Made by a program: the position numbers and the translations under genes. Below are positions 1 through 64,000 of a stretch of DNA of 64,000 nucleotides, one piece after another. The number at the start of each line of letters is the position of its first letter. Position 1 is the stretch's first letter. The stretch comes from an uncultured bacterium. GTDB taxonomy: Bacteria; CSSED10-310; CALFER01. The notes beneath the pieces are model-generated. The model was not told where the DNA came from. It ran no database searches and was given only the letters and a program-made list of their open reading frames with translations. Location: positions 67,029-131,028 of the forward strand of contig CALFER010000038.1 of assembly GCA_937951895.1 (NCBI GenBank). Reading direction: 5' to 3'.

Positions 1-11
1 TGAGGCGGGAA

Positions 12-2528
12 TCAGAACTGCGTGCGCGTGACCGTATCGGCGAAAACAGAGCTGTGTTCGGTGTCGGGGTGACGCCCCGCGACGAGGAAACCGGCGATAC
101 CGATCAGGAGTACGAAACCGAGGGTCATGAAACCGATCTCGGAAAACCACGCGTCGGCGTTCAGCGTGATGGGGTAGATCCAGAGAATCTGGCCGACGAA
201 GGTGCCGACGATTGTCGTCAGCAGTCCGAAATGGAACACGACGAACAGGAGCAGGATACCGAGGAGAGGACCTGTCACGAGAATGGAGAGCGGGAAATGG
301 CTTCCATCCAGACCGTAGAACAATGCAAAAAAGACGATAAACAGCGTCCGCGACAGCATTCTTGATTTCAACCGCGCGTACAGAAGAACGAGTATGAACA
401 GGGAGGCGATGCTTCCCGCGGTGGCACTCGGAATCAGAAACAGGAACGTGGACGTCATCAGTCGCGTGGAGATGCAGGAATTCAGGATCGCGATATCCAG
501 CAGGGGGATCGGATCGGGTGATCCCATCCAGATCGGGATGAAGCGATCCAGCTTGCCGAGCAATGCTCCGAATGAACCGAATGTGGCGCCGGCCAGAACG
601 CTGAAACCGACCGTGCTGTCCCAGAACCCGCCACGGAGGAACCGGCTCCAGGCGATCAGTGTCTGAGCGCAATGGCGACGGGCGTATGGTTCGAGAGCCA
701 TGAAGCACAGCCACACCATCACGGGCCATGCGATGAGGAGCAGGATTCCGGAATCCTGGTTTGTTTCAAATGGGTGTGTCACATGCCCCAGACTCAGAAG
801 CCAGGCCAGCGCAGTTGTGCAGAAGAAGAAGATGAACAGCCTTTTTCCGCCAAGATTATCGCTTCGCCCCTCCCGGTAATTCCGGATGCCCAGCACAATC
901 GTCCAGATTGCCAGAATCGAGATAACGGGAAAGGAAAGCAGGCGAGACGTGTTCCGGACCCATTCCGGCCAGCGATCCGCGGCGATCGGCTTTCCATCTG
1001 CAGGAACAACCGAAAAAAACACCGGGAGGGATTCGTATCGCGCCGCATCGATCCGGATCGATCGATCCGCTCCGGCATCCCAGCACAGGCGTTCAGTCGC
1101 AAATCGCGGGGCAGGGGACCTGTCAGAAACCTGAAGCGTTTCAGGGTCGATTCCCGAGACTTCGAGGAGGTGTTTCCAGTCGACCGGTGCGGCGGGTTTC
1201 GCATCCAACCGCACGGGGATATCGACATCCAGCAGTGTGAGGTGTCGGGAAACATCGAGGAGCATCAGGACACGGGCATCGGTTGTGTCGGTTTCCAGAA
1301 CGGTGTGTCGGTGTCGCGCGAGCGCTTCAGGTATCTCGGAGGGCCGTTGCTGCAGATACCAGAACAGGATCGGTTCGTTCGGGTTCCGGGCATACGCGTT
1401 TGTCATGAAACCATAATCGTGCCAGGTTGCCGCGCCGGCATATCCGATTTCACTGAGAATCTGCTCACATCGATCGGCAAAAATCTCCGGAGCCTTCAGA
1501 ACACTCAGGTATCCGATCCCGGTCGATCGATCGGAGATGGCCAGAATCCCGGCAAGCAGGATCGGGAGCAGCGCCATCATCAGCCGGCGTGCAGTGCGGG
1601 TATTCCAGGACATGTCTTCCCCGTGAGCGACGATTTCGGGCTTGGGGGTCACTCCGGCCTGTTTCGCTACATGCAACGGGTTGACACCCGGCAGCAGCGA
1701 TGCGACTTCAATGGCGCTTGTCGGACGATCGGATGGATCCGGTGCCAACGCTTTCAGGATAACATTCTGCAGGGAATCCGGCACTTCCGGGAGGAGATGT
1801 CTGGGAGGAACGATCGGAGTTTCGAGTTTTTCCCGGTACAGACCGATCACATCCCGGTGTTCGAAAGGCGTTCGTCCGGTGACCAGCTCATAGAGCACCA
1901 TTCCGAGTGCATAGACATCGCTGCGTTCACAGAGGTCGCCTCCGCTGAATTGTTCCGGCGCCATGTAGAGCAGGGTCCCGATCGGTCCGGCATCGCTTCT
2001 GAGCCAATCCATCGAGGTTGCCAGTCCGAAGTCTGTGATTTTGATCTGACCGTCCCGGTCGATCATGATATTGGCAGGTTTCAGATCCCGATGCAGGATG
2101 CCTTTGGAATGAGCGGCAGCAAGCCCCTCACAGAGTTGACGGCCGATATCGAGAACTTTGTCGGTTGAGAGTCTGCCGATTCGCCGGAGCAGCGATGCCA
2201 GATCCTCGCCTTCGATCAGTTCCATGGTGAAGAAATGCAGGGAATCCATTCGTCCGATATCGTACACACGGCAGATCGTGGGATGGGTGATGCTGCGGGC
2301 CATCCGCACTTCATTGATCAGTTGCTCGACGTGATCGTCGCTGGAGGACAGGAGGAACTTGAGTGCGACGGGCGTTTCCAGCAACAGGTCCGTCGCCCGA
2401 TAGATCGCCCCCATTCCTCCTTTTCCGAGAAATGATTCGATGCGATATCGGCCGGAAATGATCGCGCCGGGCTCGAAATCACCGAGGACACCCCGTCCTG
2501 TGGTCATCGTCACATCATCATCACCCAT
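12..2528 (-). CDS. Ser/Thr protein kinase (Hanks-type) with C-terminal polytopic membrane domain
   Basis: N-terminal kinase motifs GKGGMGAIY (Gly loop), VALK, HRDLKPANIM, DFGLA, APE. After about residue 300 there are many hydrophobic helices (LLPILLAGILAI, LLSFPVISILAIWTIVLGI, LAWLLSLG...). The stop is at 12-14. Confidence 0.8.
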   Translation of the reverse strand: MGDDDVTMTTGRGVLGDFEPGAIISGRYRIESFLGKGGMGAIYRATDLLLETPVALKFLLSSSDDHVEQLINEVRMARSITHPTICRVYDIGRMDSLHFFTMELIEGEDLASLLRRIGRLSTDKVLDIGRQLCEGLAAAHSKGILHRDLKPANIMIDRDGQIKITDFGLATSMDWLRSDAGPIGTLLYMAPEQFSGGDLCERSDVYALGMVLYELVTGRTPFEHRDVIGLYREKLETPIVPPRHLLPEVPDSLQNVILKALAPDPSDRPTSAIEVASLLPGVNPLHVAKQAGVTPKPEIVAHGEDMSWNTRTARRLMMALLPILLAGILAISDRSTGIGYLSVLKAPEIFADRCEQILSEIGYAGAATWHDYGFMTNAYARNPNEPILFWYLQQRPSEIPEALARHRHTVLETDTTDARVLMLLDVSRHLTLLDVDIPVRLDAKPAAPVDWKHLLEVSGIDPETLQVSDRSPAPRFATERLCWDAGADRSIRIDAARYESLPVFFSVVPADGKPIAADRWPEWVRNTSRLLSFPVISILAIWTIVLGIRNYREGRSDNLGGKRLFIFFFCTTALAWLLSLGHVTHPFETNQDSGILLLIAWPVMVWLCFMALEPYARRHCAQTLIAWSRFLRGGFWDSTVGFSVLAGATFGSFGALLGKLDRFIPIWMGSPDPIPLLDIAILNSCISTRLMTSTFLFLIPSATAGSIASLFILVLLYARLKSRMLSRTLFIVFFALFYGLDGSHFPLSILVTGPLLGILLLFVVFHFGLLTTIVGTFVGQILWIYPITLNADAWFSEIGFMTLGFVLLIGIAGFLVAGRHPDTEHSSVFADTVTRTQF

Positions 2529-2610
2529 GGGGTTGGAGGAAACGGATTCCGGAATCAGGAAATCCGCTCGGGAAATTGCACTCCCGGGCGGTGATCAATC
2601 GTCCGGCTGA

Positions 2611-5600
2611 TTAAAAGAATCCCCACTCACAGAAGTCATAATCCCCTTCCAGAACCGCGGCGTCTGTCCGGAGATGCGCGAACCAGAAGCGGATGCCGGT
2701 GAACGTTCCGAAGTCTCCCTGAGGCCATTCGAAGGCAAGGAAGTTTTCGGAGGAGAACCCCTGCGGTACGGTTCGGGTCTGGAAGGTCACATCGGGTGTA
2801 TATCCAGGCCAGAACCAGTATTGACCCAGAACATCCAGAATCACCCAGCGCTGGAGTTCGACCGGTGCGGATGGGTTGAACACCATTCCGTATACCGAGA
2901 ATGGATCGCCGGCAGGCGGAGTCGTCAGTTCATTGTAAGTATACATGCTCAGGCTCGTATCGACATCCACGAGAATCCGGTCGGAGGTCTGTCCGGTTCC
3001 ATCGAGCAACCAGGGGATCAGGGTCTGGATGACAGCGCCCGGATTTTCCATCGATTCGAGGGGGAAGGCGAGATACGCTGTGCGATACGGGCTGGATTGG
3101 CCGGCGCCGGGGTATCGGATTCCGCACGGATTGTTGGCGGCCTTGAATGGCTGGTCGTCATCGAATGCCTCCTGCATGTCCGGATAGTCGTCTCCGGGAC
3201 GGACCGGATTTCCGGATGTAAAACTCACGACGGCGTCTTCGCGAGGCACGAGATTATCCGGCCACCAGTCAAAATCGAGTTTTTTGTTGTAGGTGTTGAT
3301 ATCCAGCGCCTGATGGGTGCCGATCGTGAAAGGATCCGCCGTTCCGCCCATCACTTCCTGATAGTAATCATCGTGTTCGACCCCGGCGATTCTCAGGTAG
3401 TTGTAGATGAAATAATCCGCCAACTGATCCGGATTTCCGGGATCCGCGGCAGGGTTGATCCAGACCAGGTCATCGGTGTTGGCAGGGGGTTGATGGAGAC
3501 GGTACATGAGTTCATGGGCTGTAATCATCAGATTGCCGCCGGCGTCCAGATATTGAATCATGGGCGGGATCACATAGTTCAGAAGATCTTTCTTGCCCTG
3601 CCCGGTTTGTCCGGTGAACCACAATACAGCATCGTACTGCTTCAGATCGTCAAATGTCGGGAACGACAGATTCACGAGGGGTTCCCATGGATACGAAAAC
3701 TGCTCGGTCGCATCGGGATCGACTTTGGGCGTCGTGTTCCAGACCTCGAACGGAATTCCGGCGGTCGCGAGAGCATCGCGGACCGGTTGATCCAGACTTG
3801 TAGTCTTCCCCTGGTAGCGGTCATCATCCCAGAACAGCAACCGGGCGGGCGTTACACGGGTATGAAACCGATGCGTCACGGAAGCAGATTCCGCACACAC
3901 AAACGTGATCTCGAACTCTGCGTCGTGCTGCAGAGGCGTATTGGCGGCGAGATTGATCGTGAAGGGGGAAACCGGTTGCGAGATCGCGTTCGTCTGGGTT
4001 GAGGGGTAGGATGCCGAGCCGTTGACGATGGAGACGTATGACGAGAGCGATGTGATGGTTGCGCTGATGGCGGTCGCCGGAGCGAACAGTGCGATCATAT
4101 CGACATTGAGCGATACCGTCTCACCCGCTTCCGGTCTGAAGTTGCCGTTACCTTGCCCGGAACCCTCGAAGACGGTCGCCCGGCGGACAGTCAATTCCGG
4201 ATCGAGTTCGGCCGTCATCGACGCGGGGACGTTGATTCGGCCGAATCCGGCATGGTAGTCGTATCCGGGGAATGACGCCTGATTGATGTCGACCGCTGTC
4301 GCGTTGATGCGATTCCGGATATCCGCGGGCGTGAACTCCCATCCGTTGGCACGCGCATATGCCACGAGCAGAGCAGCCTGCCCCGAGACATGCGGGCAAG
4401 CCATCGACGTGCCGACCCAGCCCCGGATCGCAAACTGTGTCATATCCGGGAAAGACCGGACTTTAATGATATTCTGGTAGATCTGATCCGTCGTTCCGCT
4501 CGAATCATAATCCGGTGAATCATATTGACCACTCGGTGCAATGACTTCGATCATCTGGCCGTACTGCGAAAAGTTCGTGACGGTTTCCGACATGGGATCC
4601 CCGGTGACAGCTGCGTTGTTGCTCGCGCCAACCGATACGACCGATTCGAATCCGGAGGGATACCCGACTCCGTAGAACACCGGATCCCACCCGCCGACAT
4701 CGCCGTCGTTCCCGGAACTTGCCGCGACGAACACACCGTGTTCGACCGCATACGCACAGGCCTCTTTCTGAACTTCCGGGCCCGCGCCCTGTCCGACGTA
4801 TCCCGAACCGAGACTCATGTTGATGACATCGGCGCCTTTATCAGCGGCATACAGAATCGCCGCGACCACATCATCCATATTGGATGTGCCATCCGGTCGT
4901 GCGGCTGTTTTCAGAATCATCAGTCGGCTTTCGAATGCCATGCCGACCGTCGACCTCATGTTCTCGGTTCCGCTGCCGTCATTGTTTGTGCTTTGGAGAA
5001 TCGTGCCGCTCACATGTGTGCCGTGACTGTCGTCATCGCTGGGGAACGGCGAGTCAAACACGAAGTTCCAGCCTTCATAATCGTCGATATAATCGTTCCC
5101 GTCATCATCGATCCCATTCCCGGGAGTTTCATCGGGGTTGGTCCAGATGTGGATGTTTTCGAAATCCGGCGCCTGAGCGAATTCAACGGGTTCGCCGTAA
5201 TGTTCCGTATCCGTCCATGTTTTGTAGGCGCATCCCGAGTCGATTACGGCAACGACCACATTGGGGTCACCGCCGTGCAGGGGGGGGGTGCTATCGAGAT
5301 CCCAGGCGGATTCCATACCGATTATCCGGAGATTCCAGAGGTGGTCGTTGACCCAGTACCAATCGTTCGGATTCCAGTTCAGCCTGAGATAATAGTTCGG
5401 GCACGCGCCCTGAATGCGCTCATCCGTCTGCATGCGTGCGATCAGTTTTTCGATTGTGCGCGGTTGATCTTCCATCACCTGAACCAGTACCCAGCCGATC
5501 TGAGGAAATGTCTTGAGAACACCTGCCCGATACTCGTCCAGCGCACCCGAGCACGCGTCGATCGATAACCCGGGATCGAACTTGATGAAGAGTTGTCCGG

Positions 5601-5718
5601 GAACAAAATGGATCCCCGGCTCGAGGTTTTTCAGAAGTGGTTCATGGCCGATTCGTGCGAATCCAGGCATGGACAGCATCGTGATCGCCAGTGAAACGAC
5701 AAGAATCGTGTGCTTCAT
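2611..5718 (-). CDS. Secreted subtilisin-like serine protease (S8 family) with long C-terminal extension ending in conserved C-terminal domain
   Basis: Signal peptide MKHTILVVSLAITMLSMPGFA. Catalytic triad motifs VAVIDSGC (Asp), HGTHVSGTI (His), GTSMACPHVSG (Ser). Start ATG at 5716-5718 with GGAGGG RBS upstream, shorter than the track ORF. The C-terminal 100 aa resemble the C-termini of four other secreted proteins in the window. Confidence 0.85.
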   Translation of the reverse strand: MKHTILVVSLAITMLSMPGFARIGHEPLLKNLEPGIHFVPGQLFIKFDPGLSIDACSGALDEYRAGVLKTFPQIGWVLVQVMEDQPRTIEKLIARMQTDERIQGACPNYYLRLNWNPNDWYWVNDHLWNLRIIGMESAWDLDSTPPLHGGDPNVVVAVIDSGCAYKTWTDTEHYGEPVEFAQAPDFENIHIWTNPDETPGNGIDDDGNDYIDDYEGWNFVFDSPFPSDDDSHGTHVSGTILQSTNNDGSGTENMRSTVGMAFESRLMILKTAARPDGTSNMDDVVAAILYAADKGADVINMSLGSGYVGQGAGPEVQKEACAYAVEHGVFVAASSGNDGDVGGWDPVFYGVGYPSGFESVVSVGASNNAAVTGDPMSETVTNFSQYGQMIEVIAPSGQYDSPDYDSSGTTDQIYQNIIKVRSFPDMTQFAIRGWVGTSMACPHVSGQAALLVAYARANGWEFTPADIRNRINATAVDINQASFPGYDYHAGFGRINVPASMTAELDPELTVRRATVFEGSGQGNGNFRPEAGETVSLNVDMIALFAPATAISATITSLSSYVSIVNGSASYPSTQTNAISQPVSPFTINLAANTPLQHDAEFEITFVCAESASVTHRFHTRVTPARLLFWDDDRYQGKTTSLDQPVRDALATAGIPFEVWNTTPKVDPDATEQFSYPWEPLVNLSFPTFDDLKQYDAVLWFTGQTGQGKKDLLNYVIPPMIQYLDAGGNLMITAHELMYRLHQPPANTDDLVWINPAADPGNPDQLADYFIYNYLRIAGVEHDDYYQEVMGGTADPFTIGTHQALDINTYNKKLDFDWWPDNLVPREDAVVSFTSGNPVRPGDDYPDMQEAFDDDQPFKAANNPCGIRYPGAGQSSPYRTAYLAFPLESMENPGAVIQTLIPWLLDGTGQTSDRILVDVDTSLSMYTYNELTTPPAGDPFSVYGMVFNPSAPVELQRWVILDVLGQYWFWPGYTPDVTFQTRTVPQGFSSENFLAFEWPQGDFGTFTGIRFWFAHLRTDAAVLEGDYDFCEWGFF

Positions 5719-5882
5719 ATCTGACCCTCCGTTTCCTGTTTTCTTTCTAGCGCACACATACCCCTTTGGCAAGATTCAGGGAAAAATTATACCGATGTTA
5801 AACCAATCTGACGCAGCCGGTATCGAATGGGTGGACAAGGAACGAGAACGTCCCCAACCAGATGGAGGTGCCAGTGAAACAC

Positions 5883-6440
5883 ATGATTCGATTGATGATG
5901 GTCTGCTCCGTGATCGCTCTGCTCGGTGCCGATACCCAGGCAATGGGCAAGGGAAGAGGAATGGATCGGGAGATGAAAGGCCCCGGAATGCCGTTGTTGA
6001 ATGCGCCCTGGGATCGCGTGGAGGATATCGGCCGCGAGATCGGCCTGTCGACCGAGCAACTCGACAAGATCCAGGCCATCCGGAAGAATCATCGCGAAAA
6101 AGTCGCGCCACTCGAAGCGGAGCGCGATCTTCGCAGGGATGATCTGCACGAAGCGATGCTGGCTCGGAAACAGGCCGATGAGAAGGACATCGTGAAACTC
6201 GTCGATCGATTGAACGAAATCCATGGCATCATCTTCAAGGATTCGGTGCTGTCCTCCTTTCAGATCCGCTCTCTGCTGACCCAGGAGCAGTCGGATGCTC
6301 TGCGGTCGTATCGGGATGATCACCGGGAAGCCCGAAAAGAATGGCGGGAGGACCGGCGGGAACGGAGAGAGGATCGACGGGAGGATCGTCGGCGAGATCG
6401 GATGAGCGAAGACCGTTCTTCGGAAAAAGAGCCTGCCTGA
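5883..6440 (+). CDS. Spy/CpxP-family periplasmic protein (LTXXQ motif) with Arg/Glu/Asp-rich C-terminal tail
   Basis: Signal peptide MIRLMMVCSVIALLGADTQA. LSTEQ and LLTQEQ motifs typical of the LTXXQ (Spy/CpxP/ZraP) family. C-terminus REDRRERREDRREDRRRDR. GGAGGTG precedes the ATG at 5883. The track ORF begins at 5862. Confidence 0.6.
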   Translation: MIRLMMVCSVIALLGADTQAMGKGRGMDREMKGPGMPLLNAPWDRVEDIGREIGLSTEQLDKIQAIRKNHREKVAPLEAERDLRRDDLHEAMLARKQADEKDIVKLVDRLNEIHGIIFKDSVLSSFQIRSLLTQEQSDALRSYRDDHREARKEWREDRRERREDRREDRRRDRMSEDRSSEKEPA

Positions 6441-6471
6441 TCGACGCGCACAGATTCGGACCGGGACTTCC

Positions 6472-7983
6472 TCAAATCGGGGAAGTCTCTTTTTGTATGT
6501 GCCCGATCGTGAGCGCATGATCATCGATCAGGGCGATGACATAACGGACCACGTCGGGATCGAATTGGGTACCACTGCATGAGACCAGTTCGGACCGGAC
6601 GCGATCGACCGATCGGTTCTTGCGATAAGGCCGGTCTGCCGTCATGGCTTCGAGAGCATCGGCAACCGACAGAATCCGGGCTCCGATCGGGATGCTTTCG
6701 CGGGATAACCCCTCCGGGTAGCCCGACCCGTCGAACCATTCATGATGCGCTCGAATAATCGGAGCGATCTGTTTGAGTTCCGGAACCGAGCTGACGATTT
6801 CAGCGCCGGTTGTCGGGTGATTCCGTATGATTTCCCATTCGTCGCTGCTGAGGAGGGTTGTTTTATTGAGGATTTCCTCCGGCGTTCCGATTTTGCCGAT
6901 GTCATGCAGAATTCCCGCAGTCCATAACTCGCGCTGCTCGGTGAGCGACATTCCCATGCGTTCGGCAATCGTTTTCGCGAAGTAAGCGACCTTTTCAGAA
7001 TGGCCTCCGGTGTAGGTATCCTTGGCCTGAAGAGCGGATGAAAGAGCCTGGATACTGCCGATGTATAGTTTTTGCACCTGCATGAACAGTTCGCTGTTCC
7101 GGATACAAACCGCCGCCTGACTGGTCAGAATGGACAGAAAATCCATGTCGCTCGAATCGAAGGCCCGCTTGCGACTGGATACAAGTCGATTGACGTTCAG
7201 GACTCCGAGAGGCTGGCCTTCGGTCAGGATCGGCATGCAAATGCTCGAAAGCACCTTGCCGTCCAGACGCATCAGGTGACCGAGTTCGGGTGTGATGAGC
7301 CGATCGTTGCGCAGGTTCAGAGCGAAACAGCGTTGCAATGCCCACCCGGCGATTCCCTCGTGGATCGGCTTCCGGTAACCATTCTGAAAGGGGTCGTCCA
7401 GCCCGATCTGTGCGGCCATGAACAGTTCCTCCGTGTCGGGATCCACCAGCATCAGAGACGCAGTATCCGCATTCGTGACCTGCATCGCATACTGGACAAC
7501 ACGTTCGGCCAGTTTTGCCACATCCAGAGAGCTTGCGATCTCTTTGCCCGCATCGACGAGCTGCGTCAGAATTCTCAGCCGACTGCGCTCCTCCTGATTC
7601 TGTCGATTGTCGATCGCGCTGCGCAGCGCCATCCGGATTTCGTCCATTCGAAACGGTTTCAGCACAAATCCGGATGCTCCGAGGCGCATGGCGCGCACGG
7701 CGGCATCGATATCGCTGTAGGTCGCGACGACGATGATCAGAATATCCGGATAGAGCATCCGGACCCGTTCGACGAGCTCAACACCGGTTCCATCGGACAT
7801 GACAATATCGGTAATCAACAGATCGAATTCGGCATTCGTCAGCTTGCTCATTGCGGATTGCGATCCGTCCGCCACATCGATCTCGTAACCATCTTTGATC
7901 AGAATGCGACTCAGGACCTGCCGCATCATGACATCATCGTCAACTACCAGAGTCTTCAAGTTCGACCGATCCGGATCCATTCC
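6472..7983 (-). CDS. Response regulator with REC, GAF and HD-GYP (c-di-GMP phosphodiesterase) domains
   Basis: REC: LVVDDDVMMRQVL...DLLITDIVMSDGTG...LKPF. HD-GYP: GILHDIGKIG ... HHEWFDGSGYPEGL. A GAF-like block lies between them. The start MDPDRSNLK at 7983 is preceded by a GGAGGGGGGAA RBS. Confidence 0.85.
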   Translation of the reverse strand, partial: GMDPDRSNLKTLVVDDDVMMRQVLSRILIKDGYEIDVADGSQSAMSKLTNAEFDLLITDIVMSDGTGVELVERVRMLYPDILIIVVATYSDIDAAVRAMRLGASGFVLKPFRMDEIRMALRSAIDNRQNQEERSRLRILTQLVDAGKEIASSLDVAKLAERVVQYAMQVTNADTASLMLVDPDTEELFMAAQIGLDDPFQNGYRKPIHEGIAGWALQRCFALNLRNDRLITPELGHLMRLDGKVLSSICMPILTEGQPLGVLNVNRLVSSRKRAFDSSDMDFLSILTSQAAVCIRNSELFMQVQKLYIGSIQALSSALQAKDTYTGGHSEKVAYFAKTIAERMGMSLTEQRELWTAGILHDIGKIGTPEEILNKTTLLSSDEWEIIRNHPTTGAEIVSSVPELKQIAPIIRAHHEWFDGSGYPEGLSRESIPIGARILSVADALEAMTADRPYRKNRSVDRVRSELVSCSGTQFDPDVVRYVIALIDDHALTIGHIQKETSPI

Positions 7984-8108
7984 CCCCTCCTGCTTCCTCG
8001 AAATCCCCAATTTGACTATAATCCTATGGATTGGTTTGTCAAATGAAAGTTCCGTCAAGGCATGACATTGTTGAGTTTTCGGATGCAATTGAGGTAGATT
8101 GATCAACG

Positions 8109-8990
8109 ATGCAAACGCGGAAACATATCCTCATAGGGGCGTTCATGACCGGGGTCATCGCCGGAGGAGTGTTCGTTTACCGGCAGATTGTTGAATCGCG
8201 AACCGCTCCCGGGAAAAGCGTCGTCACGGATGGTGCCCGCCGGGTTGAAGCGGATTCGGAGGATTCGATCAAGGAGAGGATTCGAGAATTGTCCGTCAAC
8301 AATCCCCTGGTTCGTTTCAGCCAGCTTCAGACGGCCATGGGGCACCCTTCGTCGACGATCCGCTATCAGGCCCTTCTGGCGATGAAGTATGATGTGTCTC
8401 CTGAAGCGATCACATTTCTGTATGACCGGGCGATCCACGATCCGTCACCGGATGTACGGGATCTGGCGCTGCAGCAAGCCGTGCAGAAGCAGCCGGACCG
8501 CGCACTCTCACTCGTCATCACAGCGCTGGGGGATGAGTCCCAGTCCGTGCGGGACACGGCCATGATGAAGCTGGCGGAAATCGCCCCGCCGGATCTCACG
8601 AACCGTATCATGGGGTGGTGTGAGGCAGAGAATCGGGATCCCCGCCGTGGTGAGATTCTCGCGTTGGGGAAAGTAGGCGGTGACCGAGCGATCGAATTTC
8701 TGATCTCGGTCGTGCTGCGACACGCTTCCGTATCAGGAATAGCCATTCACACATTGGCGCAACAGGGTGACGCAGTTCTCCCCTACATCGATCGACTCGA
8801 CCCGGAGCGATTGGACGATGAGCAGATCGTGTATATCTGTTTGTTGCTGGAGGAGATCCGTTCAGATGATGCGGGTGTACGGATCGACAGATGGAGAGGT
8901 TTTCAAGCGCGCGGGGGGGGCCGATCAGTCCAGAAACTCACGGATCAGCCAGGAAAGAAGAATCAGCAGCCCCATGATGGCGGCGAATGA
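8109..8990 (+). CDS. HEAT-repeat (PBS lyase-like) protein with N-terminal membrane anchor
   Basis: N-terminal TM ILIGAFMTGVIAGGVFV. Repeated units of the pattern D..VR..A...L (SSTIRYQALLAM, DPSPDVRDLALQQAV, DESQSVRDTAMMKLAEI, GDRAIEFLI). The 3' end overlaps a small minus-strand ORF and contains a G8 tract, so the true stop is uncertain. Confidence 0.55.
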   Translation: MQTRKHILIGAFMTGVIAGGVFVYRQIVESRTAPGKSVVTDGARRVEADSEDSIKERIRELSVNNPLVRFSQLQTAMGHPSSTIRYQALLAMKYDVSPEAITFLYDRAIHDPSPDVRDLALQQAVQKQPDRALSLVITALGDESQSVRDTAMMKLAEIAPPDLTNRIMGWCEAENRDPRRGEILALGKVGGDRAIEFLISVVLRHASVSGIAIHTLAQQGDAVLPYIDRLDPERLDDEQIVYICLLLEEIRSDDAGVRIDRWRGFQARGGGRSVQKLTDQPGKKNQQPHDGGE

Positions 8991-9170
8991 GATTGCAATG
9001 AAAAGGAGGGCTCTGAAAACAAACGCGACAACACCGCTGAATTTCCAGATCACGAGAAAGAACAGGCCCAGGAGGGGCTTGATCACAAACCAGGCGAGGA
9101 TCACACCAAGTAGGATCGACAATAGGATCACGATCGCTCGTCCGAAGGTTGATCGTCTTACATCGTCCAT
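8925..9170 (-). CDS. Small hydrophobic membrane protein (2-3 TM helices), hypothetical
   Basis: 81-aa ORF that is almost entirely hydrophobic (AIVILLSILLGVILAWFVIKPLLGLFFLVIWKFSGVVAFVFRALLFIAISFAAIMGLLILLSWLI). It overlaps the 3' end of the HEAT gene by 66 nt. Confidence 0.4.
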   Translation of the reverse strand: MDDVRRSTFGRAIVILLSILLGVILAWFVIKPLLGLFFLVIWKFSGVVAFVFRALLFIAISFAAIMGLLILLSWLIREFLD

Positions 9171-9185
9171 GCCCGCACTCGCCTC

Positions 9186-9611
9186 CTATTGATTCTTTTC
9201 GCTCACGCCACTGGTCGGTTTACAATGGTCGCACGCGATAAAATTCTGAGAAAGAGCCTCCTCATTGCTCTGGAACCAGATGATCTTTTCGGGTGGGATC
9301 GCCATCTTTCCCTGCGGGTTGTAGATCTGTTCGCAGGATATCCGGTGGAACTTGCGGTTTTCCTTGTCGCCGACGAATTTACCAGGCAGCGGTGTGGATT
9401 CTCCCTGGAACACGACGGTTCCCTGCTCCTGCTGTGACATCTCATCCGTCCACCAGTCCGGTTTGATATTCGAAATATTGGTGATGTGGTTTTCGTCCTG
9501 CCAGATGAAGACTTCAGCCAGCAACACGGAGGTCATGAACAGAGCCGAGCAGATGCCGAACATGAGCAGAAATCGCTTTGAGATGACAGCTTTTCCCGGC
9601 CTTGCGGTCAT
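9186..9611 (-). CDS. Hypothetical membrane-anchored protein, translationally coupled downstream of MglA-like GTPase
   Basis: Start MTARPGK at 9611 overlaps the stop of the upstream gene (ATGA at 9608-9611). N-terminal TM FLLMFGICSALFMTSVLLAEVF. C-terminal region has a Cys pair (CEQ...CDHC). Confidence 0.5.
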   Translation of the reverse strand: MTARPGKAVISKRFLLMFGICSALFMTSVLLAEVFIWQDENHITNISNIKPDWWTDEMSQQEQGTVVFQGESTPLPGKFVGDKENRKFHRISCEQIYNPQGKMAIPPEKIIWFQSNEEALSQNFIACDHCKPTSGVSEKNQ

Positions 9612-10795
9612 GGTTTTTTCTTGGTTTTCCCGAGCAGGAAATCTTCGAGTGCCTTGGTAGCCAGTTTCTCGGCACGGGATTCCTGTCGCTTTTCCAGTTC
9701 GGAGACCAGCACGCATTCGATTTCGAGTTTGAGATTCAGGTTGATGTGCGAGACGTCGTCGTCTTTTGAGACTTTGATCGGGATACGAATTTTCTGAACG
9801 ACATCCTTGTCGATGACATGACCTTCGGCTTCGGTTCCCGGCCGGGTGCCCACCGGTATGGAGACAGCCGGGGCGGAAGCATGGATCGTGACCTTCTGTT
9901 CCGGAACCGGCCGGGGTGGTGCGACCGGAGCGGCAACGGGTTCTTCATCGAACGGAATGGAGTCGTCTTCTTCGAGACCCGGAGGGGGTGGAGCAAGTTC
10001 GACTTCCGGTTCCGGGACTTGACGGGGCGGAACCTGTGGAGGGGTGGTCTTCTCCGGAGTGGGTCGCGATGCGACCGGAGGAACGATTCGGGGCGGTTCA
10101 GGTGCGGGAACAACCGGTTTGGCTACCTGAGCGACGTCACCTCCAAGCGCCCGAAAGAGCTCCTCTTCGAACAGTTTCATTTCGGGTGAATCTTCCGCCA
10201 GATCCTCTCCGGCTTTCTTTCTGAGATGTCTGAGTGTCAGTTTGGCGATCCCGGCAAGAGATTCCATGACACCGGCACCGGACATGGCGACGGATTCATA
10301 GAATGGGACATCCATGAAATTGAGATGCCGGTTGAGGACGTTGACCGGGAGAATGCCAGGGAGATCGCGTTTGTTGTATTGGATGACCCAGGGGATTTTG
10401 CGGAGTGAGAGTTTTTGTTCGTTGAGATTTTCCTGGAGGTTTTCGAGGCTTTCGATATTGGCATCGAGCATGGGTTCCTGGGAATCCGCAACGAAGACGA
10501 TCCCATCGACGCCTTTGAGCACGAGTTTTCGTGTGGAGTTATAGAAGACCTGGCCCGGGACCGTATACAACTGGATACGCGTGGTGAAATCGCCAACCTT
10601 GCCGAGACTCAGGGGCAGCAGATCGAAGAAAAGCGTTCGATCCGTTTCGGTCGCCAAAGAAACCATCTCTCCGCGCCGAGCCTGCGGCATTTGATTGAAA
10701 ATCCACTTGAGGTTTGTCGTTTTGCCGCAGAGACCCGGGCCGTAATACACGATCTTTGCCGACATTTCCATCGATGCGTAGTTGAAAAATACCAT
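9608..10795 (-). CDS. MglA-like small Ras-family GTPase with Pro-rich linker and C-terminal extension
   Basis: N-terminus MVFFNYASMEMSAKIVYYGPGLCGKTTNLKWI closely resembles the MglA N-terminus and P-loop. It also has a DLLPLS...YTVPGQ switch region and NKRD. Residues 215-300 are a Pro-rich low-complexity linker followed by an 80-aa C-terminal domain. Confidence 0.8.
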   Translation of the reverse strand: MVFFNYASMEMSAKIVYYGPGLCGKTTNLKWIFNQMPQARRGEMVSLATETDRTLFFDLLPLSLGKVGDFTTRIQLYTVPGQVFYNSTRKLVLKGVDGIVFVADSQEPMLDANIESLENLQENLNEQKLSLRKIPWVIQYNKRDLPGILPVNVLNRHLNFMDVPFYESVAMSGAGVMESLAGIAKLTLRHLRKKAGEDLAEDSPEMKLFEEELFRALGGDVAQVAKPVVPAPEPPRIVPPVASRPTPEKTTPPQVPPRQVPEPEVELAPPPPGLEEDDSIPFDEEPVAAPVAPPRPVPEQKVTIHASAPAVSIPVGTRPGTEAEGHVIDKDVVQKIRIPIKVSKDDDVSHINLNLKLEIECVLVSELEKRQESRAEKLATKALEDFLLGKTKKKP

Positions 10796-11095
10796 ATGGG
10801 CCCGATCTCCTTTGAAGAACGCTGCAAGGTTCCTATATATCTCAAGCTACGTCATTTTTGCAAGCCATCATTAGGCGACTATACAGGAGTCATGCCGATT
10901 CGTCAAGCGGGCAATTCGGCATCCGGCAGCCTGTTGTCAACCTGCGAAAATGCGTTTCCGAACTCTTGAGAAGCAAGCGTTTCCAATCCGCGACGGATTG
11001 ACAAAAACACGGATTCCATGATAGAATATTTTCTCGTTGCAGTGCACGATTCAAACCCATGTCCCATTGGTCGGTCCGCTCGAGGAGGTTTGGTC

Positions 11096-13891
11096 ATGGA
11101 TTCTTTTCGCTTCTTCATTCCCAGAGTGTGTTCTGCCCTGGTGCCGATCGTCGTCCTCCTGATCGCTTCACCCGCCATCGCTCAGATCGCCATCAACGAA
11201 GTCCTGTACGACCCGTCAGGCTCCGATACAGGATCAGAATACGTCGAAATCGTCAATACCTCCCCTTCCGCGATCGATATCACCGGCTTCGAACTCAAGC
11301 TGGCCGACAGCAACTACTTCACCTTTCCTGCTTTTTCCATCCCCGGAAACGGCCGGATCCTCGTTCATAACAATCTCGACGGCACGCACACTCCCACCGA
11401 GTTTTTCACGGGACCGCTCACAAACATGGGCAACACATCCGGCAGCGTCGCCTTGTTTTCCGGAGTGCATGCGACGACCAACATCGTCGATTTCATGCAG
11501 TACGGCACTTCCGGTCAGCAGTGGGAAAGCGCCGCCGTCGCGGCCACGATCTGGACGTCCGGCGATGCCATCGCGGATGCACCCGAAGGATTCTCGGTCA
11601 ATCTGTACCCGGATTCCGTCGACACGAACTCGAGTTCCGACTGGTCGCAGTGCACACCCAGTCCCCTCGACCCCAACTGCGCACCTCCGACGGCGACACC
11701 GACGGCTCCACCCACCGCCACCCTGACCGCCACTCCCACATCGACCGAACCACCGTCACCGTCGGCAACACCGACCGTGACATCGACCGGAAATCCTCCC
11801 ACACACACACCGACGCCCATTCCTTCTTCAACGTCCACGCCCACACTCTCCCCCAGCCCGACCCGAACCGCGACACCCTCCCCGACACGGACGCCGACAC
11901 CGACAAGAACCCCGACACCCACAGGAACCTCCCCGCCCACCCCGACTCCAACCTCGCCCCCTGTCGAATTTCCGGTTTCCATCAATGAAGTTTTTTATGA
12001 CCCGGCCGGCACCGATACGGGTCTCGAGTGGATCGAACTGATCAATACAGGCGCGCTGCCTGTCGATCTGACCGGATACGAACTGAAACCGGACGGAGCT
12101 CCTTACTATGTTTTCCCGTCGTTCATCCTCGGATCCGGATCGCGAGTCGCCGTTCATATCAATCTGTCGGGAACGGATACGGAATCCGAGTTATTCACAG
12201 GTCCATCTTCGAACATGGGTAATACAGCCGGCAGCATCGTGCTGTTCACAGGTTCGGTTCATTCCGCCGACACGATCCGGGATTTCATGCAGTATGGGGC
12301 AGGCGGGCAGAGTTGGGAGAGCACGGCGGTGAGTGCCGGTATCTGGACGGCGGGCGATACCGCCGCGGATATCGAGGAAGGTCTCTCCTTGAATTTGGAT
12401 CCGGACGGAAACGATACCGACAGCGCGTCGGATTGGTACGGTTGTGCACCGACACTGCTGACGGTGAACTGTGAATCATCCCCCCCGACATTCACTCCGA
12501 CCACAGGACCGGGATCGCCGACCACGACGCCTCCCCCTTCGCCAACCTCGACCCCCAGCCTTCGTCTCGGCGTCGTCATCAACGAACTGTTCCCCGACCC
12601 GACAGGCAGCGATACCGGTTTTGAATTTGTCGAGCTTTACAACAACAGTTCCACGCCGGTCAATCTGACCGGATACGATCTCAAAGCAGATGATGCCGCC
12701 TACTATACCTTCCCGGAATTCACGCTCGATCCGGATTCCTATGTCACGATTCACATCAACACGTCCGGGACGGACACCGAGACCGATCTGTACACCGGGG
12801 CATCCTCGAACATGGGCAATACGACAGGATTCATCGCCCTGTTCAATTCGACCACGCATGGCTCATCCACTCTCATCGATTACATCGAGTATGGTGCCGG
12901 TGGTCAGACATGGGAATCGAGTGCGGTTTCGGCCGGCATCTGGACGGAGGGCGATTTCGCCCAGGCAGCCGTCGAAGGGGAATCGATCAACCTTTGTCCG
13001 AACGGCCACGATGTCAATCTCGGATCAAACTGGCTGACCGATCTTCCGACGGCCGGGAACGCCAATACATGCTCAGCGCCGCCCCCCTCACCCACAGCCA
13101 CACCGACCACGGGACCAACCTCGACACCAACGATCACACCGACGCCGCATCCGACGGTCGAACCGGTCATTCAGATGGCCGGCTTCGGATCGACCCATTA
13201 CCGGATCGCCACAGGCGGTCGCATCCAGTTCATTGCATGGATCACTGATCCGGATCAGAACGTGGATGCAGTCGAGGTGTCCTATGCCGGATTACCGCTG
13301 TTCGAGTTAGAGGATGATGGCCAGCATGGGGATTTCGGGGCGGGTGATGGTCTGTACGGCTATCAGTTGGAACTTTCACCGGCAGGATATGCTCCGGCAG
13401 GAACACCTCTCCGGCTGCTTTTCCGGATCGTCGCATCCGACCGGGACGGGTACGACAGCGTGCCCTGGCCGCTTCTTTCAGTCTCAGGCGGATCAGGGGG
13501 ATTCGAGTCACCGGACATTCCATCCTGGTGGCTCAGCGCGTCCACACGGGCACCGGCGGCGCAAGCGGACGCACCGGACATTTTCATGGCGGGATACCTG
13601 GATTCGCGTGTTTCGGCCGCGAGCGGCGGGACGCTGAAAATCGTCGCGGTGACCCAGGGGATTCATCCTGTCTCGTCGGTCGAGATCTTCATCAACGGGA
13701 TCGCGACGGGAGTGTTTTTGCGGGACGACGGTATGAATGACGATTTCTCTCCCGGAGACGGTGTCTTCGGTTTGAGAATCCCTCTCTCGCCCGGCAGCCT
13801 GCCCGCCGGCGATTATCTGATCCAACTGCAGGCCGTCGATGTGACAGGCACTGCCAGTGATCTCTGGCCCTATCTGACAACCGGCGACTGA
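11096..13891 (+). CDS. Secreted protein with three lamin-tail-domain (LTD) repeats separated by Pro/Thr-rich linkers
   Basis: RBS GAGGAGG then ATG at 11096. Signal peptide ends AIAQIA. Three copies of the LTD signature I(N)E(V/L)(L/F)YDP.G.D.G.E(Y/W/F)(V/I)EL.N....(V/I)DLTGY.LK.......Y.FP.. appear at about 11.17, 11.97 and 12.57 kb, each followed by a PT-rich linker. Confidence 0.8.
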   Translation: MDSFRFFIPRVCSALVPIVVLLIASPAIAQIAINEVLYDPSGSDTGSEYVEIVNTSPSAIDITGFELKLADSNYFTFPAFSIPGNGRILVHNNLDGTHTPTEFFTGPLTNMGNTSGSVALFSGVHATTNIVDFMQYGTSGQQWESAAVAATIWTSGDAIADAPEGFSVNLYPDSVDTNSSSDWSQCTPSPLDPNCAPPTATPTAPPTATLTATPTSTEPPSPSATPTVTSTGNPPTHTPTPIPSSTSTPTLSPSPTRTATPSPTRTPTPTRTPTPTGTSPPTPTPTSPPVEFPVSINEVFYDPAGTDTGLEWIELINTGALPVDLTGYELKPDGAPYYVFPSFILGSGSRVAVHINLSGTDTESELFTGPSSNMGNTAGSIVLFTGSVHSADTIRDFMQYGAGGQSWESTAVSAGIWTAGDTAADIEEGLSLNLDPDGNDTDSASDWYGCAPTLLTVNCESSPPTFTPTTGPGSPTTTPPPSPTSTPSLRLGVVINELFPDPTGSDTGFEFVELYNNSSTPVNLTGYDLKADDAAYYTFPEFTLDPDSYVTIHINTSGTDTETDLYTGASSNMGNTTGFIALFNSTTHGSSTLIDYIEYGAGGQTWESSAVSAGIWTEGDFAQAAVEGESINLCPNGHDVNLGSNWLTDLPTAGNANTCSAPPPSPTATPTTGPTSTPTITPTPHPTVEPVIQMAGFGSTHYRIATGGRIQFIAWITDPDQNVDAVEVSYAGLPLFELEDDGQHGDFGAGDGLYGYQLELSPAGYAPAGTPLRLLFRIVASDRDGYDSVPWPLLSVSGGSGGFESPDIPSWWLSASTRAPAAQADAPDIFMAGYLDSRVSAASGGTLKIVAVTQGIHPVSSVEIFINGIATGVFLRDDGMNDDFSPGDGVFGLRIPLSPGSLPAGDYLIQLQAVDVTGTASDLWPYLTTGD
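11690..11960 (+). repeat. Low-complexity Pro/Thr-codon tandem repeats (ACNCCGACN-type) inside the LTD protein gene. Similar tracts occur at about 12480-12560 and 13075-13150
   Basis: Reiterated cgacaccgac / ccgacacc units encoding PTATPTAPPTATLTATPTSTEPPSPSATPTVTSTGNPPTHTPTPIPSSTSTPTLSPSPTRTATPSPTRTPTPTRTPTPTGTSPPTPTPTSPP. Confidence 0.6.
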
Positions 13892-13917
13892 TTCGATTCG
13901 CCCGGACCAGGAGACAT

Positions 13918-14223
13918 ATGATTTGCGAATTCACCGTTTCACCGATGGGATCTTCTGTATCTCTGAGCGCTCAGATTGCGACAATCATCGATCGGATCGA
14001 CCGCAGTGGGCTTCCCTACCAGACACATGCGATGGGGACGATCGTCGAGGGTTCCTGGGATGACATCATGGCGTTGATCCGCCAGTGCCACGAACTGATT
14101 CTCGAGAACAACGAACGGGTCACGACGAGTATCCGAATCGACGACAGGAAGGGTTGTTCGGGACGACTCCAGGGGAAGATCGATTCCGTCGAACACCGAC
14201 TTGGACGAAAGATCAGACGCTGA
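13918..14223 (+). CDS. MTH1187/YkoF-family (UPF0045) small protein
   Basis: MICEFTVSPMGSSVSLSAQIATIIDRIDRSGLPYQTHAMGTIVEGSWDDIMALI matches the MTH1187/YkoF fold family consensus (ISV.P.G...S.S..VA.....L...GL.Y..H.MGT..EG). The stop TGA overlaps the ATG of the next gene (TGATG). Confidence 0.65.
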   Translation: MICEFTVSPMGSSVSLSAQIATIIDRIDRSGLPYQTHAMGTIVEGSWDDIMALIRQCHELILENNERVTTSIRIDDRKGCSGRLQGKIDSVEHRLGRKIRR

Positions 14224-17162
14224 TGTTCAAACCGAGTCACAGGCTGGAAAAGAAGCTGCTTCGAGCGTTCAAGGCACGAATCAAGGGAGATGCGCATTTC
14301 GATCCCTACACGTTAACCCAGTATTCGACCGCCGCCTGCAATTATCGCATCCGTCCGTTTGGTGTGGTCATGCCGAAGGATGGAGACGATGTTGCTGCAA
14401 TTGTCGCCATTGCCCATGATTACGGGATTCCGATCACGGCGCGAGGCGCAGGAGTCGGTCTCACCGGATCCGCTCTCGGGCAGGGGTTGATTGTCGATTT
14501 TTCGCGATATATGCATCGAATTCTTTCGATCGATGCCGATCACCACCGCATCATCGTCGAACCCGGAATCGTGTTGAACGATCTGCAACGGGCCGTCAGC
14601 CGTCATGGTCTGTATTTCCCGCCCGATCCATCGAGTCATCAGTATTGCACAATCGGCGGAATGGTCGCGAACAACGCAGCAGGTGCGCACTCGCTGAAAT
14701 ACGGATCGACCCGTCAGCACATCGAATCCCTGACAGCGGTTCTGGCGTCCGGACGCGAGTACCGGATCTCCCGGGACATGAAGGAAACCGTCGGCTCAGA
14801 CAGCGAACTCGACCGGTTGATTCCGAGCATCCGGGAGATTCTGACCCGGCATGATCAAGACCTGATCACGCACCTTCCCCAGACGACAAAAAATGCGAGT
14901 GGGTATCTGATCGGTGATGTGCTGCACCCGGACGGCGGATTGGACCTGGCCGGGCTGCTCGCGGCATCCGAAGGCACACTGGCGTTGTATACGGGAATCG
15001 AGCTGAGACTCAGCCCCAAACCCCTGTACGACGGTCTCTGCCTCCTTTTTTTCAATTCTCTGGAAGCCGCCTGCCAGTCGGTTCTCGACGTCCGCCCCTT
15101 GCAGCCCAGCATGCTGGAAATCATGGAAGACACCTTCATCCGGCTTGTCAGAAAAAGCGCGTTCGAGGTGGGCGTTCCATTCCCTCAGAATCTCAAAGCC
15201 ATGTTGCTCGTGGAGTTCGACGGAGATGATCCGGATCGGATCTCGGAGCAACTCGACACTCTCGAACGCATGTTCTGCGGCCCGGGAAAACCGGCAATCA
15301 GTTCGAGGCGGGCGACCCATGGGGACGAAAAAGAGAAGTTGCTGAAGGTTCGGAATGCCGCAAGCCCGATTCTGAATCGGACACCGTATCCGCTCAAACC
15401 GATCCGTTTCATCGAAGATGGCACGGTGCCTGTCGAGCATCTTCCCGCTTACATTCCGGGGCTGCATGATATCTTCAGGAAAAACGACGTGACCGGTGTC
15501 ATTTTCGGGCATGCCGGAGACGGTAATATTCATGTGAATCCGTTTTTCGACATGAGCGACCCTGAGTTTGAACTCCGTATGGAGCGTATCGCGGCATCCG
15601 TCGCGGATCTCATCCTCGAGTTTCGAGGGAGTCTGAGTGGTGAACATGGGGATGGACTGCTGCGTACGCCCTATCTCAGGAAGATGATGGGGCCTGCGTA
15701 TGAGGCATTCATCGAGATAAAAAAGGCATTTGATCCGGATGGCATACTGAATCCCGGAAAAATCGTCGGGGCCGATGGTCAAACCATCACCGACAGCATG
15801 AAACTCCTCGAATCACGCTGCTATTCGACCGCTTTTTCGGATCTCACCCGGGAAACCGTCCTGGCTCATCTGTTCAGGTGCAGCGGCTGCGGTGCGTGCC
15901 GATCCTATTGTCCGGTGTTCCTGGCCACGCAGAACGAGCAGGCTTCACCACGCGCGAAAGTCAACCTGCTCCAGAAAATCCTTCTCGAGCCCCGAATAGA
16001 CAAGTATTGGGGAATCGGCCCGGATGAGAACGAAATTTTCAATTTATGTGTCGGCTGTGAGAATTGCCTGACGGAATGCCCTTCAGGTGTCGACGTGGCT
16101 TATCTCGTGCGTCAGGCCAAACACAATCACATTCGGAACTGGGGCATTCCGGTGCCGGAAAAGTGGATGGCGTCTACGCGGGCAATCGCAGCATCGGGTG
16201 CGGTGTTTCCGGATCTGACCAACCGTCTCCTTTCTTCGCCCCTGTTTCGCAGGACACTCGATGTTGTAGCCGGGATCGATGCCCGTCGAGGGCTTCCGGC
16301 ATTCGCTCAGCATCCGCTGGAAACAGTTCATTCCAGTTACCCCGATTCACCTCCGGCCAACGGTGGCCGGGTCGTATATTTCCCGGGTTGTTTCGCGATT
16401 TATAACGATCCGGAAGGGGAAGGCGCCGCCATTCTGTCGCTGATGATGCACCATGATGTTCTTCCGCTGATTCCGCGAACGGAGTGTTGCGGGATTGCGC
16501 GGATCGAGATCGGGGATATGGATGCGGTTCGCGGGGATGCGGTTCGAAACGTCGAAATTCTTTCCGAGTATGTGCAGGGCGGGTATCGAATCATCACGGG
16601 GTCGCCGAGTTGTGCGATGGCTTTGAAGCATCATTATCCCGAGATTTTGGATTCACCGGAATCCAGAGCGGTCGGTGACGCGGTTCGGGATCTGCACGAG
16701 TGGTTGGAGGATTTGATCCGGAACGGTCTCTTCGACATGTCGCTCAAGCCGTTGTCATACCGTGTTGCCGTTCATCAACCGTGCCACCTGCGCGCTCAGA
16801 AGATCGGTCGGTTACCCGGGAAACTGCTCAGAATGATACCCGGATTGGATCTGATCGATCTCTCTCCGCGCTGCTGCGGAATCTCAGGCACCTATGGGAT
16901 GAAATCGCATCGATTCGACATGTCGATGCGGATCGGGCAATCGCTTTTCATAGAAATCCGCCGAGCGGCACCGGATCTGGTTGTGAGTTCATGCGGAACG
17001 TGCAGACTCCAGATCGAGCAGGCGACGGGGATTCCGACCCTTCATCCTGCGGCATTGTTCGCAGAATCGCTGAACCTGATCGTTGTTCCCCGCAGACTCA
17101 GATTATTGTGCGGATCGGCGCACGACGGCGGGGTCACCGAGATGCGCATGGCGCGTGAATGA
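14223..17162 (+). CDS. YdiJ-like FAD-linked oxidase fused to Fe-S/CCG (GlcF/HdrD-like) domains; putative D-2-hydroxyacid dehydrogenase
   Basis: About 980 aa. GlcD-like FAD-binding N-terminus (ARGAGVGLTGSAL, ...GGMVANNAAGAHSLKYG). Two ferredoxin-like Cys clusters (CSGCGACRSYCP, CVGCENCLTECP). Two CCG domains (CCGIARIEIG...; CCGISGTYGM...). Same size and architecture as E. coli YdiJ. Confidence 0.85.
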   Translation: MFKPSHRLEKKLLRAFKARIKGDAHFDPYTLTQYSTAACNYRIRPFGVVMPKDGDDVAAIVAIAHDYGIPITARGAGVGLTGSALGQGLIVDFSRYMHRILSIDADHHRIIVEPGIVLNDLQRAVSRHGLYFPPDPSSHQYCTIGGMVANNAAGAHSLKYGSTRQHIESLTAVLASGREYRISRDMKETVGSDSELDRLIPSIREILTRHDQDLITHLPQTTKNASGYLIGDVLHPDGGLDLAGLLAASEGTLALYTGIELRLSPKPLYDGLCLLFFNSLEAACQSVLDVRPLQPSMLEIMEDTFIRLVRKSAFEVGVPFPQNLKAMLLVEFDGDDPDRISEQLDTLERMFCGPGKPAISSRRATHGDEKEKLLKVRNAASPILNRTPYPLKPIRFIEDGTVPVEHLPAYIPGLHDIFRKNDVTGVIFGHAGDGNIHVNPFFDMSDPEFELRMERIAASVADLILEFRGSLSGEHGDGLLRTPYLRKMMGPAYEAFIEIKKAFDPDGILNPGKIVGADGQTITDSMKLLESRCYSTAFSDLTRETVLAHLFRCSGCGACRSYCPVFLATQNEQASPRAKVNLLQKILLEPRIDKYWGIGPDENEIFNLCVGCENCLTECPSGVDVAYLVRQAKHNHIRNWGIPVPEKWMASTRAIAASGAVFPDLTNRLLSSPLFRRTLDVVAGIDARRGLPAFAQHPLETVHSSYPDSPPANGGRVVYFPGCFAIYNDPEGEGAAILSLMMHHDVLPLIPRTECCGIARIEIGDMDAVRGDAVRNVEILSEYVQGGYRIITGSPSCAMALKHHYPEILDSPESRAVGDAVRDLHEWLEDLIRNGLFDMSLKPLSYRVAVHQPCHLRAQKIGRLPGKLLRMIPGLDLIDLSPRCCGISGTYGMKSHRFDMSMRIGQSLFIEIRRAAPDLVVSSCGTCRLQIEQATGIPTLHPAALFAESLNLIVVPRRLRLLCGSAHDGGVTEMRMARE

Positions 17163-17252
17163 TCCTTTTAAGCGATTATTGGCGGATTCCATCATCTTGC
17201 CGTTGTGCGAGGTCTGGTGTAGGATACGCCTGATCGATTTCCTTGGGGGGAT

Positions 17253-17993
17253 TTGATTGTGAGCCGAAAGGGAACGGAGACAAGTTTTTTTCTGGTCAGT
17301 CACCAGGCCAAGACCATTCGCTTGAACAAGCAGCAACCGACAACGATCGGAAGGGAAAAATACAACGACGTTGTGCTCAATGACCTGCTCGTGTCACGCC
17401 AACACGCCGTGATCCGATGGGAAAAAGATCATTTTCTCCTGAAAGACCTCAAAAGCCGCAACGGTACCTACCTCAACAATGATCGGATCGAACAGGAAAA
17501 GCTTCAGGACGGGGATCTGCTGAAGATCGGAGCATACGAGTTTTACGTCAGGGCCGCGACGCCGATGGATGTCGAGAAGCATTTATTGCAGGAACGGGTT
17601 CGGATGGCGAGTCAGGAGACGATGGTTGATGCGGATCTCGGAATCCGCTTCAGTGATTCTGGTTTCTCCGGTACACTCTCCAGCCTCGCTCTTCTGGAAG
17701 TCATTCAGACGTTGAATCAATGTCTGAAAACGGGTGTGCTTACGATTGTCGGAGATGCCGCGGTCGGGATGGGGCATGTCTATTTTGAGGATGGAGAAAT
17801 CGTCCATGCTCAGGTGGGGAACGAGGATGCCTTTTCGGCCCTGATGGTGTTGATGTATCTCACCGATGGACAATTCGAATTTCAGAATGATGTCCCCAGT
17901 CCCGTGAAGACGATCAATCAACCAACCATGGGTATTCTGCTCGAAGCCTGTCGCCGAAAAGACGAAGCGCACCGGGAAAACACCCGATCCTGA
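17253..17993 (+). CDS. FHA-domain protein with C-terminal DUF4388-like domain
   Basis: TTG start preceded by GGGGGG. FHA: TIGREKYNDVVLNDLLVSRQHAVIRWEKDHFLLKDLKSRNGTYLN. C-terminal GTLSSLALLEVIQTLNQCLKTGVLTI...FEDGEIVHAQVG matches the DUF4388 pattern. Confidence 0.7.
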   Translation: MIVSRKGTETSFFLVSHQAKTIRLNKQQPTTIGREKYNDVVLNDLLVSRQHAVIRWEKDHFLLKDLKSRNGTYLNNDRIEQEKLQDGDLLKIGAYEFYVRAATPMDVEKHLLQERVRMASQETMVDADLGIRFSDSGFSGTLSSLALLEVIQTLNQCLKTGVLTIVGDAAVGMGHVYFEDGEIVHAQVGNEDAFSALMVLMYLTDGQFEFQNDVPSPVKTINQPTMGILLEACRRKDEAHRENTRS

Positions 17994-18012
17994 ACCACAT
18001 GTAATCCGGGTA

Positions 18013-20277
18013 TCAGTCGTCTTCTTCGTTATCCGAGTGGAGCATCAGGTCGGCCAGACCACATGTTGCCAACTGACGCTCGATTTCCTGAACGGTTTCA
18101 TAGCGATCATCGGGACCCTTTTCGAGACATTTCATGATGAGATCGTTCATCCATCGCGGGAGATCCGGTTGGCGTTCGATGGGTGGGATCGGTTCTGTTT
18201 CGACCTGATCCACCAGGACTTTGAACGAATCGGGGCTCGTGAAGGGCGGTGATCCGACACATGCTTCGTACAGAATCGTTCCGAGCGAATAGATATCGCT
18301 GCGTGTATCGGTCGATTCCCCCTTTGCCTGCTCGGGACTCATGTATTCAGGTGTCCCGACGACAAAGTCCGAATCGCTGTCTTTGGTGAGTCCCATGACC
18401 ATCGCGATCCCGAAGTCCACGAGTTTGACGATGCCGGCATCGTTGATCAGGATATTCTGAGGTTTGATGTCGCGATGGACGATACCCAGGCGGTGAGCGG
18501 CCCAGAGGCCGGCGCAGACCTGCGTCATGACCTGGATGACGGTGTCGATATCGAAGGTTTTTTCGGTGCGGATCATCGCCTTCAGATCCCGGCTCGGGAA
18601 GAACTCCATCGAGATATACAGAAGGTTGTTCACCTTTTCAAAATCGTACAGTTGCACGACATTGTCGTGATGGACTTTGCGTGCGAGATTGACTTCCTGT
18701 TTGAATCGGTGAATCATTTCAGAATCGTTTGCGTATTTGGGCTTGAGGACTTTGAGAGCGACTTCGTTGGACAGTTCCTGGTCGAATGCCCGATACACGA
18801 CGCCCATTCCGCCTGCCCCGACCCGCTCACGAATGACGTACCGTTCCGCCACGATCGATCCCGCCGCGAACTGATGCGGGAACGTGGTCGTCGGGCGCGT
18901 CCTGCCGTCCCTTGCAACGTGTGCGAGTTGGGAGAGTTTGGTCCTGACCTGTCGATAGCCCAGATCGAACGCCGAAATTCTCTCGAAGATCTTCACCGCG
19001 CGTTCCGGTTGTCCCCGGGATTCGAATCCACATCCCAGTTCGTAATACACATCGATGTTATCAGCTGAGACTTCCTCTTCGAGGAGGTATTTCAGGTAGT
19101 TATCGTATCCGAGATCAAAATTGCCGCGGCGGAGAAACGCCTGGCCGAGCAGATTGCGAATAGGGACCGTGCGACTTCCTTGTGACCAGGCATTTTGCAG
19201 AACCTGGATAGCCAGATCGAGGTTATTGAGCTGGAGATACAACTGGCCGGCTTTATAGGGTTCGTTCGCCAATGCGTACAGATCGGCAGCTTTATCGTAT
19301 TCACCCAGTTGTTCGCGAAGTTCCGCCGCCTGGTTGGTGTCGCCGAGTTGTTCGGAGAGAACCGCGGCATCGAGCAGGCGCCCGGCGCGCAGGAACATCT
19401 CGGCTGCTTTTCGCGGTCGATCCGTCAACCGATACATCTCCCCCGCTTTGGCAAACTCGCCCGATAGTTCGTACGCCTCCGCCGCGATCTTGAATTCGCC
19501 GCTGTCATCCGCCAGAACAGCCGCTTTCGAGAATTCGTTTTCCGACAGTAACTTCTGGATCTGCAGGAAACGGGCTTTGTTGATTTCCCCCAGTTCATTG
19601 TAAATCGAAGCCGCTTCTTCCCACCGGTTGACGGATTCGAGATACCGAGCGGCTTGCGCCAGATCACCGACAATCCGTGAGACGCGGACAGCTTCGTCGA
19701 TCTCACCGGCCCTGAAAAACAATTCCGCCGCTGTCTGATACTTCCTCAGTTGCTCATAAGCTCGGGCACACTGGACCGCAAGATCCTGTTTGATCAGACG
19801 TCCCGAGGCATCCGTTTTGTTCTCGTAATAGGGATTCTCGAGGATGCGCTCAAAACAGGCGATCACTTTGCCATACATCCCTCGTTCAAAGTAGAGTCGT
19901 CCCGCCCGGATGTAATCCTGAGCTTCTTCGAGCATGGTCGCCGCATCGGAAGTAGCATCCGCAAGCATGTACATTTCAGCCGCAAGAAGTGGAATGCCGG
20001 CTTCCTTGTACATCATTCCCGCCTGATAGTAGTCCTTGATCTCCTTGAACATCTCGGCGGATTTAGCATACTGCCCCGCTTTGGCGAAATGCCGTGCCGC
20101 TTCCTTGTTGCGACCGAGCCATTCGAGGAGCGGGGCGGAGCGATGATACGCGCGGACCTTGAGATACATATCGAGAGCTTTTTCAAATTCACCGGCCGCC
20201 CGGAACAAATCACCGGCATCCAGATATTCTCCGCGCTGTGCCAGTTTCTGAGCTTCCTTGATGTTTCCGTGCGCCAT
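18013..20277 (-). CDS. TPR-repeat protein fused to C-terminal Ser/Thr protein kinase
   Basis: About 450 aa of TPR-like A/Y/L-rich repeats, then a kinase domain: RVGAGGMGVVYRA, ALKVLKP, HRDIKPQNILI, DFGIA, GTPEYMSPEQ. Confidence 0.85.
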   Translation of the reverse strand: MAHGNIKEAQKLAQRGEYLDAGDLFRAAGEFEKALDMYLKVRAYHRSAPLLEWLGRNKEAARHFAKAGQYAKSAEMFKEIKDYYQAGMMYKEAGIPLLAAEMYMLADATSDAATMLEEAQDYIRAGRLYFERGMYGKVIACFERILENPYYENKTDASGRLIKQDLAVQCARAYEQLRKYQTAAELFFRAGEIDEAVRVSRIVGDLAQAARYLESVNRWEEAASIYNELGEINKARFLQIQKLLSENEFSKAAVLADDSGEFKIAAEAYELSGEFAKAGEMYRLTDRPRKAAEMFLRAGRLLDAAVLSEQLGDTNQAAELREQLGEYDKAADLYALANEPYKAGQLYLQLNNLDLAIQVLQNAWSQGSRTVPIRNLLGQAFLRRGNFDLGYDNYLKYLLEEEVSADNIDVYYELGCGFESRGQPERAVKIFERISAFDLGYRQVRTKLSQLAHVARDGRTRPTTTFPHQFAAGSIVAERYVIRERVGAGGMGVVYRAFDQELSNEVALKVLKPKYANDSEMIHRFKQEVNLARKVHHDNVVQLYDFEKVNNLLYISMEFFPSRDLKAMIRTEKTFDIDTVIQVMTQVCAGLWAAHRLGIVHRDIKPQNILINDAGIVKLVDFGIAMVMGLTKDSDSDFVVGTPEYMSPEQAKGESTDTRSDIYSLGTILYEACVGSPPFTSPDSFKVLVDQVETEPIPPIERQPDLPRWMNDLIMKCLEKGPDDRYETVQEIERQLATCGLADLMLHSDNEEDD

Positions 20278-20491
20278 AAACTCCCCAACTGCTTGAGTAT
20301 AGGCGTTTGGTGCGAGACGTCAAGATGCAGATACCCGATCCACGTCTGATCACACATCTCGGGTGCAGCCATCTTCCGGACTATTTTTTTTCCGCACTGG
20401 AATTTTCCATCAATTTGACGGAAAATCCAGCTGGGGGCATGGGATTCACGATCCGAGCGGCCGGCCGGAGATCCGGAGACAGGAGCGGCAC

Positions 20492-20875
20492 ATGGAGAAT
20501 CTGATGAAGCTATTGAACATCCAGGAGGGGAAAACAATCGAGGAACGCCGGGAAATCGAGCGCAAGCAGCTGACGAAGCCGATATCGGTCACGTTCAGCA
20601 TCGAGCACGAAGGCGAGATCACGGATATCACCAGCGAGGGAATCGGGATCAAATTTCATCCGCTCGGTACAGAAGCATTGAATGTCGGGCGGAGAGTTCG
20701 ACTGCATCTGAACATGAATGACCGGATCGTCAGTCTCCATGGGGAAATCCGCCGGATCAGCGAGAAATTCGGACACATCATTCTGGGCTTGGCTTATGAC
20801 CGTGACGATGTCGCCACGTTCAATCTGAGCCCATCCGACAAGACCGACCAGGATTCAGAGTCCCGGGATCGGTGA
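20492..20875 (+). CDS. PilZ-domain protein
   Basis: AGGAG RBS then ATG at 20492. RREIERKQ (RxxxR) and DITSEGIGIKF (DxSxxG) match the two c-di-GMP-binding PilZ motifs. Confidence 0.6.
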   Translation: MENLMKLLNIQEGKTIEERREIERKQLTKPISVTFSIEHEGEITDITSEGIGIKFHPLGTEALNVGRRVRLHLNMNDRIVSLHGEIRRISEKFGHIILGLAYDRDDVATFNLSPSDKTDQDSESRDR

Positions 20876-20876
20876 T

Positions 20877-23330
20877 TCATCTCGGTCCGAAACCGAATGT
20901 CCAGGAACTGATTCCATCCGGGCCACCGAGCAATTCGGTCAGTGAGGCGTTCATCATACCACCCCAGAAGGTGATCCCGTCCAGAGACGCATTGCCGGTA
21001 TCCGGCCAGTCGAACATGGGCAGAATCATGCAGTCGCTATGGCCATGGATCAGTGTGACCGGTTGCCAGTCCAGATCATGCGTCCATGTCGGATGAAACC
21101 AATATTCCGAGCCGATCTGGAGAATGACGAACAATGCGGCATCGACCGGAGTCGCGTGATCAGATCCCAGAGTGGCTTTCAGATAACAGGGATCACCCGG
21201 TGAGAATCGATGCGACGGCATCTCGAGGACAACACCGGTCACAGGTGCTGAAGGCGTCGGCAGAGTGGGAGGCGACAATTGCGTCGAGGCGTGGATGAAA
21301 GCGTCGATTCCGTATAAATCACCATCAACCACATGCAGCACATTCGATGAATCGATCACAGAATCGCTCCCGCTGGAGCAGTTTACTCGATCGACGATTC
21401 TTTCCGATGACCAGGTTCCGTTGTATTTGTAAAAGTGTTCAATTGAGCACTGATCGGTGGAAAACACTCTTTTATGAAACATAATATGCGGATTACCCTG
21501 AACATCGAAAACGAGATCCGGAAATTCGTAATAATCCCGGTTCGGAATCGCTTCGTATTCCCAGCCATAGGCAGTTCGTGTCATGAAATACAACGTGGGC
21601 CAGTAAATTTGCTGATAGACAATGCAAATCCTTCCCCCACGATCCAGTTCCATATCGAAGGCTTCCACCTCGGAACGATCCAGATCAACAACCCATCCGG
21701 ATTCGCTCCGGTAGAGGCATCTGAGGCTGGCGTCTTCCATTCTATGACTCAACCATGGAACTCCCTGTGCATCAATGAGCAGTTTTGTCGGGAGAGCATA
21801 GAATTCATATTCAGCGACCGGTTCGATCGTCCAGTTTTCACCTGTGTTATATGCATAATACGTCACATGTCGTGACTCCGGTGATCTCTGGTCGAAACTG
21901 ATGCCGATCGTGCCGTCCGGACCAACCGCAATGTTGGTTTCCGTACAGGGACCACCGGACATGAGAGTCTCAAATTCCCACCGTCCCGCGACCATACGCC
22001 CAAACTGAAGCGCTTCCTCACCCGCAATCACCATCACCGGTTGATCACCGGCCGCGATAGCTATCGAAGACTCCATTCCTTTGTCAGCCACGATCGTTGA
22101 ATTCCAATCGCCCGATAAATCTGTATCAAATGCAATATGGACAGGACAGGCAGAGTCACCCACAAGCGAGTGGCTGATATACAAATGATCGGATGAATCG
22201 ACAGCAAGTGACGGCAGGTATCCATTGATCGCAGAACAGGCGATATATTCTCCGGTCCAGGAATCATCATTCTGTTCTAGATACCGCAAGTCAGGATAGT
22301 TCTGGTATGCCAGGCGGAGCATCCCGGTTCCTCCTGACAACCAAGCCCTGCAAGGTGAGTTAAAATCAGTATCCAGATGCTCCTCGTTCCATATCGTTGC
22401 TTCGCGGTAGAAATGCGTTAATGCATAATCGGCGCCGAGAATGATCACATGTGCGTCTTCCCCGTCAATAACCATCGACAGAACATCTCGTGAGCCGCTG
22501 TAAAAAGGTTCATGGTACCAGGTTCCGCCCTCCTGATACGACAAATACATCTGATCCGCCGTTTCCGTGAAAAGCGCGTAAGCCACATACGGATTATTCG
22601 CACTGTCCAATGCAATCGCCCATGAGCCAACAAGCGGGCTCTGACCCACAGATTCAGTATTTACAACCATCCCCTCTGTACTCACCGTTGCGTAATAAAG
22701 TGTCTCCCGCGGTATGTACTTTACGTAAACCATTCTGATTACATCATCGCTTCCCATGGCTGCTTCTGCTGAATACGATTCGGAATCAATCAGTTGCGAT
22801 GTCCAGATCGAATCCATCCAAATCCCGTGCCGGAGTGAATTAGCACGGCCTCCGAACACCACATGCATGCGATCATTCGAATCGAACATACACGCGTAGA
22901 TCCTGTTGATCCTGTCGACATCCGTTTCCACGATCTCGGAATGCCACACCGCACTCTCCCGTTTGAAGACGCGGATGCCCATCGAATCGAAGCATATGAT
23001 ATGCGGAGTGTCACTCGAGTCAAAAGAAAGATGGATGTCACAAGCCGAGTCGGGCAAATCCGATACGATTTCAGATTGCCATTCATCGCCAACCCGTGAA
23101 AAGTAACTCAGAAAATAGCCCAATGTCCCCTCACGGTCAGAGAGTGCGATTGCTGCATGGAGTTGATTCTGATGATCGACCGCGAACATACTCACGATGT
23201 ACGAGTCCATAGCATCGGGTTTCCACAGCGTTTCGATTGTCCAGTCATGTGCGAACAAGACAGACCCGATCGACATCAGGATGAAGGACACCAACACAAT
23301 GCGATATCTCGAGCCAGCAACATTCACCAT
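20877..23330 (-). CDS. Secreted repeat (probable beta-propeller-type) protein, paralog 1, with conserved C-terminal domain
   Basis: GGAGG RBS and ATG at 23328-23330. Signal peptide IVLVSFILMSIGSVLFA. About 45-aa repeats of the type W..E.I....s...Ai..D..G.pHi.y. C-terminal block ...DAALFVILQIGSEYWFHPTWTHDLDW...ITFWGGMMNASLTELLGGPDGI is shared with four other proteins. Confidence 0.7.
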   Translation of the reverse strand: MVNVAGSRYRIVLVSFILMSIGSVLFAHDWTIETLWKPDAMDSYIVSMFAVDHQNQLHAAIALSDREGTLGYFLSYFSRVGDEWQSEIVSDLPDSACDIHLSFDSSDTPHIICFDSMGIRVFKRESAVWHSEIVETDVDRINRIYACMFDSNDRMHVVFGGRANSLRHGIWMDSIWTSQLIDSESYSAEAAMGSDDVIRMVYVKYIPRETLYYATVSTEGMVVNTESVGQSPLVGSWAIALDSANNPYVAYALFTETADQMYLSYQEGGTWYHEPFYSGSRDVLSMVIDGEDAHVIILGADYALTHFYREATIWNEEHLDTDFNSPCRAWLSGGTGMLRLAYQNYPDLRYLEQNDDSWTGEYIACSAINGYLPSLAVDSSDHLYISHSLVGDSACPVHIAFDTDLSGDWNSTIVADKGMESSIAIAAGDQPVMVIAGEEALQFGRMVAGRWEFETLMSGGPCTETNIAVGPDGTIGISFDQRSPESRHVTYYAYNTGENWTIEPVAEYEFYALPTKLLIDAQGVPWLSHRMEDASLRCLYRSESGWVVDLDRSEVEAFDMELDRGGRICIVYQQIYWPTLYFMTRTAYGWEYEAIPNRDYYEFPDLVFDVQGNPHIMFHKRVFSTDQCSIEHFYKYNGTWSSERIVDRVNCSSGSDSVIDSSNVLHVVDGDLYGIDAFIHASTQLSPPTLPTPSAPVTGVVLEMPSHRFSPGDPCYLKATLGSDHATPVDAALFVILQIGSEYWFHPTWTHDLDWQPVTLIHGHSDCMILPMFDWPDTGNASLDGITFWGGMMNASLTELLGGPDGISSWTFGFGPR

Positions 23331-23417
23331 AACAACCTCCTTATACGAAGCATCACTGGTTTCAGCATAAGAATATGAAGTTAATAATTCAATGAGATAA
23401 GCTAAGGTGATTAAAGA

Positions 23418-23855
23418 TCAAACACTTGCGAGGCGTTCGAGATCGAATGCGGACACGGCACCGAGCAGACGATTGATTTCCCTGCCATACTCAAACACCA
23501 GAACGGTCGGCAGGATCTCGATGCCGTAAAAACGATTCATCTCGGGGTTGTCGGAGATATCGATCGACACAAAGATCGTTTTGTCCTGGAATGCGCGTGC
23601 CGTGATGTCGAACAGCGGGATAAAATCCCGGGCGCCCGGAGCCCAGGGCGCCCAGAATACAGCGATCATTCTTTTTTTACATAATCCCAGAAACTTGGGA
23701 AATGTCGCATCACCCAGCGGGACGGAAGAGTCCTTCCGGATCGGAAACAGGCAGACCGGACAGTAGGCGTAATCGGTTGCCTTGTCGATCAGTACCGGAG
23801 ACACATGCGCACAGATCGGGCACTTGTGCATCCTTCCGGGTGATGGGACATTCAT
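23418..23855 (-). CDS. Thioredoxin-fold protein lacking the CXXC active site, with N-terminal Cys4 zinc-ribbon
   Basis: N-terminal CPIC...17 aa...CPVC. Thioredoxin-like region ...MIAVFWAPWAPGARDFIPLFD...ILPTVLVFEYGREI... where the canonical WCGPC is replaced by WAPWAPGA. It is the last gene of the operon. Confidence 0.6.
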   Translation of the reverse strand: MNVPSPGRMHKCPICAHVSPVLIDKATDYAYCPVCLFPIRKDSSVPLGDATFPKFLGLCKKRMIAVFWAPWAPGARDFIPLFDITARAFQDKTIFVSIDISDNPEMNRFYGIEILPTVLVFEYGREINRLLGAVSAFDLERLASV

Positions 23856-23856
23856 C

Positions 23857-24543
23857 TCAACTGACTACCCCGAGCCAATCCTTGAAGAGGAAGATGAAAC
23901 GGCCGATGGCCAGCGAAATACGAGCCATGACGGTGAGTCCGAAGGAAGCCCCGAATCCGATCATGACCATCAGAATACCGAAGTTGCTGATTGGCCTCAG
24001 AACACCCTTCTGTTCGGTCGAGAAGAAGAAATAGATCAGCGTGGCGAGTGTCGAGAGCAGGATGACGATGGTCCAGAAACCGGGCCAGAACTCGGCGAGC
24101 TGTGCGCGTGTCACGATGGACGCTTCGAGCTGCCGCAGGATGCCGGCTTCAAAGGATGCCGGAATCGAGATAGCGGTATAGTACCCCATCGTCAATCCGA
24201 TCGGGATCCGCACCATCCAGGAAATCTTCGGGATGAAGCGTGTGATGTACAGCGCACCGACCATCATCGGAAGAATGATGAAGAAGTTGGCATCGTTGAA
24301 GGGATTCAGCACCGCGGTGGAAAAACCGTCCTGTTTGACCATTTTTCCTGCATTCACCAGCGGATCGATCATCATCGGAACAACGACGTTGAAGTAGGTC
24401 AGAGTGATCGAGTAGCCGTTCGCGACGCCGATGTAGAGATGCTCGGCGATTCGATAAAGTGGATTGTCACGCCATAGAAAGGAGAAGATGGCGATAGTCA
24501 GGATGGCGGCATTCCAAGTCCAGAATTCGGTTGCGATGTTCAT
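23857..24543 (-). CDS. Polytopic integral membrane protein (about 6 TM), hypothetical
   Basis: Start MNIATEFW at 24543 with GGAGGGGAG RBS. ATGA overlap with the upstream gene. Hydrophobic throughout. Confidence 0.6.
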   Translation of the reverse strand: MNIATEFWTWNAAILTIAIFSFLWRDNPLYRIAEHLYIGVANGYSITLTYFNVVVPMMIDPLVNAGKMVKQDGFSTAVLNPFNDANFFIILPMMVGALYITRFIPKISWMVRIPIGLTMGYYTAISIPASFEAGILRQLEASIVTRAQLAEFWPGFWTIVILLSTLATLIYFFFSTEQKGVLRPISNFGILMVMIGFGASFGLTVMARISLAIGRFIFLFKDWLGVVS

Positions 24544-25445
24544 ACTCCCCTCCGATTTTCGTGCCGGCGCTGCATGAAGTAGCAGACATTGCCCAGAATC
24601 ACCATGAGGATGATGGCGATATGTGTGGTCGACTGAGCACTCATACCTTCGCATGCCATCCGGCGTTCCTGATCCGAAAACTTCTCCTGAACAAGTTTTT
24701 CGTATTCCGCGGCGCCTTTCATGCCCTCGATCATGCCGGTGAGTTGTCCGGAGTCGAGATACGGGTAGAAGTCCGCGACAGACACGGCCGTGACACCCGC
24801 TGTGACTTTGATGCCGTAGCGAGCCTGCGCGTACGCCACATAGGTGATGGGCAGTGAGTTCGCCGCGATCGATGCGATCATGTCCATATCGCGGTAACTC
24901 TTGATGTTCGTCATCATCGGCTGAAGATTCAGATCATTCCCGTAGAAATCTTTCGGAAATACATCGAAGATGTTTTCACCCAGACCCAGAATCGGAACGA
25001 TGGGAGGGGGTTTCCATCCGAGGAACACATAGTCGCGACCGTAGATGATCCGTTCTTCATCGGTCGTAGCGCGATTGTTGAATTCGCTGACTACCTGGTT
25101 AAAGGCCTGTTCGGCCAATCCGAGCGAATTGGCGTAAAGGCACATCGCCAGCACCTTGATACGGCGGTGGAAACTATGACGGAGCAGTGACACGAGCATG
25201 GGGTAGAGTTCGGGCTGATCCTGCGGGCTCAGATCCGCCGAGATCAGCATGGCGTTGTGTTCTTTGGGGAATTTTTCAACTGCATCGAACAATGCCTGGG
25301 TGGTACGTTCGGAAACACGAATCGGGAGATCGAACGGGAAGATGATCGGGATGATCATGACCAGCGCGACGATGACATAGATCACACGCCGGTCGACACC
25401 CATCATCTTCTGCCAGACAGTCTGAATTTCGACTCGGTTGCTCAT
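24540..25445 (-). CDS. Bitopic membrane protein (N- and C-terminal TM helices flanking about 230-aa extracytoplasmic domain), hypothetical
   Basis: TM VIYVIVALVMIIPIIF near the N-terminus and THIAIILMVILGNVCYF near the C-terminus. ATGA start/stop overlaps with both neighbouring genes. Confidence 0.6.
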   Translation of the reverse strand: MSNRVEIQTVWQKMMGVDRRVIYVIVALVMIIPIIFPFDLPIRVSERTTQALFDAVEKFPKEHNAMLISADLSPQDQPELYPMLVSLLRHSFHRRIKVLAMCLYANSLGLAEQAFNQVVSEFNNRATTDEERIIYGRDYVFLGWKPPPIVPILGLGENIFDVFPKDFYGNDLNLQPMMTNIKSYRDMDMIASIAANSLPITYVAYAQARYGIKVTAGVTAVSVADFYPYLDSGQLTGMIEGMKGAAEYEKLVQEKFSDQERRMACEGMSAQSTTHIAIILMVILGNVCYFMQRRHENRRGV

Positions 25446-26368
25446 TCGTCACCTCCCAGCCACGCGCGTTCTATTCCGAAAATGATTTTGAAGGATGTCG
25501 CGACTGCTCCAAGACCGACGCCGATCATGATACCGCGCTTGGAAGCCATGTTGGGGACATCGAGAATCCACTGGCGGAGTTCATAGACACCGGGGATGTA
25601 GGCGGTTGCAAGCGGGATCTGGCCGAGCATGACGATGAACGCCGAAACCAGCAGAACACCGGCATGCAGGTTGCGCATACGGAATGCCCGGTAGGCCGCC
25701 GAACACATGTAGAAGGCGAGCATCGCAAACATCGTGGATCCGCAGGGGACCAGAATACCTTCAAAAAGCTGCTGAATATGGATCCTGAAATCTTTTTTAA
25801 ATGGCACCGGCTTGCCGGTGACCGGGCTGATCATTTCGAACTGAATCCCGTTGCGGCGCGCATTTGATGCCCGCAGTTCGATCTCGTCACGCAACGATGA
25901 TGCCGCATAGCGCGAAAGAGGGGCTTCGACGTTTGAAGGCAACGGCATCACCGCCCGGGCCGGGTCAACGAATTTATCGGGTGAGGCTTTGAACTGGCCC
26001 ATTTCCGCTTCGTTCTGGAACGCATATACCTGGCCATCGTGCGCAAGGAGGACCAAGCCACCGAAAATCGTCGGCAGGCTTTTTTCTCCGCGCACTCCGC
26101 CGAACAGACCGATGAAGGATGAAATGAAGAGCGAGACCAGTGTGACGTAACTGTATTGCCAGTACCGGGATTTGTTCCGGATCTTCACCATGTGGTGGAA
26201 GATGAGGCTTCCGAGACCCAGAATGATGGCGAAAGCGCCGACGATCAGGAGCAGTTTGTTCCGGAGCAGATTGTCGATTTCGTGGACGGATTCCTTGCCC
26301 ACGAAGACCGATATGCCGCCCCAGATCGCGAAGATGAACAACAAATACAAGGGCAGATTTCGTTTCAT
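25442..26368 (-). CDS. Integral membrane protein, hypothetical
   Basis: MKRNLPLYLLFIFAIWGGISVFV..., multiple TM segments at both ends. RBS GAGGTAGG upstream of the ATG at 26368. Confidence 0.6.
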   Translation of the reverse strand: MKRNLPLYLLFIFAIWGGISVFVGKESVHEIDNLLRNKLLLIVGAFAIILGLGSLIFHHMVKIRNKSRYWQYSYVTLVSLFISSFIGLFGGVRGEKSLPTIFGGLVLLAHDGQVYAFQNEAEMGQFKASPDKFVDPARAVMPLPSNVEAPLSRYAASSLRDEIELRASNARRNGIQFEMISPVTGKPVPFKKDFRIHIQQLFEGILVPCGSTMFAMLAFYMCSAAYRAFRMRNLHAGVLLVSAFIVMLGQIPLATAYIPGVYELRQWILDVPNMASKRGIMIGVGLGAVATSFKIIFGIERAWLGGDE

Positions 26369-26376
26369 GACCTACC

Positions 26377-27657
26377 TCATTTCACCAGCAGATAGGGAGA
26401 GAGATCCCAATTGAATACGATGGCCAGTATCGAGAACACGACCATGCAGATCATAAAGATCAGCTTGCCGTAATCCTGTGCTTTGAGTGTTCCGAGAAGG
26501 AGTGGTTCCCGCGAGAGATACGCGGAAGCCGCATAGAGTTCTTCGCCGATCAGTGTGTAATCGCACGATGTGATGAAGAAGGGGAGCTGAGCCGGCGTAT
26601 CCGTTCCCGCGATCTGAACCGCTCCGGTCGCCGCTCCGGTTTCAGACATAACCAGCGCTTCCGCCCAGAACATGCCCATGAAGAAGATCGTGGCCGGTTT
26701 CTGCCGGACCATGATGCCATCGACGCCGGCGGCATAGGCAAACTGGTCCGGAACGAGGAAGAACACGGAGTTCGGATCGAACGCGTCCGGCCGTCCCTCG
26801 GATGCATAGGTCTCACGGACAATCTCCCGAGCAATGGTGTAAACAATCGGATCGCGGTTCGGGCAGATGATCTTGACATCGTAATGGACAGTTCTTCGGA
26901 CAACTTCTCCCAGGATATTCAATGATGCCAGTGTGGCGACATCCTCGATGGATGACGTGCCGGGAATATAAAGAACCGGCTTTCCCATCTCCGTCGCACG
27001 CCCGATGGCGTCTTCCACCGCATTCAATCCGGAAATCCTCCGGACAAAAAGCTCCACGCCCCGTCGCGCCGCATTGATGAACATGACCAGGATCAGCACG
27101 AACACCGCGATCGCCACCACGATCGGCATCTTCCCGGTCCGAAACCAGTGATCTCGAGCTTCGATCGGTCCGGCGATGTCCGACGTCATGGAAGCCTCAC
27201 CGTAGAGTGCTTTGACCCGGAAATGGAACTGGGTGAAATTGGGAACTCCGGAGACCTGATAGGAGGTCAAAACGGTGCGGGTAACCTGTTTCCAGAGACC
27301 ATCCGGAGTTTGCATCTCGAGGATGTAGGCATCGGGTTTCGCTTGAGACACATCATGCGGCCAGCGGATCGAGATCGCATTACCCGTGTCGCTCGGGACA
27401 TCCATCGCAACGACGACCGGGAGTGTCGCCCCCGGAGGCACTGTCGGAACCGGAGCAGGCTCGGCCGGAACGGCGTCATCGCCCGCGACTGGTTCAGTGA
27501 TCGGTTCCGGCGCGGCATCTGTCTGAGATGTCTGTTGGTCCTGGCCGATCGCATGCGGTGCACAGGGCATGCAGACGGCTAGAAGACACACAATTCCCGA
27601 CATGATCGCACGCCATACCCGACCGGTTGAACCGGTGCGTATGGTGTGTAGTGTCAT
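26377..27657 (-). CDS. Fn3-domain membrane protein, tandem paralog B
   Basis: AGGAGG RBS then ATG at 27657. Signal peptide. Pro-rich segment. Fn3-like block (ISIRWPHDV...YILEMQTPDGLWKQV...FHFRVKALYG). A TM helix, then a conserved 230-aa domain and a C-terminal TM. About 60-70% aa identity to 27742..28929. Confidence 0.65.
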   Translation of the reverse strand: MTLHTIRTGSTGRVWRAIMSGIVCLLAVCMPCAPHAIGQDQQTSQTDAAPEPITEPVAGDDAVPAEPAPVPTVPPGATLPVVVAMDVPSDTGNAISIRWPHDVSQAKPDAYILEMQTPDGLWKQVTRTVLTSYQVSGVPNFTQFHFRVKALYGEASMTSDIAGPIEARDHWFRTGKMPIVVAIAVFVLILVMFINAARRGVELFVRRISGLNAVEDAIGRATEMGKPVLYIPGTSSIEDVATLASLNILGEVVRRTVHYDVKIICPNRDPIVYTIAREIVRETYASEGRPDAFDPNSVFFLVPDQFAYAAGVDGIMVRQKPATIFFMGMFWAEALVMSETGAATGAVQIAGTDTPAQLPFFITSCDYTLIGEELYAASAYLSREPLLLGTLKAQDYGKLIFMICMVVFSILAIVFNWDLSPYLLVK

Positions 27658-27741
27658 GTGTGGTATGAACCTCCTCTTATTGTTTGAAACATGAATGAAT
27701 TTCAGTTTCCGAATAGGTCTCAGCACGTGTCGAAGAGCCTT

Positions 27742-28929
27742 TCAGCGAACCTGGATCCAGGAAATGACATCGAGATGCGGGAAGATGAGTCCCAAAACGG
27801 TCAGGATCACCATGACGATGATGAAAACGAGTTTGCTGTAGTCCTGGGTTTTGAGCGTACCCAGGAGGATCGGTTCGTTTCCGAGATAGGCGGAAGCAGC
27901 ATAGAGTTCTTCTCCGATCAGCGTGTAATCGCACGCGGTGATGAAGAAGGGCAACTGTCCGAGATCATCCGTGCCGGCGATCTGAACGGCTCCGGTCGAT
28001 GCGCCGGTTTCGGCCATGATCAGTGATTCGGCGGCGAACCATCCCATGAAAAATATCGTCGCCGGTTCCTGTCTGACCATGATGCCATTGACGCCCGCCG
28101 CATACGCGAACTGCTCGGGGACCATAAAAAAGACCGAATCCGGATCGAAAGCATCCGGTCGGCCCTCGGAGTTGTATGTCTCCTTGACGATTTCCCGCGC
28201 GATCGCGAACACGATCGGATCGATATTCGGCACGATGATCTTGACATCGTAATGCACCGTCCGGCGCGCGACCTCACCCAAAATATTCAGGGCTGCCAGC
28301 GTCGCGACATCCTCGATGTAACTCGTACCGGGCACATACAACACCGGCCGGCCCATCTCGGTCGCCCGCCCGATCGCATCCTCGACGGCATTCAATCCGG
28401 TGATCCGCCGGACAAACAATTCGCGGCCAAGGCGTGCCGAGATAATGAAGAAGACGAGAAGTGCGATGAAAATGGCGATGGCCAGCAGAACCGGTATCTT
28501 TCCCAGTTTCAGCCAGTGATCGCGCGCCATCGCACCGGTAACCTCATCGGAGCGGAACACTTTGTCACCATAGACGGCGGCAACCCGAAAAGACATCGGG
28601 GTAAAGTTCGGCAAATCCATCACATCGTAATCCAGAAGAACCGTTTCGGTCACTCGCTGCCAGATCCCGTCCGGCCCGGCCATTTCGACGATGTAATGGT
28701 CGGGAGTCGATCCCGCCGGTTCTTTCCAGGCCACATGAATGACACCACCATCATCATTGTCGACATCGGCGGCGACCACTTCCCGGGGAGATTCGAAGAC
28801 ACGGTCGTCAATCGAAACCGGAACCGGAACCGGGTCCGGGTCCACTAATGGGATCTCCTGACAGAATGCATTCAGGGATAGCGCCAGACTCAGGACGAAA
28901 CACCCGATCAAACCGTTAGCCAGCTTCAT
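27742..28929 (-). CDS. Fn3-domain membrane protein, tandem paralog A
   Basis: Start MKLANGLIGCFVLSLALSLNAFCQ at 28929 with GGAGAG RBS. Same architecture as 26377..27657 (HVAWKEPAGSTPDHYIVEMAGPDGIWQRV...FRVAAVYG). Confidence 0.65.
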   Translation of the reverse strand: MKLANGLIGCFVLSLALSLNAFCQEIPLVDPDPVPVPVSIDDRVFESPREVVAADVDNDDGGVIHVAWKEPAGSTPDHYIVEMAGPDGIWQRVTETVLLDYDVMDLPNFTPMSFRVAAVYGDKVFRSDEVTGAMARDHWLKLGKIPVLLAIAIFIALLVFFIISARLGRELFVRRITGLNAVEDAIGRATEMGRPVLYVPGTSYIEDVATLAALNILGEVARRTVHYDVKIIVPNIDPIVFAIAREIVKETYNSEGRPDAFDPDSVFFMVPEQFAYAAGVNGIMVRQEPATIFFMGWFAAESLIMAETGASTGAVQIAGTDDLGQLPFFITACDYTLIGEELYAASAYLGNEPILLGTLKTQDYSKLVFIIVMVILTVLGLIFPHLDVISWIQVR

Positions 28930-29115
28930 ATCGATTCTCTCTCCGATCGCCGGAAACCGAGCGTCCGAATGTTCTGCAGTCCACACCGAAAGCGTAGCGA
29001 TAATATCTGAATCCAATCCTGTTTTCAAGATTGAATCGACTGCTGTCCAGGCAGCTCTTCCCTCTCCCGGTCATTATCGCTCTGCTGATGAGTTACGGAA
29101 CTCAAACGGGTTTGT

Positions 29116-30294
29116 TCAACCGGAAATCCGGGCGGCCTCCGCCACCACCCGATCGATCTCGGAAGCCGTCACCAATCGAGTCTGAATGTTCCTTCGACTG
29201 GGGTGATAGCACGCGATGACCACCGGGAGCCCCTCACCCGGCGAAACGGTCCGGCCGTGGTGGAATTCCGGCACGCGAGCATGCGGGTTCAGTATGCGGA
29301 AAACGGATCGGAAGGACAGGACTCCGAGAGCCAGAATCGTGTTCAGTCGATGCAATGTCTGAAGTTCCAACGCCAGAAACGCCTCACAACGACGAATCTC
29401 CCGGGTTTCCGGTTTGTTTTCGGGCGGCACACATTTCACGCAATTGGTGATGAAGACATCGTCGAGAGCCAGTCCATCGCCCCGATGTGAAGGCGACGGA
29501 CGATTGCTCCTGTCGATCGCATGCAGCGCCCGATACAGGATTTCCCCGGCATAATCGCCCGTAAACGGTCGACCGGTCCGGTTCGCACCATGCGCTCCGG
29601 GAGCGAGGCCGACGATAGCCAGACGCGCAGCGGGGTCACCGAAACCAGGCACAGGACGATTCCAGTACGCTGCGCCTGCATGATGACGATCGGGTTGGAT
29701 CGACGAGCGAAAACGGGCGAGACGCGGACAGGCATTACATCCCAGAATCGACTGGATCGGATACCGGAGCAGCGTTGGAGTGCGACCCGCGAGTGAAGAC
29801 TGGTAAAGGGACAGTTCATATCGGAAGTTCGGTGTCAGCTCGCCCGACTTTGCCATCCGCTCCAGCGTGTCGAAGTCGAAAAACGCAACCCGATCGATCT
29901 CGTCCGGCGCACACCCGAACGGCCCCTCCGACTGAGCCAGAAATGTCGTGACATCCTCGGATTCGAGATCCGACAGCCAGAGATAGTTGTGGAGCGGGGG
30001 GAACGATTCGGGTTGGATCCCGAGTTCCTCGCGGCACTCACGCCGGGCCGCATCGAGAGGCGATTCGCCCGGGTCGAGATGTCCGCCGACGGACGTATCC
30101 CATTTCCCGGGCTGAATGTCCTTCGAAGCGGATCGTTTCTGCGCGAGGATTCTGCCGGAGGCATCGGTCACGAGCACATGGACGACGCGATGCGTGAGTG
30201 CCGGATTGCCGTGACATTCGGAGCGCAGGCGCGGTTCGAGAAGTCGCCCGTCGGCATCGACACAAACCAGATACTCGCCATGAGCCGCCGCCAT
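29116..30294 (-). CDS. Nudix hydrolase fused to family-4-type uracil-DNA glycosylase
   Basis: Nudix box GGHLDPGESPLDAARRECREELGI. C-terminal half has the UDG family 4/5 signature LAIVGLAPGAHGANRTGRPFTGDYAGEILY plus a downstream HPS-type motif (CYHPSRRN). Start MAAAHGEY at 30294 with AGGAG RBS. Confidence 0.75.
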   Translation of the reverse strand: MAAAHGEYLVCVDADGRLLEPRLRSECHGNPALTHRVVHVLVTDASGRILAQKRSASKDIQPGKWDTSVGGHLDPGESPLDAARRECREELGIQPESFPPLHNYLWLSDLESEDVTTFLAQSEGPFGCAPDEIDRVAFFDFDTLERMAKSGELTPNFRYELSLYQSSLAGRTPTLLRYPIQSILGCNACPRLARFRSSIQPDRHHAGAAYWNRPVPGFGDPAARLAIVGLAPGAHGANRTGRPFTGDYAGEILYRALHAIDRSNRPSPSHRGDGLALDDVFITNCVKCVPPENKPETREIRRCEAFLALELQTLHRLNTILALGVLSFRSVFRILNPHARVPEFHHGRTVSPGEGLPVVIACYHPSRRNIQTRLVTASEIDRVVAEAARISG

Positions 30295-30308
30295 GCAATC
30301 TCCTTTCG

Positions 30309-31748
30309 TCACACGCGATTGTATTCTTCCCATATCGTTTCGACGATGTGCCCGAGCCGCTTCGTGCGGATCGCTTTCCGAATGCCGGAGACGTATCCGC
30401 CGGGTCGTCGTGTCATGTCTCTCAGGACGTCAAAAAGAAACGCGGGATAGAGGAAATACCCGCGAATGTTGCGCCAGAAAAAGGCATTGTCGAATTCCCG
30501 GCGGATCGCCTGCATTGAAGCGGCGTCGAGCGAGATCGTGACGGCGGGGGACTCGGTCTGCCGGATGATCCATCGTTCGGAAAAATCCGGATCCGCCGGA
30601 AGCCATCCCTTCGCCAGCGCTTCGTCGAACAGAACGGATCCCGGGAGCGGGGTCGTGAAGGTCACCACGACATGGTCCGGCCGGATCTCCCGCGCCAGCT
30701 TCAACGACGCCCGCGCATCCTCGATGGTTTCATCCGGAATGCCGATCATGAAGTTGGCGAGCGTCCTGAGGCCGACCTTGCGGCAGATCGCGAACGCGCG
30801 CCTGACATCGTCCGGATCGCTTCCCTTGCGCAAGCGCCGCAGCATGCGTTCGGAGCCGGATTCGACGCCAAATTCGAGTTGCAGACAGCCGCTCCGACGC
30901 ATCTCGCGGAAGATCCCCTCATCCGCGCGCCGGACGTGCGCCTGACATCCCCATGCCAGACCGGTCTGCCGCATGCCGGCGCACAGTTCCAGCAGCCAGT
31001 CCCGATCTTCGAGCAGCGTATCGTCCAGAAACCAGATGCCGTCGATCCGATAGCGCCGGATCAGCAGTTCGATCTCCGCCATGACGTGGCCCACCGAACG
31101 CCGACGCACGCGGCTTCCGAACAATTCCTTCGAGGAGCAGAAAATGCAGCCGAACGGGCAGCCGCGCGATGAGATGATCGAGGTGGCGCGCCAGAGGAGT
31201 TTGCCGCGTATATTGCCCGGCGGCCGGAGATATCGCTCGAAACGCACCGCTTCACGATCAGGGAACGGCAGGGAATCGAGCGGATCGATCAGGGGCCTCC
31301 GCGCGGTTCGAACCAGAATCCCGTCGCGTAAAAACGCAAGCCCGGCGACCTCCTCCGGCGAAAGGCCGCTCCGCAACGCTTCGGCGACTTCGGGAAAGGT
31401 GATCTCCCCCTCACCCAGCACCACGAAATCGAACCCGAATTTTCGCAGCGTCCACTCGGGAAGCGCCGTGGGATGGATGCCTCCGCCGACCGTCACAACG
31501 CCCGGCAATCGATCCCGGATCCGCTCCTGCAGCGTCAGACCTCGAGCGACCTGGGTGGTGAGCAGGCTCATGCCGATCAGGTCCGGCTTCGATGCGGCGA
31601 TCTGATCGATCACGGTCGGATCGCCGGGATCGGGATCCAGCACCGTGATGTCGTGACCGTGCGGCTTGAGGTTTGCGGCGAGACTCAGGAGGCCGAGCGG
31701 CGGATCGGGCGTGTTCCCGGAACGCGGTCTAATCAGGGTGATGCGCAT
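30309..31748 (-). CDS. B12-binding (class B) radical SAM enzyme
   Basis: N-terminal cobalamin-binding-like Rossmann block (MRITLIRPR...PLGLLSLAANL...DLIGMSLLT). Radical SAM cluster motif SSRGCPFGCIFCSS. Start MRITLI at 31748. Confidence 0.8.
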   Translation of the reverse strand: MRITLIRPRSGNTPDPPLGLLSLAANLKPHGHDITVLDPDPGDPTVIDQIAASKPDLIGMSLLTTQVARGLTLQERIRDRLPGVVTVGGGIHPTALPEWTLRKFGFDFVVLGEGEITFPEVAEALRSGLSPEEVAGLAFLRDGILVRTARRPLIDPLDSLPFPDREAVRFERYLRPPGNIRGKLLWRATSIISSRGCPFGCIFCSSKELFGSRVRRRSVGHVMAEIELLIRRYRIDGIWFLDDTLLEDRDWLLELCAGMRQTGLAWGCQAHVRRADEGIFREMRRSGCLQLEFGVESGSERMLRRLRKGSDPDDVRRAFAICRKVGLRTLANFMIGIPDETIEDARASLKLAREIRPDHVVVTFTTPLPGSVLFDEALAKGWLPADPDFSERWIIRQTESPAVTISLDAASMQAIRREFDNAFFWRNIRGYFLYPAFLFDVLRDMTRRPGGYVSGIRKAIRTKRLGHIVETIWEEYNRV

Positions 31749-33222
31749 GCGAGGATCTCTCAAGAAGCGGCGGCGATGCCGAAGCATACACGAGGTCGAT
31801 CGCCGAGTCATCGGATCGAGTGCCGGGTTCGACATCCGTCACCAGCACTGCGGTCAAGCGGAGCGAATCATATCGGTACCGGAGCGCGGCTTCAACCGAC
31901 CGCGTCCAGACCGGACGGCCGGATTGCAGGTACCGCGTGGCATTCAGATCCCAGACGATCGATTCGAGGGGAGATTTCTGCGCCTTGATCTGAAACGAAC
32001 CGGGATCGAACCAGTGACCTCGGAGCGGAAGTTCGTCCCGCGCGATCCGGAGAATGAAGCGGAATGTCGCATCCGGTTTCGGATCCGGCACACACGCCTG
32101 CGCCGCGACAGCCAACTGCCGGGGCACATCGGCGTTTCGTTTCTGGTGATCGAGTTCGGCGATGGATTGCAGCGAAAACAGAATCGCCAGCCCCAGCGCG
32201 AAGCCCCGCGCGATCCGGCCGGTCGCGGGATGCCGTCGATACAGGGCGGCGACAAGCGATGCCAGCGCAAGACTCATTCCGGCGACGGGCGTGTAGAGGT
32301 ACCACTTGTTGCACAGATTGTGGACCGGCATCAGAAACAGTGCGCTCCAGAGCACGCCGAATCGATACCCGCGCGGCATGGCCGGAATCAGCGCCAGCAC
32401 CAGCAACCCCGCGGCAATCCACACTCCGCCGGGAAAAGGATGCGGAACCGTCAGCAACCAGGACAGATTCTGCGCAATCGTCTCGGCCAGGTCCCCGACC
32501 CGGAAATGCTCGACGCTCCGATACCCGCCCATTCCGTGAAAAATCCAGGCCCGGTAGCCGACGTACACGGCCGTCAGGCAGCCGTACACGAGCCAGCTTC
32601 GGAATCGACGGAACCCGGATTCGAGCAGGTCCCAGAGCACGATCCATACCGGGATGGTGACGGCGGTTTCCTTCGACAGAAGGCCGGCCAGAAGCGCGAG
32701 GGAACTCACGAACAGACTCCGGGTATGCGTCAGCAGAACGATCAGTCCCGTGAGAAGAACGGCCTGTTCGGCGCGGTCGAGTAAAATCCAGAGCGGCTGG
32801 GTGACGAGGGGATGCACGCCGAACAGGAGTCCCGCGATGGCGGAGGCATGCGCATCGAGACCCAGCGAACGGGCGCAGCGGATGAGGAGAAAGACGCATG
32901 CGAGGTGGAATGCGAGATTCACCGAGTGCCAGAGCCACACCTGACCGCCGAAAATCAACGCTTCAATGTGGAACATGGTGGCCATGAGCGGCCGGAAAGT
33001 CTGACTCGCGGCGCGGATGCCGTAATCGCTCAGATCGATGTATCCGCCGTAGAAAACCTCCAGCCATCGGATACGACCGGGGCGGGGCTGCACGAAGAAG
33101 CGGACAGTTTCCCAGTCGAACCAGATGAGGAGACTCCGGAACTGAACGGCGATGACCCACAGGGCGATCAGCAGGCCGGTCGGAGAAAAGCGGGAGCGGT
33201 ATGTGGCGAATCGTCGAGACAT
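31729..33222 (-). CDS. Polytopic membrane glycosyltransferase-family-39/PMT-TMTC-like protein (DUF1736-like)
   Basis: More than 10 TM helices. Conserved LSKETAVTIP motif typical of the PMT/TMTC/ArnT-like DUF1736 region. C-terminal 130-aa soluble domain. Its 3' end overlaps the radical SAM start by 20 nt. Start chosen at MSRRFATYRS (33222); the track ORF extends further upstream. Confidence 0.55.
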   Translation of the reverse strand: MSRRFATYRSRFSPTGLLIALWVIAVQFRSLLIWFDWETVRFFVQPRPGRIRWLEVFYGGYIDLSDYGIRAASQTFRPLMATMFHIEALIFGGQVWLWHSVNLAFHLACVFLLIRCARSLGLDAHASAIAGLLFGVHPLVTQPLWILLDRAEQAVLLTGLIVLLTHTRSLFVSSLALLAGLLSKETAVTIPVWIVLWDLLESGFRRFRSWLVYGCLTAVYVGYRAWIFHGMGGYRSVEHFRVGDLAETIAQNLSWLLTVPHPFPGGVWIAAGLLVLALIPAMPRGYRFGVLWSALFLMPVHNLCNKWYLYTPVAGMSLALASLVAALYRRHPATGRIARGFALGLAILFSLQSIAELDHQKRNADVPRQLAVAAQACVPDPKPDATFRFILRIARDELPLRGHWFDPGSFQIKAQKSPLESIVWDLNATRYLQSGRPVWTRSVEAALRYRYDSLRLTAVLVTDVEPGTRSDDSAIDLVYASASPPLLERSSHAHHPD

Positions 33223-33301
33223 GCGCGGAGTGTATCCGGAAGCGATCCGGACGGCAAGATCGGGGATCGGATTCGAGCGCTGTCGATTCAGTGACTCGCG
33301 G

Positions 33302-35845
33302 CTACTCCGGACCGATGCTGAATTCCTGCTGCCAGATCGGACCCATAACTTCCGAGAGATCCGGGCTGAGAAGCGCGCCATAGAGATGAAGCGATTCGAT
33401 TGAGAAGGTGATCGGATCGGTGAAGTTGAAATGCAGGATCGGAACCGTCGTCCAGCCGGATGGGACGGAAAGGGGTTCGAAATCAAATGTCTGAGACCAG
33501 GAGGGGTGGAAGAAATACTCACCCTGTATCTCGAGGCATGAAACGACAACGGCGGAATCCAGCGGCTCGGAGGGATTACAGATTTCCAGATCGAACAGGA
33601 ACGGCATCCCGGACGTGAAATGCGTTGCATTCAGAGTGCCGGTGGTTTCCCATTCCGTGCAATTCGTCTGGTTATTCGGAGTATGCAGAATCACATCGCC
33701 TTCCATGATTCGTGTCTCCACACAGGCAGGTTTCATTCCCCCGGGGAGGCCGAGCAAGGCGGTTTCGACATGAATATTCGTTCTTCTCCAAACCAATTCG
33801 GGAGTCCACGCAGTGTCCTTCTTCCAGATGGTCATCGATTCCATGCCATCCCAACTACCGGCGGCAGAGGTCCACACCGTATCGTCTGCGGTCACCAGTA
33901 AGCCAGGCTGATACATCGTCATCATCGGCGCAATCTGCTCGAAGGACCAACCGGAGTTCGTCCGTGTTGCCTGGAATAGTGCATTGTATTGAATGAATGC
34001 TGCATGCGGGTATTCAAGATCATCGAATACCAGCTTTGCATTGGATAATTGATTGGTCGTGATATCGATCGTTCGAGTTTCAATTTCCCAACCCGAGTCC
34101 CCCAGTGTCCCATAATACATGGCGTTGACTTCCTGCGTACCGATGGATGTTCGACCGATGCTGAAGAAGTGAATCGTCCCATCCGGACTTTTTTCCAGAT
34201 CGACTGTGGCCCCGAATACTTGATCGTATTGCGAACCGAGATCGATCGGTTGATCCACCCATCCGTCGGATGTATAGAATGCATGTCGCAAGGCAACTCG
34301 ATTTTCCAGATCCGACTGGAAGTAGACAGCATGGGGCGATCCGTCCATCGAGTAGACGAGTTTTCGTGAACAAGTTGTTTCCGTCACATGTCGCACAAGC
34401 TGACGTGACCAAACTCCGTCTTTCCGTTCCCATAGAAACAGATCAAACGCGGATGTCCCATCAAAAAACTGAAGCAGTATTCCGATGTTTCCGAAGGGAT
34501 CCAGGGCGATATCGATTTCGTCCGTATTACTAACCCCGTCCTGAAGGGTATGGATCTGAGAAACATCAGACTCACGAGTCGCGATTTTCAATTGTGAAGG
34601 AGTGAGGAACGCACAATAAATCGTGCCGTCGGGATCGGCGCAGGCAGAGGCTGCGCGAATCTGTCCCCCTCCCGATTTAATGTGTGTCAATGTCCAACCG
34701 TCCGTTCCTTTCATCCCATAGTACAACATCTGATCATCTTCCACGTTTCGATGCACCACGATGGCGGTCTGCAGAAATCCCGATCGATCATATCCGGCAG
34801 CAATCGATCCCCCCTCACCGGTTTCAAGAATCCGAGTCTCGGAGTTCCAGTTGTCACCGACTTTCCAAGCCTGCACGAGATTCTGTCCGGATGAAAAGAA
34901 CAGGTGCGACGTGTCGGTCTCGTCGATCAGCAGTTCCGCTCCCGGATCCGATATCTCCATCACGCCATCGAAGGGGTACCCGCTGATCCATCCGGATGAG
35001 GTGCGCGTTCCGTAGAGCAGTCGAATCGGTCCGCCACGCGCGCCGTACGACGCGAGAACCCGGGGTTGTCCGGACGAGTCCTTCACGAGTCTGATCGAAG
35101 TGAACTTCTGGAAGATGTCGAGTGTCTCTATTGTTTCCGGGGTGCCGTTCGCCACAACCGGGCTCATGTAGTGCAACATGCAGGGACTCCCCGATGTCGC
35201 ATACCAGGCACTGAAGGCTATTCCGAGAACCCCCGGAGAGGTCTCCATCACGGCGATATTGTCAAAAAGGGTCGAAGCGGTGTACACAACTTCGGACTGT
35301 AAACCCGAAGGAGTGGTGTAAAGGTGCATCAGATCCACGTGTAACGACTCGATCAGCTTCATGTAAAACACATGAATGCACCCTGTCGAGTCCTTGAAAA
35401 AACCGACATTTTCAATGCATTGACCGGACGAATCGAGTGTCGCTGTATTCCAGGCCGAACCCGTGAATATCGCCAGTTTGACGGATCGGGTTGACAGATC
35501 GGTGAACACAATGATGGGATGATCCGAGTCGTCGAGCAGAGCACTCAGACCGGAAGCCGGAGATTCGCTGATCTCGTAAGTGATCCACTCGTTTCCCGAA
35601 TGATACATCGCCTGCACCGTGTCACCGGAGAGGAAAATCCAGGGATTGTTCTGAGCATCGAACAGGAGCGTATTCTGACCGGACAGTTCGAAGTTGTCCT
35701 GCCTGAAGAGATACTCTGAAGACCAGTTCGTCGAGGCCTGAACGTTTCCCATGATCGATGTCAGGCATGTAAACAGAACAAGGCAAATGAAAACGAACCG
35801 GGCATGCGTGGATGGAAATACACACAATCCCAACATCGATTTCAT
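33302..35845 (-). CDS. Secreted repeat (probable beta-propeller-type) protein, paralog 2, with conserved C-terminal domain
   Basis: AGGGAGG RBS then ATG at 35845. Signal peptide FVFICLVLFTCLTSIMGNVQA. The W..E.I repeat pattern recurs. C-terminal ...DSAVVVSCLEIQGEYFFHPSWSQTFDF...LHLYGALLSPDLSEVMGPI. Confidence 0.7.
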   Translation of the reverse strand: MKSMLGLCVFPSTHARFVFICLVLFTCLTSIMGNVQASTNWSSEYLFRQDNFELSGQNTLLFDAQNNPWIFLSGDTVQAMYHSGNEWITYEISESPASGLSALLDDSDHPIIVFTDLSTRSVKLAIFTGSAWNTATLDSSGQCIENVGFFKDSTGCIHVFYMKLIESLHVDLMHLYTTPSGLQSEVVYTASTLFDNIAVMETSPGVLGIAFSAWYATSGSPCMLHYMSPVVANGTPETIETLDIFQKFTSIRLVKDSSGQPRVLASYGARGGPIRLLYGTRTSSGWISGYPFDGVMEISDPGAELLIDETDTSHLFFSSGQNLVQAWKVGDNWNSETRILETGEGGSIAAGYDRSGFLQTAIVVHRNVEDDQMLYYGMKGTDGWTLTHIKSGGGQIRAASACADPDGTIYCAFLTPSQLKIATRESDVSQIHTLQDGVSNTDEIDIALDPFGNIGILLQFFDGTSAFDLFLWERKDGVWSRQLVRHVTETTCSRKLVYSMDGSPHAVYFQSDLENRVALRHAFYTSDGWVDQPIDLGSQYDQVFGATVDLEKSPDGTIHFFSIGRTSIGTQEVNAMYYGTLGDSGWEIETRTIDITTNQLSNAKLVFDDLEYPHAAFIQYNALFQATRTNSGWSFEQIAPMMTMYQPGLLVTADDTVWTSAAGSWDGMESMTIWKKDTAWTPELVWRRTNIHVETALLGLPGGMKPACVETRIMEGDVILHTPNNQTNCTEWETTGTLNATHFTSGMPFLFDLEICNPSEPLDSAVVVSCLEIQGEYFFHPSWSQTFDFEPLSVPSGWTTVPILHFNFTDPITFSIESLHLYGALLSPDLSEVMGPIWQQEFSIGPE

Positions 35846-35989
35846 ATCAGGATCCTCCCTCGTCAGAATTATACGAATCATACGGAGCTATGGCAAACCG
35901 AGTCAGATCGGAAATGCTCACGATCAGTTACATCCAGCATTTACATCAGCATTCGATCAACCCCGTCACGACATTCATATATTTATTGA

Positions 35990-36109
35990 TCATCACCTGT
36001 AAATCACAAAAAGCCTCATCGATATTTATATTTTTAATTTTTCTATTGACTTTTTCAATTTTCGAGATTACTTTATTTATCGTGATGGGATTTCACCAGG
36101 AGGAATCAG
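35990..36109 (+). promoter_or_regulatory. AT-rich divergent promoter region with sigma70-like TTGACT -35 element upstream of 36110 gene
   Basis: Lowest-GC stretch of the window (atttatatttttaatttttctattgactttttcaattttcgagattactttatttatcgtgatgg). TTGACT at 36044-36049. CAGGAGG RBS at 36098-36104. Confidence 0.3.
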
Positions 36110-36493
36110 ATGGAAAACGAAAAAACACGCATTTTGAAAATGGTCGAAGCCGGCAAACTGTCGGCCGAAGAAGCATTCAAACTGATGGATGCCATGAACA
36201 GCCCTGCGGCAGCGACCGAGATCGCCGTCAAGGAACCAACCGGGAAGGCGCGGTTTCTGCGAATCCGGGTGTTCGACAAGAACCGCCAGAAAGCCAAAGT
36301 GAATATCTCACTCCCGCTCTTCCTCGTCAGAGGTCTCGCCAAAATCATCCCCGCATCCGCCCAGATGCACCTGAACGACAAGCAGATCAATCTGGACCAG
36401 ATCATGTCTCTCGTGGATCAGGCTGCCGGAACCAAACTGATCGAAGTCGATGACGACGACGAAAACGAACGGGTGGAAATTGTGATCGAGTAG
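36110..36493 (+). CDS. SHOCT-like domain small protein with acidic C-terminus
   Basis: ILKMVEAGKLSAEEAFKLMDAM resembles the SHOCT/SHOCT-like motif. C-terminus EVDDDDENERVEIVIE. Confidence 0.5.
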   Translation: MENEKTRILKMVEAGKLSAEEAFKLMDAMNSPAAATEIAVKEPTGKARFLRIRVFDKNRQKAKVNISLPLFLVRGLAKIIPASAQMHLNDKQINLDQIMSLVDQAAGTKLIEVDDDDENERVEIVIE

Positions 36494-36521
36494 CCCGTCG
36501 GACAATCAATCCGAACGGGTC

Positions 36522-37535
36522 TCAGAGTCTGACCGCGGCCCCGCCCCAGGTCAGTCCGCCGCCGAATGCGACAAACAACACGGTCTGCCCCGGTTTGATC
36601 CGCCCGGTATCGCGCGCTTCCGCAAGAGCGATCGGGATGGACGCAGATGAGGTGTTCCCGATATGCGGCAGATTGATGAAGAACTTGCTGTCGTAGTCGA
36701 TTCCCAGGCGTTTGGCGACGGATTCCAGAATCCGGGTGTTGGCCTGATGCGGTATCACAAGATCGATGTCCTCAGGAGTCAGATTCCCGTGTTCCAGGGC
36801 TTTCTTTGCACTTTCAACCAGATTCGAGACGGCAAACTTATACACTTCGTTGCCCTTCATCTGCACATAATGCAGTTTCGCATCGATGCTCGCATGCGAT
36901 GCCGGCATCTCAGTGCCTCCCGCTGGAATCGTGATCAGCTCCTTCTGCCGGCCATCCGATCGGAAGTAGTACCCCAGCAATCCATTCCCGTTGCGGGCGG
37001 CCCCCATCACCACGGCTCCGGCACCGTCACCGAACAGAACACAGGTCGCCCGGTCTTCCATGTTGATGCATCGCGAGAGCAATTCACTGCCGACGACGAC
37101 GACATGTCGGGCAGCCCCGGAAAGAATCAGAGAATTCGCCACGATCATCCCGTAGATGAAGCCGGTGCAGGCGGCATTGAGATCGAAAGCGGCGGCATTC
37201 AACGCACCGATCTTCTCTTGAACGATCACGGCGGTCGACGGGATCTGCCGATCCTGCGTGCAGGTCGCGATAATCAGTACATCGATGTCCATAGGTTCCA
37301 GACCCGCGTCCCGGATGGCCCGACTCGCCGCACCGGCAGCGAAATCCGAGTTCATTTCAGTGGGTAACGCGAAATGACGCTCACGAATCCCCGTCCGCTC
37401 ACGGATCCACTCATCCGACGTTTCAACGATCTGCTCAAAATAATGATTATCCAACACCCGGTCAGGCAATGCGGAGCCAATTCCCAGAATGGCTGAGCGT
37501 GTGATTGACTTCGATGAATTCATCTCTAGTTCCAT
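36522..37535 (-). CDS. fabH: 3-oxoacyl-[acyl-carrier-protein] synthase III (KAS III)
   Basis: N-terminal AILGIGSALPDRVLDN. Active-site AACTGF (Cys), IPHQAN (His), FGGGLTWG (Asn region). 337 aa. The start may instead be the internal ATG at 37523. Confidence 0.9.
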   Translation of the reverse strand: MELEMNSSKSITRSAILGIGSALPDRVLDNHYFEQIVETSDEWIRERTGIRERHFALPTEMNSDFAAGAASRAIRDAGLEPMDIDVLIIATCTQDRQIPSTAVIVQEKIGALNAAAFDLNAACTGFIYGMIVANSLILSGAARHVVVVGSELLSRCINMEDRATCVLFGDGAGAVVMGAARNGNGLLGYYFRSDGRQKELITIPAGGTEMPASHASIDAKLHYVQMKGNEVYKFAVSNLVESAKKALEHGNLTPEDIDLVIPHQANTRILESVAKRLGIDYDSKFFINLPHIGNTSSASIPIALAEARDTGRIKPGQTVLFVAFGGGLTWGGAAVRL

Positions 37536-37552
37536 GGCAATTTGATCCCATA

Positions 37553-37600
37553 AAAAATAAGCCCGGACGAAGTAGGTGTTTCCGTGACGCCCGGGCTGGT
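37553..37600 (-). terminator. Putative rho-independent terminator downstream of the LemA-HtpX operon
   Basis: On the minus strand, agcccgg...(23-nt loop)...ccgggct is followed by tatttttt. The long loop lowers confidence. Confidence 0.3.
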
Positions 37601-37918
37601 TTTCGTGTTCCCTGAGATCTTCGAACGAGCCGACGACCTTCGTCGGTGGACCCCACGGCGCCGCGCGGGAAAAGTTGGTGTGGGGTGTTCCGATCCCGGG
37701 ATGCCGGAGAAATACTTATTCAATTCTCGTGCCAAGCAATTCGATCCGGTGAATCGCTTAATCTCCGAGCCGGAATTACAGACACATCCCATTGAGTTCG
37801 TAATCTTTTTCAGGTTTCGATATGGAACGGCCCGCCAGCCGCTACCGAGACCTGAGGTGTGTCAATCGCGCAACGCCATGCGCAGAAGCGCGAAGCATCG
37901 TTCGCAGCGATCTGTCTC

Positions 37919-39178
37919 TCAGATAACTCCCGCCTGACTCATTGCAGATGCCTGCGCGTCACCCATCATATGCTCAGTCCGGCATCTCAGACACCGGATA
38001 CGCGGCAGTCTGCACGCGGGCGGCACCTTCAGAGACGCGCCACAATCACATGCGATGTAGCGGTACTGCTTCGATTTCCAGATCGCATCCCGCGTCTCAC
38101 GCGCCCGGTCGATCGACGATTCATCGCCACCTGCCCCGCCTGCGATCGCAGCCGGCAGAATGGCTGATATCTGCGCGAGAGCCGATGCGGGAATCGATGA
38201 GGTTTTCGCTCCGGTCACCTTCCGGAACGCCTGATCATAGGATTGCAGGAATGTCCCTGAAACCCCCGGCCCCGCATTCATCTCCCGCAAGATCCGCACC
38301 CGCTCGGTCACCGGAGGATGCGTGCTGAAAAGCCCCTGGACCGATCGGGTCTTTTCAAGCGGATTGACCACACACATCGGTGCCACGACCCGATTGATCC
38401 TGGGGGACTTCAACACCGAAAGACCGATCTTTTCGAGCGCCCGGGCCAGGCCGTCCGGCAACCGCGTGAACTCGACGGCCGACGCATCCGCCAGATACTC
38501 GCGCTTGCGCGACGCCGCCATGTAGATCAGACGCGCCAGAATCGGCGCCAGTATCATCAACGCCAGCCCGACGACCAGAATAATGATCTGCGCCTGCCCG
38601 CTGTCGGAACTCCGGCTCCGCCGCCGCCCCCCGCCATAAAACAAACTCCTCACCGTAATGTCCGCAATCAGCACGATCGCCCCCATCATCACACCGATCA
38701 TCGTCATGAACAGAATGTCGCGGTTCCGCACATGCGCGATCTCATGCGCCATCACCCCCTGCAACTCATCCCGATCCAGCATGTTGAGGAGACCCGAGGT
38801 GATCGCAACGGCGGCATGAGCAGGATCCCTGCCGATCGAAAAGGCATTGGGCGCCGGATCGTCGATGATGTAGATATCCGGCATCGACGGGAGCATCGAG
38901 GCAATCGTCATTTCCTCGACGACATTGAACAGTTTCGGATGGTCCTCCTTCGAGATCTTCGTGGCTCCGGACACCGCCAGAAAGATTGTCCTGCCCTGGA
39001 AATACGCCACAAGACTCAGGATGATCCACACGACCGCGGCAACGGCGATTCCTGACACGCCCATGCCGGGCCCGACAAGCAACTCACCCGCAAGATAGCC
39101 GATCGCAATTAACAGACCGGCCATCACGACAACAAGTATCGCAGATTTTCTCCGATTGGACTGAATGATCTCCCACAC
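37919..39178 (-). CDS. M48-family zinc metalloprotease (HtpX-like) with C-terminal zinc-ribbon
   Basis: Two N-terminal TM helices. HEIAHVRNRD (HEXXH). Further TMs. C-terminal CDCG...CLRCRTEH Cys4 ribbon. Confidence 0.85.
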   Translation of the reverse strand: MWEIIQSNRRKSAILVVVMAGLLIAIGYLAGELLVGPGMGVSGIAVAAVVWIILSLVAYFQGRTIFLAVSGATKISKEDHPKLFNVVEEMTIASMLPSMPDIYIIDDPAPNAFSIGRDPAHAAVAITSGLLNMLDRDELQGVMAHEIAHVRNRDILFMTMIGVMMGAIVLIADITVRSLFYGGGRRRSRSSDSGQAQIIILVVGLALMILAPILARLIYMAASRKREYLADASAVEFTRLPDGLARALEKIGLSVLKSPRINRVVAPMCVVNPLEKTRSVQGLFSTHPPVTERVRILREMNAGPGVSGTFLQSYDQAFRKVTGAKTSSIPASALAQISAILPAAIAGGAGGDESSIDRARETRDAIWKSKQYRYIACDCGASLKVPPACRLPRIRCLRCRTEHMMGDAQASAMSQAGVI

Positions 39179-39214
39179 GTTCCGAATCCCGTTCTGATGC
39201 CGACCGGAAGCCGA

Positions 39215-39766
39215 TCAGAATGACACTTTCGGAACAGCACGCTCTTCCGGAGTTTCAATCTCGAAGAATTCAGACGCCTTGAAATTGAACATCCCGGCAA
39301 TGATGTTGGTCGGGACCATCTCGATCTTGTTGTTGTACCGCATGGTCGAATCATTATACGCCTGACGGGCGAACGAAATGCGGTTTTCAGTCGAGGTCAG
39401 CTCTTCCTGCAACGCAAGAAAGTTCTGGTTGGCCTTGAGATCCGGGTACGACTCGGCCAGAGCAAACAGTGACTTCAACGTGTTGGTCAGCATGCCCTCT
39501 GCCTTGCCGGATTCCGCCGCACCCTGCGCATTCATGGCCGCGGAACGCGCCTGAACCACCGCCTCCAGCGTTTCCCGCTCATGCTTGACATACCCTTTCA
39601 CGGTCTCGATCAGATTCGGAATGAGATCATGTCGACGCTTGAGCTGCACATCGATTTGCGACCAGGCATTGCGCACCATGTTCCGCGCAGCGACCAGACC
39701 ATTGTAAAGGCCGAAAACCCAGAGAACGATCACCACAAGAACCGCAATAAGAATCAAGAATGGCAT
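39215..39766 (-). CDS. lemA: LemA-family membrane protein
   Basis: [59 protein letters not shown]... is a full-length LemA match. It lies 36 nt upstream of the HtpX-like gene. Confidence 0.9.
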
Positions 39767-39802
39767 AGCGAACCTCCCTTGAGGATGGTTACGACTGACG
39801 CA

Positions 39803-40216
39803 TCATGAACGGTCGGCGCGATCGAGCGCCTCCCCGAGAAACTCGGCGATGGTGCGAACCGGCGCTTCGAGATCGGTTCGGCCGGATCCGAGCGCGACGG
39901 CGATCCGGGACATCTCACCGGCATCGAACCAGACCCCGTCACCGTTCGGACACCGATCGACAATCACGTCACCCGGCATGCTCCGCTTATCCATCAGTTT
40001 CAGGCACAGCGGACAGCGGCGGCGGGCTTCGTGAACGAGAGTCTGAACTTCCATGAAATTCGGCTGCCGAAGTCCTTCCGGCATGCCGGCGTGCTCGAGC
40101 AGCAGACGGATTTCTTCGGCATCGAACCACACTCCCATGCACGTCGGGCAGTAATCGAGTTCAATCCGGTGATACTCGAAGACAACCATGCAAGACTGGC
40201 AGACCGGGCAATCCAT
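39803..40216 (-). CDS. Tandem zinc-ribbon (zf-TFIIB-like) domain protein
   Basis: Two copies of CPxC...Y/RCPxC..GVWFDAxE (CPVCQSCM...YCPTCMGVWFDAEEI; CPLCLKLM...RCPNGDGVWFDAGEM). Confidence 0.6.
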   Translation of the reverse strand: MDCPVCQSCMVVFEYHRIELDYCPTCMGVWFDAEEIRLLLEHAGMPEGLRQPNFMEVQTLVHEARRRCPLCLKLMDKRSMPGDVIVDRCPNGDGVWFDAGEMSRIAVALGSGRTDLEAPVRTIAEFLGEALDRADRS

Positions 40217-40408
40217 AGAGGTAGATTATAAGTCGATCGGCCCTGAAACGCAAACCGATCCACCGATTACACAGATTTGTCGGATTTGGTTGTGCGTTGC
40301 CGGTTCTCATCAGCGTTCTGCATCGCTTCGATGCGATTACAGGAGAATCGCTCAATCGTGCATTTCATGTCCGGCTGTGATAGTCACTCTGTCAGGGGCA
40401 AGGCCATC

Positions 40409-41496
40409 ATGAATCACCTTGATCGCTTTCATGAGATTCTCCGGCACCGTGGAATGCGAAACAGCGCCATTCACGGCATCCGCCGCATGTTGGCATACCG
40501 GAACATCACTCTGTTCGGCCCGGATATGATCCGCATCAACCCGATGAGTGCGATCTGCAACCACCGATGCTCCATGTGCTGGCTCCAGACGATCCCCGAA
40601 GACACCCGGAAAAACCTCATCCGACAAGACCAGCACGAACGGATGAACGCACCGGACTACGACAGGCTTCTCCGGAGCATGCCTGCAGGCCTCCGCGAGG
40701 TCAATGTCGTCGGTGGAGGCGAACCACTCCTCCACCCGGAAATCCACTCGATATTCCGATCGATCAAACGTCGCGGCTACCGCGGAAGTCTCATCACGAA
40801 CGGCACGAATCTGACTCCGGAACTCGCGGAAGACCTGACCAATATCCAATGGGACCATATCCGGATATCTATCAGCGCAGGCGACCGTGACACGTATCAT
40901 CGGGTTCAGGGTGTGGATCGATTCGACCGCCTGATCCGGAACGTTCGCATCCTGAACCGATTCCGATCCACGAAATCCCGTCCGCGCATGCATCTGTCCG
41001 TGTTTCACGTTCTTCAGAGGGACAACATCTCAAATCCATCATTGCTGTTCGGGATTGCCGAGCAATTGGAAGCCGATTTTATTGAATTCGACCCGTTGAT
41101 TCCTCTGAATCCTGATTTGGCGCTGAGTCACGACGAACTGGCAACAGCGATCGAATTGCTGCCGAAAACAGCCGCCCGCTCATCTGTCCCGAGTAATGTT
41201 TCTGAAATAGTATCGAATCTCAGAAAGCAACTCGAAGTCAACGACATCCGGACCGCCTTCATTCCGGCCCGCAGATGCTCGGTCGGATACGATCAATGCT
41301 TCATCCAGCAAACGGCGATGTGTATCCCTGTTGTTTCAGCGATGAAAAGATGGGTAATGTAAAATCTGCATCATTCAGGGAAATCTGGCAGGGGGAGGAG
41401 TTTGAGGCGTTCCGTCGACGCCTGATGAACGGGAAATTCGCGTATTACTGCATCGAGAAACAATGTTCGCTGCCGAGCGTGCTGCTGAACCGTTAG
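40409..41496 (+). pseudogene. Radical SAM/SPASM-domain enzyme interrupted by a +1/-1 frameshift near 41285-41300
   Basis: Frame 1 carries CNHRCSMC (CxxxCxxC) and the radical SAM core up to ...RRCSVG. The SPASM continuation (...HPANGDVYPCCF...GNV...FREIW) is in a different frame (track ORF 41275..41496). Confidence 0.6.
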
Positions 41497-41511
41497 ATCC
41501 CGATCACCCTA

Positions 41512-41889
41512 TCAGCCGTTGGCAGGAATCTCCTCAACCGGAACGATCAGCCCCGTTCCACGATCGATCGCGTCCAGCGTGAACTCCGATTCGGTCACCC
41601 GAAAGTACACTTCGATCCGACACTCGCCACGGGGGCACGCAGGAAAATCGTGAACCCGATACTCCGCCATTTTGACGCAATCCGACACATCCGACGCGGA
41701 GTCATCCCCGAAATACATGGAAATCCGGATGGTTGTCTGCTGATCTTCCGTCGTGCCGAACATCCGGGTTCTGACCGCTGGAACCCTGTCCCCGCGATGG
41801 TGGATCGGAACAAATTTGGACTCCAGCGCTTCCAGCCCGATCGCCCCTGCCAAACGCCCATTTTCGACCCACAAGGTGCGCAGCTTCAT
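41512..41889 (-). CDS. Hypothetical cytoplasmic protein, last gene of cytochrome/YeeE operon
   Basis: AGGAGGA RBS then ATG at 41889 (MKLRTLWVENGRL...). No recognisable motifs. Confidence 0.45.
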   Translation of the reverse strand: MKLRTLWVENGRLAGAIGLEALESKFVPIHHRGDRVPAVRTRMFGTTEDQQTTIRISMYFGDDSASDVSDCVKMAEYRVHDFPACPRGECRIEVYFRVTESEFTLDAIDRGTGLIVPVEEIPANG

Positions 41890-41966
41890 TAAACTCCTCC
41901 TCGTGCGTTCAATCGTGAGATCTCTGAATTTCAGTGAGTCTATTATACCGCGCGAATCTTTCAGGA

Positions 41967-42605
41967 TCAACCGCACCCACCGGATTTCCGGGCCTGGCTC
42001 TGCGTCTTCACCTTTTTTTCAAACACGCGCGTCCCCTCAAGCTTTACGTCGGGGCGTGACACGGCATGACGCCCCCCCAACGCTGCCGTGAACCGATACG
42101 CGAGCACCTCGTCCCCCGAGCCTCCACCCGTGTCGATCACCTCCCGTTTCACTACCTCCGCCGGATTGCCAAACGCCGCCAGCCAGCCGTTCGCCCCACC
42201 CTCCAGCACATATGCATTCGTGACATGCAGCAGTTTCAACCGTTTCCAAGCCTCAACCGCGTCGGTCTCACCGTTCGACATCACAACGACCACCGCGTTT
42301 GACGGCAGTTCGGACCAGTGAAACCGTTCGAGATCGTCGATGTCACCCCGCACGGCATCCGCCAGATGAAACAGGTTGAAATCGCGTTCGGAACGCACAT
42401 CCAGAATCGTCAGAGTAATCCCGTGATCATACAGAAGCTGCAACAATTCGCCCGGATCGATCAGGATCGAGCGGCTGTCGAGCATCGGCTTGTACTTGGT
42501 CTCCATGCGGCGCCAGCGGGTCTCGAACGACGGTTGCCCCTTCACGATCAATCCCGCCGCAATCAGGCACAACACCAGTGCCATCCACTTCGTCCAATGC
42601 CTCAT
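41967..42605 (-). CDS. Membrane-anchored rhodanese-like domain protein (catalytic Cys apparently replaced by Ser)
   Basis: N-terminal anchor WMALVLCLIAAGLIV. Rhodanese-like core ...ITLTILDVRSERDFNLFHLADAV...AVVVVMSNGETDAVEAW...GGANGWL. The position where rhodaneses carry Cys(R/K)xGx(R/T) reads SNGETD (by-eye alignment). ATGA overlap with the upstream gene. Confidence 0.65.
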   Translation of the reverse strand: MRHWTKWMALVLCLIAAGLIVKGQPSFETRWRRMETKYKPMLDSRSILIDPGELLQLLYDHGITLTILDVRSERDFNLFHLADAVRGDIDDLERFHWSELPSNAVVVVMSNGETDAVEAWKRLKLLHVTNAYVLEGGANGWLAAFGNPAEVVKREVIDTGGGSGDEVLAYRFTAALGGRHAVSRPDVKLEGTRVFEKKVKTQSQARKSGGCG

Positions 42606-43207
42606 GTGCCGGTCTCCTCTTTCTTCGCCAATACCAGCCGATCCCTCACCCATGCCCCTCCGGCAAACATTCCGATAGCCATCACCACGACCATCAGAAC
42701 AACCACGCCGGTATCGAGCCCGAACACATCCATCAGCGTGAGGCGTCCCAGGTAGCTCGAATTGTAAAAATCGGAGAAGGATTCCACGGTTTCACCGAAA
42801 ACGAAGATACCGGTGAATACTCCGAGCACAAAGAAGGCGCCGTCGAGTTTGAGTGTGGCGAGACTGACCAGCGAGGTGCCCGGACAGAAGCCCCCGACGA
42901 TGAATCCGACCCCCATGATGAGCCCGCCTGTGATGCCCGGCCACAGATAGGTCGGGTTCACCCAGATCGCCTCGTAATCGAGCCACCCCAGCGAAACGGC
43001 CCAGAACACGAGTAACATGGCGGTGACGATGGCGGTGAACATGACCTGGAGCACCGCGAGATCCTTGAAGTAGAATTGTCCGGCGAGCTTGCGCGAGTCA
43101 CCGAAGCCGGCCGATTCGAGGATGAAACCGAACGCGAGACCGATCGCGAAATAGATCAGGTTGGCGCCCCACGGGCTCACAAGTTCAGGCAGGTTCAACG
43201 GAAACAT
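42602..43207 (-). CDS. YeeE/YedE-family sulfur-compound transporter half (TsuA/PmpB-like)
   Basis: About 5 TM. Signature GGFCPGTS in a re-entrant loop. Confidence 0.8.
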   Translation of the reverse strand: MFPLNLPELVSPWGANLIYFAIGLAFGFILESAGFGDSRKLAGQFYFKDLAVLQVMFTAIVTAMLLVFWAVSLGWLDYEAIWVNPTYLWPGITGGLIMGVGFIVGGFCPGTSLVSLATLKLDGAFFVLGVFTGIFVFGETVESFSDFYNSSYLGRLTLMDVFGLDTGVVVLMVVVMAIGMFAGGAWVRDRLVLAKKEETGT

Positions 43208-43216
43208 ACCGGCCTC

Positions 43217-43771
43217 CTAGTTCCACGCCTTGCGCAGGAAGTACGCGAGCGCATAAGCGGAGGCGAAAATCGACAGCATGAAGGCCCAGGAACCGGCCGA
43301 CAGAACGCACCCGCCGGACAGCGCCTGCCCGGATGTGCACCCGCGCGCAAGCCTTGCACCATACCCCATGATCGCGCCTCCGAGAAACGCCATTGCCCAT
43401 CGCGTGGATTTGCTGATCCGCGGCCCTTTCCGGGTCTCGATGCGCAGGCGCCGGTGTATCAAACCGGATAAAAATCCGCCGACCAGCGCGCCGAGAATTT
43501 CAATCACAATCCAGTTGTTGAGGGGCTTGCGATCGCCTCCGGCCAGAGTGGCCAGATTCGGCGTTCGATCGACGTACGAGGGAACCACGAGATCCTCGAT
43601 GGCGACGATGACCCGTTGAATGCCTCCCGAAGCCCCCAACCCGTTCCCCGTCAGCAGAAACGATGTAAACAGCAACACACCGAGCGCTGCGCCGGCGATG
43701 TACGAATTCCAGTACACCGGCCGATCAACAGTCGGATCCACATCAGTTTTTCCGATGGCCATCTTCGACAT
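43217..43771 (-). CDS. YeeE/YedE-family sulfur-compound transporter half (TsuA/PmpA-like)
   Basis: Signature RLARGCTSGQALSG. Multiple TM. The start (43771, or the internal ATG at 43762) overlaps the end of the cytochrome b gene. Confidence 0.8.
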   Translation of the reverse strand: MSKMAIGKTDVDPTVDRPVYWNSYIAGAALGVLLFTSFLLTGNGLGASGGIQRVIVAIEDLVVPSYVDRTPNLATLAGGDRKPLNNWIVIEILGALVGGFLSGLIHRRLRIETRKGPRISKSTRWAMAFLGGAIMGYGARLARGCTSGQALSGGCVLSAGSWAFMLSIFASAYALAYFLRKAWN

Positions 43772-44369
43772 CCTCCCATCCGGTAATCATCGCCGTAATG
43801 CTCGACAGCGGCGTATGACCCGTGGTGGTCAAATAGACATGCATGATCACGAATGCACCGAAGAGCCATGCCGCGAGCGTATGCAGCGTTGCAAGCAGCG
43901 CCAGCCCGCCGGCATACTCGATAAGCGACGGCCAGAAATGTGCACTCATCAGTATCAACCCGGTCACAAGTTGAAACGGCAGCAGGACATTCAGAATCGC
44001 CAGATATGTGATCTTCTGCAGAGGATTCAGCTTCCGGTCCGGTGATTTCTCGAATGGGTGCGGATCTCCCCGGAAAATGCCTCCGAGATAAAACACGGCC
44101 TGCCGGATGGATGCCGAGAAGAAATCGCGGGGTTCCGGAATGAACTGCCGGAGCTGGTTGGTGAAGATATGATAGAGCAACCCCAGACCGGCATTGATAA
44201 CGAAAATGAAGCCGAAAGCCACATGAATGCGGGATGCGAGATTGAAGCACATGAGGAGGCGGTTCGGGAGGTGGATCTCGAGTCCCGTGTAGAGCAACAC
44301 GAGAATCACGAACGCCTGCATCCAGTGCCAGGCTCGTTCATGAAACGAATACATGTAGACACGCTTCAT
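43743..44369 (-). CDS. Dihaem b-type cytochrome, prokaryotic cytochrome b561 / Ni-Fe hydrogenase cytochrome-b family
   Basis: 208 aa, four TM helices carrying His pairs (HWMQAFVILVLLYTGLEIH; RIHVAFGFIFVINAGLGLLYHIF; LATLHTLAAWLFGAFVIMHVY). ATGA overlap with the upstream heptaheme gene. Confidence 0.65.
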   Translation of the reverse strand: MKRVYMYSFHERAWHWMQAFVILVLLYTGLEIHLPNRLLMCFNLASRIHVAFGFIFVINAGLGLLYHIFTNQLRQFIPEPRDFFSASIRQAVFYLGGIFRGDPHPFEKSPDRKLNPLQKITYLAILNVLLPFQLVTGLILMSAHFWPSLIEYAGGLALLATLHTLAAWLFGAFVIMHVYLTTTGHTPLSSITAMITGWEDVEDGHRKN

Positions 44370-46219
44370 TGCCGTCTCCTCCGCCCCGTCACGATCCGGG
44401 CGCTGCCATGCACCGCCACTCCGAATACCACGACCGCCATGAAGCCGATCCCGATCCGATTCACCGCGGCATTCCGATCAGCGCCCGGCACATAGAACTC
44501 CGGTGCGTCATCACCCTCCCGGTTCATCCGAGCCACCCATCGGCCGTCCGTTGCACGAACGATCCTTCCGGCATCCCCGATTCCTCCCGTCCTGCGCAGC
44601 GCCGGTTCCGCATCGAACGGAGCGGTCGGCGACACCTCCAGATCGGCATACAGCCGCGACTCCCCGGCATGACATGACACACACTCGCACAACGCGAACT
44701 CGCGACGCATCACACCGTGGTGAATACCGAACGGCTGTGCGTCACCCTCGATGCGCGGGTTCACGACGCCTGCATCGGTCAGGCGCGCCGCGACCCAGTC
44801 CCGTTTGTCCCGTGTATCGAGAATCAACTCCTCATCCGAAAGCACGCCGTCACGGTTCGAGTCGAAGCGTTCGAGCGCTTCAGGGCGGCAGGCAACGCCG
44901 TCATGGAATACGGCGGCAACGATCGCTGGCGACACACGTTGCGGAGGATCACCGGCCGTCCAGAACCAAGTCGTCACGACGTTGAACGGCGCGAGCCGCG
45001 TTCGGGCGTCCTCGTCGAGTCTCGGCCAGAAAACCGGCTGAAACCCGGTCACATGCGCATTGGGATCACCCCATTCTCCCTCGATGCCCCGATACCGCAC
45101 GCCCCCCTTGCCGTCTGCTCCGGCAACCGTCCAATCGATTTCACGCACGGCCGCCATGGGCGATGTCGGGATATGGCACGCCTCACAACTCAATTTCTGA
45201 AAGTGGAGTTCGGGGTAAGGAAGCCACCGGTGCATCGGTCCGGCGTCATGACAGGTCTCACATCGACGCATCGTCACAGGCTCGTTCGAGGGGTCGGCAT
45301 CCATGGACCCGCGGCCCCGGGCAAACTGATGTGACGGCCGGTGGAGATACTCGCTGAAGGACTGCCGTCGCGTATCGAAGCGCAGGTGGAGGGGACGCGT
45401 GGCGGCGATTTCGAGTGAATAAGCCGGGTTATTGAGCGAGAAGTGGCAGTGCGAGCATCGCATGACACGCTCGGCATGCACATCCCAGGGTCGGATCGTC
45501 TGTTCCTTGCTGACCGTGCTGATACCGGAATCGTTGATTCGCTGGCCCGAGAAAATCGAACCGGTGCGCAGGGTCATCGTCAATTCGGCGGGGTTTCCTT
45601 CCGGGATAACGAGCGGGGCGCTTCCCCGGTGCACCAGGCCATGACAGGCACCGCAGTTTTCATCAGTCGGCCCTCTCAACGCGATCCGGTCGATCGGCCA
45701 CCGCCCCTGTTCCGATAGCGCATCCCGTTTCCAGATCCAGGAATCACCTACGCGAGCGACCAGGCCGGTCCGGCCGAGCGATGCCGTGACGGCCCATTCG
45801 AATCGCTCCCGGCGCATCTCACCCATCATCGCTTCACGATCGACCGTCTCGATGTGGCACAGAAAGCAGTTCATTTCGAAACCGAGTTCCCGGGCGGGTC
45901 CGCCGCCGACATGCCGACGGCCGTAAGTCTTGAGCCAATCCGCGTCGAACGGCACGTCGGAACCCGGATCCGGCGATTCGAATTCGTATGCCACCCGTTG
46001 CTGCGGACGCACATGATCGCTGTGGGAGTCGATGTATTCCGTATCATGACACTGTCCGCAAGTTTTCATCGTCGAGACAGGATTATGGGATTCGATGACC
46101 TTATAACCCTCCACGTCCAGCAAATCGAACTCGGGATGAATCCGATTCTGCGACGCGGAGAGGCCATCCCAGCCGAGAATCAATGTGGCGATCGAGACAG
46201 CGATCATACGCATGTTCAT
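44366..46219 (-). CDS. Heptaheme c-type cytochrome with C-terminal membrane anchor
   Basis: Signal peptide. Seven CXXCH motifs (CGQCH, CFLCH, CGACH, CSHCH, CETCH, CEACH, CVSCH). EF-hand/dockerin-like loop DSNRDGVLSDEE. C-terminal hydrophobic helix plus RRRRQ tail. Confidence 0.8.
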   Translation of the reverse strand: MNMRMIAVSIATLILGWDGLSASQNRIHPEFDLLDVEGYKVIESHNPVSTMKTCGQCHDTEYIDSHSDHVRPQQRVAYEFESPDPGSDVPFDADWLKTYGRRHVGGGPARELGFEMNCFLCHIETVDREAMMGEMRRERFEWAVTASLGRTGLVARVGDSWIWKRDALSEQGRWPIDRIALRGPTDENCGACHGLVHRGSAPLVIPEGNPAELTMTLRTGSIFSGQRINDSGISTVSKEQTIRPWDVHAERVMRCSHCHFSLNNPAYSLEIAATRPLHLRFDTRRQSFSEYLHRPSHQFARGRGSMDADPSNEPVTMRRCETCHDAGPMHRWLPYPELHFQKLSCEACHIPTSPMAAVREIDWTVAGADGKGGVRYRGIEGEWGDPNAHVTGFQPVFWPRLDEDARTRLAPFNVVTTWFWTAGDPPQRVSPAIVAAVFHDGVACRPEALERFDSNRDGVLSDEELILDTRDKRDWVAARLTDAGVVNPRIEGDAQPFGIHHGVMRREFALCECVSCHAGESRLYADLEVSPTAPFDAEPALRRTGGIGDAGRIVRATDGRWVARMNREGDDAPEFYVPGADRNAAVNRIGIGFMAVVVFGVAVHGSARIVTGRRRRQ

Positions 46220-47676
46220 CGCCCACCCTCCGATTCCGGAATCAGAATGCCGGTTCGAAGTCTTCCGCCACGAACGGCGGGATCACCGTCATATCCCAGC
46301 GATTCCCAGTTCAGTCGACCTCCCTGCCCGTGGCAATCCTTGCACGCCAATGCCTGTCGGGATGTCACGACCATATGATTGATCGGCCAGAACATTTCCG
46401 TGGACGCAAACCCGAAGGAACCACTGTAGTCCAGTCCGGTGGCCTGACTGCCCAGCCGGGCCGCCTTGTCCCAGTCGAACTCCGTCCAGTAACCCCCCGG
46501 ACCGTACGTTTTCGGAATGATGAAGTAGCGGTTTTTCAGATCGTAGATCTGTTTTCCCCGATGCACTTTAAATGGCCAGATCCGGGCAGTCGCGTCATGA
46601 ATGCTCCCCAGAGGTCGTGCCATCGCGGTCACCCCCTCCGGATCGATGGTCTCACCGAGCAGGTAGTGGTCTGCCGTGCCGTTAAACCAGGCATACTCCG
46701 GTGCGATGTTGACCGCGTACTGAAATTCGCCCTTGATTGCCGTGTATTGATGCGGATCCCCAATGCGTTTCTCGCGCTCCTTGTCCCCCGCCTGCGACCA
46801 GTCCCAGACCATCTTGGTCGCCTCTTCCGGTGCAATTCGAGGAATGTGGCAGGTCTGACAGGCCACTGCCGATCCATGCGCATTGAGTCTCATGTCCTTA
46901 TGCGGCCGGGGCGCATGACACAGCGTGCAATCGAAGCGGTTTTTTGCATCGATGCTGACCGAGATCAAACGGCCGGGAATGAGGTGATTCTTCGTCTGGT
47001 GACAATCGATGCATTCGAGTTTATGTCGTGACATGTGGATATCGATCCGTTCGCGGGGGTTGAGCAGGCTGCCGTCCATGTCGCCATGCTTGACGGCGTC
47101 TCCACCACCGCCGGCAAAATGGCAGTATCCGCAATTCGCGCGTTTCGGATATCCGACACTCCTGGCAACAGCGAGCAGATCCACTTTCGGATCAGGGCGT
47201 CCGGCTCCATTGGGATCTTTGTTGTACGTCGTCGTCCAATCATGGCAGACCAGACAATCCACATTGTCCTGCTTCGAAAAATCGAACGTGTCATCTTCCC
47301 AACCGTATCCCGCATGGCATTGTGTACAGCGAACCCAGTTCGACTGGATGCCGATGCAGTAATTGTTCATGAGATTTTTCTTGCCGATATGGACCGGCTG
47401 GTCATGCCCGGGAGCCAGAACCGCTTCATCACCGACCCAGTTCCAATGAGCGGTTTTCATGAGATCCGAGGCAGCGGATTTGTGACATTCCAGACATGCG
47501 CGGGTGACGGACGAGCCATCCGGAAACGGTTGTGAGAAAAACGTCGAATGATCGGTGTGAGAACGCGGTTTTGGAACTTTGGCGCGTGGGTTGTCGCGGA
47601 TCGCCGATTCGACTTCATCCGAGACCAGGCATAAACATACGAGTAGAGACAGCATCAACTTGAATTTAATGAGCAT
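46216..47676 (-). CDS. Octaheme c-type cytochrome (OTR/HAO-like multiheme family)
   Basis: Signal peptide MLIKFKLMLSLLVCLCLV. Eight CXXCH motifs (CLECH, CTQCH, CLVCH, CGYCH, CIDCH, CTLCH, CQTCH, CKDCH) in about 480 aa. AGGGAG RBS. Start/stop overlaps the heptaheme gene (46216-46219). Confidence 0.8.
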   Translation of the reverse strand: MLIKFKLMLSLLVCLCLVSDEVESAIRDNPRAKVPKPRSHTDHSTFFSQPFPDGSSVTRACLECHKSAASDLMKTAHWNWVGDEAVLAPGHDQPVHIGKKNLMNNYCIGIQSNWVRCTQCHAGYGWEDDTFDFSKQDNVDCLVCHDWTTTYNKDPNGAGRPDPKVDLLAVARSVGYPKRANCGYCHFAGGGGDAVKHGDMDGSLLNPRERIDIHMSRHKLECIDCHQTKNHLIPGRLISVSIDAKNRFDCTLCHAPRPHKDMRLNAHGSAVACQTCHIPRIAPEEATKMVWDWSQAGDKEREKRIGDPHQYTAIKGEFQYAVNIAPEYAWFNGTADHYLLGETIDPEGVTAMARPLGSIHDATARIWPFKVHRGKQIYDLKNRYFIIPKTYGPGGYWTEFDWDKAARLGSQATGLDYSGSFGFASTEMFWPINHMVVTSRQALACKDCHGQGGRLNWESLGYDGDPAVRGGRLRTGILIPESEGGR

Positions 47677-47773
47677 CCCGATACTCCCTGTAAACCGGAT
47701 GGTAAAACACACAAAGCCCCTCTGTCAGATCTCGTTCGCGTGCAAAGGTTACAGAACTCCTGTGACAGGCTCT

Positions 47774-49465
47774 TCAGTTCAGGGAGAAGTCGAATGTCGC
47801 AACGTCACTGATCAACGCATCGATTCCGAGCAATCCCGGGGTGAACAGAGCGGCATAAAAATGCATGGGACCGAATGGGGACACCGCCGGCATGATGAAG
47901 TCTGGAATAATCGTTTTCGAGGAAACCCCTGCCGGGATCGAGATCGTTTCATGCGACAGTCCGTTTCCGATCGCCTGCCACGCGGGATAACTGAAAAACT
48001 GCCCCGCGACATCGAGCAGTACATACAGGTCCGCCGTCATCATCCCTCCCGGATTCTGCATCCCCAGCGTCAATCCGCACGGATCACCTTCACCGAAAGC
48101 CGTCGCCGGCATTTCCAGTTCGATATCGACAAGTCCTCCACCCCCCTGCGGCATCCTGAGACTCATCAGGAACATATCGACAACACCGGGATCGATTCCC
48201 CAATTCTCGGCCCACACCACCCGACTCCCGTCCCGCGTGATCGAGGCATGGGTCTCCTCCCAGTATTCAGCCGTCGTGTTGGGTGTTTTCGCCAGATAAA
48301 CGACTCGGGCGGCGGCGTCGTCGAGCGTCACGAGAACGATCGAGCGATCGAGCCAGTTTTTCTCGGGCAGAAAAGGCTGTATATACGTCGAAACAACGGC
48401 ATATCCCGCGTGATTGCACGAAACATGGACGCCCGATTGAAGTCCGTACGGCGAGCCGAAGTCGTAAAACAGACGGATGAGGGGAGTACGATTCGTCCCC
48501 TCGTAACTGCCTCCCGCTTCGAGGATCGGCTGAGTCGTGAAATCGATCGGGATCATGTCGATGAAATCCGTGTTGATGTTCTGCATGACGATCACCTCAC
48601 GCCCCTGCGCATCGAGTCCGACATCCGAATGCGCCGTCGCGTAATCCAGCCGGTGAAACTGCGTCAGATCGCGTGTCGCCATGACCAATCCCGCGAGAGG
48701 TCCCCCGTTGTTGTAATCGGATCCGATCAGAAGATAGTTGCCGTGCCATGACATGCCGACCCAGTCGATCAACCGTTCGTTTTCCTGAAGCGTGCGCACG
48801 CCGAGTGTCGATGCAGTCAAACGATCCCAGCAGAATACATACAGGGGTTCGTAGTCTTCCTGCACATCGCCCTGCAGCATCAAACCCCAGTACCGCATGT
48901 CGACGGACGGTTCACCCTCGTCTTTGCATGTGATCCGATAGACATTCGATGACGCGATCAGAGGGCCGATGATCGGATCCTGCGTGAAATCCACGATGAT
49001 CGTCAGATCACCGGTCGTCACGTCGAGCGTCACGATGCTGAAATCGCTGAATCCCCACAACAGATTTGCATTGGAGGGGTCCCAGCGCGGCTCGGACAGT
49101 GAGGGTTGGATCACGAGATTCGCGGTTGTATTGAAGGGGATCGAAGCCGTCGAGTAGACGTCCCAGCCATCCGATGGATCGAGCAGAATCCTGGACTGGT
49201 CGACGTTGAACGGATCGAATCGGGAGTATTCATGCCGCGAATGGGAGTAATCGCGCGTGGTGGCCTTGAACAGAATCGTCCCGAAGGACGGCTCGAAATA
49301 CTCGACGCCGGGATCCGGTTCGGCCAGGGGCACGAGCGGATATCTCGGGTTGTTGCCCGACAGGGGATCCGGAACTTCAGTGAACGCATAGTCCGGCGCA
49401 TACTCCAGCGCGAGCGTGACCGGAACAGCGATGAATACAATGCTCAGCACGATTGATCTCATCAT
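47774..49465 (-). CDS. Secreted repeat (probable beta-propeller-type) protein, paralog 3, with conserved C-terminal domain
   Basis: GGAGGA RBS then ATGATG at 49465. Signal peptide MMRSIVLSIVFIAVPVTLA. C-terminal ...DLYVLLDVAGQFFSYPAWQ...MHFYAALFTPGLLGIDALI. Confidence 0.7.
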   Translation of the reverse strand: MMRSIVLSIVFIAVPVTLALEYAPDYAFTEVPDPLSGNNPRYPLVPLAEPDPGVEYFEPSFGTILFKATTRDYSHSRHEYSRFDPFNVDQSRILLDPSDGWDVYSTASIPFNTTANLVIQPSLSEPRWDPSNANLLWGFSDFSIVTLDVTTGDLTIIVDFTQDPIIGPLIASSNVYRITCKDEGEPSVDMRYWGLMLQGDVQEDYEPLYVFCWDRLTASTLGVRTLQENERLIDWVGMSWHGNYLLIGSDYNNGGPLAGLVMATRDLTQFHRLDYATAHSDVGLDAQGREVIVMQNINTDFIDMIPIDFTTQPILEAGGSYEGTNRTPLIRLFYDFGSPYGLQSGVHVSCNHAGYAVVSTYIQPFLPEKNWLDRSIVLVTLDDAAARVVYLAKTPNTTAEYWEETHASITRDGSRVVWAENWGIDPGVVDMFLMSLRMPQGGGGLVDIELEMPATAFGEGDPCGLTLGMQNPGGMMTADLYVLLDVAGQFFSYPAWQAIGNGLSHETISIPAGVSSKTIIPDFIMPAVSPFGPMHFYAALFTPGLLGIDALISDVATFDFSLN

Positions 49466-49610
49466 GCGGGTTTCCTCCATCCTGCCGGCCGATCGGTGAA
49501 TCCGGCCGGGACAATCGGTGTCAATTTCAGTATAATAAAATATGCGGTTCCGAGTCGAACACACCACCGGATCCATTGACATACATTCACACCCCTCAAC
49601 GGAGGAACTC
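49466..49610. promoter_or_regulatory. Divergent intergenic promoter region between paralog 3 and the acid phosphatase gene
   Basis: 145-bp non-coding spacer between divergently oriented genes. Both genes have GGAGGA RBSs at the spacer edges. Confidence 0.3.
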
Positions 49611-50441
49611 ATGAATCATGATTGGACACGGTCGATCGTCATCGCGCTGAGCCTGTGTGTATGCATCCTGCCTCATCCGGCATTCTCGATCGAAACGCCC
49701 TCTCCGACCTCTTCGCCCTTTCCCGACTCCGCGACGCTCAACGCCGTTGCCTGGGTGCAAACTTCGGCGGAATACACAGGCCTGGCGATCGGCGCATTTC
49801 ACCTCGCACAGGAGCGTCTGACAGAAGCGCTCGCGAATCCGGATCGATCCTGGTCGGCGGCTGTGGAGCAACCCACGCCGGACACGGCCCTGCCGCCTGT
49901 GGTGATTGTGGATCTCGACGAGACCCTCCTGGACAACTCGGCGTTTGAAGCGCAGGTGATTATCGATCAGGTTCGCAGAGTTCATATGCAGCGCAAGGAG
50001 TTTGTGGATCTCGGGGGGTCGCGACTCGTTCCGGGCGCACTTGACTTTATCAGATCCACCTTGAACGCAGGGGTCCGGATCGTGGCGATAACGAACCGGC
50101 GTCTTCCGGAGAAGGATCACACGCTCGCCAACCTGATCGCGCTCGGTATCCCGGCCGACGATCCGGCACGTTTCGAGGTGATGTTCCGGAATGATTCCGT
50201 CGGCTGGACACGCGACAAGACGTCGCGGCGCGCGGAGGTTGCCCGAACCCACCGCATCGTGCTCATGATCGGCGATCAGATCGGCGATTTTATATCCGCC
50301 GAGGGACTGGACAATGCGCGGGAGCGTGAGTTGGCCCGGACACATGCTGCCCGCTGGGGGGTGCACTGGATCCTGCTGCCCAATCCGATCTACGGTGACT
50401 GGTCGAGGGATGCGCGGACGTTGATTCGCGGATACAAATAA
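49611..50441 (+). CDS. HAD-superfamily class B acid phosphatase / lipoprotein e(P4)-family 5'-nucleotidase
   Basis: GGAGGA RBS then ATG at 49611. Signal/lipobox-like N-terminus ...ALSLCVCILP. HAD motif I VVIVDLDETLLDN. Motifs III/IV ...ITNR...MIGDQIGDF. Confidence 0.8.
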   Translation: MNHDWTRSIVIALSLCVCILPHPAFSIETPSPTSSPFPDSATLNAVAWVQTSAEYTGLAIGAFHLAQERLTEALANPDRSWSAAVEQPTPDTALPPVVIVDLDETLLDNSAFEAQVIIDQVRRVHMQRKEFVDLGGSRLVPGALDFIRSTLNAGVRIVAITNRRLPEKDHTLANLIALGIPADDPARFEVMFRNDSVGWTRDKTSRRAEVARTHRIVLMIGDQIGDFISAEGLDNARERELARTHAARWGVHWILLPNPIYGDWSRDARTLIRGYK

Positions 50442-50501
50442 AGCCCATCCGTTCGATCGCCGTGAGCGCCCTGCGGTGAGGTGGCCTGGGATGACTCGGG
50501 T

Positions 50502-51491
50502 TCATCCGGCCAGCATGCGATCGATTCGGTACATCCAGCGCCGCGCGACACCCCCATTGAGCATGCACCCTGCCAGTGCATAAAAGGCGGGGTATCCCGA
50601 TTCGGATGTGTGATAGCAGCCGACGCATTCCGGAAGGGAATCGAACGAGACATCCCGGTGAAGTTGCCGGAGTCCACGCATTGTATCGTTGTTCCAGAGT
50701 TCGTCGAGAGAATGTTCGCGAAGAGATCCCAGAGGAAGACGATCGAGCGTGCAGCAGGGAAACACGGTTGCATCCGCTCGAATGTATGCGGGACCATGCC
50801 AGAGAACCGGGCAGGGGCGGCGACGGAGCGAGGACGCGATACTGTTTTCCGGTCGATCCGCGACGGTGCATCTCCGAACTGAGATCCCATCTGGATTCAG
50901 AGATCGAACAAATTTTCGGTACTCGGCGTCCCGGTGATGCATCTCCGGCCATCGGATCATCTGCATCACCACTTTTGTGCCTTTCCCGGCCTCCCGGGCA
51001 GCACCAATCAGTTCGCGACCGGTCCGGACGACATCGTCAAAACGGGCACCCAATCGGTATTTTTCATAGATTTCGGGAATGTGGGAATCCATGGCGATGA
51101 CCAGCAGATCAGGTCCGGCTTCCATGACTGCCTGCGCCGCCAGAGAATAGGGGAAGGCGGCATTCGTGGTAACGTCGGTCGTAATCCCGTGCGACCTGCA
51201 CCGATTGATCGCATCCGGAAGATGGGGCCACAGGAATGGTTCTCCCCATCCGAACAGAAACACCATTTCAACATCGTTCCCGCACCTGTCCAGAATCGAC
51301 AGACACACATCCCGATCCATGTGCATCGGTTGCGTGATGAATTCGGATCGCCTGCAGTTCGGACACCGCAGATTGCAGTGCGACGTCACCTCCAGCAGAA
51401 CTTCCGAGGGACCGACACGCATCTGGTTCGATTGCTTCAACCAGCCGCAAACACGCTCAAAGCGCTGCTTCATTCTGACGGCCGTGTGCAT
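50502..51491 (-). CDS. Radical SAM enzyme with SPASM-like C-terminal domain
   Basis: CNLRCPNC (CxxxCxxC) near the N-terminus. C-terminal Cys-rich ...ATVFPCCTLDRLPLG...ECVGC. Confidence 0.75.
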   Translation of the reverse strand: MHTAVRMKQRFERVCGWLKQSNQMRVGPSEVLLEVTSHCNLRCPNCRRSEFITQPMHMDRDVCLSILDRCGNDVEMVFLFGWGEPFLWPHLPDAINRCRSHGITTDVTTNAAFPYSLAAQAVMEAGPDLLVIAMDSHIPEIYEKYRLGARFDDVVRTGRELIGAAREAGKGTKVVMQMIRWPEMHHRDAEYRKFVRSLNPDGISVRRCTVADRPENSIASSLRRRPCPVLWHGPAYIRADATVFPCCTLDRLPLGSLREHSLDELWNNDTMRGLRQLHRDVSFDSLPECVGCYHTSESGYPAFYALAGCMLNGGVARRWMYRIDRMLAG

Positions 51492-52288
51492 GGCTTCTCC
51501 CTCGCAACGAAATCCGACAACGAGCCGGCAATGAGACCGGCCAGAACGGAATCTCCTTTTGCATTCAGATGATAGGCATTCGAATACAGGTCTTTGTTTT
51601 CGGTGTAATCGGGAATCGCGGGGTCCGGGTCGATCAGGTGTACCGATGGCTGCGGGTTTCGCTTCAAACGCTCACGTAAAGCCGCTCGGTATCGGGAAAC
51701 CGGATCCTGCGTCCTGTCCTCATAGAGAAGCTTTCTCATGGAGCGAAGGAGGTGCTCGACCCGCGATAATTTCGGCTCTGTTCCCTGACCGAACCGCGCA
51801 ATTTCAACGATGCAGGTCCTGATATCCCAATCCGCCGTTTCAGCCGCCAGCCGGAGCATCTCCGTCGCGTATCGTTCGGGTCCGCGATGTTCCAACACAT
51901 CGTTCACTCCACCGATGACGACGATCAGGCGAATTTCCGGGTTCGACAGCAATCCGAGCGGGCCGCCGGTTCGGGGATCCTGCCGGAACAGTTCCTCACG
52001 GATCCGCCGGCTGTCCGCGCCTCTGAATCCCTCACTGCGGCATTCCACCTCGATTCCAAGCTTCTCGAAAGCAGCCCGGAGAGGAGTCTCCAGACGACCG
52101 TCCGCAACCCAACTGTCTCCAACCAATCCGATGTATCTCGTATGGGTTTCCCGATCCGGTACCGGTCCGGCCGGACGACTCGGAGGCATGTGATCCCGAT
52201 CGTCGGCATGCGGAACGAAGCCGTACAGCAAGACGAAGCCCGCGGCAACAGCACCGGCAAGAATCGTACACGGTCGGATTCGCGACAT
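51470..52288 (-). CDS. SGNH/GDSL-family hydrolase, secreted
   Basis: Signal peptide ILAGAVAAGFVLLYG. Block I GDSW. LIVVIGGVNDV (block III). C-terminal D..H (AYHLNAKGDSVLAG). The track ORF is longer. Start chosen at MSRIRP (52288). Confidence 0.6.
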   Translation of the reverse strand: MSRIRPCTILAGAVAAGFVLLYGFVPHADDRDHMPPSRPAGPVPDRETHTRYIGLVGDSWVADGRLETPLRAAFEKLGIEVECRSEGFRGADSRRIREELFRQDPRTGGPLGLLSNPEIRLIVVIGGVNDVLEHRGPERYATEMLRLAAETADWDIRTCIVEIARFGQGTEPKLSRVEHLLRSMRKLLYEDRTQDPVSRYRAALRERLKRNPQPSVHLIDPDPAIPDYTENKDLYSNAYHLNAKGDSVLAGLIAGSLSDFVAREKPCTRPSE

Positions 52289-52446
52289 AAAAATTAACCG
52301 CAACCCCCTACCGACACGAAACAAAACGCTCAAACCAAGCCGATCATATATCATTCCGATGCAACCGACCACCGATTTCTTTTGATCAATCGCTAAATTA
52401 TCTTCATTGACCCGACAGGCTCAATCGTGTCACTCGAACCGGATCT

Positions 52447-53115
52447 TCACATATCGATACACAGACTTGCAATCTCGTGTATACCGCGCGGCGACAACGC
52501 GTAAATCCCATCCCCCAGCCGGTCGAACCAGCCATACACATTTCGATACAACGTTGTCCTGACATCCGTTTCCTCGAGCGCTTTCGCGATGTGCGCCGCC
52601 TTGGACGGGCCCTGTTCCCTGAGAAACAACGCGATCCGGATCGCCCGCTGCCGGTACGCCGTCATCATCACCTTCCTCCGTCCGCTTCCTCCGGGTATCG
52701 GATCACCCTGTCTTCGCTGGAATTCCCCCAGCATTTTGAGACGTCGGCCGCTGTGTATTCTCGGTTGGTACTGACCCGGATCGATCACGACGTCGGCCCG
52801 GCTGCGTTTCGAGTTACACAGGACGAGAATCAGCCCGATTCCGAGCATCCGGAGCAGTTTGACGATGTGACGCCGACGTTTTCGGAATGCCTTGCATGTC
52901 GAGGGGATGCCGATGTAAACGAGACTGGAGATACTGAGGCGGTTGACGGCCTGGAGGACGACATCGAGACTGAATGCGAGTTTCAGTTCGACCACGACCG
53001 GTTCGTCACCGGTCCGGACCGCCAGCACATCGCATTCGCCGATCTCGCCTTTGACGGCATAGCCCTGGCTCTCGAGCAACCGTTTGACGGGATGATAGAG
53101 GTCGACTTCCTTCAT
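52447..53115 (-). CDS. Conserved hypothetical protein (DUF2161-like N-terminus)
   Basis: N-terminus MKEVDLYHPVKRLLESQGYAVKGEIGECDVLAVRTGDEPVVVELK resembles the DUF2161 family start. The assignment is from memory of the family consensus and is uncertain. Confidence 0.45.
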   Translation of the reverse strand: MKEVDLYHPVKRLLESQGYAVKGEIGECDVLAVRTGDEPVVVELKLAFSLDVVLQAVNRLSISSLVYIGIPSTCKAFRKRRRHIVKLLRMLGIGLILVLCNSKRSRADVVIDPGQYQPRIHSGRRLKMLGEFQRRQGDPIPGGSGRRKVMMTAYRQRAIRIALFLREQGPSKAAHIAKALEETDVRTTLYRNVYGWFDRLGDGIYALSPRGIHEIASLCIDM

Positions 53116-53134
53116 GAGTGCAGTCAGGGGATCG

Positions 53135-53875
53135 TCACGCCGGCAGTTTGCGGCCCAGTGCGGCGAGATACAGCGTGAACATCGTGTCACCGTCCGCTCC
53201 GATGATCCGGTCGACTGCGTCATCATCGAACGCAGCGATCGCACAGGCGCCGCACCCCGTCGACTCCGCCGCGAGATACAGATTCTGGCAGATGTGGCCG
53301 GCATCGAGATGCAGATAACGATATCCGCGTTCTCCGTATCGCCAGGCCATCCGGTAGGGAATCGCCATCCAGACGAATGTGACGGCGCAATCCAGGATCA
53401 TCGTTTGTCCGAGGCAGGCGTCGGTCAACTGCCGCGCCATGTCGGGTTTCGCGCCAACGAGTCCGAGTTCATGAGATCGTGCGATGTAGCGATAAAGACC
53501 CGGTTGTACCCGGTCGACCCGGTTGATCAGCAGGAATGTTTCTATGGCATGCCTGGCACCCGCGGACGGCACGGTCCGCAAGGTGTACTTGGGATGTGAT
53601 TGCTTGATTCCGTGGGAACTCCACAACAGATAGGAGAGTTCATCGAGGGAGATCGATTCGTCCTGATACTCACGCACACTCAACCGCTGTTCGATCAGCT
53701 TCGTCAGGTCGGTCTGCGCCGGAACGAAGCGCCGGGGATCCGGAAGCGTGATCCGTGTCATGCCATCCGGCACGGGCAGTTCCACCGGGGGTTGTTCGAG
53801 GCCTCGGGTCTGATCCGATTCACTCATGTTGACGTATTTCGTCATTTCGATGAAAGTCTGTCCCGTTGTTCTCAT
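53135..53875 (-). CDS. SagB-type dehydrogenase / nitroreductase-superfamily protein
   Basis: ...RLSVREYQDESISLDELSYLLWSSHGI...RTVPSAGARHAIETFLLI...GLYRY... is typical of SagB/ThcOx-type nitroreductase-fold dehydrogenases. Confidence 0.7.
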   Translation of the reverse strand: MRTTGQTFIEMTKYVNMSESDQTRGLEQPPVELPVPDGMTRITLPDPRRFVPAQTDLTKLIEQRLSVREYQDESISLDELSYLLWSSHGIKQSHPKYTLRTVPSAGARHAIETFLLINRVDRVQPGLYRYIARSHELGLVGAKPDMARQLTDACLGQTMILDCAVTFVWMAIPYRMAWRYGERGYRYLHLDAGHICQNLYLAAESTGCGACAIAAFDDDAVDRIIGADGDTMFTLYLAALGRKLPA

Positions 53876-53908
53876 GAATCCTCCACCATCCGGCGCTCGA
53901 ATCCTGAC

Positions 53909-56383
53909 TCAGGGAGCGCTCTGATTGTCCAGTACACGCTGATAGACCGTATCGGCGATCGCATCGTAATCTCGATCTTCCGGGTACACCGCGGGAAGAA
54001 ACGTCACGCTGATTTTGGACCATATCCGGGGAATGCGGCTTCCTTTCGGGAATGCCTCGAATGCGCCTTTGATGGAAACCGGCACGATCGGGACATTGAG
54101 TTCGCGGCTCAGAATGGCGAATGTGCGTTTGAACGTGTTGAGGCGCCCGTCCCGTGTGCGCGTGCCCTCCGGGAAAATGATGATGTTCTTGCCGTTCTTG
54201 AGCACCTCGCCCAGCTTCTGGAGCGATTGCTTCAGATCCCGGTTGATGTCCATGACGATGACGTTGTTCCGATTGGCCAGTGCTCGGATCCAGCGGTTCC
54301 GGACATGTTTCGCCTTTGCGTAGAAATACGTTTCCTTGAGCACGTTGTATTTCATGAAGATCGCGACGAAGAGCCCATCGATGAAACTCTGGTGATTCGG
54401 TGCGATGATGCATGGGCCCTGTGGGATATTGTCCACTCCTTCGCCTCGCATCCTGAAATAGAGCTTCAACAGCGCCGCTGCGGCACTCCGGAACAGGTTC
54501 ATCGTAAACCACCGTCTGGGCAGTTTGAGTTCGACCTGTTCTTTGAAGATCGCGCCCCAGCGCACGACTTCCACGGCCATCTTCTGCTTCTTTTCGCGAA
54601 GGTATTGCGCGAGTTTCTCGACGGTCGCGTTCTGAAGAAGGGCATCTTCCCGGATGTCGGTTCCGAAGGTCGAATTCAGAAACGTGAGGAGGCTGACCTT
54701 GTCGAGCGAATCCATTCCGAGATCGATTTCGATATGGTCATCCGGACGGATCTCCGAGCGTGTCTGTTCCTTCATGTAATCGCGAATGACCTGATACTCC
54801 TCGAATCCCGGCTCGGGTGCCGCCTGACGATCCCGATTCTGACGCGATTCGACCAGTTCGACGAGTTTGAATCGCTGAATCTTGCCCAGTCGTGTTTTCG
54901 GGATTTCTTCCTTGACGATCGTGTACTGCATGATCCGCTTGGCCGGCGATGCCGCACGATTGTAACGGTCGATGACATCCCATCGGACGAACTCGTCGAA
55001 GTTCAGAATCCCTTTTTCACTGACCATCCGGAAGTTGGGATAAACGAGAGCGTGCAAGGCGTCCCTGTAAAAGAGCACGGCAGTCTCGGCAAGGCAGGGC
55101 GACATTTCGGCCAATTTGGCCTCGATCTCAGCCGGATTGATGTTTTTTCCATTCGGCAGAACGATGATTTCCTTGATCCGCCCCGTGACGTGGATGAACC
55201 CGTTGCTGACATGTCCCACATCACCGGTGTGCAGCCAGCCATCCTGGAGAATCTCGGCGGTTTCCCCGGGCCGATTGTAATACCCCTGCATGATGTTCGG
55301 TCCGCGCGCACAGATTTCTCCGTTTTCGGCAATCCGGATTTCGAGTCCCGGCAACGCTTCGCCCGCAGAGCCGATCTTCCAGCGTCCCGGACGGGTAAAC
55401 GTGATCATGGGAGCCGCCTCGGTCATCCCGAACCCCTCGAGCATCTCGAATCCCAGCGCTTTATAGTCCCGAGCGACATCTTCATCGAGTTTTGCGCCGC
55501 CACAGACCATGTACTCCATCTTTCCGCCCAGTTTCTCGTGCACTTTCCCGAAAACGAGTTTCGATACCGCGCGGACATTGATCAGCCGGATCAGTTTGAA
55601 CAGCAGCCGCGTGACGGTCTTTTGATTGATCTTGTCCATGATTCCTTTGCGGATCAGCGCGTACAGACGCGGGACGCCGATCATGATCGCGATTCCATGA
55701 CCCAGAGTGGCCATGATGGCATCCGAAGTCATCCCCGGGGAGAAGGCGATCGTGGCACCGACAGCCACCGGAGCGACCAGGGTTCCGATCAGCGGGAAAA
55801 TGTGGTGCATCGGCAGGAGTGCGAGAACCTTGCGTTCGGGCGTGAAGATCGGAATCTCGACCGATACGGCATCGATATTGGCGATCAGATTGACGAATGA
55901 CAGCATGACCCCTTTCGGGCTTCCCGTCGTCCCGGACGTATAGATGATGACGGCTGTTTGTTCGGTATCCTCGATCGTCAGTGTGTCCGGGATCGTTTTG
56001 GATATCTTCGGTGAGATATCATCGAAGACCATGATAGTGAACCGGTATGTGAGTCGTTCGCATGCGAGTTTGAGGAGTGATTCGGTATCCCGCGAGCAGA
56101 AAATCACTTCCGGTGTGCAGTCATCGAGAATAAACGCGACTTCATCGGCCGATGCCATGCAATCGATCGGCACGACCACCGCACCTTCCGCCCATCCGGC
56201 AAAGAACGCATAGGCCCATTCCGGGCGGTTGGGTGAAAAGATCGCGATTTTGCCGGGCTTCAAGCCGGCGAACACATCGCGATACTGCGTCATATACCCC
56301 AGCAACTCCCGATAGGATATCCGTTCCTCCTTCCAGATTATGGCGCAGTCGGAACTCGATCGAATGAAATCGTATGAACGCAT
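53909..56383 (-). CDS. Bifunctional acyl-CoA/acyl-ACP synthetase (AMP-binding) fused to C-terminal lysophospholipid acyltransferase (PlsC-like)
   Basis: AMP-binding motifs IIYTSGTTGSPKGVMLS, ...TGDVGHV...GRIKEII. C-terminal acyltransferase motifs HQSFIDG (HX4D) and FPEGTRTRDG. Start MRSYDF at 56383. Confidence 0.8.
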   Translation of the reverse strand: MRSYDFIRSSSDCAIIWKEERISYRELLGYMTQYRDVFAGLKPGKIAIFSPNRPEWAYAFFAGWAEGAVVVPIDCMASADEVAFILDDCTPEVIFCSRDTESLLKLACERLTYRFTIMVFDDISPKISKTIPDTLTIEDTEQTAVIIYTSGTTGSPKGVMLSFVNLIANIDAVSVEIPIFTPERKVLALLPMHHIFPLIGTLVAPVAVGATIAFSPGMTSDAIMATLGHGIAIMIGVPRLYALIRKGIMDKINQKTVTRLLFKLIRLINVRAVSKLVFGKVHEKLGGKMEYMVCGGAKLDEDVARDYKALGFEMLEGFGMTEAAPMITFTRPGRWKIGSAGEALPGLEIRIAENGEICARGPNIMQGYYNRPGETAEILQDGWLHTGDVGHVSNGFIHVTGRIKEIIVLPNGKNINPAEIEAKLAEMSPCLAETAVLFYRDALHALVYPNFRMVSEKGILNFDEFVRWDVIDRYNRAASPAKRIMQYTIVKEEIPKTRLGKIQRFKLVELVESRQNRDRQAAPEPGFEEYQVIRDYMKEQTRSEIRPDDHIEIDLGMDSLDKVSLLTFLNSTFGTDIREDALLQNATVEKLAQYLREKKQKMAVEVVRWGAIFKEQVELKLPRRWFTMNLFRSAAAALLKLYFRMRGEGVDNIPQGPCIIAPNHQSFIDGLFVAIFMKYNVLKETYFYAKAKHVRNRWIRALANRNNVIVMDINRDLKQSLQKLGEVLKNGKNIIIFPEGTRTRDGRLNTFKRTFAILSRELNVPIVPVSIKGAFEAFPKGSRIPRIWSKISVTFLPAVYPEDRDYDAIADTVYQRVLDNQSAP

Positions 56384-56509
56384 GCGGGCTTCCTTTCCCT
56401 CCCGATCCGCGGCAGGATCGGACGGGTGCAGTATATGCAAACCGGTGGCTTGTGGCTAGTGGCTCATTTTATTCGTCGAGTCTGCAAGGCGTCGCGATGC
56501 AGAGATGGA

Positions 56510-59500
56510 TCAACCCTTTCGGAAAATCAGTCCGCCTCCCAACAGGAAACTCAGGGTCAGCAAGAGAAAACCGATTCCAATCGGCCCACTCGTCGGAACC
56601 GGGAGAGGTGTCGGGGTCGGGGTCGGGGTTCCCGGTGGAGTGCTGGGGGTCGGGGTCGGGGTGTTCGCAGGAGTTTCGGTGGGATCAGGAGTCGGTGTTG
56701 CGGCGGGCGGGCAGGGATCACCGATCTCGGTCAGAAACCATGGCGAATAATCGATGTCCCCGAATACGGCATCACCGGTATCACCCGGTCCGTTGCCTGC
56801 CGGGCCATCCTCGTCCCCCCACCAGTTGTCTTCGGCGAACACGGATCCGGCGTGTACGCTGGTCTCGACCTGAAGACCCGCCGCCTGATTGCCGATTATG
56901 TTGTTGAAGCGGACATAGACATTCAGGTTGGGGAACCCGGTTTCGGCTGTCAGGTGGATGCCGTATTCGGTTGCGTTCAGGATGTCATTACAGGAGATTA
57001 TGACTCCATCCGACGTTCCCGGCAGGTAAAAATTCGTGTCATATCCATCGATGGTGTTGTTTGAGAACGTACCGATACTGCCCTCCCGAAGCCAGATTCC
57101 GATTTCTGTTTCAGTCGGATCGTTCTCGATCGCACTGAGACTGAAGCTGTTTCCATCGATCAGCGTCGCCGCGAGATTCTGCCTGAAATTCAACCCTTCA
57201 CCGTATCCGGTGATCGTGTTGTTCAACCACGAAATCGTACCGGCGGATGTGACCCATGTGACCAGAGCGCGGGCATCGTTGGAATCTCCGTTCACGCCGT
57301 CGACGATGTTGTCCGACACAGTCACGACTCGTGATGGCTGGCCCTGGATGGTGTTCAGGTACAGCGCTGCCGAGTTTCCATACTCCGGACCGGGTCTCAG
57401 ATCGTAAATCTCATTGGCATGGACCGTGACGTCTCCATCGAATGGACCACCGACGGCCGAGACCAGCTGGACCTGGATGCCGTAATTGGTGTTGGTAATC
57501 ACGTTTTCTTCGATTGCCGCAGGCGACATCGCGATGATGGCGCGATTGTCCCGACTCGTTCCGCTGACGATCGGTTCATAGAGATTCGTGATCACATTGT
57601 TCAGAATCCGGGGGGGTGCCGGCAGGTTGGAGTATCCGGAGTCGATGAAGCTGCAGATACCATAGGTGACAAAAGACTCCGAGAGCGTGTTGTCCGAGAC
57701 CGTCCCGGAGGCATTTTCCAGGGTGATACCGGTCGGGTTCCAGCCGATCGGCAGATTGGCCGACCGGATGCCGTGAATCGTGTTGTTCGTGATGGTGATG
57801 CCGGTCATGATATCGTACACGCCGATGCAGTAAACGGCGTCACTGTTGTAATGATGGATGTCGCAGTCGAGAACCTTCACGGAAGTCACGACGAGCGGTG
57901 CCGTGCCATCGAAATCTTCGATCATGATTCCCTCATCGCAGATCGATTCGTCACCGGCGAGTTGCAGGGCCTGGATCGTCACGTCATCGGCACCGACAAG
58001 AACATGGGTCATGCTGAGGAAGTAGAAATCCGTCTGAATGCCCGACGGCACAAGGATGGTCGAACTGCTGCCCACTCCCTGCAGAGTCAGGGCCCGGTCG
58101 ATCAGAATGTCTTCCGAGTAAGTACCCGCCTCCACCTGGACCGTTCCGCCGGTGGCAACCCGGCCGATCGCCTCGGTGATTCGCGGACTCGAACCGGTTT
58201 GAACCGATGTATCGTCTGCATGCAGATACGACAGATCGGGCTGAAAACCCGGAGCGATATCGGTATCCGTGCCGGAATGGATCCAGGGGGTGTAGTCAAC
58301 AGGCCCGGTTCCGGATATCATACCGGCCACGTCGACCGGAGTGTTCGCGTTCCACCAGTTGCATGACGCATCGATCGTCAATCCGGCAATGGAAGCGTCC
58401 AGACCTTCGGTATTCTCGATCGAGCTATGGTGGATGGACACCGAGTAGATACTGGCAACAGACGCAGTTTCATACACTTCGAAACCGACCGTATGTCCGG
58501 CAATCAGTTCATTGTCGAACGTGGCCGTGATATTGCCGTCACCATAGGAATAAATGAAATACCCGTAGGAATTCGTCGTGCCATTGCTCAGGATGGCATT
58601 GTGATGACAGTGGGCAGTCAGGGAGGATCCGGCCGAAGCATCCTCGTCCACGAGAATGACTCCCCCTTCGATGTTGTCATGAATCCGATTGTTGAAGGCT
58701 TCCAGGACGATGTCAACATTGCCGGCATATCCGTTCAACTGGTTGCCGACAATCAGACCCTGCTGGTTACCGTAGATCTCGTTGTCTTCGAGTGTCATGG
58801 TCTTGACGATCGGATCGACCACAGTGTTTGTGTAGCAGTTTTCGATGTAAATTCCTCCGGATGCGCTCCCATCGGACAGGGCAGGCGTATCAAATCCATA
58901 CATTTCGTTCGACCGGACCACGGCAACGGATGCGGACCCAAGTTCCATGGCATATCCGAAGTCGTCGAGGGTCTTGTAGAAGAGATTGTCTTCGATCAGC
59001 ATGTCGACATAATCATGAGCCAGAATTCCCAGTCGCCCGCAGTTGATGAAGGTATTACCGGTGACCGAAGCCGAAGCGCGAGCCGCAGGTGTGAATGTCG
59101 GCGCCCGGAAGTAGCTCGTAATCTCTCCGTAGAAACCGGCAGCGTCCGACGCTGACATGTTCTCAAGCACATTGTCCGCAACCGCACCGGTGCTGTCCCA
59201 ATAGAGAATACCGAATTTGTTGTTGCCTTTGATGAGATCAAAATCCATGGTCATCCCGGACAGATCGGTTCCCGTCGAATTCACGACACGGATGGCGCAC
59301 TGTCGGGCCGAACCGTACCCACCGACGTTGAACGGCAGGGTCGTCGCCGGCCGAAATACGACCGACCCGGCTCCCGCCCCTTCTATGCTCAACCCGGAGA
59401 AACCTTCAATGTTCAGCGGGTCCGAGTAGATCCCCGGCCGGACAACAATCGTATCGCCGCTGGCGGCCGCGGCGATCGCAGCGGGGATCGTCGCGAAACA

Positions 59501-59650
59501 GGGACTCAGACTCCCGCACGTCGGGTCGTCATCGTCGACGTACAAAATCGCGGCCGACACCAAGCTGCCCGAGAGGACCGCCCAGGCAACCACGCTCAGG
59601 CCGATCAGCCATCCGCAGTGAAAACGATTCTCGGAGTATACATGCTTCAT
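56510..59650 (-). CDS. Large secreted parallel beta-helix repeat protein with PT-rich linker and C-terminal TM/basic-tail anchor
   Basis: GGAGGTG RBS then ATG at 59650. Signal peptide. Numerous N.I.gN / NNTI / DNTL beta-helix rungs. C-terminus PTPDPTETPANTPTPTPSTPPGTPTPTPTPLPVPTSGPIGIGFLLLTLSFLLGGGLIFRKG. Confidence 0.75.
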   Translation of the reverse strand: MKHVYSENRFHCGWLIGLSVVAWAVLSGSLVSAAILYVDDDDPTCGSLSPCFATIPAAIAAAASGDTIVVRPGIYSDPLNIEGFSGLSIEGAGAGSVVFRPATTLPFNVGGYGSARQCAIRVVNSTGTDLSGMTMDFDLIKGNNKFGILYWDSTGAVADNVLENMSASDAAGFYGEITSYFRAPTFTPAARASASVTGNTFINCGRLGILAHDYVDMLIEDNLFYKTLDDFGYAMELGSASVAVVRSNEMYGFDTPALSDGSASGGIYIENCYTNTVVDPIVKTMTLEDNEIYGNQQGLIVGNQLNGYAGNVDIVLEAFNNRIHDNIEGGVILVDEDASAGSSLTAHCHHNAILSNGTTNSYGYFIYSYGDGNITATFDNELIAGHTVGFEVYETASVASIYSVSIHHSSIENTEGLDASIAGLTIDASCNWWNANTPVDVAGMISGTGPVDYTPWIHSGTDTDIAPGFQPDLSYLHADDTSVQTGSSPRITEAIGRVATGGTVQVEAGTYSEDILIDRALTLQGVGSSSTILVPSGIQTDFYFLSMTHVLVGADDVTIQALQLAGDESICDEGIMIEDFDGTAPLVVTSVKVLDCDIHHYNSDAVYCIGVYDIMTGITITNNTIHGIRSANLPIGWNPTGITLENASGTVSDNTLSESFVTYGICSFIDSGYSNLPAPPRILNNVITNLYEPIVSGTSRDNRAIIAMSPAAIEENVITNTNYGIQVQLVSAVGGPFDGDVTVHANEIYDLRPGPEYGNSAALYLNTIQGQPSRVVTVSDNIVDGVNGDSNDARALVTWVTSAGTISWLNNTITGYGEGLNFRQNLAATLIDGNSFSLSAIENDPTETEIGIWLREGSIGTFSNNTIDGYDTNFYLPGTSDGVIISCNDILNATEYGIHLTAETGFPNLNVYVRFNNIIGNQAAGLQVETSVHAGSVFAEDNWWGDEDGPAGNGPGDTGDAVFGDIDYSPWFLTEIGDPCPPAATPTPDPTETPANTPTPTPSTPPGTPTPTPTPLPVPTSGPIGIGFLLLTLSFLLGGGLIFRKG
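56530..56720 (-). repeat. Pro/Thr-codon low-complexity repeat at 3' end of beta-helix gene
   Basis: ggggtcggggtcggggt reiterations on the plus strand, encoding a PTPTPT linker on the minus strand. Confidence 0.5.
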
Positions 59651-59888
59651 GAGCACCTCCATGGTTTTGCGAACTTCTTCCGGGCGCTCGTGACGCACCG
59701 GAAACGCTATGTCTGAATCGATGATTATTCTTATTTTACTTCAGGTTTCACGGTTTGTCAACGTCGACAGGCCAACTGGAAATGATCTGCATCGCGATCG
59801 AGCGATCACGGGGTATCCCATCGCTTGATTATTTCCCGTTTATCGGGTACAAATCTCTCTCTGTTCAGAGTGTAACCCGGAGGCGACC

Positions 59889-60491
59889 ATGTCGGTTCTC
59901 TTTTTGATTTACATCTGTCTGGCAATCGGCGGATTCGCCATCATGGCGTTTTCGTTTCTGCTGGGAGGCGGTCACGACGGTGACCATGCGGTGGATCACG
60001 CGGATGGACATGAACCCGACCTCGATCATGATCTGGGTGGGATGGAATCGGTCATCGAGGGGGACCATGATTCGGCCGCGCACCAGATTCACTGGTTTTC
60101 GACCAAGGTTCTGAGCGCATTTCTGTCGTTTTTCGGATCGTCCGGCGCTATATTCCTCTTTTACAACATGCGCGCGGTATTCTCGTTCATTTTCAGCCTC
60201 ACCATCGGTCTCGCCGCCGGATACCTCATGAACCTGCTTCTCGAATTCCTGCTCGACCAGCAATGCACCTCGAGTTACCGCGCAGAATCGCTCATTGGAA
60301 GGACCGGCCGGGTCCTGATCCCGATCGGGCCGGGGAAGATCGGTGAAATTGAGGTCGAGTGCAATGGTCGGAATCAGATTGTTCGCGCGCGATCGATCGA
60401 GGGATCCCGCGAAGTGGTAAAAAACGAGCACGTAACCGTTACAGGTATTTCAGGCGGACCTGTTTTACTGGTCAAGCCCGAAGAACCCTGA
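59889..60491 (+). CDS. NfeD-family membrane protein (OB-fold C-terminus)
   Basis: N-terminal TM. His/Asp-rich loop. C-terminal GRTGRVLIPIGPGKIGEIEVECNGRNQIVRARS matches the NfeD OB-fold domain. It lies immediately upstream of the flotillin gene. Confidence 0.75.
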   Translation: MSVLFLIYICLAIGGFAIMAFSFLLGGGHDGDHAVDHADGHEPDLDHDLGGMESVIEGDHDSAAHQIHWFSTKVLSAFLSFFGSSGAIFLFYNMRAVFSFIFSLTIGLAAGYLMNLLLEFLLDQQCTSSYRAESLIGRTGRVLIPIGPGKIGEIEVECNGRNQIVRARSIEGSREVVKNEHVTVTGISGGPVLLVKPEEP

Positions 60492-60512
60492 GAACTCCTC
60501 AAGGAGGAATCT

Positions 60513-62333
60513 GTGGATCAGCTTCAAGGATTGTTTTCGATGGGTAATTTTTTCGTTCTCCTGATGGTGTTGCTCGCCATCGGCGCGTTTATGCTCGCCG
60601 TCAAACTGATGATCGGCAACTACCGCAAAGTCGGAACGAATGAAGCGCTGGTCGTCTTCGGACGGAAGCACAAACGAACCGTCACAGGCCCGGACGGGCG
60701 TTCACAGATTGTCGTGGACGGCTTCCGAGTTATCTCGGGTGGTGCTGCCTTCGTCTGGCCGATCATCGAATCCTGCAAAACGATGCTCACGGGCGCACAC
60801 CAATCCAAAGTGACGGTCAGCAAAGTCGTTACGGCCAAGGGAGTTCCGGTCACGGTCGAAGCCGTTGCGACGTTCAAGATCGATACGGAAGAAAGCATGC
60901 TCTACGAAGCGGCGAAGCGGTTGCTGGATCTGACATCTGAAGAAATCGAGCAGATGACCCGGGAAATTCTCGAGGGCGGCCTCCGAGGCGTCGTCGCAAC
61001 GATGGAAGTCGAGGCCTTGATCAAGGACCGGTCCGCTTTTGCATCGAAAGTTCAGAATGAAGTTGCCGAAGATCTCGCCAGACTGGGCATCCGCATCGAC
61101 AACTTCGTGATTCAGGATATCACCGATGCCGAGGGTTACATCGAAGCGCTCGGAAAACAGAAGACCTCCGAGATCAAGCGGGATGCCGAGATTGGCAAGG
61201 CCGAGGCGACTCGCGATCAGGAAATCCGGGTTGCCGTGGCGATCCAGGAAGCCGCTGAAAAATCCAGTTCAGCCCTGCAGATCGGAGAGATCGCCAAGGC
61301 GGGGTCACGGCGCGCCATCTCGGATGCCGAACGGCTCCGCGATATTCAGATCGCTCAGAACACGGCTCAGGTTCAGGCCGAACAGGCGCGGATTCCGATC
61401 GCGGCTGAGGTTGCGGAAGCCGAGATGTCTCAGAAGCTGAAAGTCGCGCAGGTTCAGGCTGAACAGGCGCGGATTGTGGCCGAAACCGAGTTGCAGCAGA
61501 AAAACCAGAGTCTGAAGGAAGCGCAACTTCAGGTCGAGGTGATCACACCGGCGAAACGAGCGGCGGACGCCAAAGTCATCACCGCCGAGGGCGATCGACT
61601 GGCCGCGGAAAAACTCGGTGAGGCGGCACTGATCAAAGCGACCAAAGACGGAGATGCCGCCAAAGCGACTCAGGCGGCTCTGGCCGAAGGTCGCAAATCG
61701 ATGGCCGCCGCCATTCAGCGAGAACTCGAGGCACAGGCTGCCGGTGAGCAGGCCAAACTGATCGCGCAGGCGGAAGGCGACAAGGCCCGTCTCCTGGCGG
61801 AAGCCGAGGGTATCAAGGCAAAACTGACGGCCGAAGCCGAAGGCGTCAAGGCGAAGTTACTGGCGGAAGCGGAAGGTGTGCTGAAGAAAGCGGAAGCCTA
61901 CGGGCAACTCGATCAGAGCGGCAAATTCATGTTCATTCTCGAAAAACTGCCGCAGATCATCGACGCACTCGGGAAAGCCATCCACGAAGCCGGTATGGGA
62001 ACCTTTGCGCCGATGGCCCAGGCGATCGGCAACGGACTGGCCGGCGTCGACGAAGTCCGCATCATCCAGCTCGGTCCGGATGGAAACAAATCCGGCGCCC
62101 TGGGACAGTTTTCGAACCAGGTCCCCGATATCATCTTCAATCTGCTTCAGAAATCGAATGCCATGGGGCTGATGCCGATCATCGAACAGGTGTTCAGCCG
62201 AGCCGGTATTGATCTGGATCTGCTGAAAAACCCGACCCTCGCAGCCTCGACAGAGGGGACGCCGAAAAACGTCGAGCCGCCAACCCCTCACGTCTCCGAT
62301 CCTGCATCACCCGAATCGACTCCGAAACCATAG
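60513..62333 (+). CDS. Flotillin / SPFH (band 7) domain protein
   Basis: N-terminal TM, SPFH domain (...NEALVVFGRKHKRTV...), long A/E/Q/K-rich coiled-coil flotillin repeats (AEAEGxKAKL...), 606 aa. Confidence 0.9.
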   Translation: MDQLQGLFSMGNFFVLLMVLLAIGAFMLAVKLMIGNYRKVGTNEALVVFGRKHKRTVTGPDGRSQIVVDGFRVISGGAAFVWPIIESCKTMLTGAHQSKVTVSKVVTAKGVPVTVEAVATFKIDTEESMLYEAAKRLLDLTSEEIEQMTREILEGGLRGVVATMEVEALIKDRSAFASKVQNEVAEDLARLGIRIDNFVIQDITDAEGYIEALGKQKTSEIKRDAEIGKAEATRDQEIRVAVAIQEAAEKSSSALQIGEIAKAGSRRAISDAERLRDIQIAQNTAQVQAEQARIPIAAEVAEAEMSQKLKVAQVQAEQARIVAETELQQKNQSLKEAQLQVEVITPAKRAADAKVITAEGDRLAAEKLGEAALIKATKDGDAAKATQAALAEGRKSMAAAIQRELEAQAAGEQAKLIAQAEGDKARLLAEAEGIKAKLTAEAEGVKAKLLAEAEGVLKKAEAYGQLDQSGKFMFILEKLPQIIDALGKAIHEAGMGTFAPMAQAIGNGLAGVDEVRIIQLGPDGNKSGALGQFSNQVPDIIFNLLQKSNAMGLMPIIEQVFSRAGIDLDLLKNPTLAASTEGTPKNVEPPTPHVSDPASPESTPKP

Positions 62334-62337
62334 GGTC

Positions 62338-63105
62338 TCACTCCATCCGCTCCACCGGTGAACCGATTTCGGCGCAGATATACTCGCAGCACGCCCGGGC
62401 CGGTTCAACCGGGAAGCTTGCTGCGATCCCCTCACCATAGAGACTCCCGGCCCGCGCCAGGGTAGCCCGGTGATCCGGATGGACACGCGGGAATGCCCAT
62501 GCGATCCCCTCCCGTTTCGACAGAAACAGGCCATCGTGGAAGAAGGCCCATGCGCGGCAATGATTCAGGACGGCGTAGAGCGGATTCCGGTCGATCTGAC
62601 GGCGCGCCCAGGCGAGATCGACGGCGAGTGCCATTTCGAAGTGACCGGGCGGGACCGGAGGGAATGCCGGCGAGGTCGGTTCGCCATCGAGACAGATTCC
62701 GCGGTGATGCAGCATGGTGATGTGGGCGGCGAGATCCGGGTCGAACAGCGGGTGGCCGTACCAGTGTTTCCAATCGCCGGACAGCAGGTCTTCCGTCGTC
62801 CGGAACCGCCAGTCTTCGCTGTAATGGTAATCGTACGGTGTGGGGTGACGCCAGGGCACGAGTTGCGCGGCGTGCAGGATGGAAAACTCGAGCGGTGACG
62901 GATTGCGGGAAATCGTCAGGGTCGACTCGGCCAGATCCCGCAGCGCATCGATCGGTGCGCGATCGTGCAGCAGCACCAGCAGATCGATGTCGCTGGAGGA
63001 GGGGTTGAAGCAGCCCATGGCCATCGAGCCGTGCAGATAGATGCCTTTGAGACGCGTGCCGAAGATCGAATGGAGTGCGTGTCGGAATGCCGCCAGTTGA
63101 TCCAT
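62338..63105 (-). CDS. Nucleotidyltransferase-domain protein with DUF4111-like C-terminus (ANT(3'')/ANT(9) aminoglycoside adenylyltransferase-like)
   Basis: GIYLHGSMAMGCFNPSSSDIDLLVLL (Pol-beta-type NTase motif hG[GS]...D[IV]D). C-terminal helical domain as in the AadA/ANT(9) family. Confidence 0.65.
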   Translation of the reverse strand: MDQLAAFRHALHSIFGTRLKGIYLHGSMAMGCFNPSSSDIDLLVLLHDRAPIDALRDLAESTLTISRNPSPLEFSILHAAQLVPWRHPTPYDYHYSEDWRFRTTEDLLSGDWKHWYGHPLFDPDLAAHITMLHHRGICLDGEPTSPAFPPVPPGHFEMALAVDLAWARRQIDRNPLYAVLNHCRAWAFFHDGLFLSKREGIAWAFPRVHPDHRATLARAGSLYGEGIAASFPVEPARACCEYICAEIGSPVERME

Positions 63106-63109
63106 CGGG

Positions 63110-64000
63110 TCACCAGGGTGAACAGGTGATATCGATCGAGTCGATTCCGTCTTCGCCGCCGATGATCCGAGACAGGTCCGGGGTCATGAGCGCGGCCCAG
63201 AATGTGAGGTGGAATTCGGTGTCGGTCGTGAATTCATGATCCAGTATCGTGTATTCCGCACCGTATCGCGCGGGGAGCATTTCGATCGGGTGCGCATGGA
63301 ATTCCTCGGTCCACGAGGGATAAAACCAGAACCGGTCGCCGAATTGCATCGCGACGACCAGCGCGGCAGGGATAGTGTCGAGGCTGTCGTGAAAAACGAA
63401 CGCTTTCAGCCAGCCGAGCGTAATCCAGTTGTCCGGATTCGCACATAATCGGACACCGGCTGCTTCAGGAGACATACTCAGAACCATCAGGCTGTTGCAT
63501 GGATATAAATCTCCATAATACAATGGGGTTACATTCACAGTGGTCGTGGCATGGATGCGATCGTCCTTGTCAATACACTGGTCGATATCGGAATATATGT
63601 ACATCGGTGCGGATTCCGTCTTCCGGTATCCATGTTCCATGAATCCGTAGGAATGAGTGAGCCCCTGATTCCTTCCCAGTAGATGAAAAAAACCTCGCTG
63701 ATCCAACTGAAGGGATACCTTGCTATAAGAATAAACATAACCTCGGTCCAGTACAAGCTTCGGATCCCCGGCAGATCGTTTCGTGTATCCGACTACAAGG
63801 TCGCCCCCTCCGGGACAGCCGCTGTGACTTGTATGAGCCAAGTGAATATCCCCATCCGGTCCCAGCATGAAATCCATATCCGAACTTTCGGAATGACAGG
63901 AGGATACTTCGGTGATCTGCCACTGTTCTTCAGTTCTGACTCCATAATAACTCAAGTTTCGCACCCCTGCATAAACAGTTGAGGATAAAGTATTTCGGCG
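63110..64000 (-). CDS. Secreted repeat protein, paralog 4 (5' end beyond window), with conserved C-terminal domain
   Basis: The ORF stays open to the window edge (the track's M at 63964 is a GTG codon and the frame continues upstream). C-terminal ...ALVVAMQFGDRFWFYPSWTEEF...HLTFWAALMTPDLSRIIGGEDGI. Confidence 0.6.
   Translation of the reverse strand, partial: RRNTLSSTVYAGVRNLSYYGVRTEEQWQITEVSSCHSESSDMDFMLGPDGDIHLAHTSHSGCPGGGDLVVGYTKRSAGDPKLVLDRGYVYSYSKVSLQLDQRGFFHLLGRNQGLTHSYGFMEHGYRKTESAPMYIYSDIDQCIDKDDRIHATTTVNVTPLYYGDLYPCNSLMVLSMSPEAAGVRLCANPDNWITLGWLKAFVFHDSLDTIPAALVVAMQFGDRFWFYPSWTEEFHAHPIEMLPARYGAEYTILDHEFTTDTEFHLTFWAALMTPDLSRIIGGEDGIDSIDITCSPW

Follow-up and report, generated by a model that had tools for sequence, protein, structure and literature searches.

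The 64,000-nt stretch of DNA analyzed here (the window) contains five minus-strand open reading frames that end in a homologous C-terminal domain, the CTD (2611-5772, 20877-23330, 33302-35881, 47774-49612, and 63110 to beyond 64000). The first gene (2611-5718) encodes an S8 serine peptidase identified with Pfam, in which a signal peptide, a fervidolysin-like prodomain, the S8 catalytic domain, and approximately 400 aa without a family match precede the CTD. The gene at 20877-23330 carries a signal peptide, a beta-propeller-like repeat core (BNR_4-like, Pfam), and the CTD; that at 33302-35845, whose start was chosen to agree with the homologue P0007, has a signal peptide, a repeat core, and the CTD. 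In the gene at 47774-49465, the core between signal peptide and CTD had no family match. The fifth gene starts outside the window and has the CTD at its end (63110). The five copies of the domain itself, delimited by HMM envelopes and supported by phmmer (and, for the S8 protease, by an AlphaFold model as well), lie on the minus strand at 2614-2997 (S8 protease), 20883-21266 (BNR_4-like repeat protein), 33308-33682 (repeat protein), 47777-48157 (an "FTMPAVSP..FYAA" subtype), and 63116-63481 (the gene running past the window end).

The initial annotation had proposed that these C-termini align, and the alignments were significant: when each C-terminus was compared with the 680 ORFs obtained from all six frames of the window, pairwise E-values ranged from 2.8e-4 to 2.4e-13. 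Each query recovered at least two, and at most all four, of the remaining copies and no other window ORF. Direct phmmer matches were missing for the pairs S8/63110 and 47774/63110, which are connected by the copies at 20877 and 33302. A window search with an HMM built from the five found no sixth copy. The HMM envelopes gave a length of approximately 120–127 aa. The annotation had thus located the domain correctly but had set its extent too short, the true start lying approximately 40 aa upstream. The S8 copy represents a divergent subtype, in which QRWV replaces LFV, Y takes the place of the conserved W59, and 6 aa are inserted. Its CTD was 45–51% identical to outside S8-type CTDs and 19–25% identical to the window paralogues, and concerted evolution within one genome was rejected.

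The cores had been described as unrelated. This held for those of the S8 protease and of the 47774 gene, which were unrelated to the remaining cargo cores, but not for the repeat cores at 20877 and 33302, which showed a weak relationship (best E = 0.001); the 63110 core was a borderline match to these two (best E = 0.019). In S8 orthologues from CSSED10-310 metagenome-assembled genomes (MAGs; 45–57% identity), the CTD was kept in all cases. An exact copy of the window S8 gene was present on a Logan contig, and the fragment P0001 was identical in sequence to the 63110 copy.

The AlphaFold model of the S8 CTD (pLDDT 89.8, pTM 0.80) consisted of eight beta strands and lacked helices. Fold matches were generic Ig-like sandwiches (TM ≤ 0.53), followed by weaker matches to a porphyran CBM, the Wzt carbohydrate-binding domain, MD-1/MD-2, RhoGDI, and GH2 Ig-like domains. 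The CTD is therefore predicted from the model to fold autonomously as an Ig-like (E-set) beta-sandwich.

An exhaustive profile search placed 2,279 cluster representatives (50% identity) in the family at E ≤ 1e-3. The domain occurred once per protein, with many copies per genome. The expectation that it is always C-terminal was largely borne out: among the best 150 of the 2,279 proteins, 150 of 157 hits (approximately 96%) ended within 5 residues of the protein end, and the last aligned residue was at most 2 aa from the end in 94 of 115. Exceptions were rare (approximately 4% of hits among the same best 150 proteins, and 4 of the 54 hits in the loci and the window). They comprised two proteins with an N-terminal CTD directly after the signal peptide (P0151 and L013 598-1956) and one orthologous group with an internal CTD, followed by a Pro/Thr-rich linker and a further domain. 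Short unnamed or "hypothetical" fragments on tiny contigs were considered as stand-alone CTD genes and rejected, because one started at the contig edge and others began within linker or cargo sequence.

The motifs described initially (hhhL[DEQ][IV]GxxYWFWPxW and the FW[GA]A block, with GDP[CF] and NPG ahead of them) were correct and correspond to the most conserved positions family-wide. Four consecutive positions (53–56) were each at least 92% aromatic; W59, F82, W84, F97, W98, and F118 were also conserved, and together the conserved aromatics form a cluster of the type Y-W-F-W-P-x-W, F-x-W-P, F-W. As strand residues alternate between both faces of a sandwich, some of these aromatics are probably exposed. 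The claim that the protein ends are not conserved was wrong: members finish family-wide in a conserved [FW]xFG[FYW]GP strand plus 0–2 residues. The reported lack of a terminal transmembrane helix or basic tail, in turn, was confirmed over 97 members (maximum 18-aa hydropathy in the last 45 aa, 1.54; mean, 0.80).

A signal-like hydrophobic N-terminal segment was found in 83 of 97 full-length CTD proteins, and many signal-peptide-bearing cargo types were represented across the family, in agreement with the idea of a tag on unrelated secreted cargo. Approximately half of the proteins had a Pro/Thr-rich linker ahead of the domain; P+T+S content was 44% around the CTD start and 21% in the cores (97 full-length members). 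The cargo Pfam families of 73 members included Beta_helix, Chlam_PMP, NosD, S8, C25, C1, C11, M28, M6, FG-GAP, and Kelch, and glycoside-hydrolase-like families were few among the top families. The beta-helix/PMP cargo had no autotransporter barrel and would presumably depend on another way across the outer membrane. In S8 relatives from other phyla, precomputed Pfam annotation showed SLH, CARDB, PPC, PKD, or T9SS CTDs in the position of the CTD; homologues from FCB-type phyla carried PF18962 there. An S8 paralogue in the same lineage had a different C-terminal repeat pair instead, and other beta-helix proteins of the lineage ended in a Pro/Thr-rich linker, a transmembrane helix, and a basic tail.

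In a genome census that used one narrow pattern derived from six close sequences (DV[FY]G[ESQ]YWF) and therefore undercounts, 28 CTD loci were confirmed; they came from 10 genomes, of which 4 bear the name CSSED10-310. Nearly all hits were in CSSED10-310 or unclassified MAGs. There were at least 11–14 copies per genome, as counted in biased samples of 85–122 kb of DNA per genome. When neighbors were clustered across the window and 29 loci, no conserved non-cargo neighbor of CTD genes emerged, nor any linked machinery in those neighborhoods. A DUF6754 operon lies upstream of 20877-23330 and recurred at no other CTD locus in the same set. Gene order in the first 17 kb of the window (1-17 kb) was the same as in JAFGLW010000026, which derives from Zodletone sediment; taken with the genome hits, this assigns the window to the candidate phylum CSSED10-310. 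CSSED10-310 has been reported as sister to Acidobacteriota and is predicted to be Gram-negative (PMC8248873).

Taken together, the CTD very probably represents an approximately 120-aa, eight-strand Ig-like (E-set) sandwich family, unmodelled in the Pfam and NCBIfam copies searched, that occupies the extreme C-terminus of varied Sec-exported cargo, with genome hits almost all in CSSED10-310 or unclassified MAGs. We found no literature describing it. The initial annotation had suggested an undescribed cargo tag or docking domain; position, cargo, and novelty were upheld, and the function, which we infer, tilts to docking.

Our tentative preference is that the CTD is a self-contained module that docks proteins to the cell surface, or retains them there, by non-covalent contacts, a reading in which we infer the ligand, the surface localization, and the binding role of the aromatics. 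The cargo protein would be exported and the CTD sandwich would fold independently; the domain would then bind an envelope ligand (a surface glycan, LPS, or a surface receptor protein) through the conserved aromatic cluster, and proteases, beta-helix/PMP adhesin-like proteins, and propeller proteins would be retained on the cell surface. Docking was favored over a strict secretion signal because rare N-terminal and internal copies exist, and by analogy the anchors that hold the same protein position elsewhere, such as SLH in S8 relatives, may be counted for it. The rarity of those copies counts against docking, as does the tight terminal constraint, which is also expected of a C-terminal secretion signal; moreover, the docking model gives no account of how the outer membrane is crossed. 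The alternative, possible if doubtful, is that the folded CTD is a secretion or sorting signal recognized by a putative CSSED10-310 outer-membrane pathway for translocation and processing. It would be a functional analogue of the T9SS CTD with an independent origin, and might be cleaved off or serve to attach the cargo covalently. The extreme terminal position, the single copy per protein with many per genome, and the outer-membrane route that barrel-less beta-helix/PMP cargo would require all argue for such a signal, as do a T9SS-like cargo spectrum (C25, S8, and M6 peptidases, beta-helix, FG-GAP), the presence of PF18962 at the same position in S8 homologues, and the Ig-like fold of T9SS CTDs (PMC8869499). 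They are opposed by the copies that directly follow a signal peptide or are internal, by neighborhoods free of conserved non-cargo genes and candidate machinery in the 29 loci, and by a domain length exceeding that of classical T9SS CTDs (PMC8869499). A broader proposal, in which an undiscovered CSSED10-310 pathway for outer-membrane secretion and attachment would recognize its cargo by the CTD, with a folded C-terminal beta-sandwich adopted independently as an export ticket, appears unlikely. To our knowledge, a folded C-terminal beta-sandwich serves as an export signal only in the T9SS of the FCB superphylum. A very divergent T9SS CTD used by a canonical T9SS would share the C-terminal position, the Ig-like sandwich, and the T9SS-like cargo, but is extremely improbable: a cutoff as permissive as E ≤ 10 brought up none of the profiles PF18962, TIGR04183, and TIGR04131 in 60 CTD domain sequences, and hhalign against five type-A (PF18962-bearing) CTDs returned a probability of 0.14%. 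Moreover, T9SS typifies the FCB superphylum (PMC8869499), and the host phylum has been reported as the sister of Acidobacteriota (PMC8248873).

The remaining alternatives dispense with an attachment to the producer or with sorting altogether. CBMs are classically laid out as a terminal beta-sandwich that has conserved aromatics and follows a Pro/Thr-rich linker. A CBM-like module would bind an environmental polymer or particle rather than the producer's own surface, and would thereby deliver enzymes and adhesins to that target. Such a module would also agree with the fold search, in which a porphyran CBM, the Wzt domain, and GH2 Ig-like domains were weak matches, and with a position that is not strictly C-terminal. 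Substrate targeting is nevertheless quite unlikely, given that the cargo is mostly beta-helix/PMP proteins, propellers, and peptidases with few glycoside-hydrolase-like families (73 members), that no Pfam CBM model matched the CTD, and that the fold matches are generic. Many secreted proteases bear C-terminal beta-sandwich pro-domains such as PPC, and the CTD could likewise be a passive structural domain or PPC-like pro-domain, an Ig-like cap that aids cargo folding or stability and has no sorting or docking role. A generic Ig-like fold and the PPC-type C-terminal sandwiches of S8 homologues are consistent with this, but we consider it very unlikely. One domain joined through flexible Pro/Thr-rich linkers to very different folds is a poor fit to cargo-specific folding, the aromatic cluster is strongly conserved over all cargo classes, and the terminal position is strict and the copy number high.

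Bacterial surface and secreted proteomes have been decoded before through shared C-terminal tags (LPXTG/sortase, PEP-CTERM/exosortase, T9SS CTD). The CTD defines a domain family that the searched copies of Pfam and NCBIfam lack, and offers a one-step handle for listing a large share of the exported proteome in CSSED10-310, a phylum represented by metagenomes only. It also directs attention to a partner molecule, for which phyletic profiling offers a means of search. This partner could be a translocon, in which case the CTD would mark a novel route of secretion, or a receptor or ligand on the cell surface; a surface ligand would amount to a new principle of anchoring in a Gram-negative envelope.

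Comparison with known systems supported the initial view that the CTD is not of the T9SS, PEP-CTERM, or sortase type. The five window proteins had no match to a known CTD or sorting family at E ≤ 1 in Pfam and NCBIfam, and profiles of such families gave none across 60 CTD sequences at E ≤ 10. The closest parallel is the T9SS CTD (type A, PF18962/TIGR04183), which likewise sits at the extreme C-terminus of varied Sec-exported cargo (peptidases, beta-helix proteins, repeat adhesins) and is an Ig-like sandwich present once per protein and many times per genome. The window CTD differs in its length (approximately 120 aa as opposed to the classical 40–70 residues; PMC8869499), in the lack of sequence or profile similarity, in its rare N-terminal and internal copies, and in a CSSED10-310 host that is probably outside the FCB superphylum. 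PEP-CTERM and other transmembrane-type CTERM tags likewise label secreted proteins at the C-terminal end, downstream of a Pro/Thr-rich linker. In contrast to PEP-CTERM, GlyGly-CTERM, PGF-CTERM, and LPXTG, the CTD is a folded domain of approximately 120 aa with no transmembrane helix, basic tail, or short signature motif, and NCBIfam CTERM models gave no consistent match to CTD sequences. A transmembrane-type CTERM sorting tag occurs within 56510-59698 of the window, and represents another class of tag in the same lineage.

Among Ig-like families, CARDB (PF07705), DUF11, macroglobulin MG, and GH2 Ig-like domains are set apart from the CTD by its YWFWPxW/FxWP/FW signature and strict terminal position; no CTD match to any of these families reached a curated (gathering) threshold in Pfam. 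PPC (PF04151) was not matched by the CTD in Pfam and was detected in other S8 homologues, so that it is recognizable in such proteins. Kinship to the choice-of-anchor-X-like C-terminal repeats of an LTD protein and of P0205 was rejected (hhalign probability 0.26%). Dockerin had no Pfam match in the CTD, and its duplicated Ca-binding EF-hand-like fold was absent from the all-beta model. Dockerin (Ca-binding, helical) and SLH (helical) differ from the CTD, which is all-beta and Ig-like and belongs to a host predicted to be Gram-negative (PMC8248873). The dockerin-cohesin and SLH systems resemble it in functional logic only: a terminal module, mostly but not exclusively C-terminal, is joined to varied secreted cargo through a Pro/Thr-rich linker in dozens of genes per genome.

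Each of the five translated minus-strand ORFs, namely the S8 protease (2611-5718) and the genes designated by their low coordinates (20877, 33302, 47774, and 63110), was closed by a similar stretch of approximately 120 aa, the C-terminal domain (CTD; alignment A1). When each C-terminus was used as a phmmer query against all 680 six-frame window ORFs of at least 50 aa, between two and all four of the remaining copies were recovered (E 2.8e-4 to 2.4e-13), and nothing beyond the five copies was matched. Direct matches were missing for two pairs (S8/63110 and 47774/63110), which were connected via the 20877 and 33302 copies. The HMM of the five copies retrieved those five alone in the window (runner-up E 1.8). 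Given these pairwise E-values and the specificity of the HMM, the similarity is real and far above chance, as the initial annotation had proposed. The coordinates proposed there were too short: the HMM envelopes, all on the minus strand, spanned 2614-2997 (S8 protease), 20883-21266 (20877), 33308-33682 (33302), 47777-48157 (47774), and 63116-63481 (63110).

The cores were compared after trimming the last 125 aa of each protein. Those of the S8 protease and 47774 were unrelated to the other cargo cores, and for these two the claim of unrelated cores held; it failed for 20877 and 33302, which were repeat proteins with weak similarity to each other (best E 0.001). The 63110 core gave a borderline match to the latter two (best E 0.019). 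All four genes complete within the window had signal-peptide-like N-termini. The S8 protein matched Peptidase_S8 and the fervidolysin prodomain (Pfam), and the catalytic motifs DSG, HGTH, and GTSMA were read in its sequence. Approximately 400 residues (residues ~530-900) separate its catalytic domain from the CTD; they had no Pfam or NCBIfam match and were conserved, with full-length coverage, in every orthologue from the phylum.

An exhaustive hmmsearch over 1.84 billion cluster representatives found 2,279 proteins at E ≤ 1e-3 and 1,192 at E ≤ 1e-10. Among the best 150 of the 2,279 proteins, the protein ended within 5 residues of the domain end in 150 of 157 domain matches, and at most 2 residues followed the last aligned residue in 94 of 115. 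The terminal strand was conserved as [FW]xFG[FYW]GP. A hydrophobic N-terminal signal-like segment was present in 83 of 97 full-length members and a lipobox-like motif in just 4, and none of the 97 had a C-terminal TM helix or basic tail, in agreement with the initial annotation. In the 38 residues flanking the start of the domain, proline, threonine, and serine together made up 44%, vs. 21% in cores. Cargo was very diverse among 73 full-length members (Beta_helix, 17; Chlam_PMP, 11; NosD, 10; DUF1565, 5; Peptidase_S8, 4), and also included FG-GAP, Kelch, BNR, and peptidases C25, C1, C11, M28, and M6 (one each). The placement at the extreme C-terminus of varied secreted cargo, first suggested by the five window copies, held for nearly all of these best family members, and the CTD clearly marks the C-terminus of a large set of exported proteins. 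Stand-alone CTD genes were rejected, since the short database matches proved to be fragments, one at a contig start and others beginning inside linker or cargo.

Nonterminal copies were also found. In two independent proteins (the homologue P0151 and a CAYYMM contig ORF, locus L013 598-1956), the CTD directly followed the signal peptide, with cargo downstream. In one orthologous group (L005 4002-7418, L012 1211-4711, and L017 7169-10870), it was internal, with a PT linker and then another domain, containing Cys, downstream of it. This unassigned extra domain of approximately 100 aa was conserved and ended in KGW[CG]VAG.

The C-terminal regions of all five window proteins had no match in Pfam-A and NCBIfam at E ≤ 1. 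When 60 domain-only sequences were scanned against Pfam/NCBIfam at E ≤ 10, no consistent family emerged: MG4 matched two members, and DUF11, A2M, and TIGR01451 one each (all E ≥ 0.03), whereas T9SS, PEP-CTERM, PPC, CARDB, and FlgD_ig never appeared in more than one. The best PDB-sequence profile match was a cobra venom factor MG domain (E 0.086). Kinship with T9SS type-A CTDs was rejected by hhalign against a control alignment of five such CTDs from PF18962-annotated S8 homologues (probability 0.14%). This result and the 60-member scan confirmed that the domain does not follow a T9SS or PEP-CTERM consensus. The CTD belongs to none of the families tested, and it is firmly established that the searched copies of Pfam and NCBIfam do not contain it.

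AlphaFold2 with the 60-sequence alignment predicted an all-beta model of eight strands (pLDDT 89.8, pTM 0.80); with the five-sequence alignment, pLDDT was 69.7 and strand positions were similar. Foldseek gave no match at E < 1e-3, and TM never exceeded 0.53. The predicted fold is clearly Ig-like. In S8 CTD numbering, positions 53-56 (Y-W-F-W) were at least 92% aromatic, P57 was 97% conserved, and position 59 was aromatic in 100%. F82, W84, and P85 (88-97%), F97 and A100 (90% each), and G23, D24, and N34 (83-92%) were also conserved; P35 and G36 reached 55% each. Positions 98 and 118 were aromatic in 90% and 93%, respectively, and position 26 was mostly F, with C in several members. Because residues of a beta-strand point alternately to two faces, some of the four consecutive conserved aromatics are probably exposed. 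The strand order suggests that one pole of the modeled sandwich carries the C-terminus together with the NPG, WPxW, and WPD loops.

Searching 185,579 species-representative genomes for the single pattern DV[FY]G[ESQ]YWF yielded 28 confirmed loci, distributed over 10 genomes. Of the genomes, four are named candidate division CSSED10-310 (JAFGLW, JAFGEQ, JAFGMN, and PWNJ), four have no phylum label (CAZUFC, CAYYMM, CAZELM, and JBASEY), and one MAG each is labeled Verrucomicrobiota (L007, JAKQDD) and Gracilibacteria (L026, JAQVLK). The CTD proteins on contigs of these last two MAGs could reflect misbinning, horizontal transfer, or a wider distribution; the one from L007 has an orthologue in JAFGLW (676 bits). 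The CTD was clearly all but confined to CSSED10-310 and unclassified MAGs. The name given to full-length orthologues of the window S8 protease, which share 45-57% identity with it, is 'S8 family serine peptidase [candidate division CSSED10-310]', and the CTD itself carries no annotation in them. JAFGLW010000026 (Zod_Metabat.419) showed the same succession of genes as window 1-17 kb (FAD-oxidase/CCG, LTD protein, Arf-like, HEAT, RR-GAF-HD, small ORF, and S8), which indicates that the window comes from a CSSED10-310 relative. In PMC8248873, this phylum is described as a rare Gram-negative sister group of Acidobacteriota. Copies per genome, as lower bounds from biased samples, were at least 14 in 122 kb (CAZUFC), at least 12 in 85 kb (CAYYMM), and at least 11 in JAFGLW, with 5 in the 64-kb window. 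CTD genes were often grouped, two to four together.

Clustering of all ORFs of the 28 loci and the window revealed no conserved noncargo neighbor of CTD genes, and no recognizable secretion or sorting enzyme was encoded in the window. T9SS and exosortase cargo genes are themselves usually unlinked from machinery genes, so these negative results are uninformative. Directly upstream of the CTD gene 20877-23330 lies an apparent operon (23857-29028, minus strand) that encodes two DUF6754 proteins in tandem (449 and 428 aa) and includes three ORFs that matched no family. This arrangement was not seen beside CTD genes at other loci. The CTD gene 47774-49465 adjoins a respiratory/sulfur cluster (41512-47712, minus strand) with a rhodanese, a split Sulf_transp pair, cytochrome b561, and two multihaem cytochromes (MtrC-like and Cytochrome_cB). 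Window 1-20300 is rich in signaling genes, including two Ser/Thr kinases (one with TPR repeats), FHA-DUF4388, and RR-GAF-HD.

The CTD was kept in all recovered full-length S8 relatives with at least 35% identity. In P0205, a CAZUFC homologue of the same S8 subfamily, two copies of another repeat stood in its place. That repeat contains the choice-of-anchor-X motif (NF041940) and also closes the window LTD protein; it was ruled out as a CTD relative (hhalign probability 0.26%). The LTD protein (11018-13891, plus strand) has three lamin-tail domains split by long PT linkers and ends (residues ~740-957) in two copies of this repeat of approximately 110 aa. Remoter S8 proteases of other phyla end in PF18962 (T9SS), FlgD_ig, CARDB, PPC+SLH, or PKD. 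In other beta-helix proteins of the lineage, a PT linker and an [LV]P motif precede a TM helix and a terminal RR/RK tail (window 56510-59698, minus strand; L001 18281-19132; L002 14596-15708; L006 13173-14897). In the window representative, a beta-helix/NosD-like protein, the PT-rich linker is followed by 'PLPVPTSGPIGIGFLLLTLSFLLGGGLIFRKG', comprising motif, TM helix, and basic tail. This tail looks like a PEP-CTERM-like sorting tag, and no NCBIfam CTERM model matched it; such tails may give the phylum a second sorting signal at the C-terminus, separate from the CTD. These replacements in S8 relatives and beta-helix proteins indicate that the CTD fills a slot held elsewhere by anchoring or sorting elements.

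We tentatively favor, at slightly less than an even chance, a noncovalent surface docking or retention module with a putative ligand. Its main support is that the CTD appears to be an autonomous, PT-linked module that works at the N-terminus or internally, with conserved aromatics on both strand faces and some presumably exposed; its main weakness is that outer-membrane crossing is left unexplained. A folded signal for a putative new outer-membrane export or attachment route is a possible but rather doubtful reading: the end-of-protein constraint is very tight, the cargo is T9SS-like, and PMP and beta-helix cargo occurs with no barrel, but N-terminal and internal copies exist and no machinery was found in the 28 loci and the window.

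The classic CBM layout and weak CBM fold matches would suit CBM-like substrate targeting, which we consider unlikely because glycoside-hydrolase-like cargo families were few and no CBM model matched. The generic fold and the precedent of PPC in proteases would also fit a passive cap or pro-domain, but the attachment of one domain to very different folds and the conserved aromatic cluster make this improbable. A divergent true T9SS CTD agrees in position, fold, and cargo, yet profile similarity was absent and the host lies outside FCB, so this origin is very improbable indeed. A dedicated translocon, if found, would sharply raise the significance of the family. A shared C-terminal tag on varied secreted cargo is an already known principle; the CTD occurs in a phylum for which no such tag system has been described.

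Follow-up and report, generated by a model that had tools for sequence, protein, structure and literature searches.

An Ig-like end domain shared by diverse predicted exported proteins, some with hypervariable propeller-like bodies, in a CSSED10-310 bacterium

We analysed a window of 64,000 nucleotides (the whole stretch of DNA under study) from an uncultured CSSED10-310 bacterium. It encodes five modular proteins, predicted to be Sec-exported, which are united by an Ig-like (CARDB-like) C-terminal domain, usually borne on a Pro/Thr-rich linker. An earlier, sequence-only reading had described four of them as paralogues of one secreted repeat-protein family. All four minus-strand open reading frames (ORFs) are present, and the view of the proteins as extracytoplasmic and uncharacterised was supported. 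However, they do not form one family, as protein C shares only the end domain with the others, and a fifth carrier, an S8 protease, had been missed. The expanded unit is a modular end domain on many unrelated passengers, not a repeat-protein family. Window coordinates of the proteins and their parts are as follows.

20877..23330, minus strand: protein A, 817 aa, with a signal-peptide-like N-terminus, about 14 propeller repeats, a short P/T linker and the end domain
23250..23330, minus strand: signal-peptide-like N-terminus of A (aa 1–27; ...SVLFA before the putative cut, HDW after it), read by eye from the sequence
21279..23243, minus strand: repeats of A (about 14 of about 45 aa each, aa 30–684), modelled as four-strand blades, which fits two seven-bladed beta-propellers
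20877..21272, minus strand: P/T linker and Ig-like end domain of A (aa 687–817)
33302..35845, minus strand: protein B, 847 aa, with a signal-peptide-like N-terminus, divergent propeller repeats (about aa 41–715) and the end domain
33302..33694, minus strand: end domain of B (HMM E 6.9e-34)
47774..49465, minus strand: protein C, 563 aa, with a signal-peptide-like N-terminus, an unrelated body of about 410 aa and the end domain
47774..48172, minus strand: end domain of C (HMM E 9.7e-36)
63110..64000, minus strand: protein D, partial, 296 aa in the window, with at least one significant propeller repeat followed by the end domain
63110..63505, minus strand: end domain of D (HMM E 1.4e-19)
2611..5718, minus strand: S8 (subtilisin-like) protease, the fifth carrier, with a fervidolysin-type prodomain, an unassigned middle region and the end domain
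2611..2985, minus strand: end domain of the S8 protease (HMM E 4e-26)

Each of the four proteins had been credited with its own SD-like ribosome-binding site and a cleavable signal peptide. We found SD-like sites for A (AAGGAGG, 5 nt upstream of the ATG), B (GGGAGGA) and C (TGGAGGA), and the N-termini of these three look by eye like signal peptides, with a positive n-region, a hydrophobic core and a small-x-A cleavage motif. Protein D is cut by the end of the window, and its start, N-terminus, signal peptide and ribosome-binding site lie outside it. The starts of B (35845) and C (49465) are supported by their SD-like sites and by database proteins: P0015 has a length and N-terminal sequence identical to those of C, and P0039, the ortholog of B, opens with the identical residues MKSML. 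The S8 protease starts at the ATG at 5718, with ACGGAGGG upstream, within an ORF that spans 2611–5772.

The shared C-terminal domain was confirmed in A, B, C and D, at about 125 aa (about 115–125) rather than the 100 proposed. Pairwise identities were 25–30%, with BLASTP E values of 1e-6 to 1e-12 for most pairs and 0.005–0.009 for C v D (four-sequence database). A hidden Markov model (HMM) made from the four copies also picked up the S8 protease ORF (E 1e-12), bringing the density to five copies in 64 kb; across the five ORFs, E values ran from 1e-12 to 1e-59 with this HMM and from 1e-19 to 1e-43 with a larger profile. The family signature consists of MP...F.PGD.C.L, L.V.LDV.G.YWF.P.W, F.WP, F.GA and W.FG.G, and 12 alignment columns, including the YWFWPxW motif, are at least 80% aromatic. 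Pfam and NCBIfam searches of A, B, C and D left the end domain without a match at E ≤ 1, and a PDB sequence search with the end-domain profile returned nothing significant. The AlphaFold model of the domain (pLDDT 96.7) is an eight-stranded, Ig-like, CARDB-like beta-sandwich with the fold of PDB 3idu. Its closest structures were CARDB 3idu, GH-associated Ig domains, RbmA and CBMs. We also considered an outer-membrane barrel for the end domain and set it aside in view of the confident sandwich model.

The family of the domain is large: an exhaustive profile search of cluster representatives (50% identity) yielded 2,432 matches at E ≤ 1e-3, of which 1,881 reached E ≤ 1e-10. This type of search was needed, as word-indexed homology searches with the domain alignment gave just 6 and 11 short proteins. 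Among the 153 top hits analysed, the domain lay within 5 residues of the C-terminus in 147, and the 40 residues upstream of it contained 16% P and 18% T, against 6% and 8% elsewhere. An N-terminal hydrophobic stretch was present in 78 of 88 full-length carriers. No Pfam family covered the shared domain in 70 carriers, whose passengers, among the families listed, included Beta_helix (13), Chlam_PMP (6), FG-GAP_3 (5) and S8 (4), along with Kelch, C1, C11, M1, M6, FGE-sulfatase and cohesin. At three CSSED10-310 loci (L010, L013 and L014) the end domain comes directly after the signal peptide and before the PT linker and passenger, a placement that fits a position-independent binding module and argues against an obligate C-terminal secretion tag.

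Genome matches were mostly metagenome-assembled genomes (MAGs) of candidate division CSSED10-310 and relatives, a taxonomic picture that is a lower bound, as the genome scan matched through one peptide pattern with a 7-sequence 'mainstream' alignment, the 51-sequence end-domain alignment being too diverse for it. The sampled loci of one sister MAG held at least 21 copies. The family extends beyond a single phylum, as one carrier came from a Saccharibacteria-labelled genome with 39% GC. ORF clustering at 26 loci gave only sulfatases and a C1 peptidase, and no conserved partner or receptor gene beside the carriers. We found no description of the end domain in the literature, and for CSSED10-310 a genome announcement only.

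The five carriers in the window end in ...FGFGPR, ...FSIGPE, ...FSLN, ...CSPW and ...WGFF; the globular domain runs to the end, and a hydrophobic C-terminal helix is absent from all of them. PEP-CTERM and LPXTG-type signals combine a short motif, a C-terminal transmembrane helix and a basic tail, and this tripartite structure was not found in the carriers. A PT linker like that of the carriers also occurs in a beta-helix protein at 56510–59698, which however has a hydrophobic helix and basic tail at its C-terminus, for which NCBIfam has no name. This tail suggests positional equivalence between the end domain and a membrane-anchor signal.

Repeats of about 45 residues and the same build had been attributed to all four proteins, which proved correct for A, B and D. 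When a profile of the repeat, built from unrelated homologues, was run against all six-frame ORFs of the window, it matched only A (2.7e-53), B (5e-26) and D (4.6e-6), and detected no repeat in C. Nine repeats of A, with their W..E anchors, were individually significant. Pairwise alignment, the check proposed earlier, was significant for the end domain in most pairs and for the body in A v B, but not in A or B v C. With the end domain removed, A and B matched at phmmer E 6e-6 to 9e-5 (BLAST 30.4 bits v 18.6 ± 2.1 for shuffles), while A or B v C stayed at shuffle level. The remainder of D was marginal by itself, and its N-terminal part matched the A-like protein P0017 at E 1e-4. The mutual identity of A, B and D was about 20–25%. 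The ~410-aa body of C has no detectable family, and its PDB sequence search gave nothing significant.

The suggestion that the repeats form beta-propellers was supported. The AlphaFold model of A (pLDDT 69.9, pTM 0.47, with a low-confidence stretch at aa 320–347) is all-beta with four-strand blades; about 13–14 four-strand groups were counted in its DSSP strand list. Foldseek retrieved the tandem seven-bladed propellers DDB1 and Elp2, and PLL/PHL lectins. We predict, with moderate confidence, that the body of A forms tandem seven-bladed beta-propellers. Protein B, too, carries about 14 divergent ~45-aa blades, a number that would fit two such rings. Remote homologues of the propeller proteins have 7, 7, 13, 13, 14, 14 and 14 repeats. 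Against Pfam BNR_4 (PF15892), A scored 27.8 bits (cut-off 27.3) over one blade (aa 216–273; profile 208–266 of 272) and the relatives P0007 and P0085 scored 31–37 bits over the last blade only, with no match in B, C or D. The repeats read D-S-x-[DGN]-x-P-H-[IV]-x-[YF], then W..E, and do not conform to the Asp-box SxDxGxTW. Pfam searches of the C body and the remote propeller homologues gave weak BNR_4 and SBBP matches, nothing more.

We compared the window with a sister genome in which the flanking proteins are 87–98.5% identical in amino acids. For A, the identity was 35% and 54%. Protein B was 62.6% identical overall to its syntenic ortholog P0039, with 56.6% in the propeller region and 86% in the end domain. 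Synonymous divergence (dS) was 1.35 in the B propellers, v 0.12–0.33 in the flanking genes, 0.11 in the B signal peptide and 0.24 in the B end domain. The S8 protease was 93% identical between the two genomes, and its end domain 90%. Non-orthologous replacement, instead of selection on a surface protein, could account for this hyperdivergence. We rejected a diversity-generating retroelement as its source, as there is no reverse transcriptase in the window and the divergence spans the whole propeller, synonymous sites included.

We infer, at roughly even probability, that the end domain is a cell-surface retention or sorting module displaying variable binding proteins. After Sec export, the end domain would act as a common retention or sorting module, holding its passenger at the cell surface or in the matrix by means of the flexible linker. 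SLH, dockerin and T9SS-CTD modules are analogous retention or sorting modules. Displayed in this way, the propeller passengers would serve as lectin-like binding proteins, and their ligand-facing bodies may be replaced or diversified fast from one close relative to the next, with no change in signal peptide and anchor module. A bolder version, which we think unlikely, makes the end domain the address tag of an undescribed surface-display or secretion pathway of CSSED10-310-like bacteria, with the propeller cargo as hypervariable receptors. Such a tag would be parallel in function to T9SS-CTD/PorV or PEP-CTERM/exosortase, though unrelated in sequence, and would handle dozens to hundreds of cargo proteins in each genome. 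The propeller cargo would be kept diverse by cassette-like recombination between two constant parts, the signal peptide and the tag.

Composition or chance as the source of the similarity is already refuted and has next to no probability. Low pairwise identities (20–30%) are what could be said for it; against them stand window profile E values down to 1e-59, thousands of database matches with conserved motifs, shuffle controls that set A–B apart from noise, and a very confident end-domain model. An absence of similarity beyond compositional bias, which would have spoken against the sequence-only reading, is not what the end-domain alignments showed. The central proposal of that reading, a single repeat-protein family whose four paralogues arose by a lineage-specific expansion, taken here as recent, is nevertheless largely refuted, and we rate it as very improbable. 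Proteins A, B and D do share repeats and end domain, and all lie on the minus strand within 64 kb, but their low mutual identity and the counterparts of A and B at matching positions in the sister genome, which indicate old duplications, do not fit a lineage-specific repeat-protein expansion. The unrelated body of C, the same end domain on the S8 protease and its occurrence on dozens of other architectures also count against it.

The end domain might instead be a T9SS-CTD-type secretion signal, read by an outer-membrane translocon and then either cleaved off or replaced with an anchor made of lipid or glycan. Its position at the extreme C-terminus (147/153), an Ig-like sandwich of T9SS-CTD size, many copies per genome, and very diverse cargo with N-terminal signal peptides, including many proteases, beta-helix and adhesin-like proteins, favour this idea. 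We still consider it unlikely: A, B, C and D had no Pfam or NCBIfam sorting-domain match (TIGR04183/PF18962) at E ≤ 1, no T9SS sorting family appeared among the 25 families listed for 70 carriers, no T9SS gene was seen in the 64-kb window, and the N-terminal placement in three carriers is one that a C-terminal translocation signal would not tolerate. Similarly doubtful is a CBM-like module that targets an environmental polymer rather than the producer's own surface. Among the structural neighbours of the end domain are carbohydrate-binding and GH-associated Ig-like domains (dextranase, GH2, porphyran-binding CBM 8wae, Wzt CBD); the aromatic columns with YWFWPxW would suit such a role, CBMs typically have PT linkers and can sit at either end, and sulfatases and peptidases occur among neighbour genes. 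However, the passengers are mostly proteases, beta-helix/PMP, FG-GAP and Kelch proteins, with no glycoside hydrolase among the 25 families listed out of 37, and passengers so varied are unlikely to share one relevant substrate.

These results provide a signature and profile for a large domain family, with at least 2,432 clusters at 50% identity, for which Pfam and NCBIfam have no annotation. In a rare uncultured phylum the family marks a large part of the predicted secretome, which thereby becomes searchable, and a testable anchoring or sorting module is nominated. Constant ends around a hyperdivergent propeller, among neighbours that are 93–98% identical, point to strain-level variation in likely surface-exposed proteins of an organism seen only in metagenomes. 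No general principle is altered: end domains of the modular Ig-like type are well known, as are variable surface proteins.

Among known systems, the predicted propeller of A resembles the Photorhabdus PLL/PHL lectins in its ~45-aa four-strand blades, and one half of it aligns with PLL2 (TM 0.68, target-normalised). It differs from BNR_4 and sialidase-like proteins in its motif, W..E.V....s.alD..g.PHi.y instead of the Asp-box SxDxGxTW, and has about 14 predicted blades, whereas the PLL/PHL and BNR_4 propellers have 6 or 7. The end domain has the fold of CARDB (PF07705; 3idu, Pyrococcus furiosus PF1109) but just 6–10% identity to it and a sequence signature of its own; the CARDB Pfam model had no match at E ≤ 1 in the window proteins and was absent among the 25 families listed for 70 carriers. 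Like the T9SS type A CTD (TIGR04183/Por_Secre_tail) of Bacteroidota and related phyla, it is a small, C-terminal, Ig-like sandwich with diverse passengers and many copies, but it is larger (about 115–125 aa), is sometimes N-terminal and has no sequence match to that family, and no T9SS CTD was among the top structural neighbours listed. SLH domains, dockerins and CBMs are likewise modules on a Pro/Thr linker, at either end of many unrelated catalytic or binding passengers. The end domain differs in fold and sequence from these modules with their secondary cell-wall polymer, cohesin or polysaccharide receptors.

All four minus-strand ORFs proposed by the sequence-only reading are present, and the block that they have in common is their last ~125 residues, as determined by all-against-all BLASTP. 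The common ending was therefore correctly recognised, but at ~100 aa its length had been underestimated. Most pairs of these end domains match at E values of 1e-6 to 1e-12 with 25–30% identity, C and D more weakly (E 0.005–0.009). An HMM of the four tails, searched against all six-frame ORFs of the window, recovered all four together with a fifth carrier (E 1e-12, improving to 4e-26 with a larger profile), a protease of the S8 family. The five carriers are:

A: 20877-23330, minus strand, 817 aa
B: 33302-35845, minus strand; long ORF extending to 35881, ATG at 35845 with GGGAGGA 7 nt upstream
C: 47774-49465, minus strand, 563 aa; ORF extending to 49612, ATG at 49465 with TGGAGGA upstream
D: 63110->64000, minus strand, truncated by the window end; N-terminus, signal peptide and RBS lie outside the window
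S8 protease: ORF 2611-5772, minus strand, likely start ATG 5718; subtilisin-like, with a fervidolysin-type prodomain and the end domain

The start of B agrees with its syntenic ortholog P0039, which begins with the identical residues MKSML, and that of C with database protein P0015, identical in length (563 aa) and N-terminal sequence. A signal peptide had been proposed for every ORF. A positive n-region, hydrophobic core and small-x-A site could be read by eye in A, B and C, while the N-terminus of D lies beyond the window; across the five carriers, signal-peptide-like N-termini were readable in four.

The bodies preceding the end domain are not all alike. A profile of the ~45-aa repeat, built solely from the remote homologues P0002–P0008 and then iterated, matched A (2.7e-53), B (5e-26) and D (4.6e-6) among all window ORFs and did not match C, so the repeats attributed to all four ORFs are found in three. 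With the end domain removed, A and B were still related (phmmer E 6e-6 to 9e-5; 30.4 BLAST bits v 18.6 ± 2.1 in shuffles), whereas C scored at shuffle level against either. The 165 available residues of D were marginal against A and B, and matched the A-like protein P0017 (E 1e-4). The ~410-aa body of C had no relative in Pfam, NCBIfam, PDB sequences or the other carriers. Thus, the idea of four paralogues in a lineage-specific expansion was only partly right: the end domain is common, but C lacks the repeats and the fifth carrier is a protease.

The suggestion that the repeats are beta-propeller blades is supported with moderate confidence. An AlphaFold2 model of A from a 12-sequence alignment was all-beta (pLDDT 69.9, pTM 0.47), with four-strand groups over residues ~46–318 and ~348–670 followed by a separate sandwich at 699–814. 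A Foldseek search of the PDB matched it to the multi-propeller proteins DDB1 and Elp2 and to the seven-bladed Photorhabdus lectins PLL and PHL (target-normalised TM up to 0.68). The remote homologues carry 7, 7, 13, 13, 14, 14 and 14 repeat copies, which fits a seven-blade unit, and 14 W..E anchors are readable in A. The repeat has no Pfam model of its own; it reaches only the last blade of BNR_4, at threshold score, and lacks the Asp-box.

The end domain seems to form a family with no existing annotation. None of the five window copies matched Pfam or NCBIfam at E ≤ 1, and the end-domain profile had no match among PDB sequences. When a 10-sequence profile was searched against 1.84 billion cluster representatives, the matches numbered 2,432 at E ≤ 1e-3, of which 1,881 reached E ≤ 1e-10; the matching proteins measure 112–1,392 aa. 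Among the 153 top matches, from which the layout statistics were taken, the domain lay within five residues of the C-terminus in 147, and the 40 residues upstream were rich in proline (16% v 6%) and threonine (18% v 8%), forming a Pro/Thr-rich (PT) linker. An N-terminal hydrophobic stretch was present in 78 of 88 full-length carriers. The bodies, or passengers, are highly diverse: Pfam identified, among others, Beta_helix (13), Chlam_PMP (6), NosD (6), FG-GAP_3 (5), Peptidase_S8 (4), Kelch, peptidases C1, C11, M1 and M6, FGE-sulfatase, cohesin and transglutaminase in 70 carriers, with no family spanning the tail. The signature is L.MP...[FY].PGD.C.L.....NPG ... L.V.LDV.G.[YF]WF.P.W ... DY ... 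G ... IIP.F.WP ... F.GA ... W.FG.G, and 12 alignment columns are aromatic in at least 80% of sequences. The PGDxC cysteine (profile column 28) occurs in 73% of 152 family members, without a conserved partner cysteine; A and C have it, whereas B, D and the S8 protease do not. The end domain of A was modelled very confidently as an eight-strand sandwich (AlphaFold2, 51 aligned sequences, pLDDT 96.7), for which CARDB was the first-ranked Foldseek match (E 2.4e-4).

When one genome for each GTDB species was scanned, considering solely loci with the peptide pattern [DER]YWF[WY]P[SGR]W, 26 loci were confirmed. They are spread over five MAGs that bear the name candidate division CSSED10-310, two 'uncultured bacterium' MAGs and one 844-kb chromosome labelled Candidatus Saccharibacteria (OZ246411.1). 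The locus on this small, low-GC chromosome outside CSSED10-310 (L017, 39% GC) encodes a carrier of 678 aa whose PT linkers are very long (4390-6423 of the locus), which could reflect horizontal transfer, a wider family distribution or mislabelling. Re-scanning the loci by HMM revealed several carriers per locus, as many as five in 12 kb, and at least 21 in those portions of MAG GCA_964472395.1 that were sampled. That genome shares 88% DNA identity with the window and synteny over ~14 kb, so the window organism is its close relative. The one genome announcement found for CSSED10-310, which places it as a sister phylum to Acidobacteriota and predicts it to be Gram-negative, does not mention such a domain.

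We compared the window with this sister genome (amino-acid identity unless stated):

B locus flanks: FabH 98.5%, LemA 97.8%, 497-aa ORF 97.2%, B12-radical SAM 96%, M48 94%
B protein: 62.6% overall
A locus flanks: kinase 96.4%, FHA protein 96.3%, FAD oxidase 87%
A protein: 35% over aa 1-617; 54% over aa 634-816
S8 protease: 93% overall; catalytic domain 96%, end domain 90%; DNA background ~86%

Since the bodies of A and B are hyperdivergent while the S8 carrier is 93% identical, hypervariability is a property of the propeller passengers and not of carriers generally. Genes flanking B had dS of 0.12–0.33 and omega of 0.03–0.12. Within B, the signal peptide (aa 1–40; 85% identical, dS 0.11), the first two 50-residue windows (88% each) and the end domain (86%, dS 0.24) are conserved, whereas the propeller region is 56.6% identical (dS 1.35, dN 0.33, omega 0.24). 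This four- to ten-fold rise in synonymous divergence, confined to mid-gene, is more than relaxed constraint alone would give and indicates that recombination has replaced alleles or cassettes, or that the alleles are old and balanced. Synteny is lost upstream of the gene for A. The positional counterpart of A in the sister genome (locus L032, JGI 3300028622, 1522-3971) is called as two genes in different frames (644 and 172 aa, 4-nt overlap), because of either a frameshift in a pseudogene or a fault in the assembly.

The A region has on its flanks two Ser/Thr kinases of eukaryotic type, one of them a fusion with TPR repeats, together with an FHA-DUF4388 protein (12-2528, 17253-17993, 18013-20277). 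Between kinase gene and A, a stretch of ~550 nt (20325-20876) is absent from the sister contig, whose gap measures 98 nt. The stretch holds a plus-strand 170-aa ORF with a PilZ match just below threshold (22.0 v 22.5 bits). Upstream of A, an apparent minus-strand operon (23857-29028) comprises two paralogous DUF6754 proteins (69% identical), followed by three membrane-protein-like ORFs (265, 301 and 308 aa) with no family match. Adjoining C on the minus strand (41967-47712) are two multihaem cytochromes (Cytochrome_cB and c7/MtrC-like motifs), a cytochrome b561-type protein, a split sulphur-transport protein pair and a rhodanese; as a set, these genes suggest electron transfer in the periplasm or outside the cell, or sulphur metabolism. 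A 245-aa minus-strand ORF beside the S8 protease (5787-6524), without family match, shares only 64% identity with the sister genome across 140 alignable residues, against 88–93% for its neighbours, and may be non-coding or fast-evolving. A further protein of secreted or surface type, without the end domain, is encoded at 11018-13891 on the plus strand (957 aa; three lamin-tail domains and a 'choice-of-anchor X' domain, 39 bits, cut-off 25).

As to function, we regard the chances as even that the end domain is an anchoring or retention module, which would keep or sort its passengers on the cell surface or in the matrix, with the propellers perhaps displayed as lectin-like binders under diversifying pressure. 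The domain can also lie directly behind the signal peptide, followed by the PT linker and then the passenger, at three loci in CSSED10-310 MAGs:

L010, 5860-7404
L013, 5851-8676
L014, 553-1923

Their passengers are two FGE-sulfatase domains with MAM, a CpeT-like domain, and a body without family assignment. Use at either end argues for a binding or anchoring module, unlike an obligate C-terminal translocation signal; a T9SS-like secretion signal is unlikely, and no T9SS sorting domain was among the top structural matches listed for the end-domain model in either set. A CBM-like module targeting substrates is likewise a minor possibility. No conserved partner gene was found near carrier genes. 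A related arrangement is seen in one further window protein:

Beta-helix protein: 56510-59698, minus strand, 1,062 aa; Beta_helix, NosD, DUF1565

It lacks the end domain; a long PT-rich linker of the same kind as in the carriers leads instead to ...PVPTSGPIGIGFLLLTLSFLLGGGLIFRKG, a tail named by no NCBIfam model. Its position behind the linker suggests that the two endings are alternative ways to keep a passenger attached to the envelope.

The pattern of hypervariable bodies gives a useful lead, although both modular end domains with an Ig-like fold and surface proteins that vary are already well known. The hydrophobic helix and basic tail of the beta-helix protein resemble a tripartite sorting signal of the PEP-CTERM/LPXTG type, and the end domain itself behaves like SLH, dockerin and CBM modules, which work at either end of a protein.

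Follow-up and report, generated by a model that had tools for sequence, protein, structure and literature searches.

The locus raises the question of what a tightly packed series of membrane-protein genes from an uncultured CSSED10-310 bacterium does, and whether all of its members belong to one unit. In the window, i.e. the whole stretch of 64,000 nucleotides that was analysed, the original prediction had described six minus-strand genes with two ATGA overlaps and gaps of 1–84 nt; all open reading frames (ORFs), both overlaps and the gaps were reproduced. The overlaps were read directly from the letters at G3/G4 and G4/G5. The gaps are 84 nt between G1 and G2, with AAGAGGAGG upstream of the G2 start, 8 nt between G2 and G3 and 1 nt between G5 and G6. 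Independent gene calling on public contigs with identical proteins yielded the same models, the sole difference being the start of G6, which on one public contig is called at Met9 and yields 137 aa. The features are listed in the direction of reading.

29000..29028, minus strand: candidate sigma-70-like promoter (TTGAAA-17-TATTAT, 10/12), a consensus match only, about 70 nt upstream of the G1 start
27742..28929, minus strand: G1, first Fn3 + DUF6754 subunit, 395 aa (ORF, Pfam)
26377..27657, minus strand: G2, second Fn3 + DUF6754 subunit, 426 aa (ORF, Pfam PF20539)
25442..26368, minus strand: G3, polytopic membrane subunit, 308 aa (ORF, hydropathy and conservation)
24540..25445, minus strand: G4, bitopic subunit, 301 aa (ORF; ATGA overlap with G3)
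23857..24543, minus strand: G5, polytopic membrane subunit, 228 aa (ORF; ATGA overlap with G4)
23418..23855, minus strand: G6, Trx2 (TrxC)-like protein, 145 aa (ORF, Pfam and NCBIfam)
20877..23330, minus strand: G7, acidic protein, 817 aa (ORF; 87 nt downstream of G6)

The match at 29000..29028 is a possible operon promoter. Shuffled sequences would be expected to give 6.8 promoter-type sites, whereas four were observed; taken by itself the match is therefore not significant, and the sigma-70-like consensus may not be that of the host phylum. At the other end, G7 has an N-terminal signal anchor, a marginal BNR_4 match and an AAGGAGG ahead of its start; no NCBIfam model matched it, the T9SS C-terminal domain model included. 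It may be co-transcribed with the operon at this locus, but it occurs only in the closest relatives (L001, L002 and L009) and lies outside the conserved cassette.

The six genes that had been taken as one unit did not hold together as such in evolution: the evolutionary unit comprises four genes, DUF6754-G3-G4-G5. A synteny search had been proposed as a check, and this order is kept in all of the approximately 84 distinct complete cassettes among about 90 loci. The cassettes were found in CSSED10-310, WOR-3/Stahlbacteria, TA06, Fermentibacteria, Edwardsbacteria, Eisenbacteria and Latescibacterota, and extend over at least eight candidate phyla. Among 84–93 distinct cassettes from other genomes, G3 and G4 share a 4-nt overlap at 80 of 93 junctions and G4 and G5 at 64 of 86, and the median gap between DUF6754 and G3 is 9 nt. 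Most of the 22 inspected WOR-3/TA06-type cassettes are preceded by a strong AAGGAGG. Two or three cassettes stand in tandem in WOR-3 and TA06. In duplicated cassettes the four subunits co-diverge at 60–80% identity (distance matrices r 0.87–0.92), and the outward-facing parts of paralog cassettes diverge fastest. Mean identity across phyla is 66% for the cytoplasmic part of DUF6754, 61% for G3, 60% for G5 and 55% for G4. The families are large, with 3652 clusters of G4 relatives at 50% identity and more than 8000 DUF6754 clusters at 90% identity.

Conserved order, coupling and whole-cassette duplication support the predicted single complex, in that the genes behave like an obligate unit. It is highly probable that the cassette encodes a conserved obligate membrane complex, and we are just as confident that a four-gene core has been extended by lineage-specific add-ons. 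The second DUF6754 copy, the G3 insert and the redox-dead thioredoxin are such add-ons of the CSSED10-310 lineage. As the best explanation, which we place only just short of an even chance, the locus would be the form taken in CSSED10-310 by a self-contained cassette of four genes, widespread among uncultured FCB-related candidate phyla, for an obligate hetero-oligomeric inner-membrane complex, with ATP-independent transport or translocation as the likeliest of the activities considered.

G1 and G2 were correctly recognised as Fn3-domain paralogs. The Fn3 domain was found in both by sequence profile or structure, and alignment and Pfam identify both as Fn3 + DUF6754 proteins, with 361.4 bits for G1 and 370.2 bits for G2 against PF20539 (gathering score 27 bits; profile positions 2–248 of 257). 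They are thus full-length family members with the architecture that is common in the family, but the Pfam entry describes a single domain without function, whose invariant partners G3, G4 and G5 lack any family. No mention of DUF6754 was found in the full-text literature searched. G1 consists of a signal peptide (aa 1–21), an Fn3 domain (aa 49–135, nt 28525–28785), a TM helix (aa 142–166), a conserved cytoplasmic α/β domain (aa ~170–350) and a second TM helix (aa 353–382). Here, as for the other subunits, membrane topology was derived from hydropathy and the positive-inside rule only; AlphaFold models are described for G1 and G4. The overall identity of G1 and G2 is 60%; it falls to 46% in the ectodomain and rises to 77% in the TM and cytoplasmic part. 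A second DUF6754 copy is present only at L001, L003 and L009, the closest relatives, and at L032; judged by this distribution, the duplication is lineage-specific. The number of Fn3 domains per DUF6754 protein varies from one to several, and in most cassettes there is a single one within about seven residues of the membrane. The cytoplasmic part contains many invariant acidic residues and C333, and its most conserved stretch, aa 275–337, is modelled with pLDDT <50. In the α/β domains of both DUF6754 and G4, invariant residues lie at the C-terminal ends of β-strands and in the following loops, which form the usual ligand-binding crevice in such folds.

The succession of Fn3, TM helix and cytoplasmic domain is receptor-like and the ectodomain is the fastest-diverging part, as would suit a surface receptor or signalling complex in which Fn3 and G4 would detect a ligand and the signal would be passed on by the cytoplasmic DUF6754 domain. 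Such a role is very improbable, however, because output domains (kinase, cyclase, HTH or other) were not found, no regulator is conserved nearby, and the two polytopic subunits, with some 12 TM helices between them, would be left unexplained.

In the favoured transport complex, these two subunits, G3 and G5, would form the membrane core. G3 has six predicted TM segments, with both termini inside, the invariant motifs MxSAxYRxFR and GIERxWLGG, and an invariant H59 in or next to a TM helix. A periplasmic insert of ~90 aa (residues ~93–200, nt 25769–26092) is confined to the CSSED10-310 clade; elsewhere the orthologues have about 219 aa. G3 matched no Pfam or NCBIfam family. In 7 of 20 orthologues, residues ~11–164 (TM1–TM5) are colinear with positions ~156–311 of DUF373 (PF04123), a weak match that is always sub-threshold (best 17.9 bits, E 0.0023, against a gathering score of 28.3 bits). 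DUF373, archaeal integral membrane proteins of COG2237 that are likewise uncharacterised, carries an N-terminal soluble domain, which G3 lacks. Three insert-bearing orthologues show a weak YHS match. G5 has about 6–7 hydrophobic segments and an invariant C-terminal motif, FGASFGxTVMxRxSLxIGR...DWLG. Its E34 and N42 are invariant and H35 is at least 90% conserved, all in or next to TM helices. There was no Pfam match in any of 46 family members and no NCBIfam family, and the family profile found no PDB chain at E ≤ 10. One G5 homologue (P0219) bears the UniRef name Lgt (prolipoprotein diacylglyceryl transferase); no match to LGT or a solved Lgt was found, LGT being absent among the 25 most frequent of 31 Pfam families matched at E ≤ 5 by the 46 members.

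G4 is composed of an N-terminal TM segment (aa 19–35), a Rossmann-like domain (aa 46–256) and a long C-terminal TM helix (aa 263–298) with invariant H275 and N286. The AlphaFold model has a generic six-stranded Rossmann-like α/β domain, predicted to be periplasmic, between the two TM segments, and a CARDB domain inserted in one homologue fits this external placement. The label GldG-like, given to G4 originally, stands for the topology and fails for the sequence, which does not match GldG/ABC_transp_aux. In both, TM segments at the N- and C-terminal ends flank a large extracytoplasmic domain that contains α/β structure, but G4, with its one Rossmann-like domain, has only about half the size, and no ABC-2 permease or ATPase accompanies it. 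G4 matched no Pfam or NCBIfam family.

Apart from this resemblance to GldG, nothing argues for an ABC-2/GldFG-type or other known multi-subunit transporter with its energiser encoded elsewhere. Single subunits and 157 family members (46 G5, 20 G3, 42 G4 and 49 DUF6754) gave no match to ABC2_membrane or ABC_transp_aux at E ≤ 1–5 and none to any transporter family in Pfam or NCBIfam, and the 8 kb around the cassettes hold no conserved ABC ATPase at about 90 loci. This explanation is largely refuted. The search for an energiser that had been suggested, extended to ±8–10 kb at about 90 loci, revealed neither an ABC ATPase nor any other conserved energiser; the only ABC genes near cassettes are of the ABC-F type.

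The best fold matches of G4 are generic Rossmann only and include GT-B halves (PimA at E 7e-4, OtsA, SdgB, WaaC and UGTs). Together with the enzyme-like conservation of the DUF6754 cytoplasmic part, its acidic residues and C333, they could point to a membrane-bound complex that synthesises or modifies an envelope component, e.g. a lipid-linked glycan or lipid, with a catalytic DUF6754 domain and the G4 domain working on the periplasmic side. The housekeeping-gene surroundings and a Wzi gene behind one cassette would also suit such a complex. We nevertheless regard it as unlikely. The TM-scores against GT-B do not exceed 0.33, and resemblance at this level is typical of any Rossmann fold. The subunits showed no catalytic motif, as stated in the original prediction, and no family match either. 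Moreover, sugar-nucleotide or lipid-carrier genes are not conserved nearby, and a core biosynthetic enzyme would not usually be encoded in three paralog cassettes in tandem.

The neighbourhood was inspected at about 90 loci, and no partner gene is conserved across phyla beside the cassettes. They are embedded among housekeeping genes, nucleotide-metabolism genes recur around them, and a Wzi capsule-assembly gene lies behind one of them. In 13 WOR-3-type loci the cassette adjoins a Por_Secre_tail (T9SS cargo) gene, which is on the opposite strand and found in one lineage only. A riboswitch search found none and there is no conserved metabolic partner, hence no clue to a substrate. PADLOC models gave zero matches, so no known anti-phage defence signature is present at the locus. 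PHROGs models gave no phage signature, only weak generic Fn3/Hoc-like and thioredoxin matches and three further non-significant ones (E 0.025–0.082) to families of unknown function.

An ion-motive-force envelope machine comparable to ExbBD-TonB, TolQR or GldLM, in which the membrane core would turn ion flow into movement of the periplasmic Fn3 and G4 parts acting on the wall or outer membrane, might explain the invariant polar and charged residues in or next to TM helices, an external stalk with a variable Fn3 number, the restriction to diderm FCB-type lineages and the T9SS-cargo neighbour. That neighbour is confined as described above, however, and the single membrane-proximal Fn3 of most cassettes is too short to span the periplasm. 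No MotA/ExbB/TolQ-type stator domain was matched in the window proteins (Pfam, NCBIfam) and no similarity to GldL/M was found, the sole trace being MotA_ExbB in one G3 orthologue at E 0.55. Consequently, this machine appears even less probable than the enzyme complex.

For the transport complex, the likeliest working mode would be the following. Around a G3/G5 core of 6 and about 6–7 TM helices, G4 would be anchored by its two TM helices and present a ligand- or partner-binding Rossmann-like domain on the periplasmic face. The DUF6754 subunit, also with two TM helices, would place its Fn3 module(s) outside and its conserved α/β domain on the cytoplasmic face. The external G4 and Fn3 parts may engage cargo or an envelope partner; cargo would pass through the core to the cytoplasmic DUF6754 domain, which would bind or process it, and transport would be ATP-independent, either gradient-driven or facilitated. 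The second DUF6754 paralog, the G3 periplasmic insert and the cytoplasmic redox-dead Trx2-like protein would be lineage accessories. Judged from sequence features, transport or translocation as such is a possible activity, which we put clearly below an even chance. The weak DUF373 link and the nucleotide-metabolism neighbours hint at ancestry and cargo.

The profile searches that had been suggested place no member of G1–G5 in a known transporter, motor or enzyme system (Pfam/NCBIfam). None of the folds recognised is that of a transporter, channel or motor, and there are no PDB relatives beyond Fn3 and thioredoxin. Because no known system matched, there is a strong case for regarding the cassette as a candidate membrane machine that has not been described before. 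The secondary transporters known so far mostly consist of one chain with internal repeats, and repeats of this kind were not detected. TRAP DctPQM and TTT TctABC resemble the cassette by analogy only, with small membrane subunits, an extracytoplasmic α/β domain, no ATPase and paralogous operons. Their subunits, however, are not homologous to the cassette proteins, their binding protein is two-lobed whereas the external domain of G4 is one-lobed and membrane-anchored at both ends, and the cassette has an extra conserved cytoplasmic domain. Tentatively, and somewhat short of even, we propose that DUF6754-G3-G4-G5 may represent a new class of four-subunit ATP-independent machine with a ~16-TM core, a hallmark of uncultured FCB-related candidate phyla. 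With the same reserve, its ligand-binding α/β domains paired across the membrane might stand for a new transporter or vectorial-processing mechanism without catalogued relatives.

Across at least eight phyla with almost no cultured members, the cassette reaches the degree of conservation of core enzymes, and three of its four subunits lack a Pfam or NCBIfam family. Its function, once known, would annotate thousands of 'hypothetical' membrane proteins and could reveal a new transport or envelope mechanism and, with it, a physiological trait common to WOR-3, Fermentibacteria, Eisenbacteria, Latescibacterota, CSSED10-310 and relatives. A WOR-3 isolate, strain sy37, now exists (PMC12285271); if it carries the cassette, the question is open to experiment.

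The accessory protein G6 had been described as a redox-dead thioredoxin preceded by a Cys4 ribbon, and this description proved accurate: the fold was matched, the ribbon is present and CxxC is absent. Pfam Thioredoxin (PF00085) scored 46.7 bits against a cut-off of 23.5, and G6 was aligned to solved thioredoxins at E 1e-13 and to NCBIfam TrxC (PRK10996) at E 1.4e-16, with 60.5 bits against an equivalog cut-off of 125. The alignment to TrxC and PDB 3p2a begins at residue 11–12, and on the side of 3p2a it takes in residues 8–131. Like E. coli-type thioredoxin 2 (TrxC), G6 keeps the cis-Pro region (ILPT) and both CxxC pairs of the predicted ribbon, C12-P-I-C15 and C32-P-V-C35, with all four Cys conserved among orthologues. 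In contrast to TrxC, it lacks the active-site Cys and its gene sits in a membrane-protein operon. WCGPC is replaced by WAPGA (aa 71–75; FWAPWAPGA at roughly nt 23631–23654), FWAPWAPGARDF being aligned with FWAPWCGPCRAM. All eight orthologues lack CxxC and keep the putative Zn ribbon. Since none has a Cys at this position, disulfide reductase chemistry is excluded. G6 has no signal peptide and no TM segment; it is presumably cytoplasmic, and the only possible role would be that of a structural or docking subunit. It would thus be a further example of a thioredoxin fold that has been taken into a membrane complex as a structural component. Among about 90 loci compared, a thioredoxin of this type occurs only in the CSSED10-310 clade.

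All six minus-strand open reading frames (ORFs) of the predicted operon were found at their expected positions when ORFs were called on the window.

28929-27742, minus strand: G1, Fn3 and DUF6754 (PF20539)
27657-26377, minus strand: G2, paralog of G1
26368-25442, minus strand: G3, membrane subunit
25445-24540, minus strand: G4, membrane subunit
24543-23857, minus strand: G5, membrane subunit
23855-23418, minus strand: G6, Trx2-like protein

The predicted junctions also agree with the sequence, since G3/G4 and G4/G5 each have an ATGA in common and G5 is separated from G6 by 1 base. G2 and G3 lie 8 nt apart, G1 and G2 84 nt apart, with AAGAGGAGG preceding the start of G2. Independent calls on public contigs encoding identical proteins resulted in the same gene models. 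A sigma-70-like site (TTGAAA-17-TATTAT) is located about 70 nt upstream of G1, but such matches are not commoner than in shuffled sequence. A riboswitch or leader RNA was sought as a clue to the substrate; an Rfam scan of the window, the G1 leader and 8 other loci gave no match, and comparison of the cassette leaders by eye revealed no conserved leader.

For the fetched loci, ORFs were called and then assigned with phmmer. The order DUF6754-G3-G4-G5 is intact in every fetched locus with space for this cassette, amounting to 84 distinct complete cassettes. Genes G3 and G4 overlap by 4 nt in 80 of 93 distinct junctions, G4 and G5 in 64 of 86, and the median gap between DUF6754 and G3 is 9 nt in distinct cassettes. 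A strong AAGGAGG is found ahead of most cassettes of the WOR-3/TA06 type (22 inspected). Among the fetched loci, however, two features are confined to the CSSED10-310 clade, the G6-type thioredoxin gene and an insert of about 90 aa in G3. The second DUF6754 gene is limited to the nearest relatives of the window and one other locus, and the 817-aa gene 3' of G6 (G7) to those relatives. Thus, conservation of gene order in relatives holds for the core but not for the six-gene unit of the original prediction, whose thioredoxin and second DUF6754 are limited to certain lineages. The actual conserved unit is DUF6754-G3-G4-G5.

Two or three tandem cassettes are present in WOR-3 and TA06 genomes (L005 8247-19027, L043, L074, L056 and L086). 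All four subunits have diverged together, to 60-80% identity, the Fn3 ectodomain being the most divergent part (about 50%), and the pairwise-distance matrices of the four families are correlated with r between 0.87 and 0.92. In some second tandem cassettes the DUF6754 subunit is enlarged to 587-786 aa by additional Fn3 repeats. From the invariant order, the conserved coupling, the duplication as a unit, the co-divergence and the autonomy from other genes, it is very likely that the four proteins form an obligate hetero-oligomeric membrane complex.

G6 matches the Pfam thioredoxin family with 46.7 bits, and a PDB profile search with it returned thioredoxins. Its similarity to the zinc-finger thioredoxin TrxC (E 1.4e-16) stays below the equivalog cut-off. 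In a residue alignment, FWAPWAPGARDF of G6 stands opposite FWAPWCGPCRAM of solved thioredoxins, hence both active-site cysteines are absent, whereas the ribbon cysteines C12, C15, C32 and C35 are retained. The same combination of missing CxxC and present ribbon is found in 8 of 8 orthologues recovered, which bears out the proposed loss of CXXC beside a Cys4 ribbon and indicates that the redox-dead state is conserved rather than the product of decay. Judged by these residues, G6 cannot act as a reductase. Predicted to be cytoplasmic and coupled to G5, it most plausibly serves this lineage as a structural or docking subunit.

Hydropathy averaged over the family alignments gave the following topologies.

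G1 and G2: signal peptide and two TM helices
G3: six TM segments, with both termini inside, as are the positive loops HxxKIRRK and YRAFRxR
G4: two TM helices
G5: about six or seven hydrophobic segments

Pfam assigns DUF6754 to G1 (361 bits) and G2 (370 bits), each with an Fn3 module N-terminal to it. Positive charges following TM1 (ARRGxxLFVRR) would place the α/β domain of DUF6754 in the cytoplasm; this domain has a mean identity of 66% across phyla. Matches in a fold search with G1 were dominated by Fn3. That the Fn3-bearing complex serves as a receptor seems very improbable to us.

G4 was modelled confidently with AlphaFold2 from its family alignment (pLDDT 89.9). In the model, a TM helix at the N terminus precedes a parallel α/β domain of six strands (aa 46-256), and the second TM segment is part of a C-terminal helix of 36 residues; a fold search retrieved generic Rossmann matches only. 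A DRR motif with invariant D18 and R19 stands ahead of TM1 (its R20 is conserved to at least 90%), and RRxxRR follows TM2. These flanking charges would put the α/β domain on the extracytoplasmic side, in agreement with a CARDB insertion in one homologue. Large inserts in the G4 family are accommodated in the loop after helix 105-125 (P0365, encoded at L089 8001-10517, and P0474), one of about 500 aa including the CARDB domain and another of about 350 aa of HEAT repeats. In the α/β domains of both G4 and DUF6754 the invariant residues are found where strands end on the C-terminal side and in the loops after them. Based on secondary structure, we infer that they would occupy the usual binding crevice. 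An enzyme complex that makes or modifies an envelope component is unlikely in our estimation. An impression by eye that the two α/β domains are paralogs was not upheld by hhalign (probability below 1%), and only the TM-α/β-TM layout is common to both.

G3, G4 and G5 have no match in Pfam or NCBIfam. When all proteins in the four family alignments were scanned against Pfam, a single consistent lead emerged, DUF373, an uncharacterised archaeal membrane family. Residues of about 11-164 of G3 (TM1-TM5) are colinear with about 156-311 of DUF373, its C-terminal membrane region, in 7 of 20 orthologues (for example L025 7327-7986), all at sub-threshold scores (best E 0.0023). The sole mention of DUF373 that the literature search retrieved is in a complexome table, where the protein carries no annotation. 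The clade-specific G3 insert (residues ~93-200, window 25769-26092, minus strand) is predicted to be periplasmic; three insert-bearing orthologues show weak matches to the YHS domain (best E 0.0033), and the copy in the window reads HDGQVYAFQNEAEMGQFKASPDKF and is devoid of cysteines. A G5 homologue from Eisenbacteria (P0219) is named prolipoprotein diacylglyceryl transferase in UniRef. As LGT is not among the 25 commonest of the 31 Pfam families matched at E <= 5 by the 46 G5 family members, and no similarity to Lgt was found in the PDB, the name seems to be an automatic prediction without support.

No homology between G3 and G5 and no internal repeats in the four families were detected by hhalign (probabilities below 1%). 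PDB sequence-profile searches with all four families gave no match beyond Fn3. A defence-system or phage origin was considered and dropped, since PADLOC and PHROGs gave no relevant signal. Among known systems, none has homologous subunits or a matching architecture, and the literature search was likewise silent, with no paper found for DUF6754. With one subunit in a Pfam DUF and three in no family, we therefore rate the cassette as lying outside known kinds, although remote homology might yet connect it with an established superfamily.

The genes surrounding the cassette were also compared.

Window 29116-30333, minus strand: NUDIX-UDG fusion, 405 aa, directly upstream of the operon
L005 7428-7712, L089 5760-6056, L058 4778-6217, L006 4690-5499 and related loci: upstream nucleotide-related neighbours
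Window 20877-23330, minus strand: G7, 817 aa, 87 nt after G6 and behind AAGGAGG

Same-strand upstream neighbours vary by lineage, and all belong to nucleotide metabolism. The fusion, which joins a NUDIX hydrolase (YfcD/IPP-isomerase-like) to a family-4 uracil-DNA glycosylase, precedes the cassette in 8 CSSED10-310 loci, window included. In about 23 loci of the WOR-3 type the upstream gene encodes a MazG protein of about 95 aa with a C-terminal GCPKC..PC.C motif, at a distance of 9 nt in L089; in Eisenbacteria it encodes CdaA. PurF precedes the cassette in 6 loci: the gap is 267 nt in L057 and ranges from -3 to 43 nt in the other five, two of which show a 4-nt overlap with DUF6754. This recurrence may be fortuitous or may point to a function. 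Because of the upstream purF, MazG and NUDIX genes and the resemblance of the DUF6754 loop AETGAsTGA (AETGAxTGA) to a PRPP loop, a PRTase identity was tested with Hpt and PurF alignments built from fetched loci; hhalign probabilities of 0.1-0.2% led us to reject it.

An energiser encoded nearby had been suggested as a point to check. When 504 flanking ORFs were clustered, neither an ATPase nor any other gene proved to be shared across phyla, the neighbours being lineage-restricted. An ABC-2/GldFG system would have to rely on a remote ATPase, and we regard this as the least credible explanation of all. Since no conserved ATPase was found, a device that transports or translocates without ATP is the most economical model, and we favour it tentatively. 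The complex would comprise about 16 TM helices, with the Rossmann-like domain and Fn3 on the periplasmic side and the highly conserved α/β domain on the opposite side. The transport model accords with the paralog cassettes, in which the parts facing outward are the quickest to diverge. An ion-driven envelope machine appears rather improbable, slightly more so than an enzyme complex.

Judging by named homologues, the window belongs to CSSED10-310, a rare uncultured phylum (PMC8248873). Word-sharing homologues number 743 for G4 and 2150 for G5, and DUF6754 has at least 8000 homologues. A profile of the G4 family, searched exhaustively, matched 3652 clusters (50% identity) with E <= 1e-3; 676 clusters reached E <= 1e-30. 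A G4 relative is encoded in 258 stretches from GTDB species representatives, the best 80 of which are MAGs throughout, from these lineages:

CSSED10-310, WOR-3/Stahlbacteria, TA06, Fermentibacteria, Edwardsbacteria, Eisenbacteria and Latescibacterota; one labelled Gemmatimonadota

One additional cassette locus is labelled Myxococcota. A cultured WOR-3 strain, sy37, now exists (PMC12285271), which may open the function of the cassette to testing.

Downstream, G7 is strongly acidic (112 D+E versus 41 K+R); it has a signal anchor at its N terminus, and its match to BNR_4 is marginal. In L089 a gene for a Wzi (capsule assembly) outer-membrane protein (11215-12795) follows the cassette after 69 nt on the same strand. 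In the window, a small plus-strand ORF (20363-20875) has a borderline PilZ domain (22.0 bits, cut-off 22.5). It is adjoined by a 754-aa protein (18013-20277, minus strand) with putative TPR-like repeats followed by the Hanks-type kinase motif HRDIKPQNIL, as read by eye from the translation.
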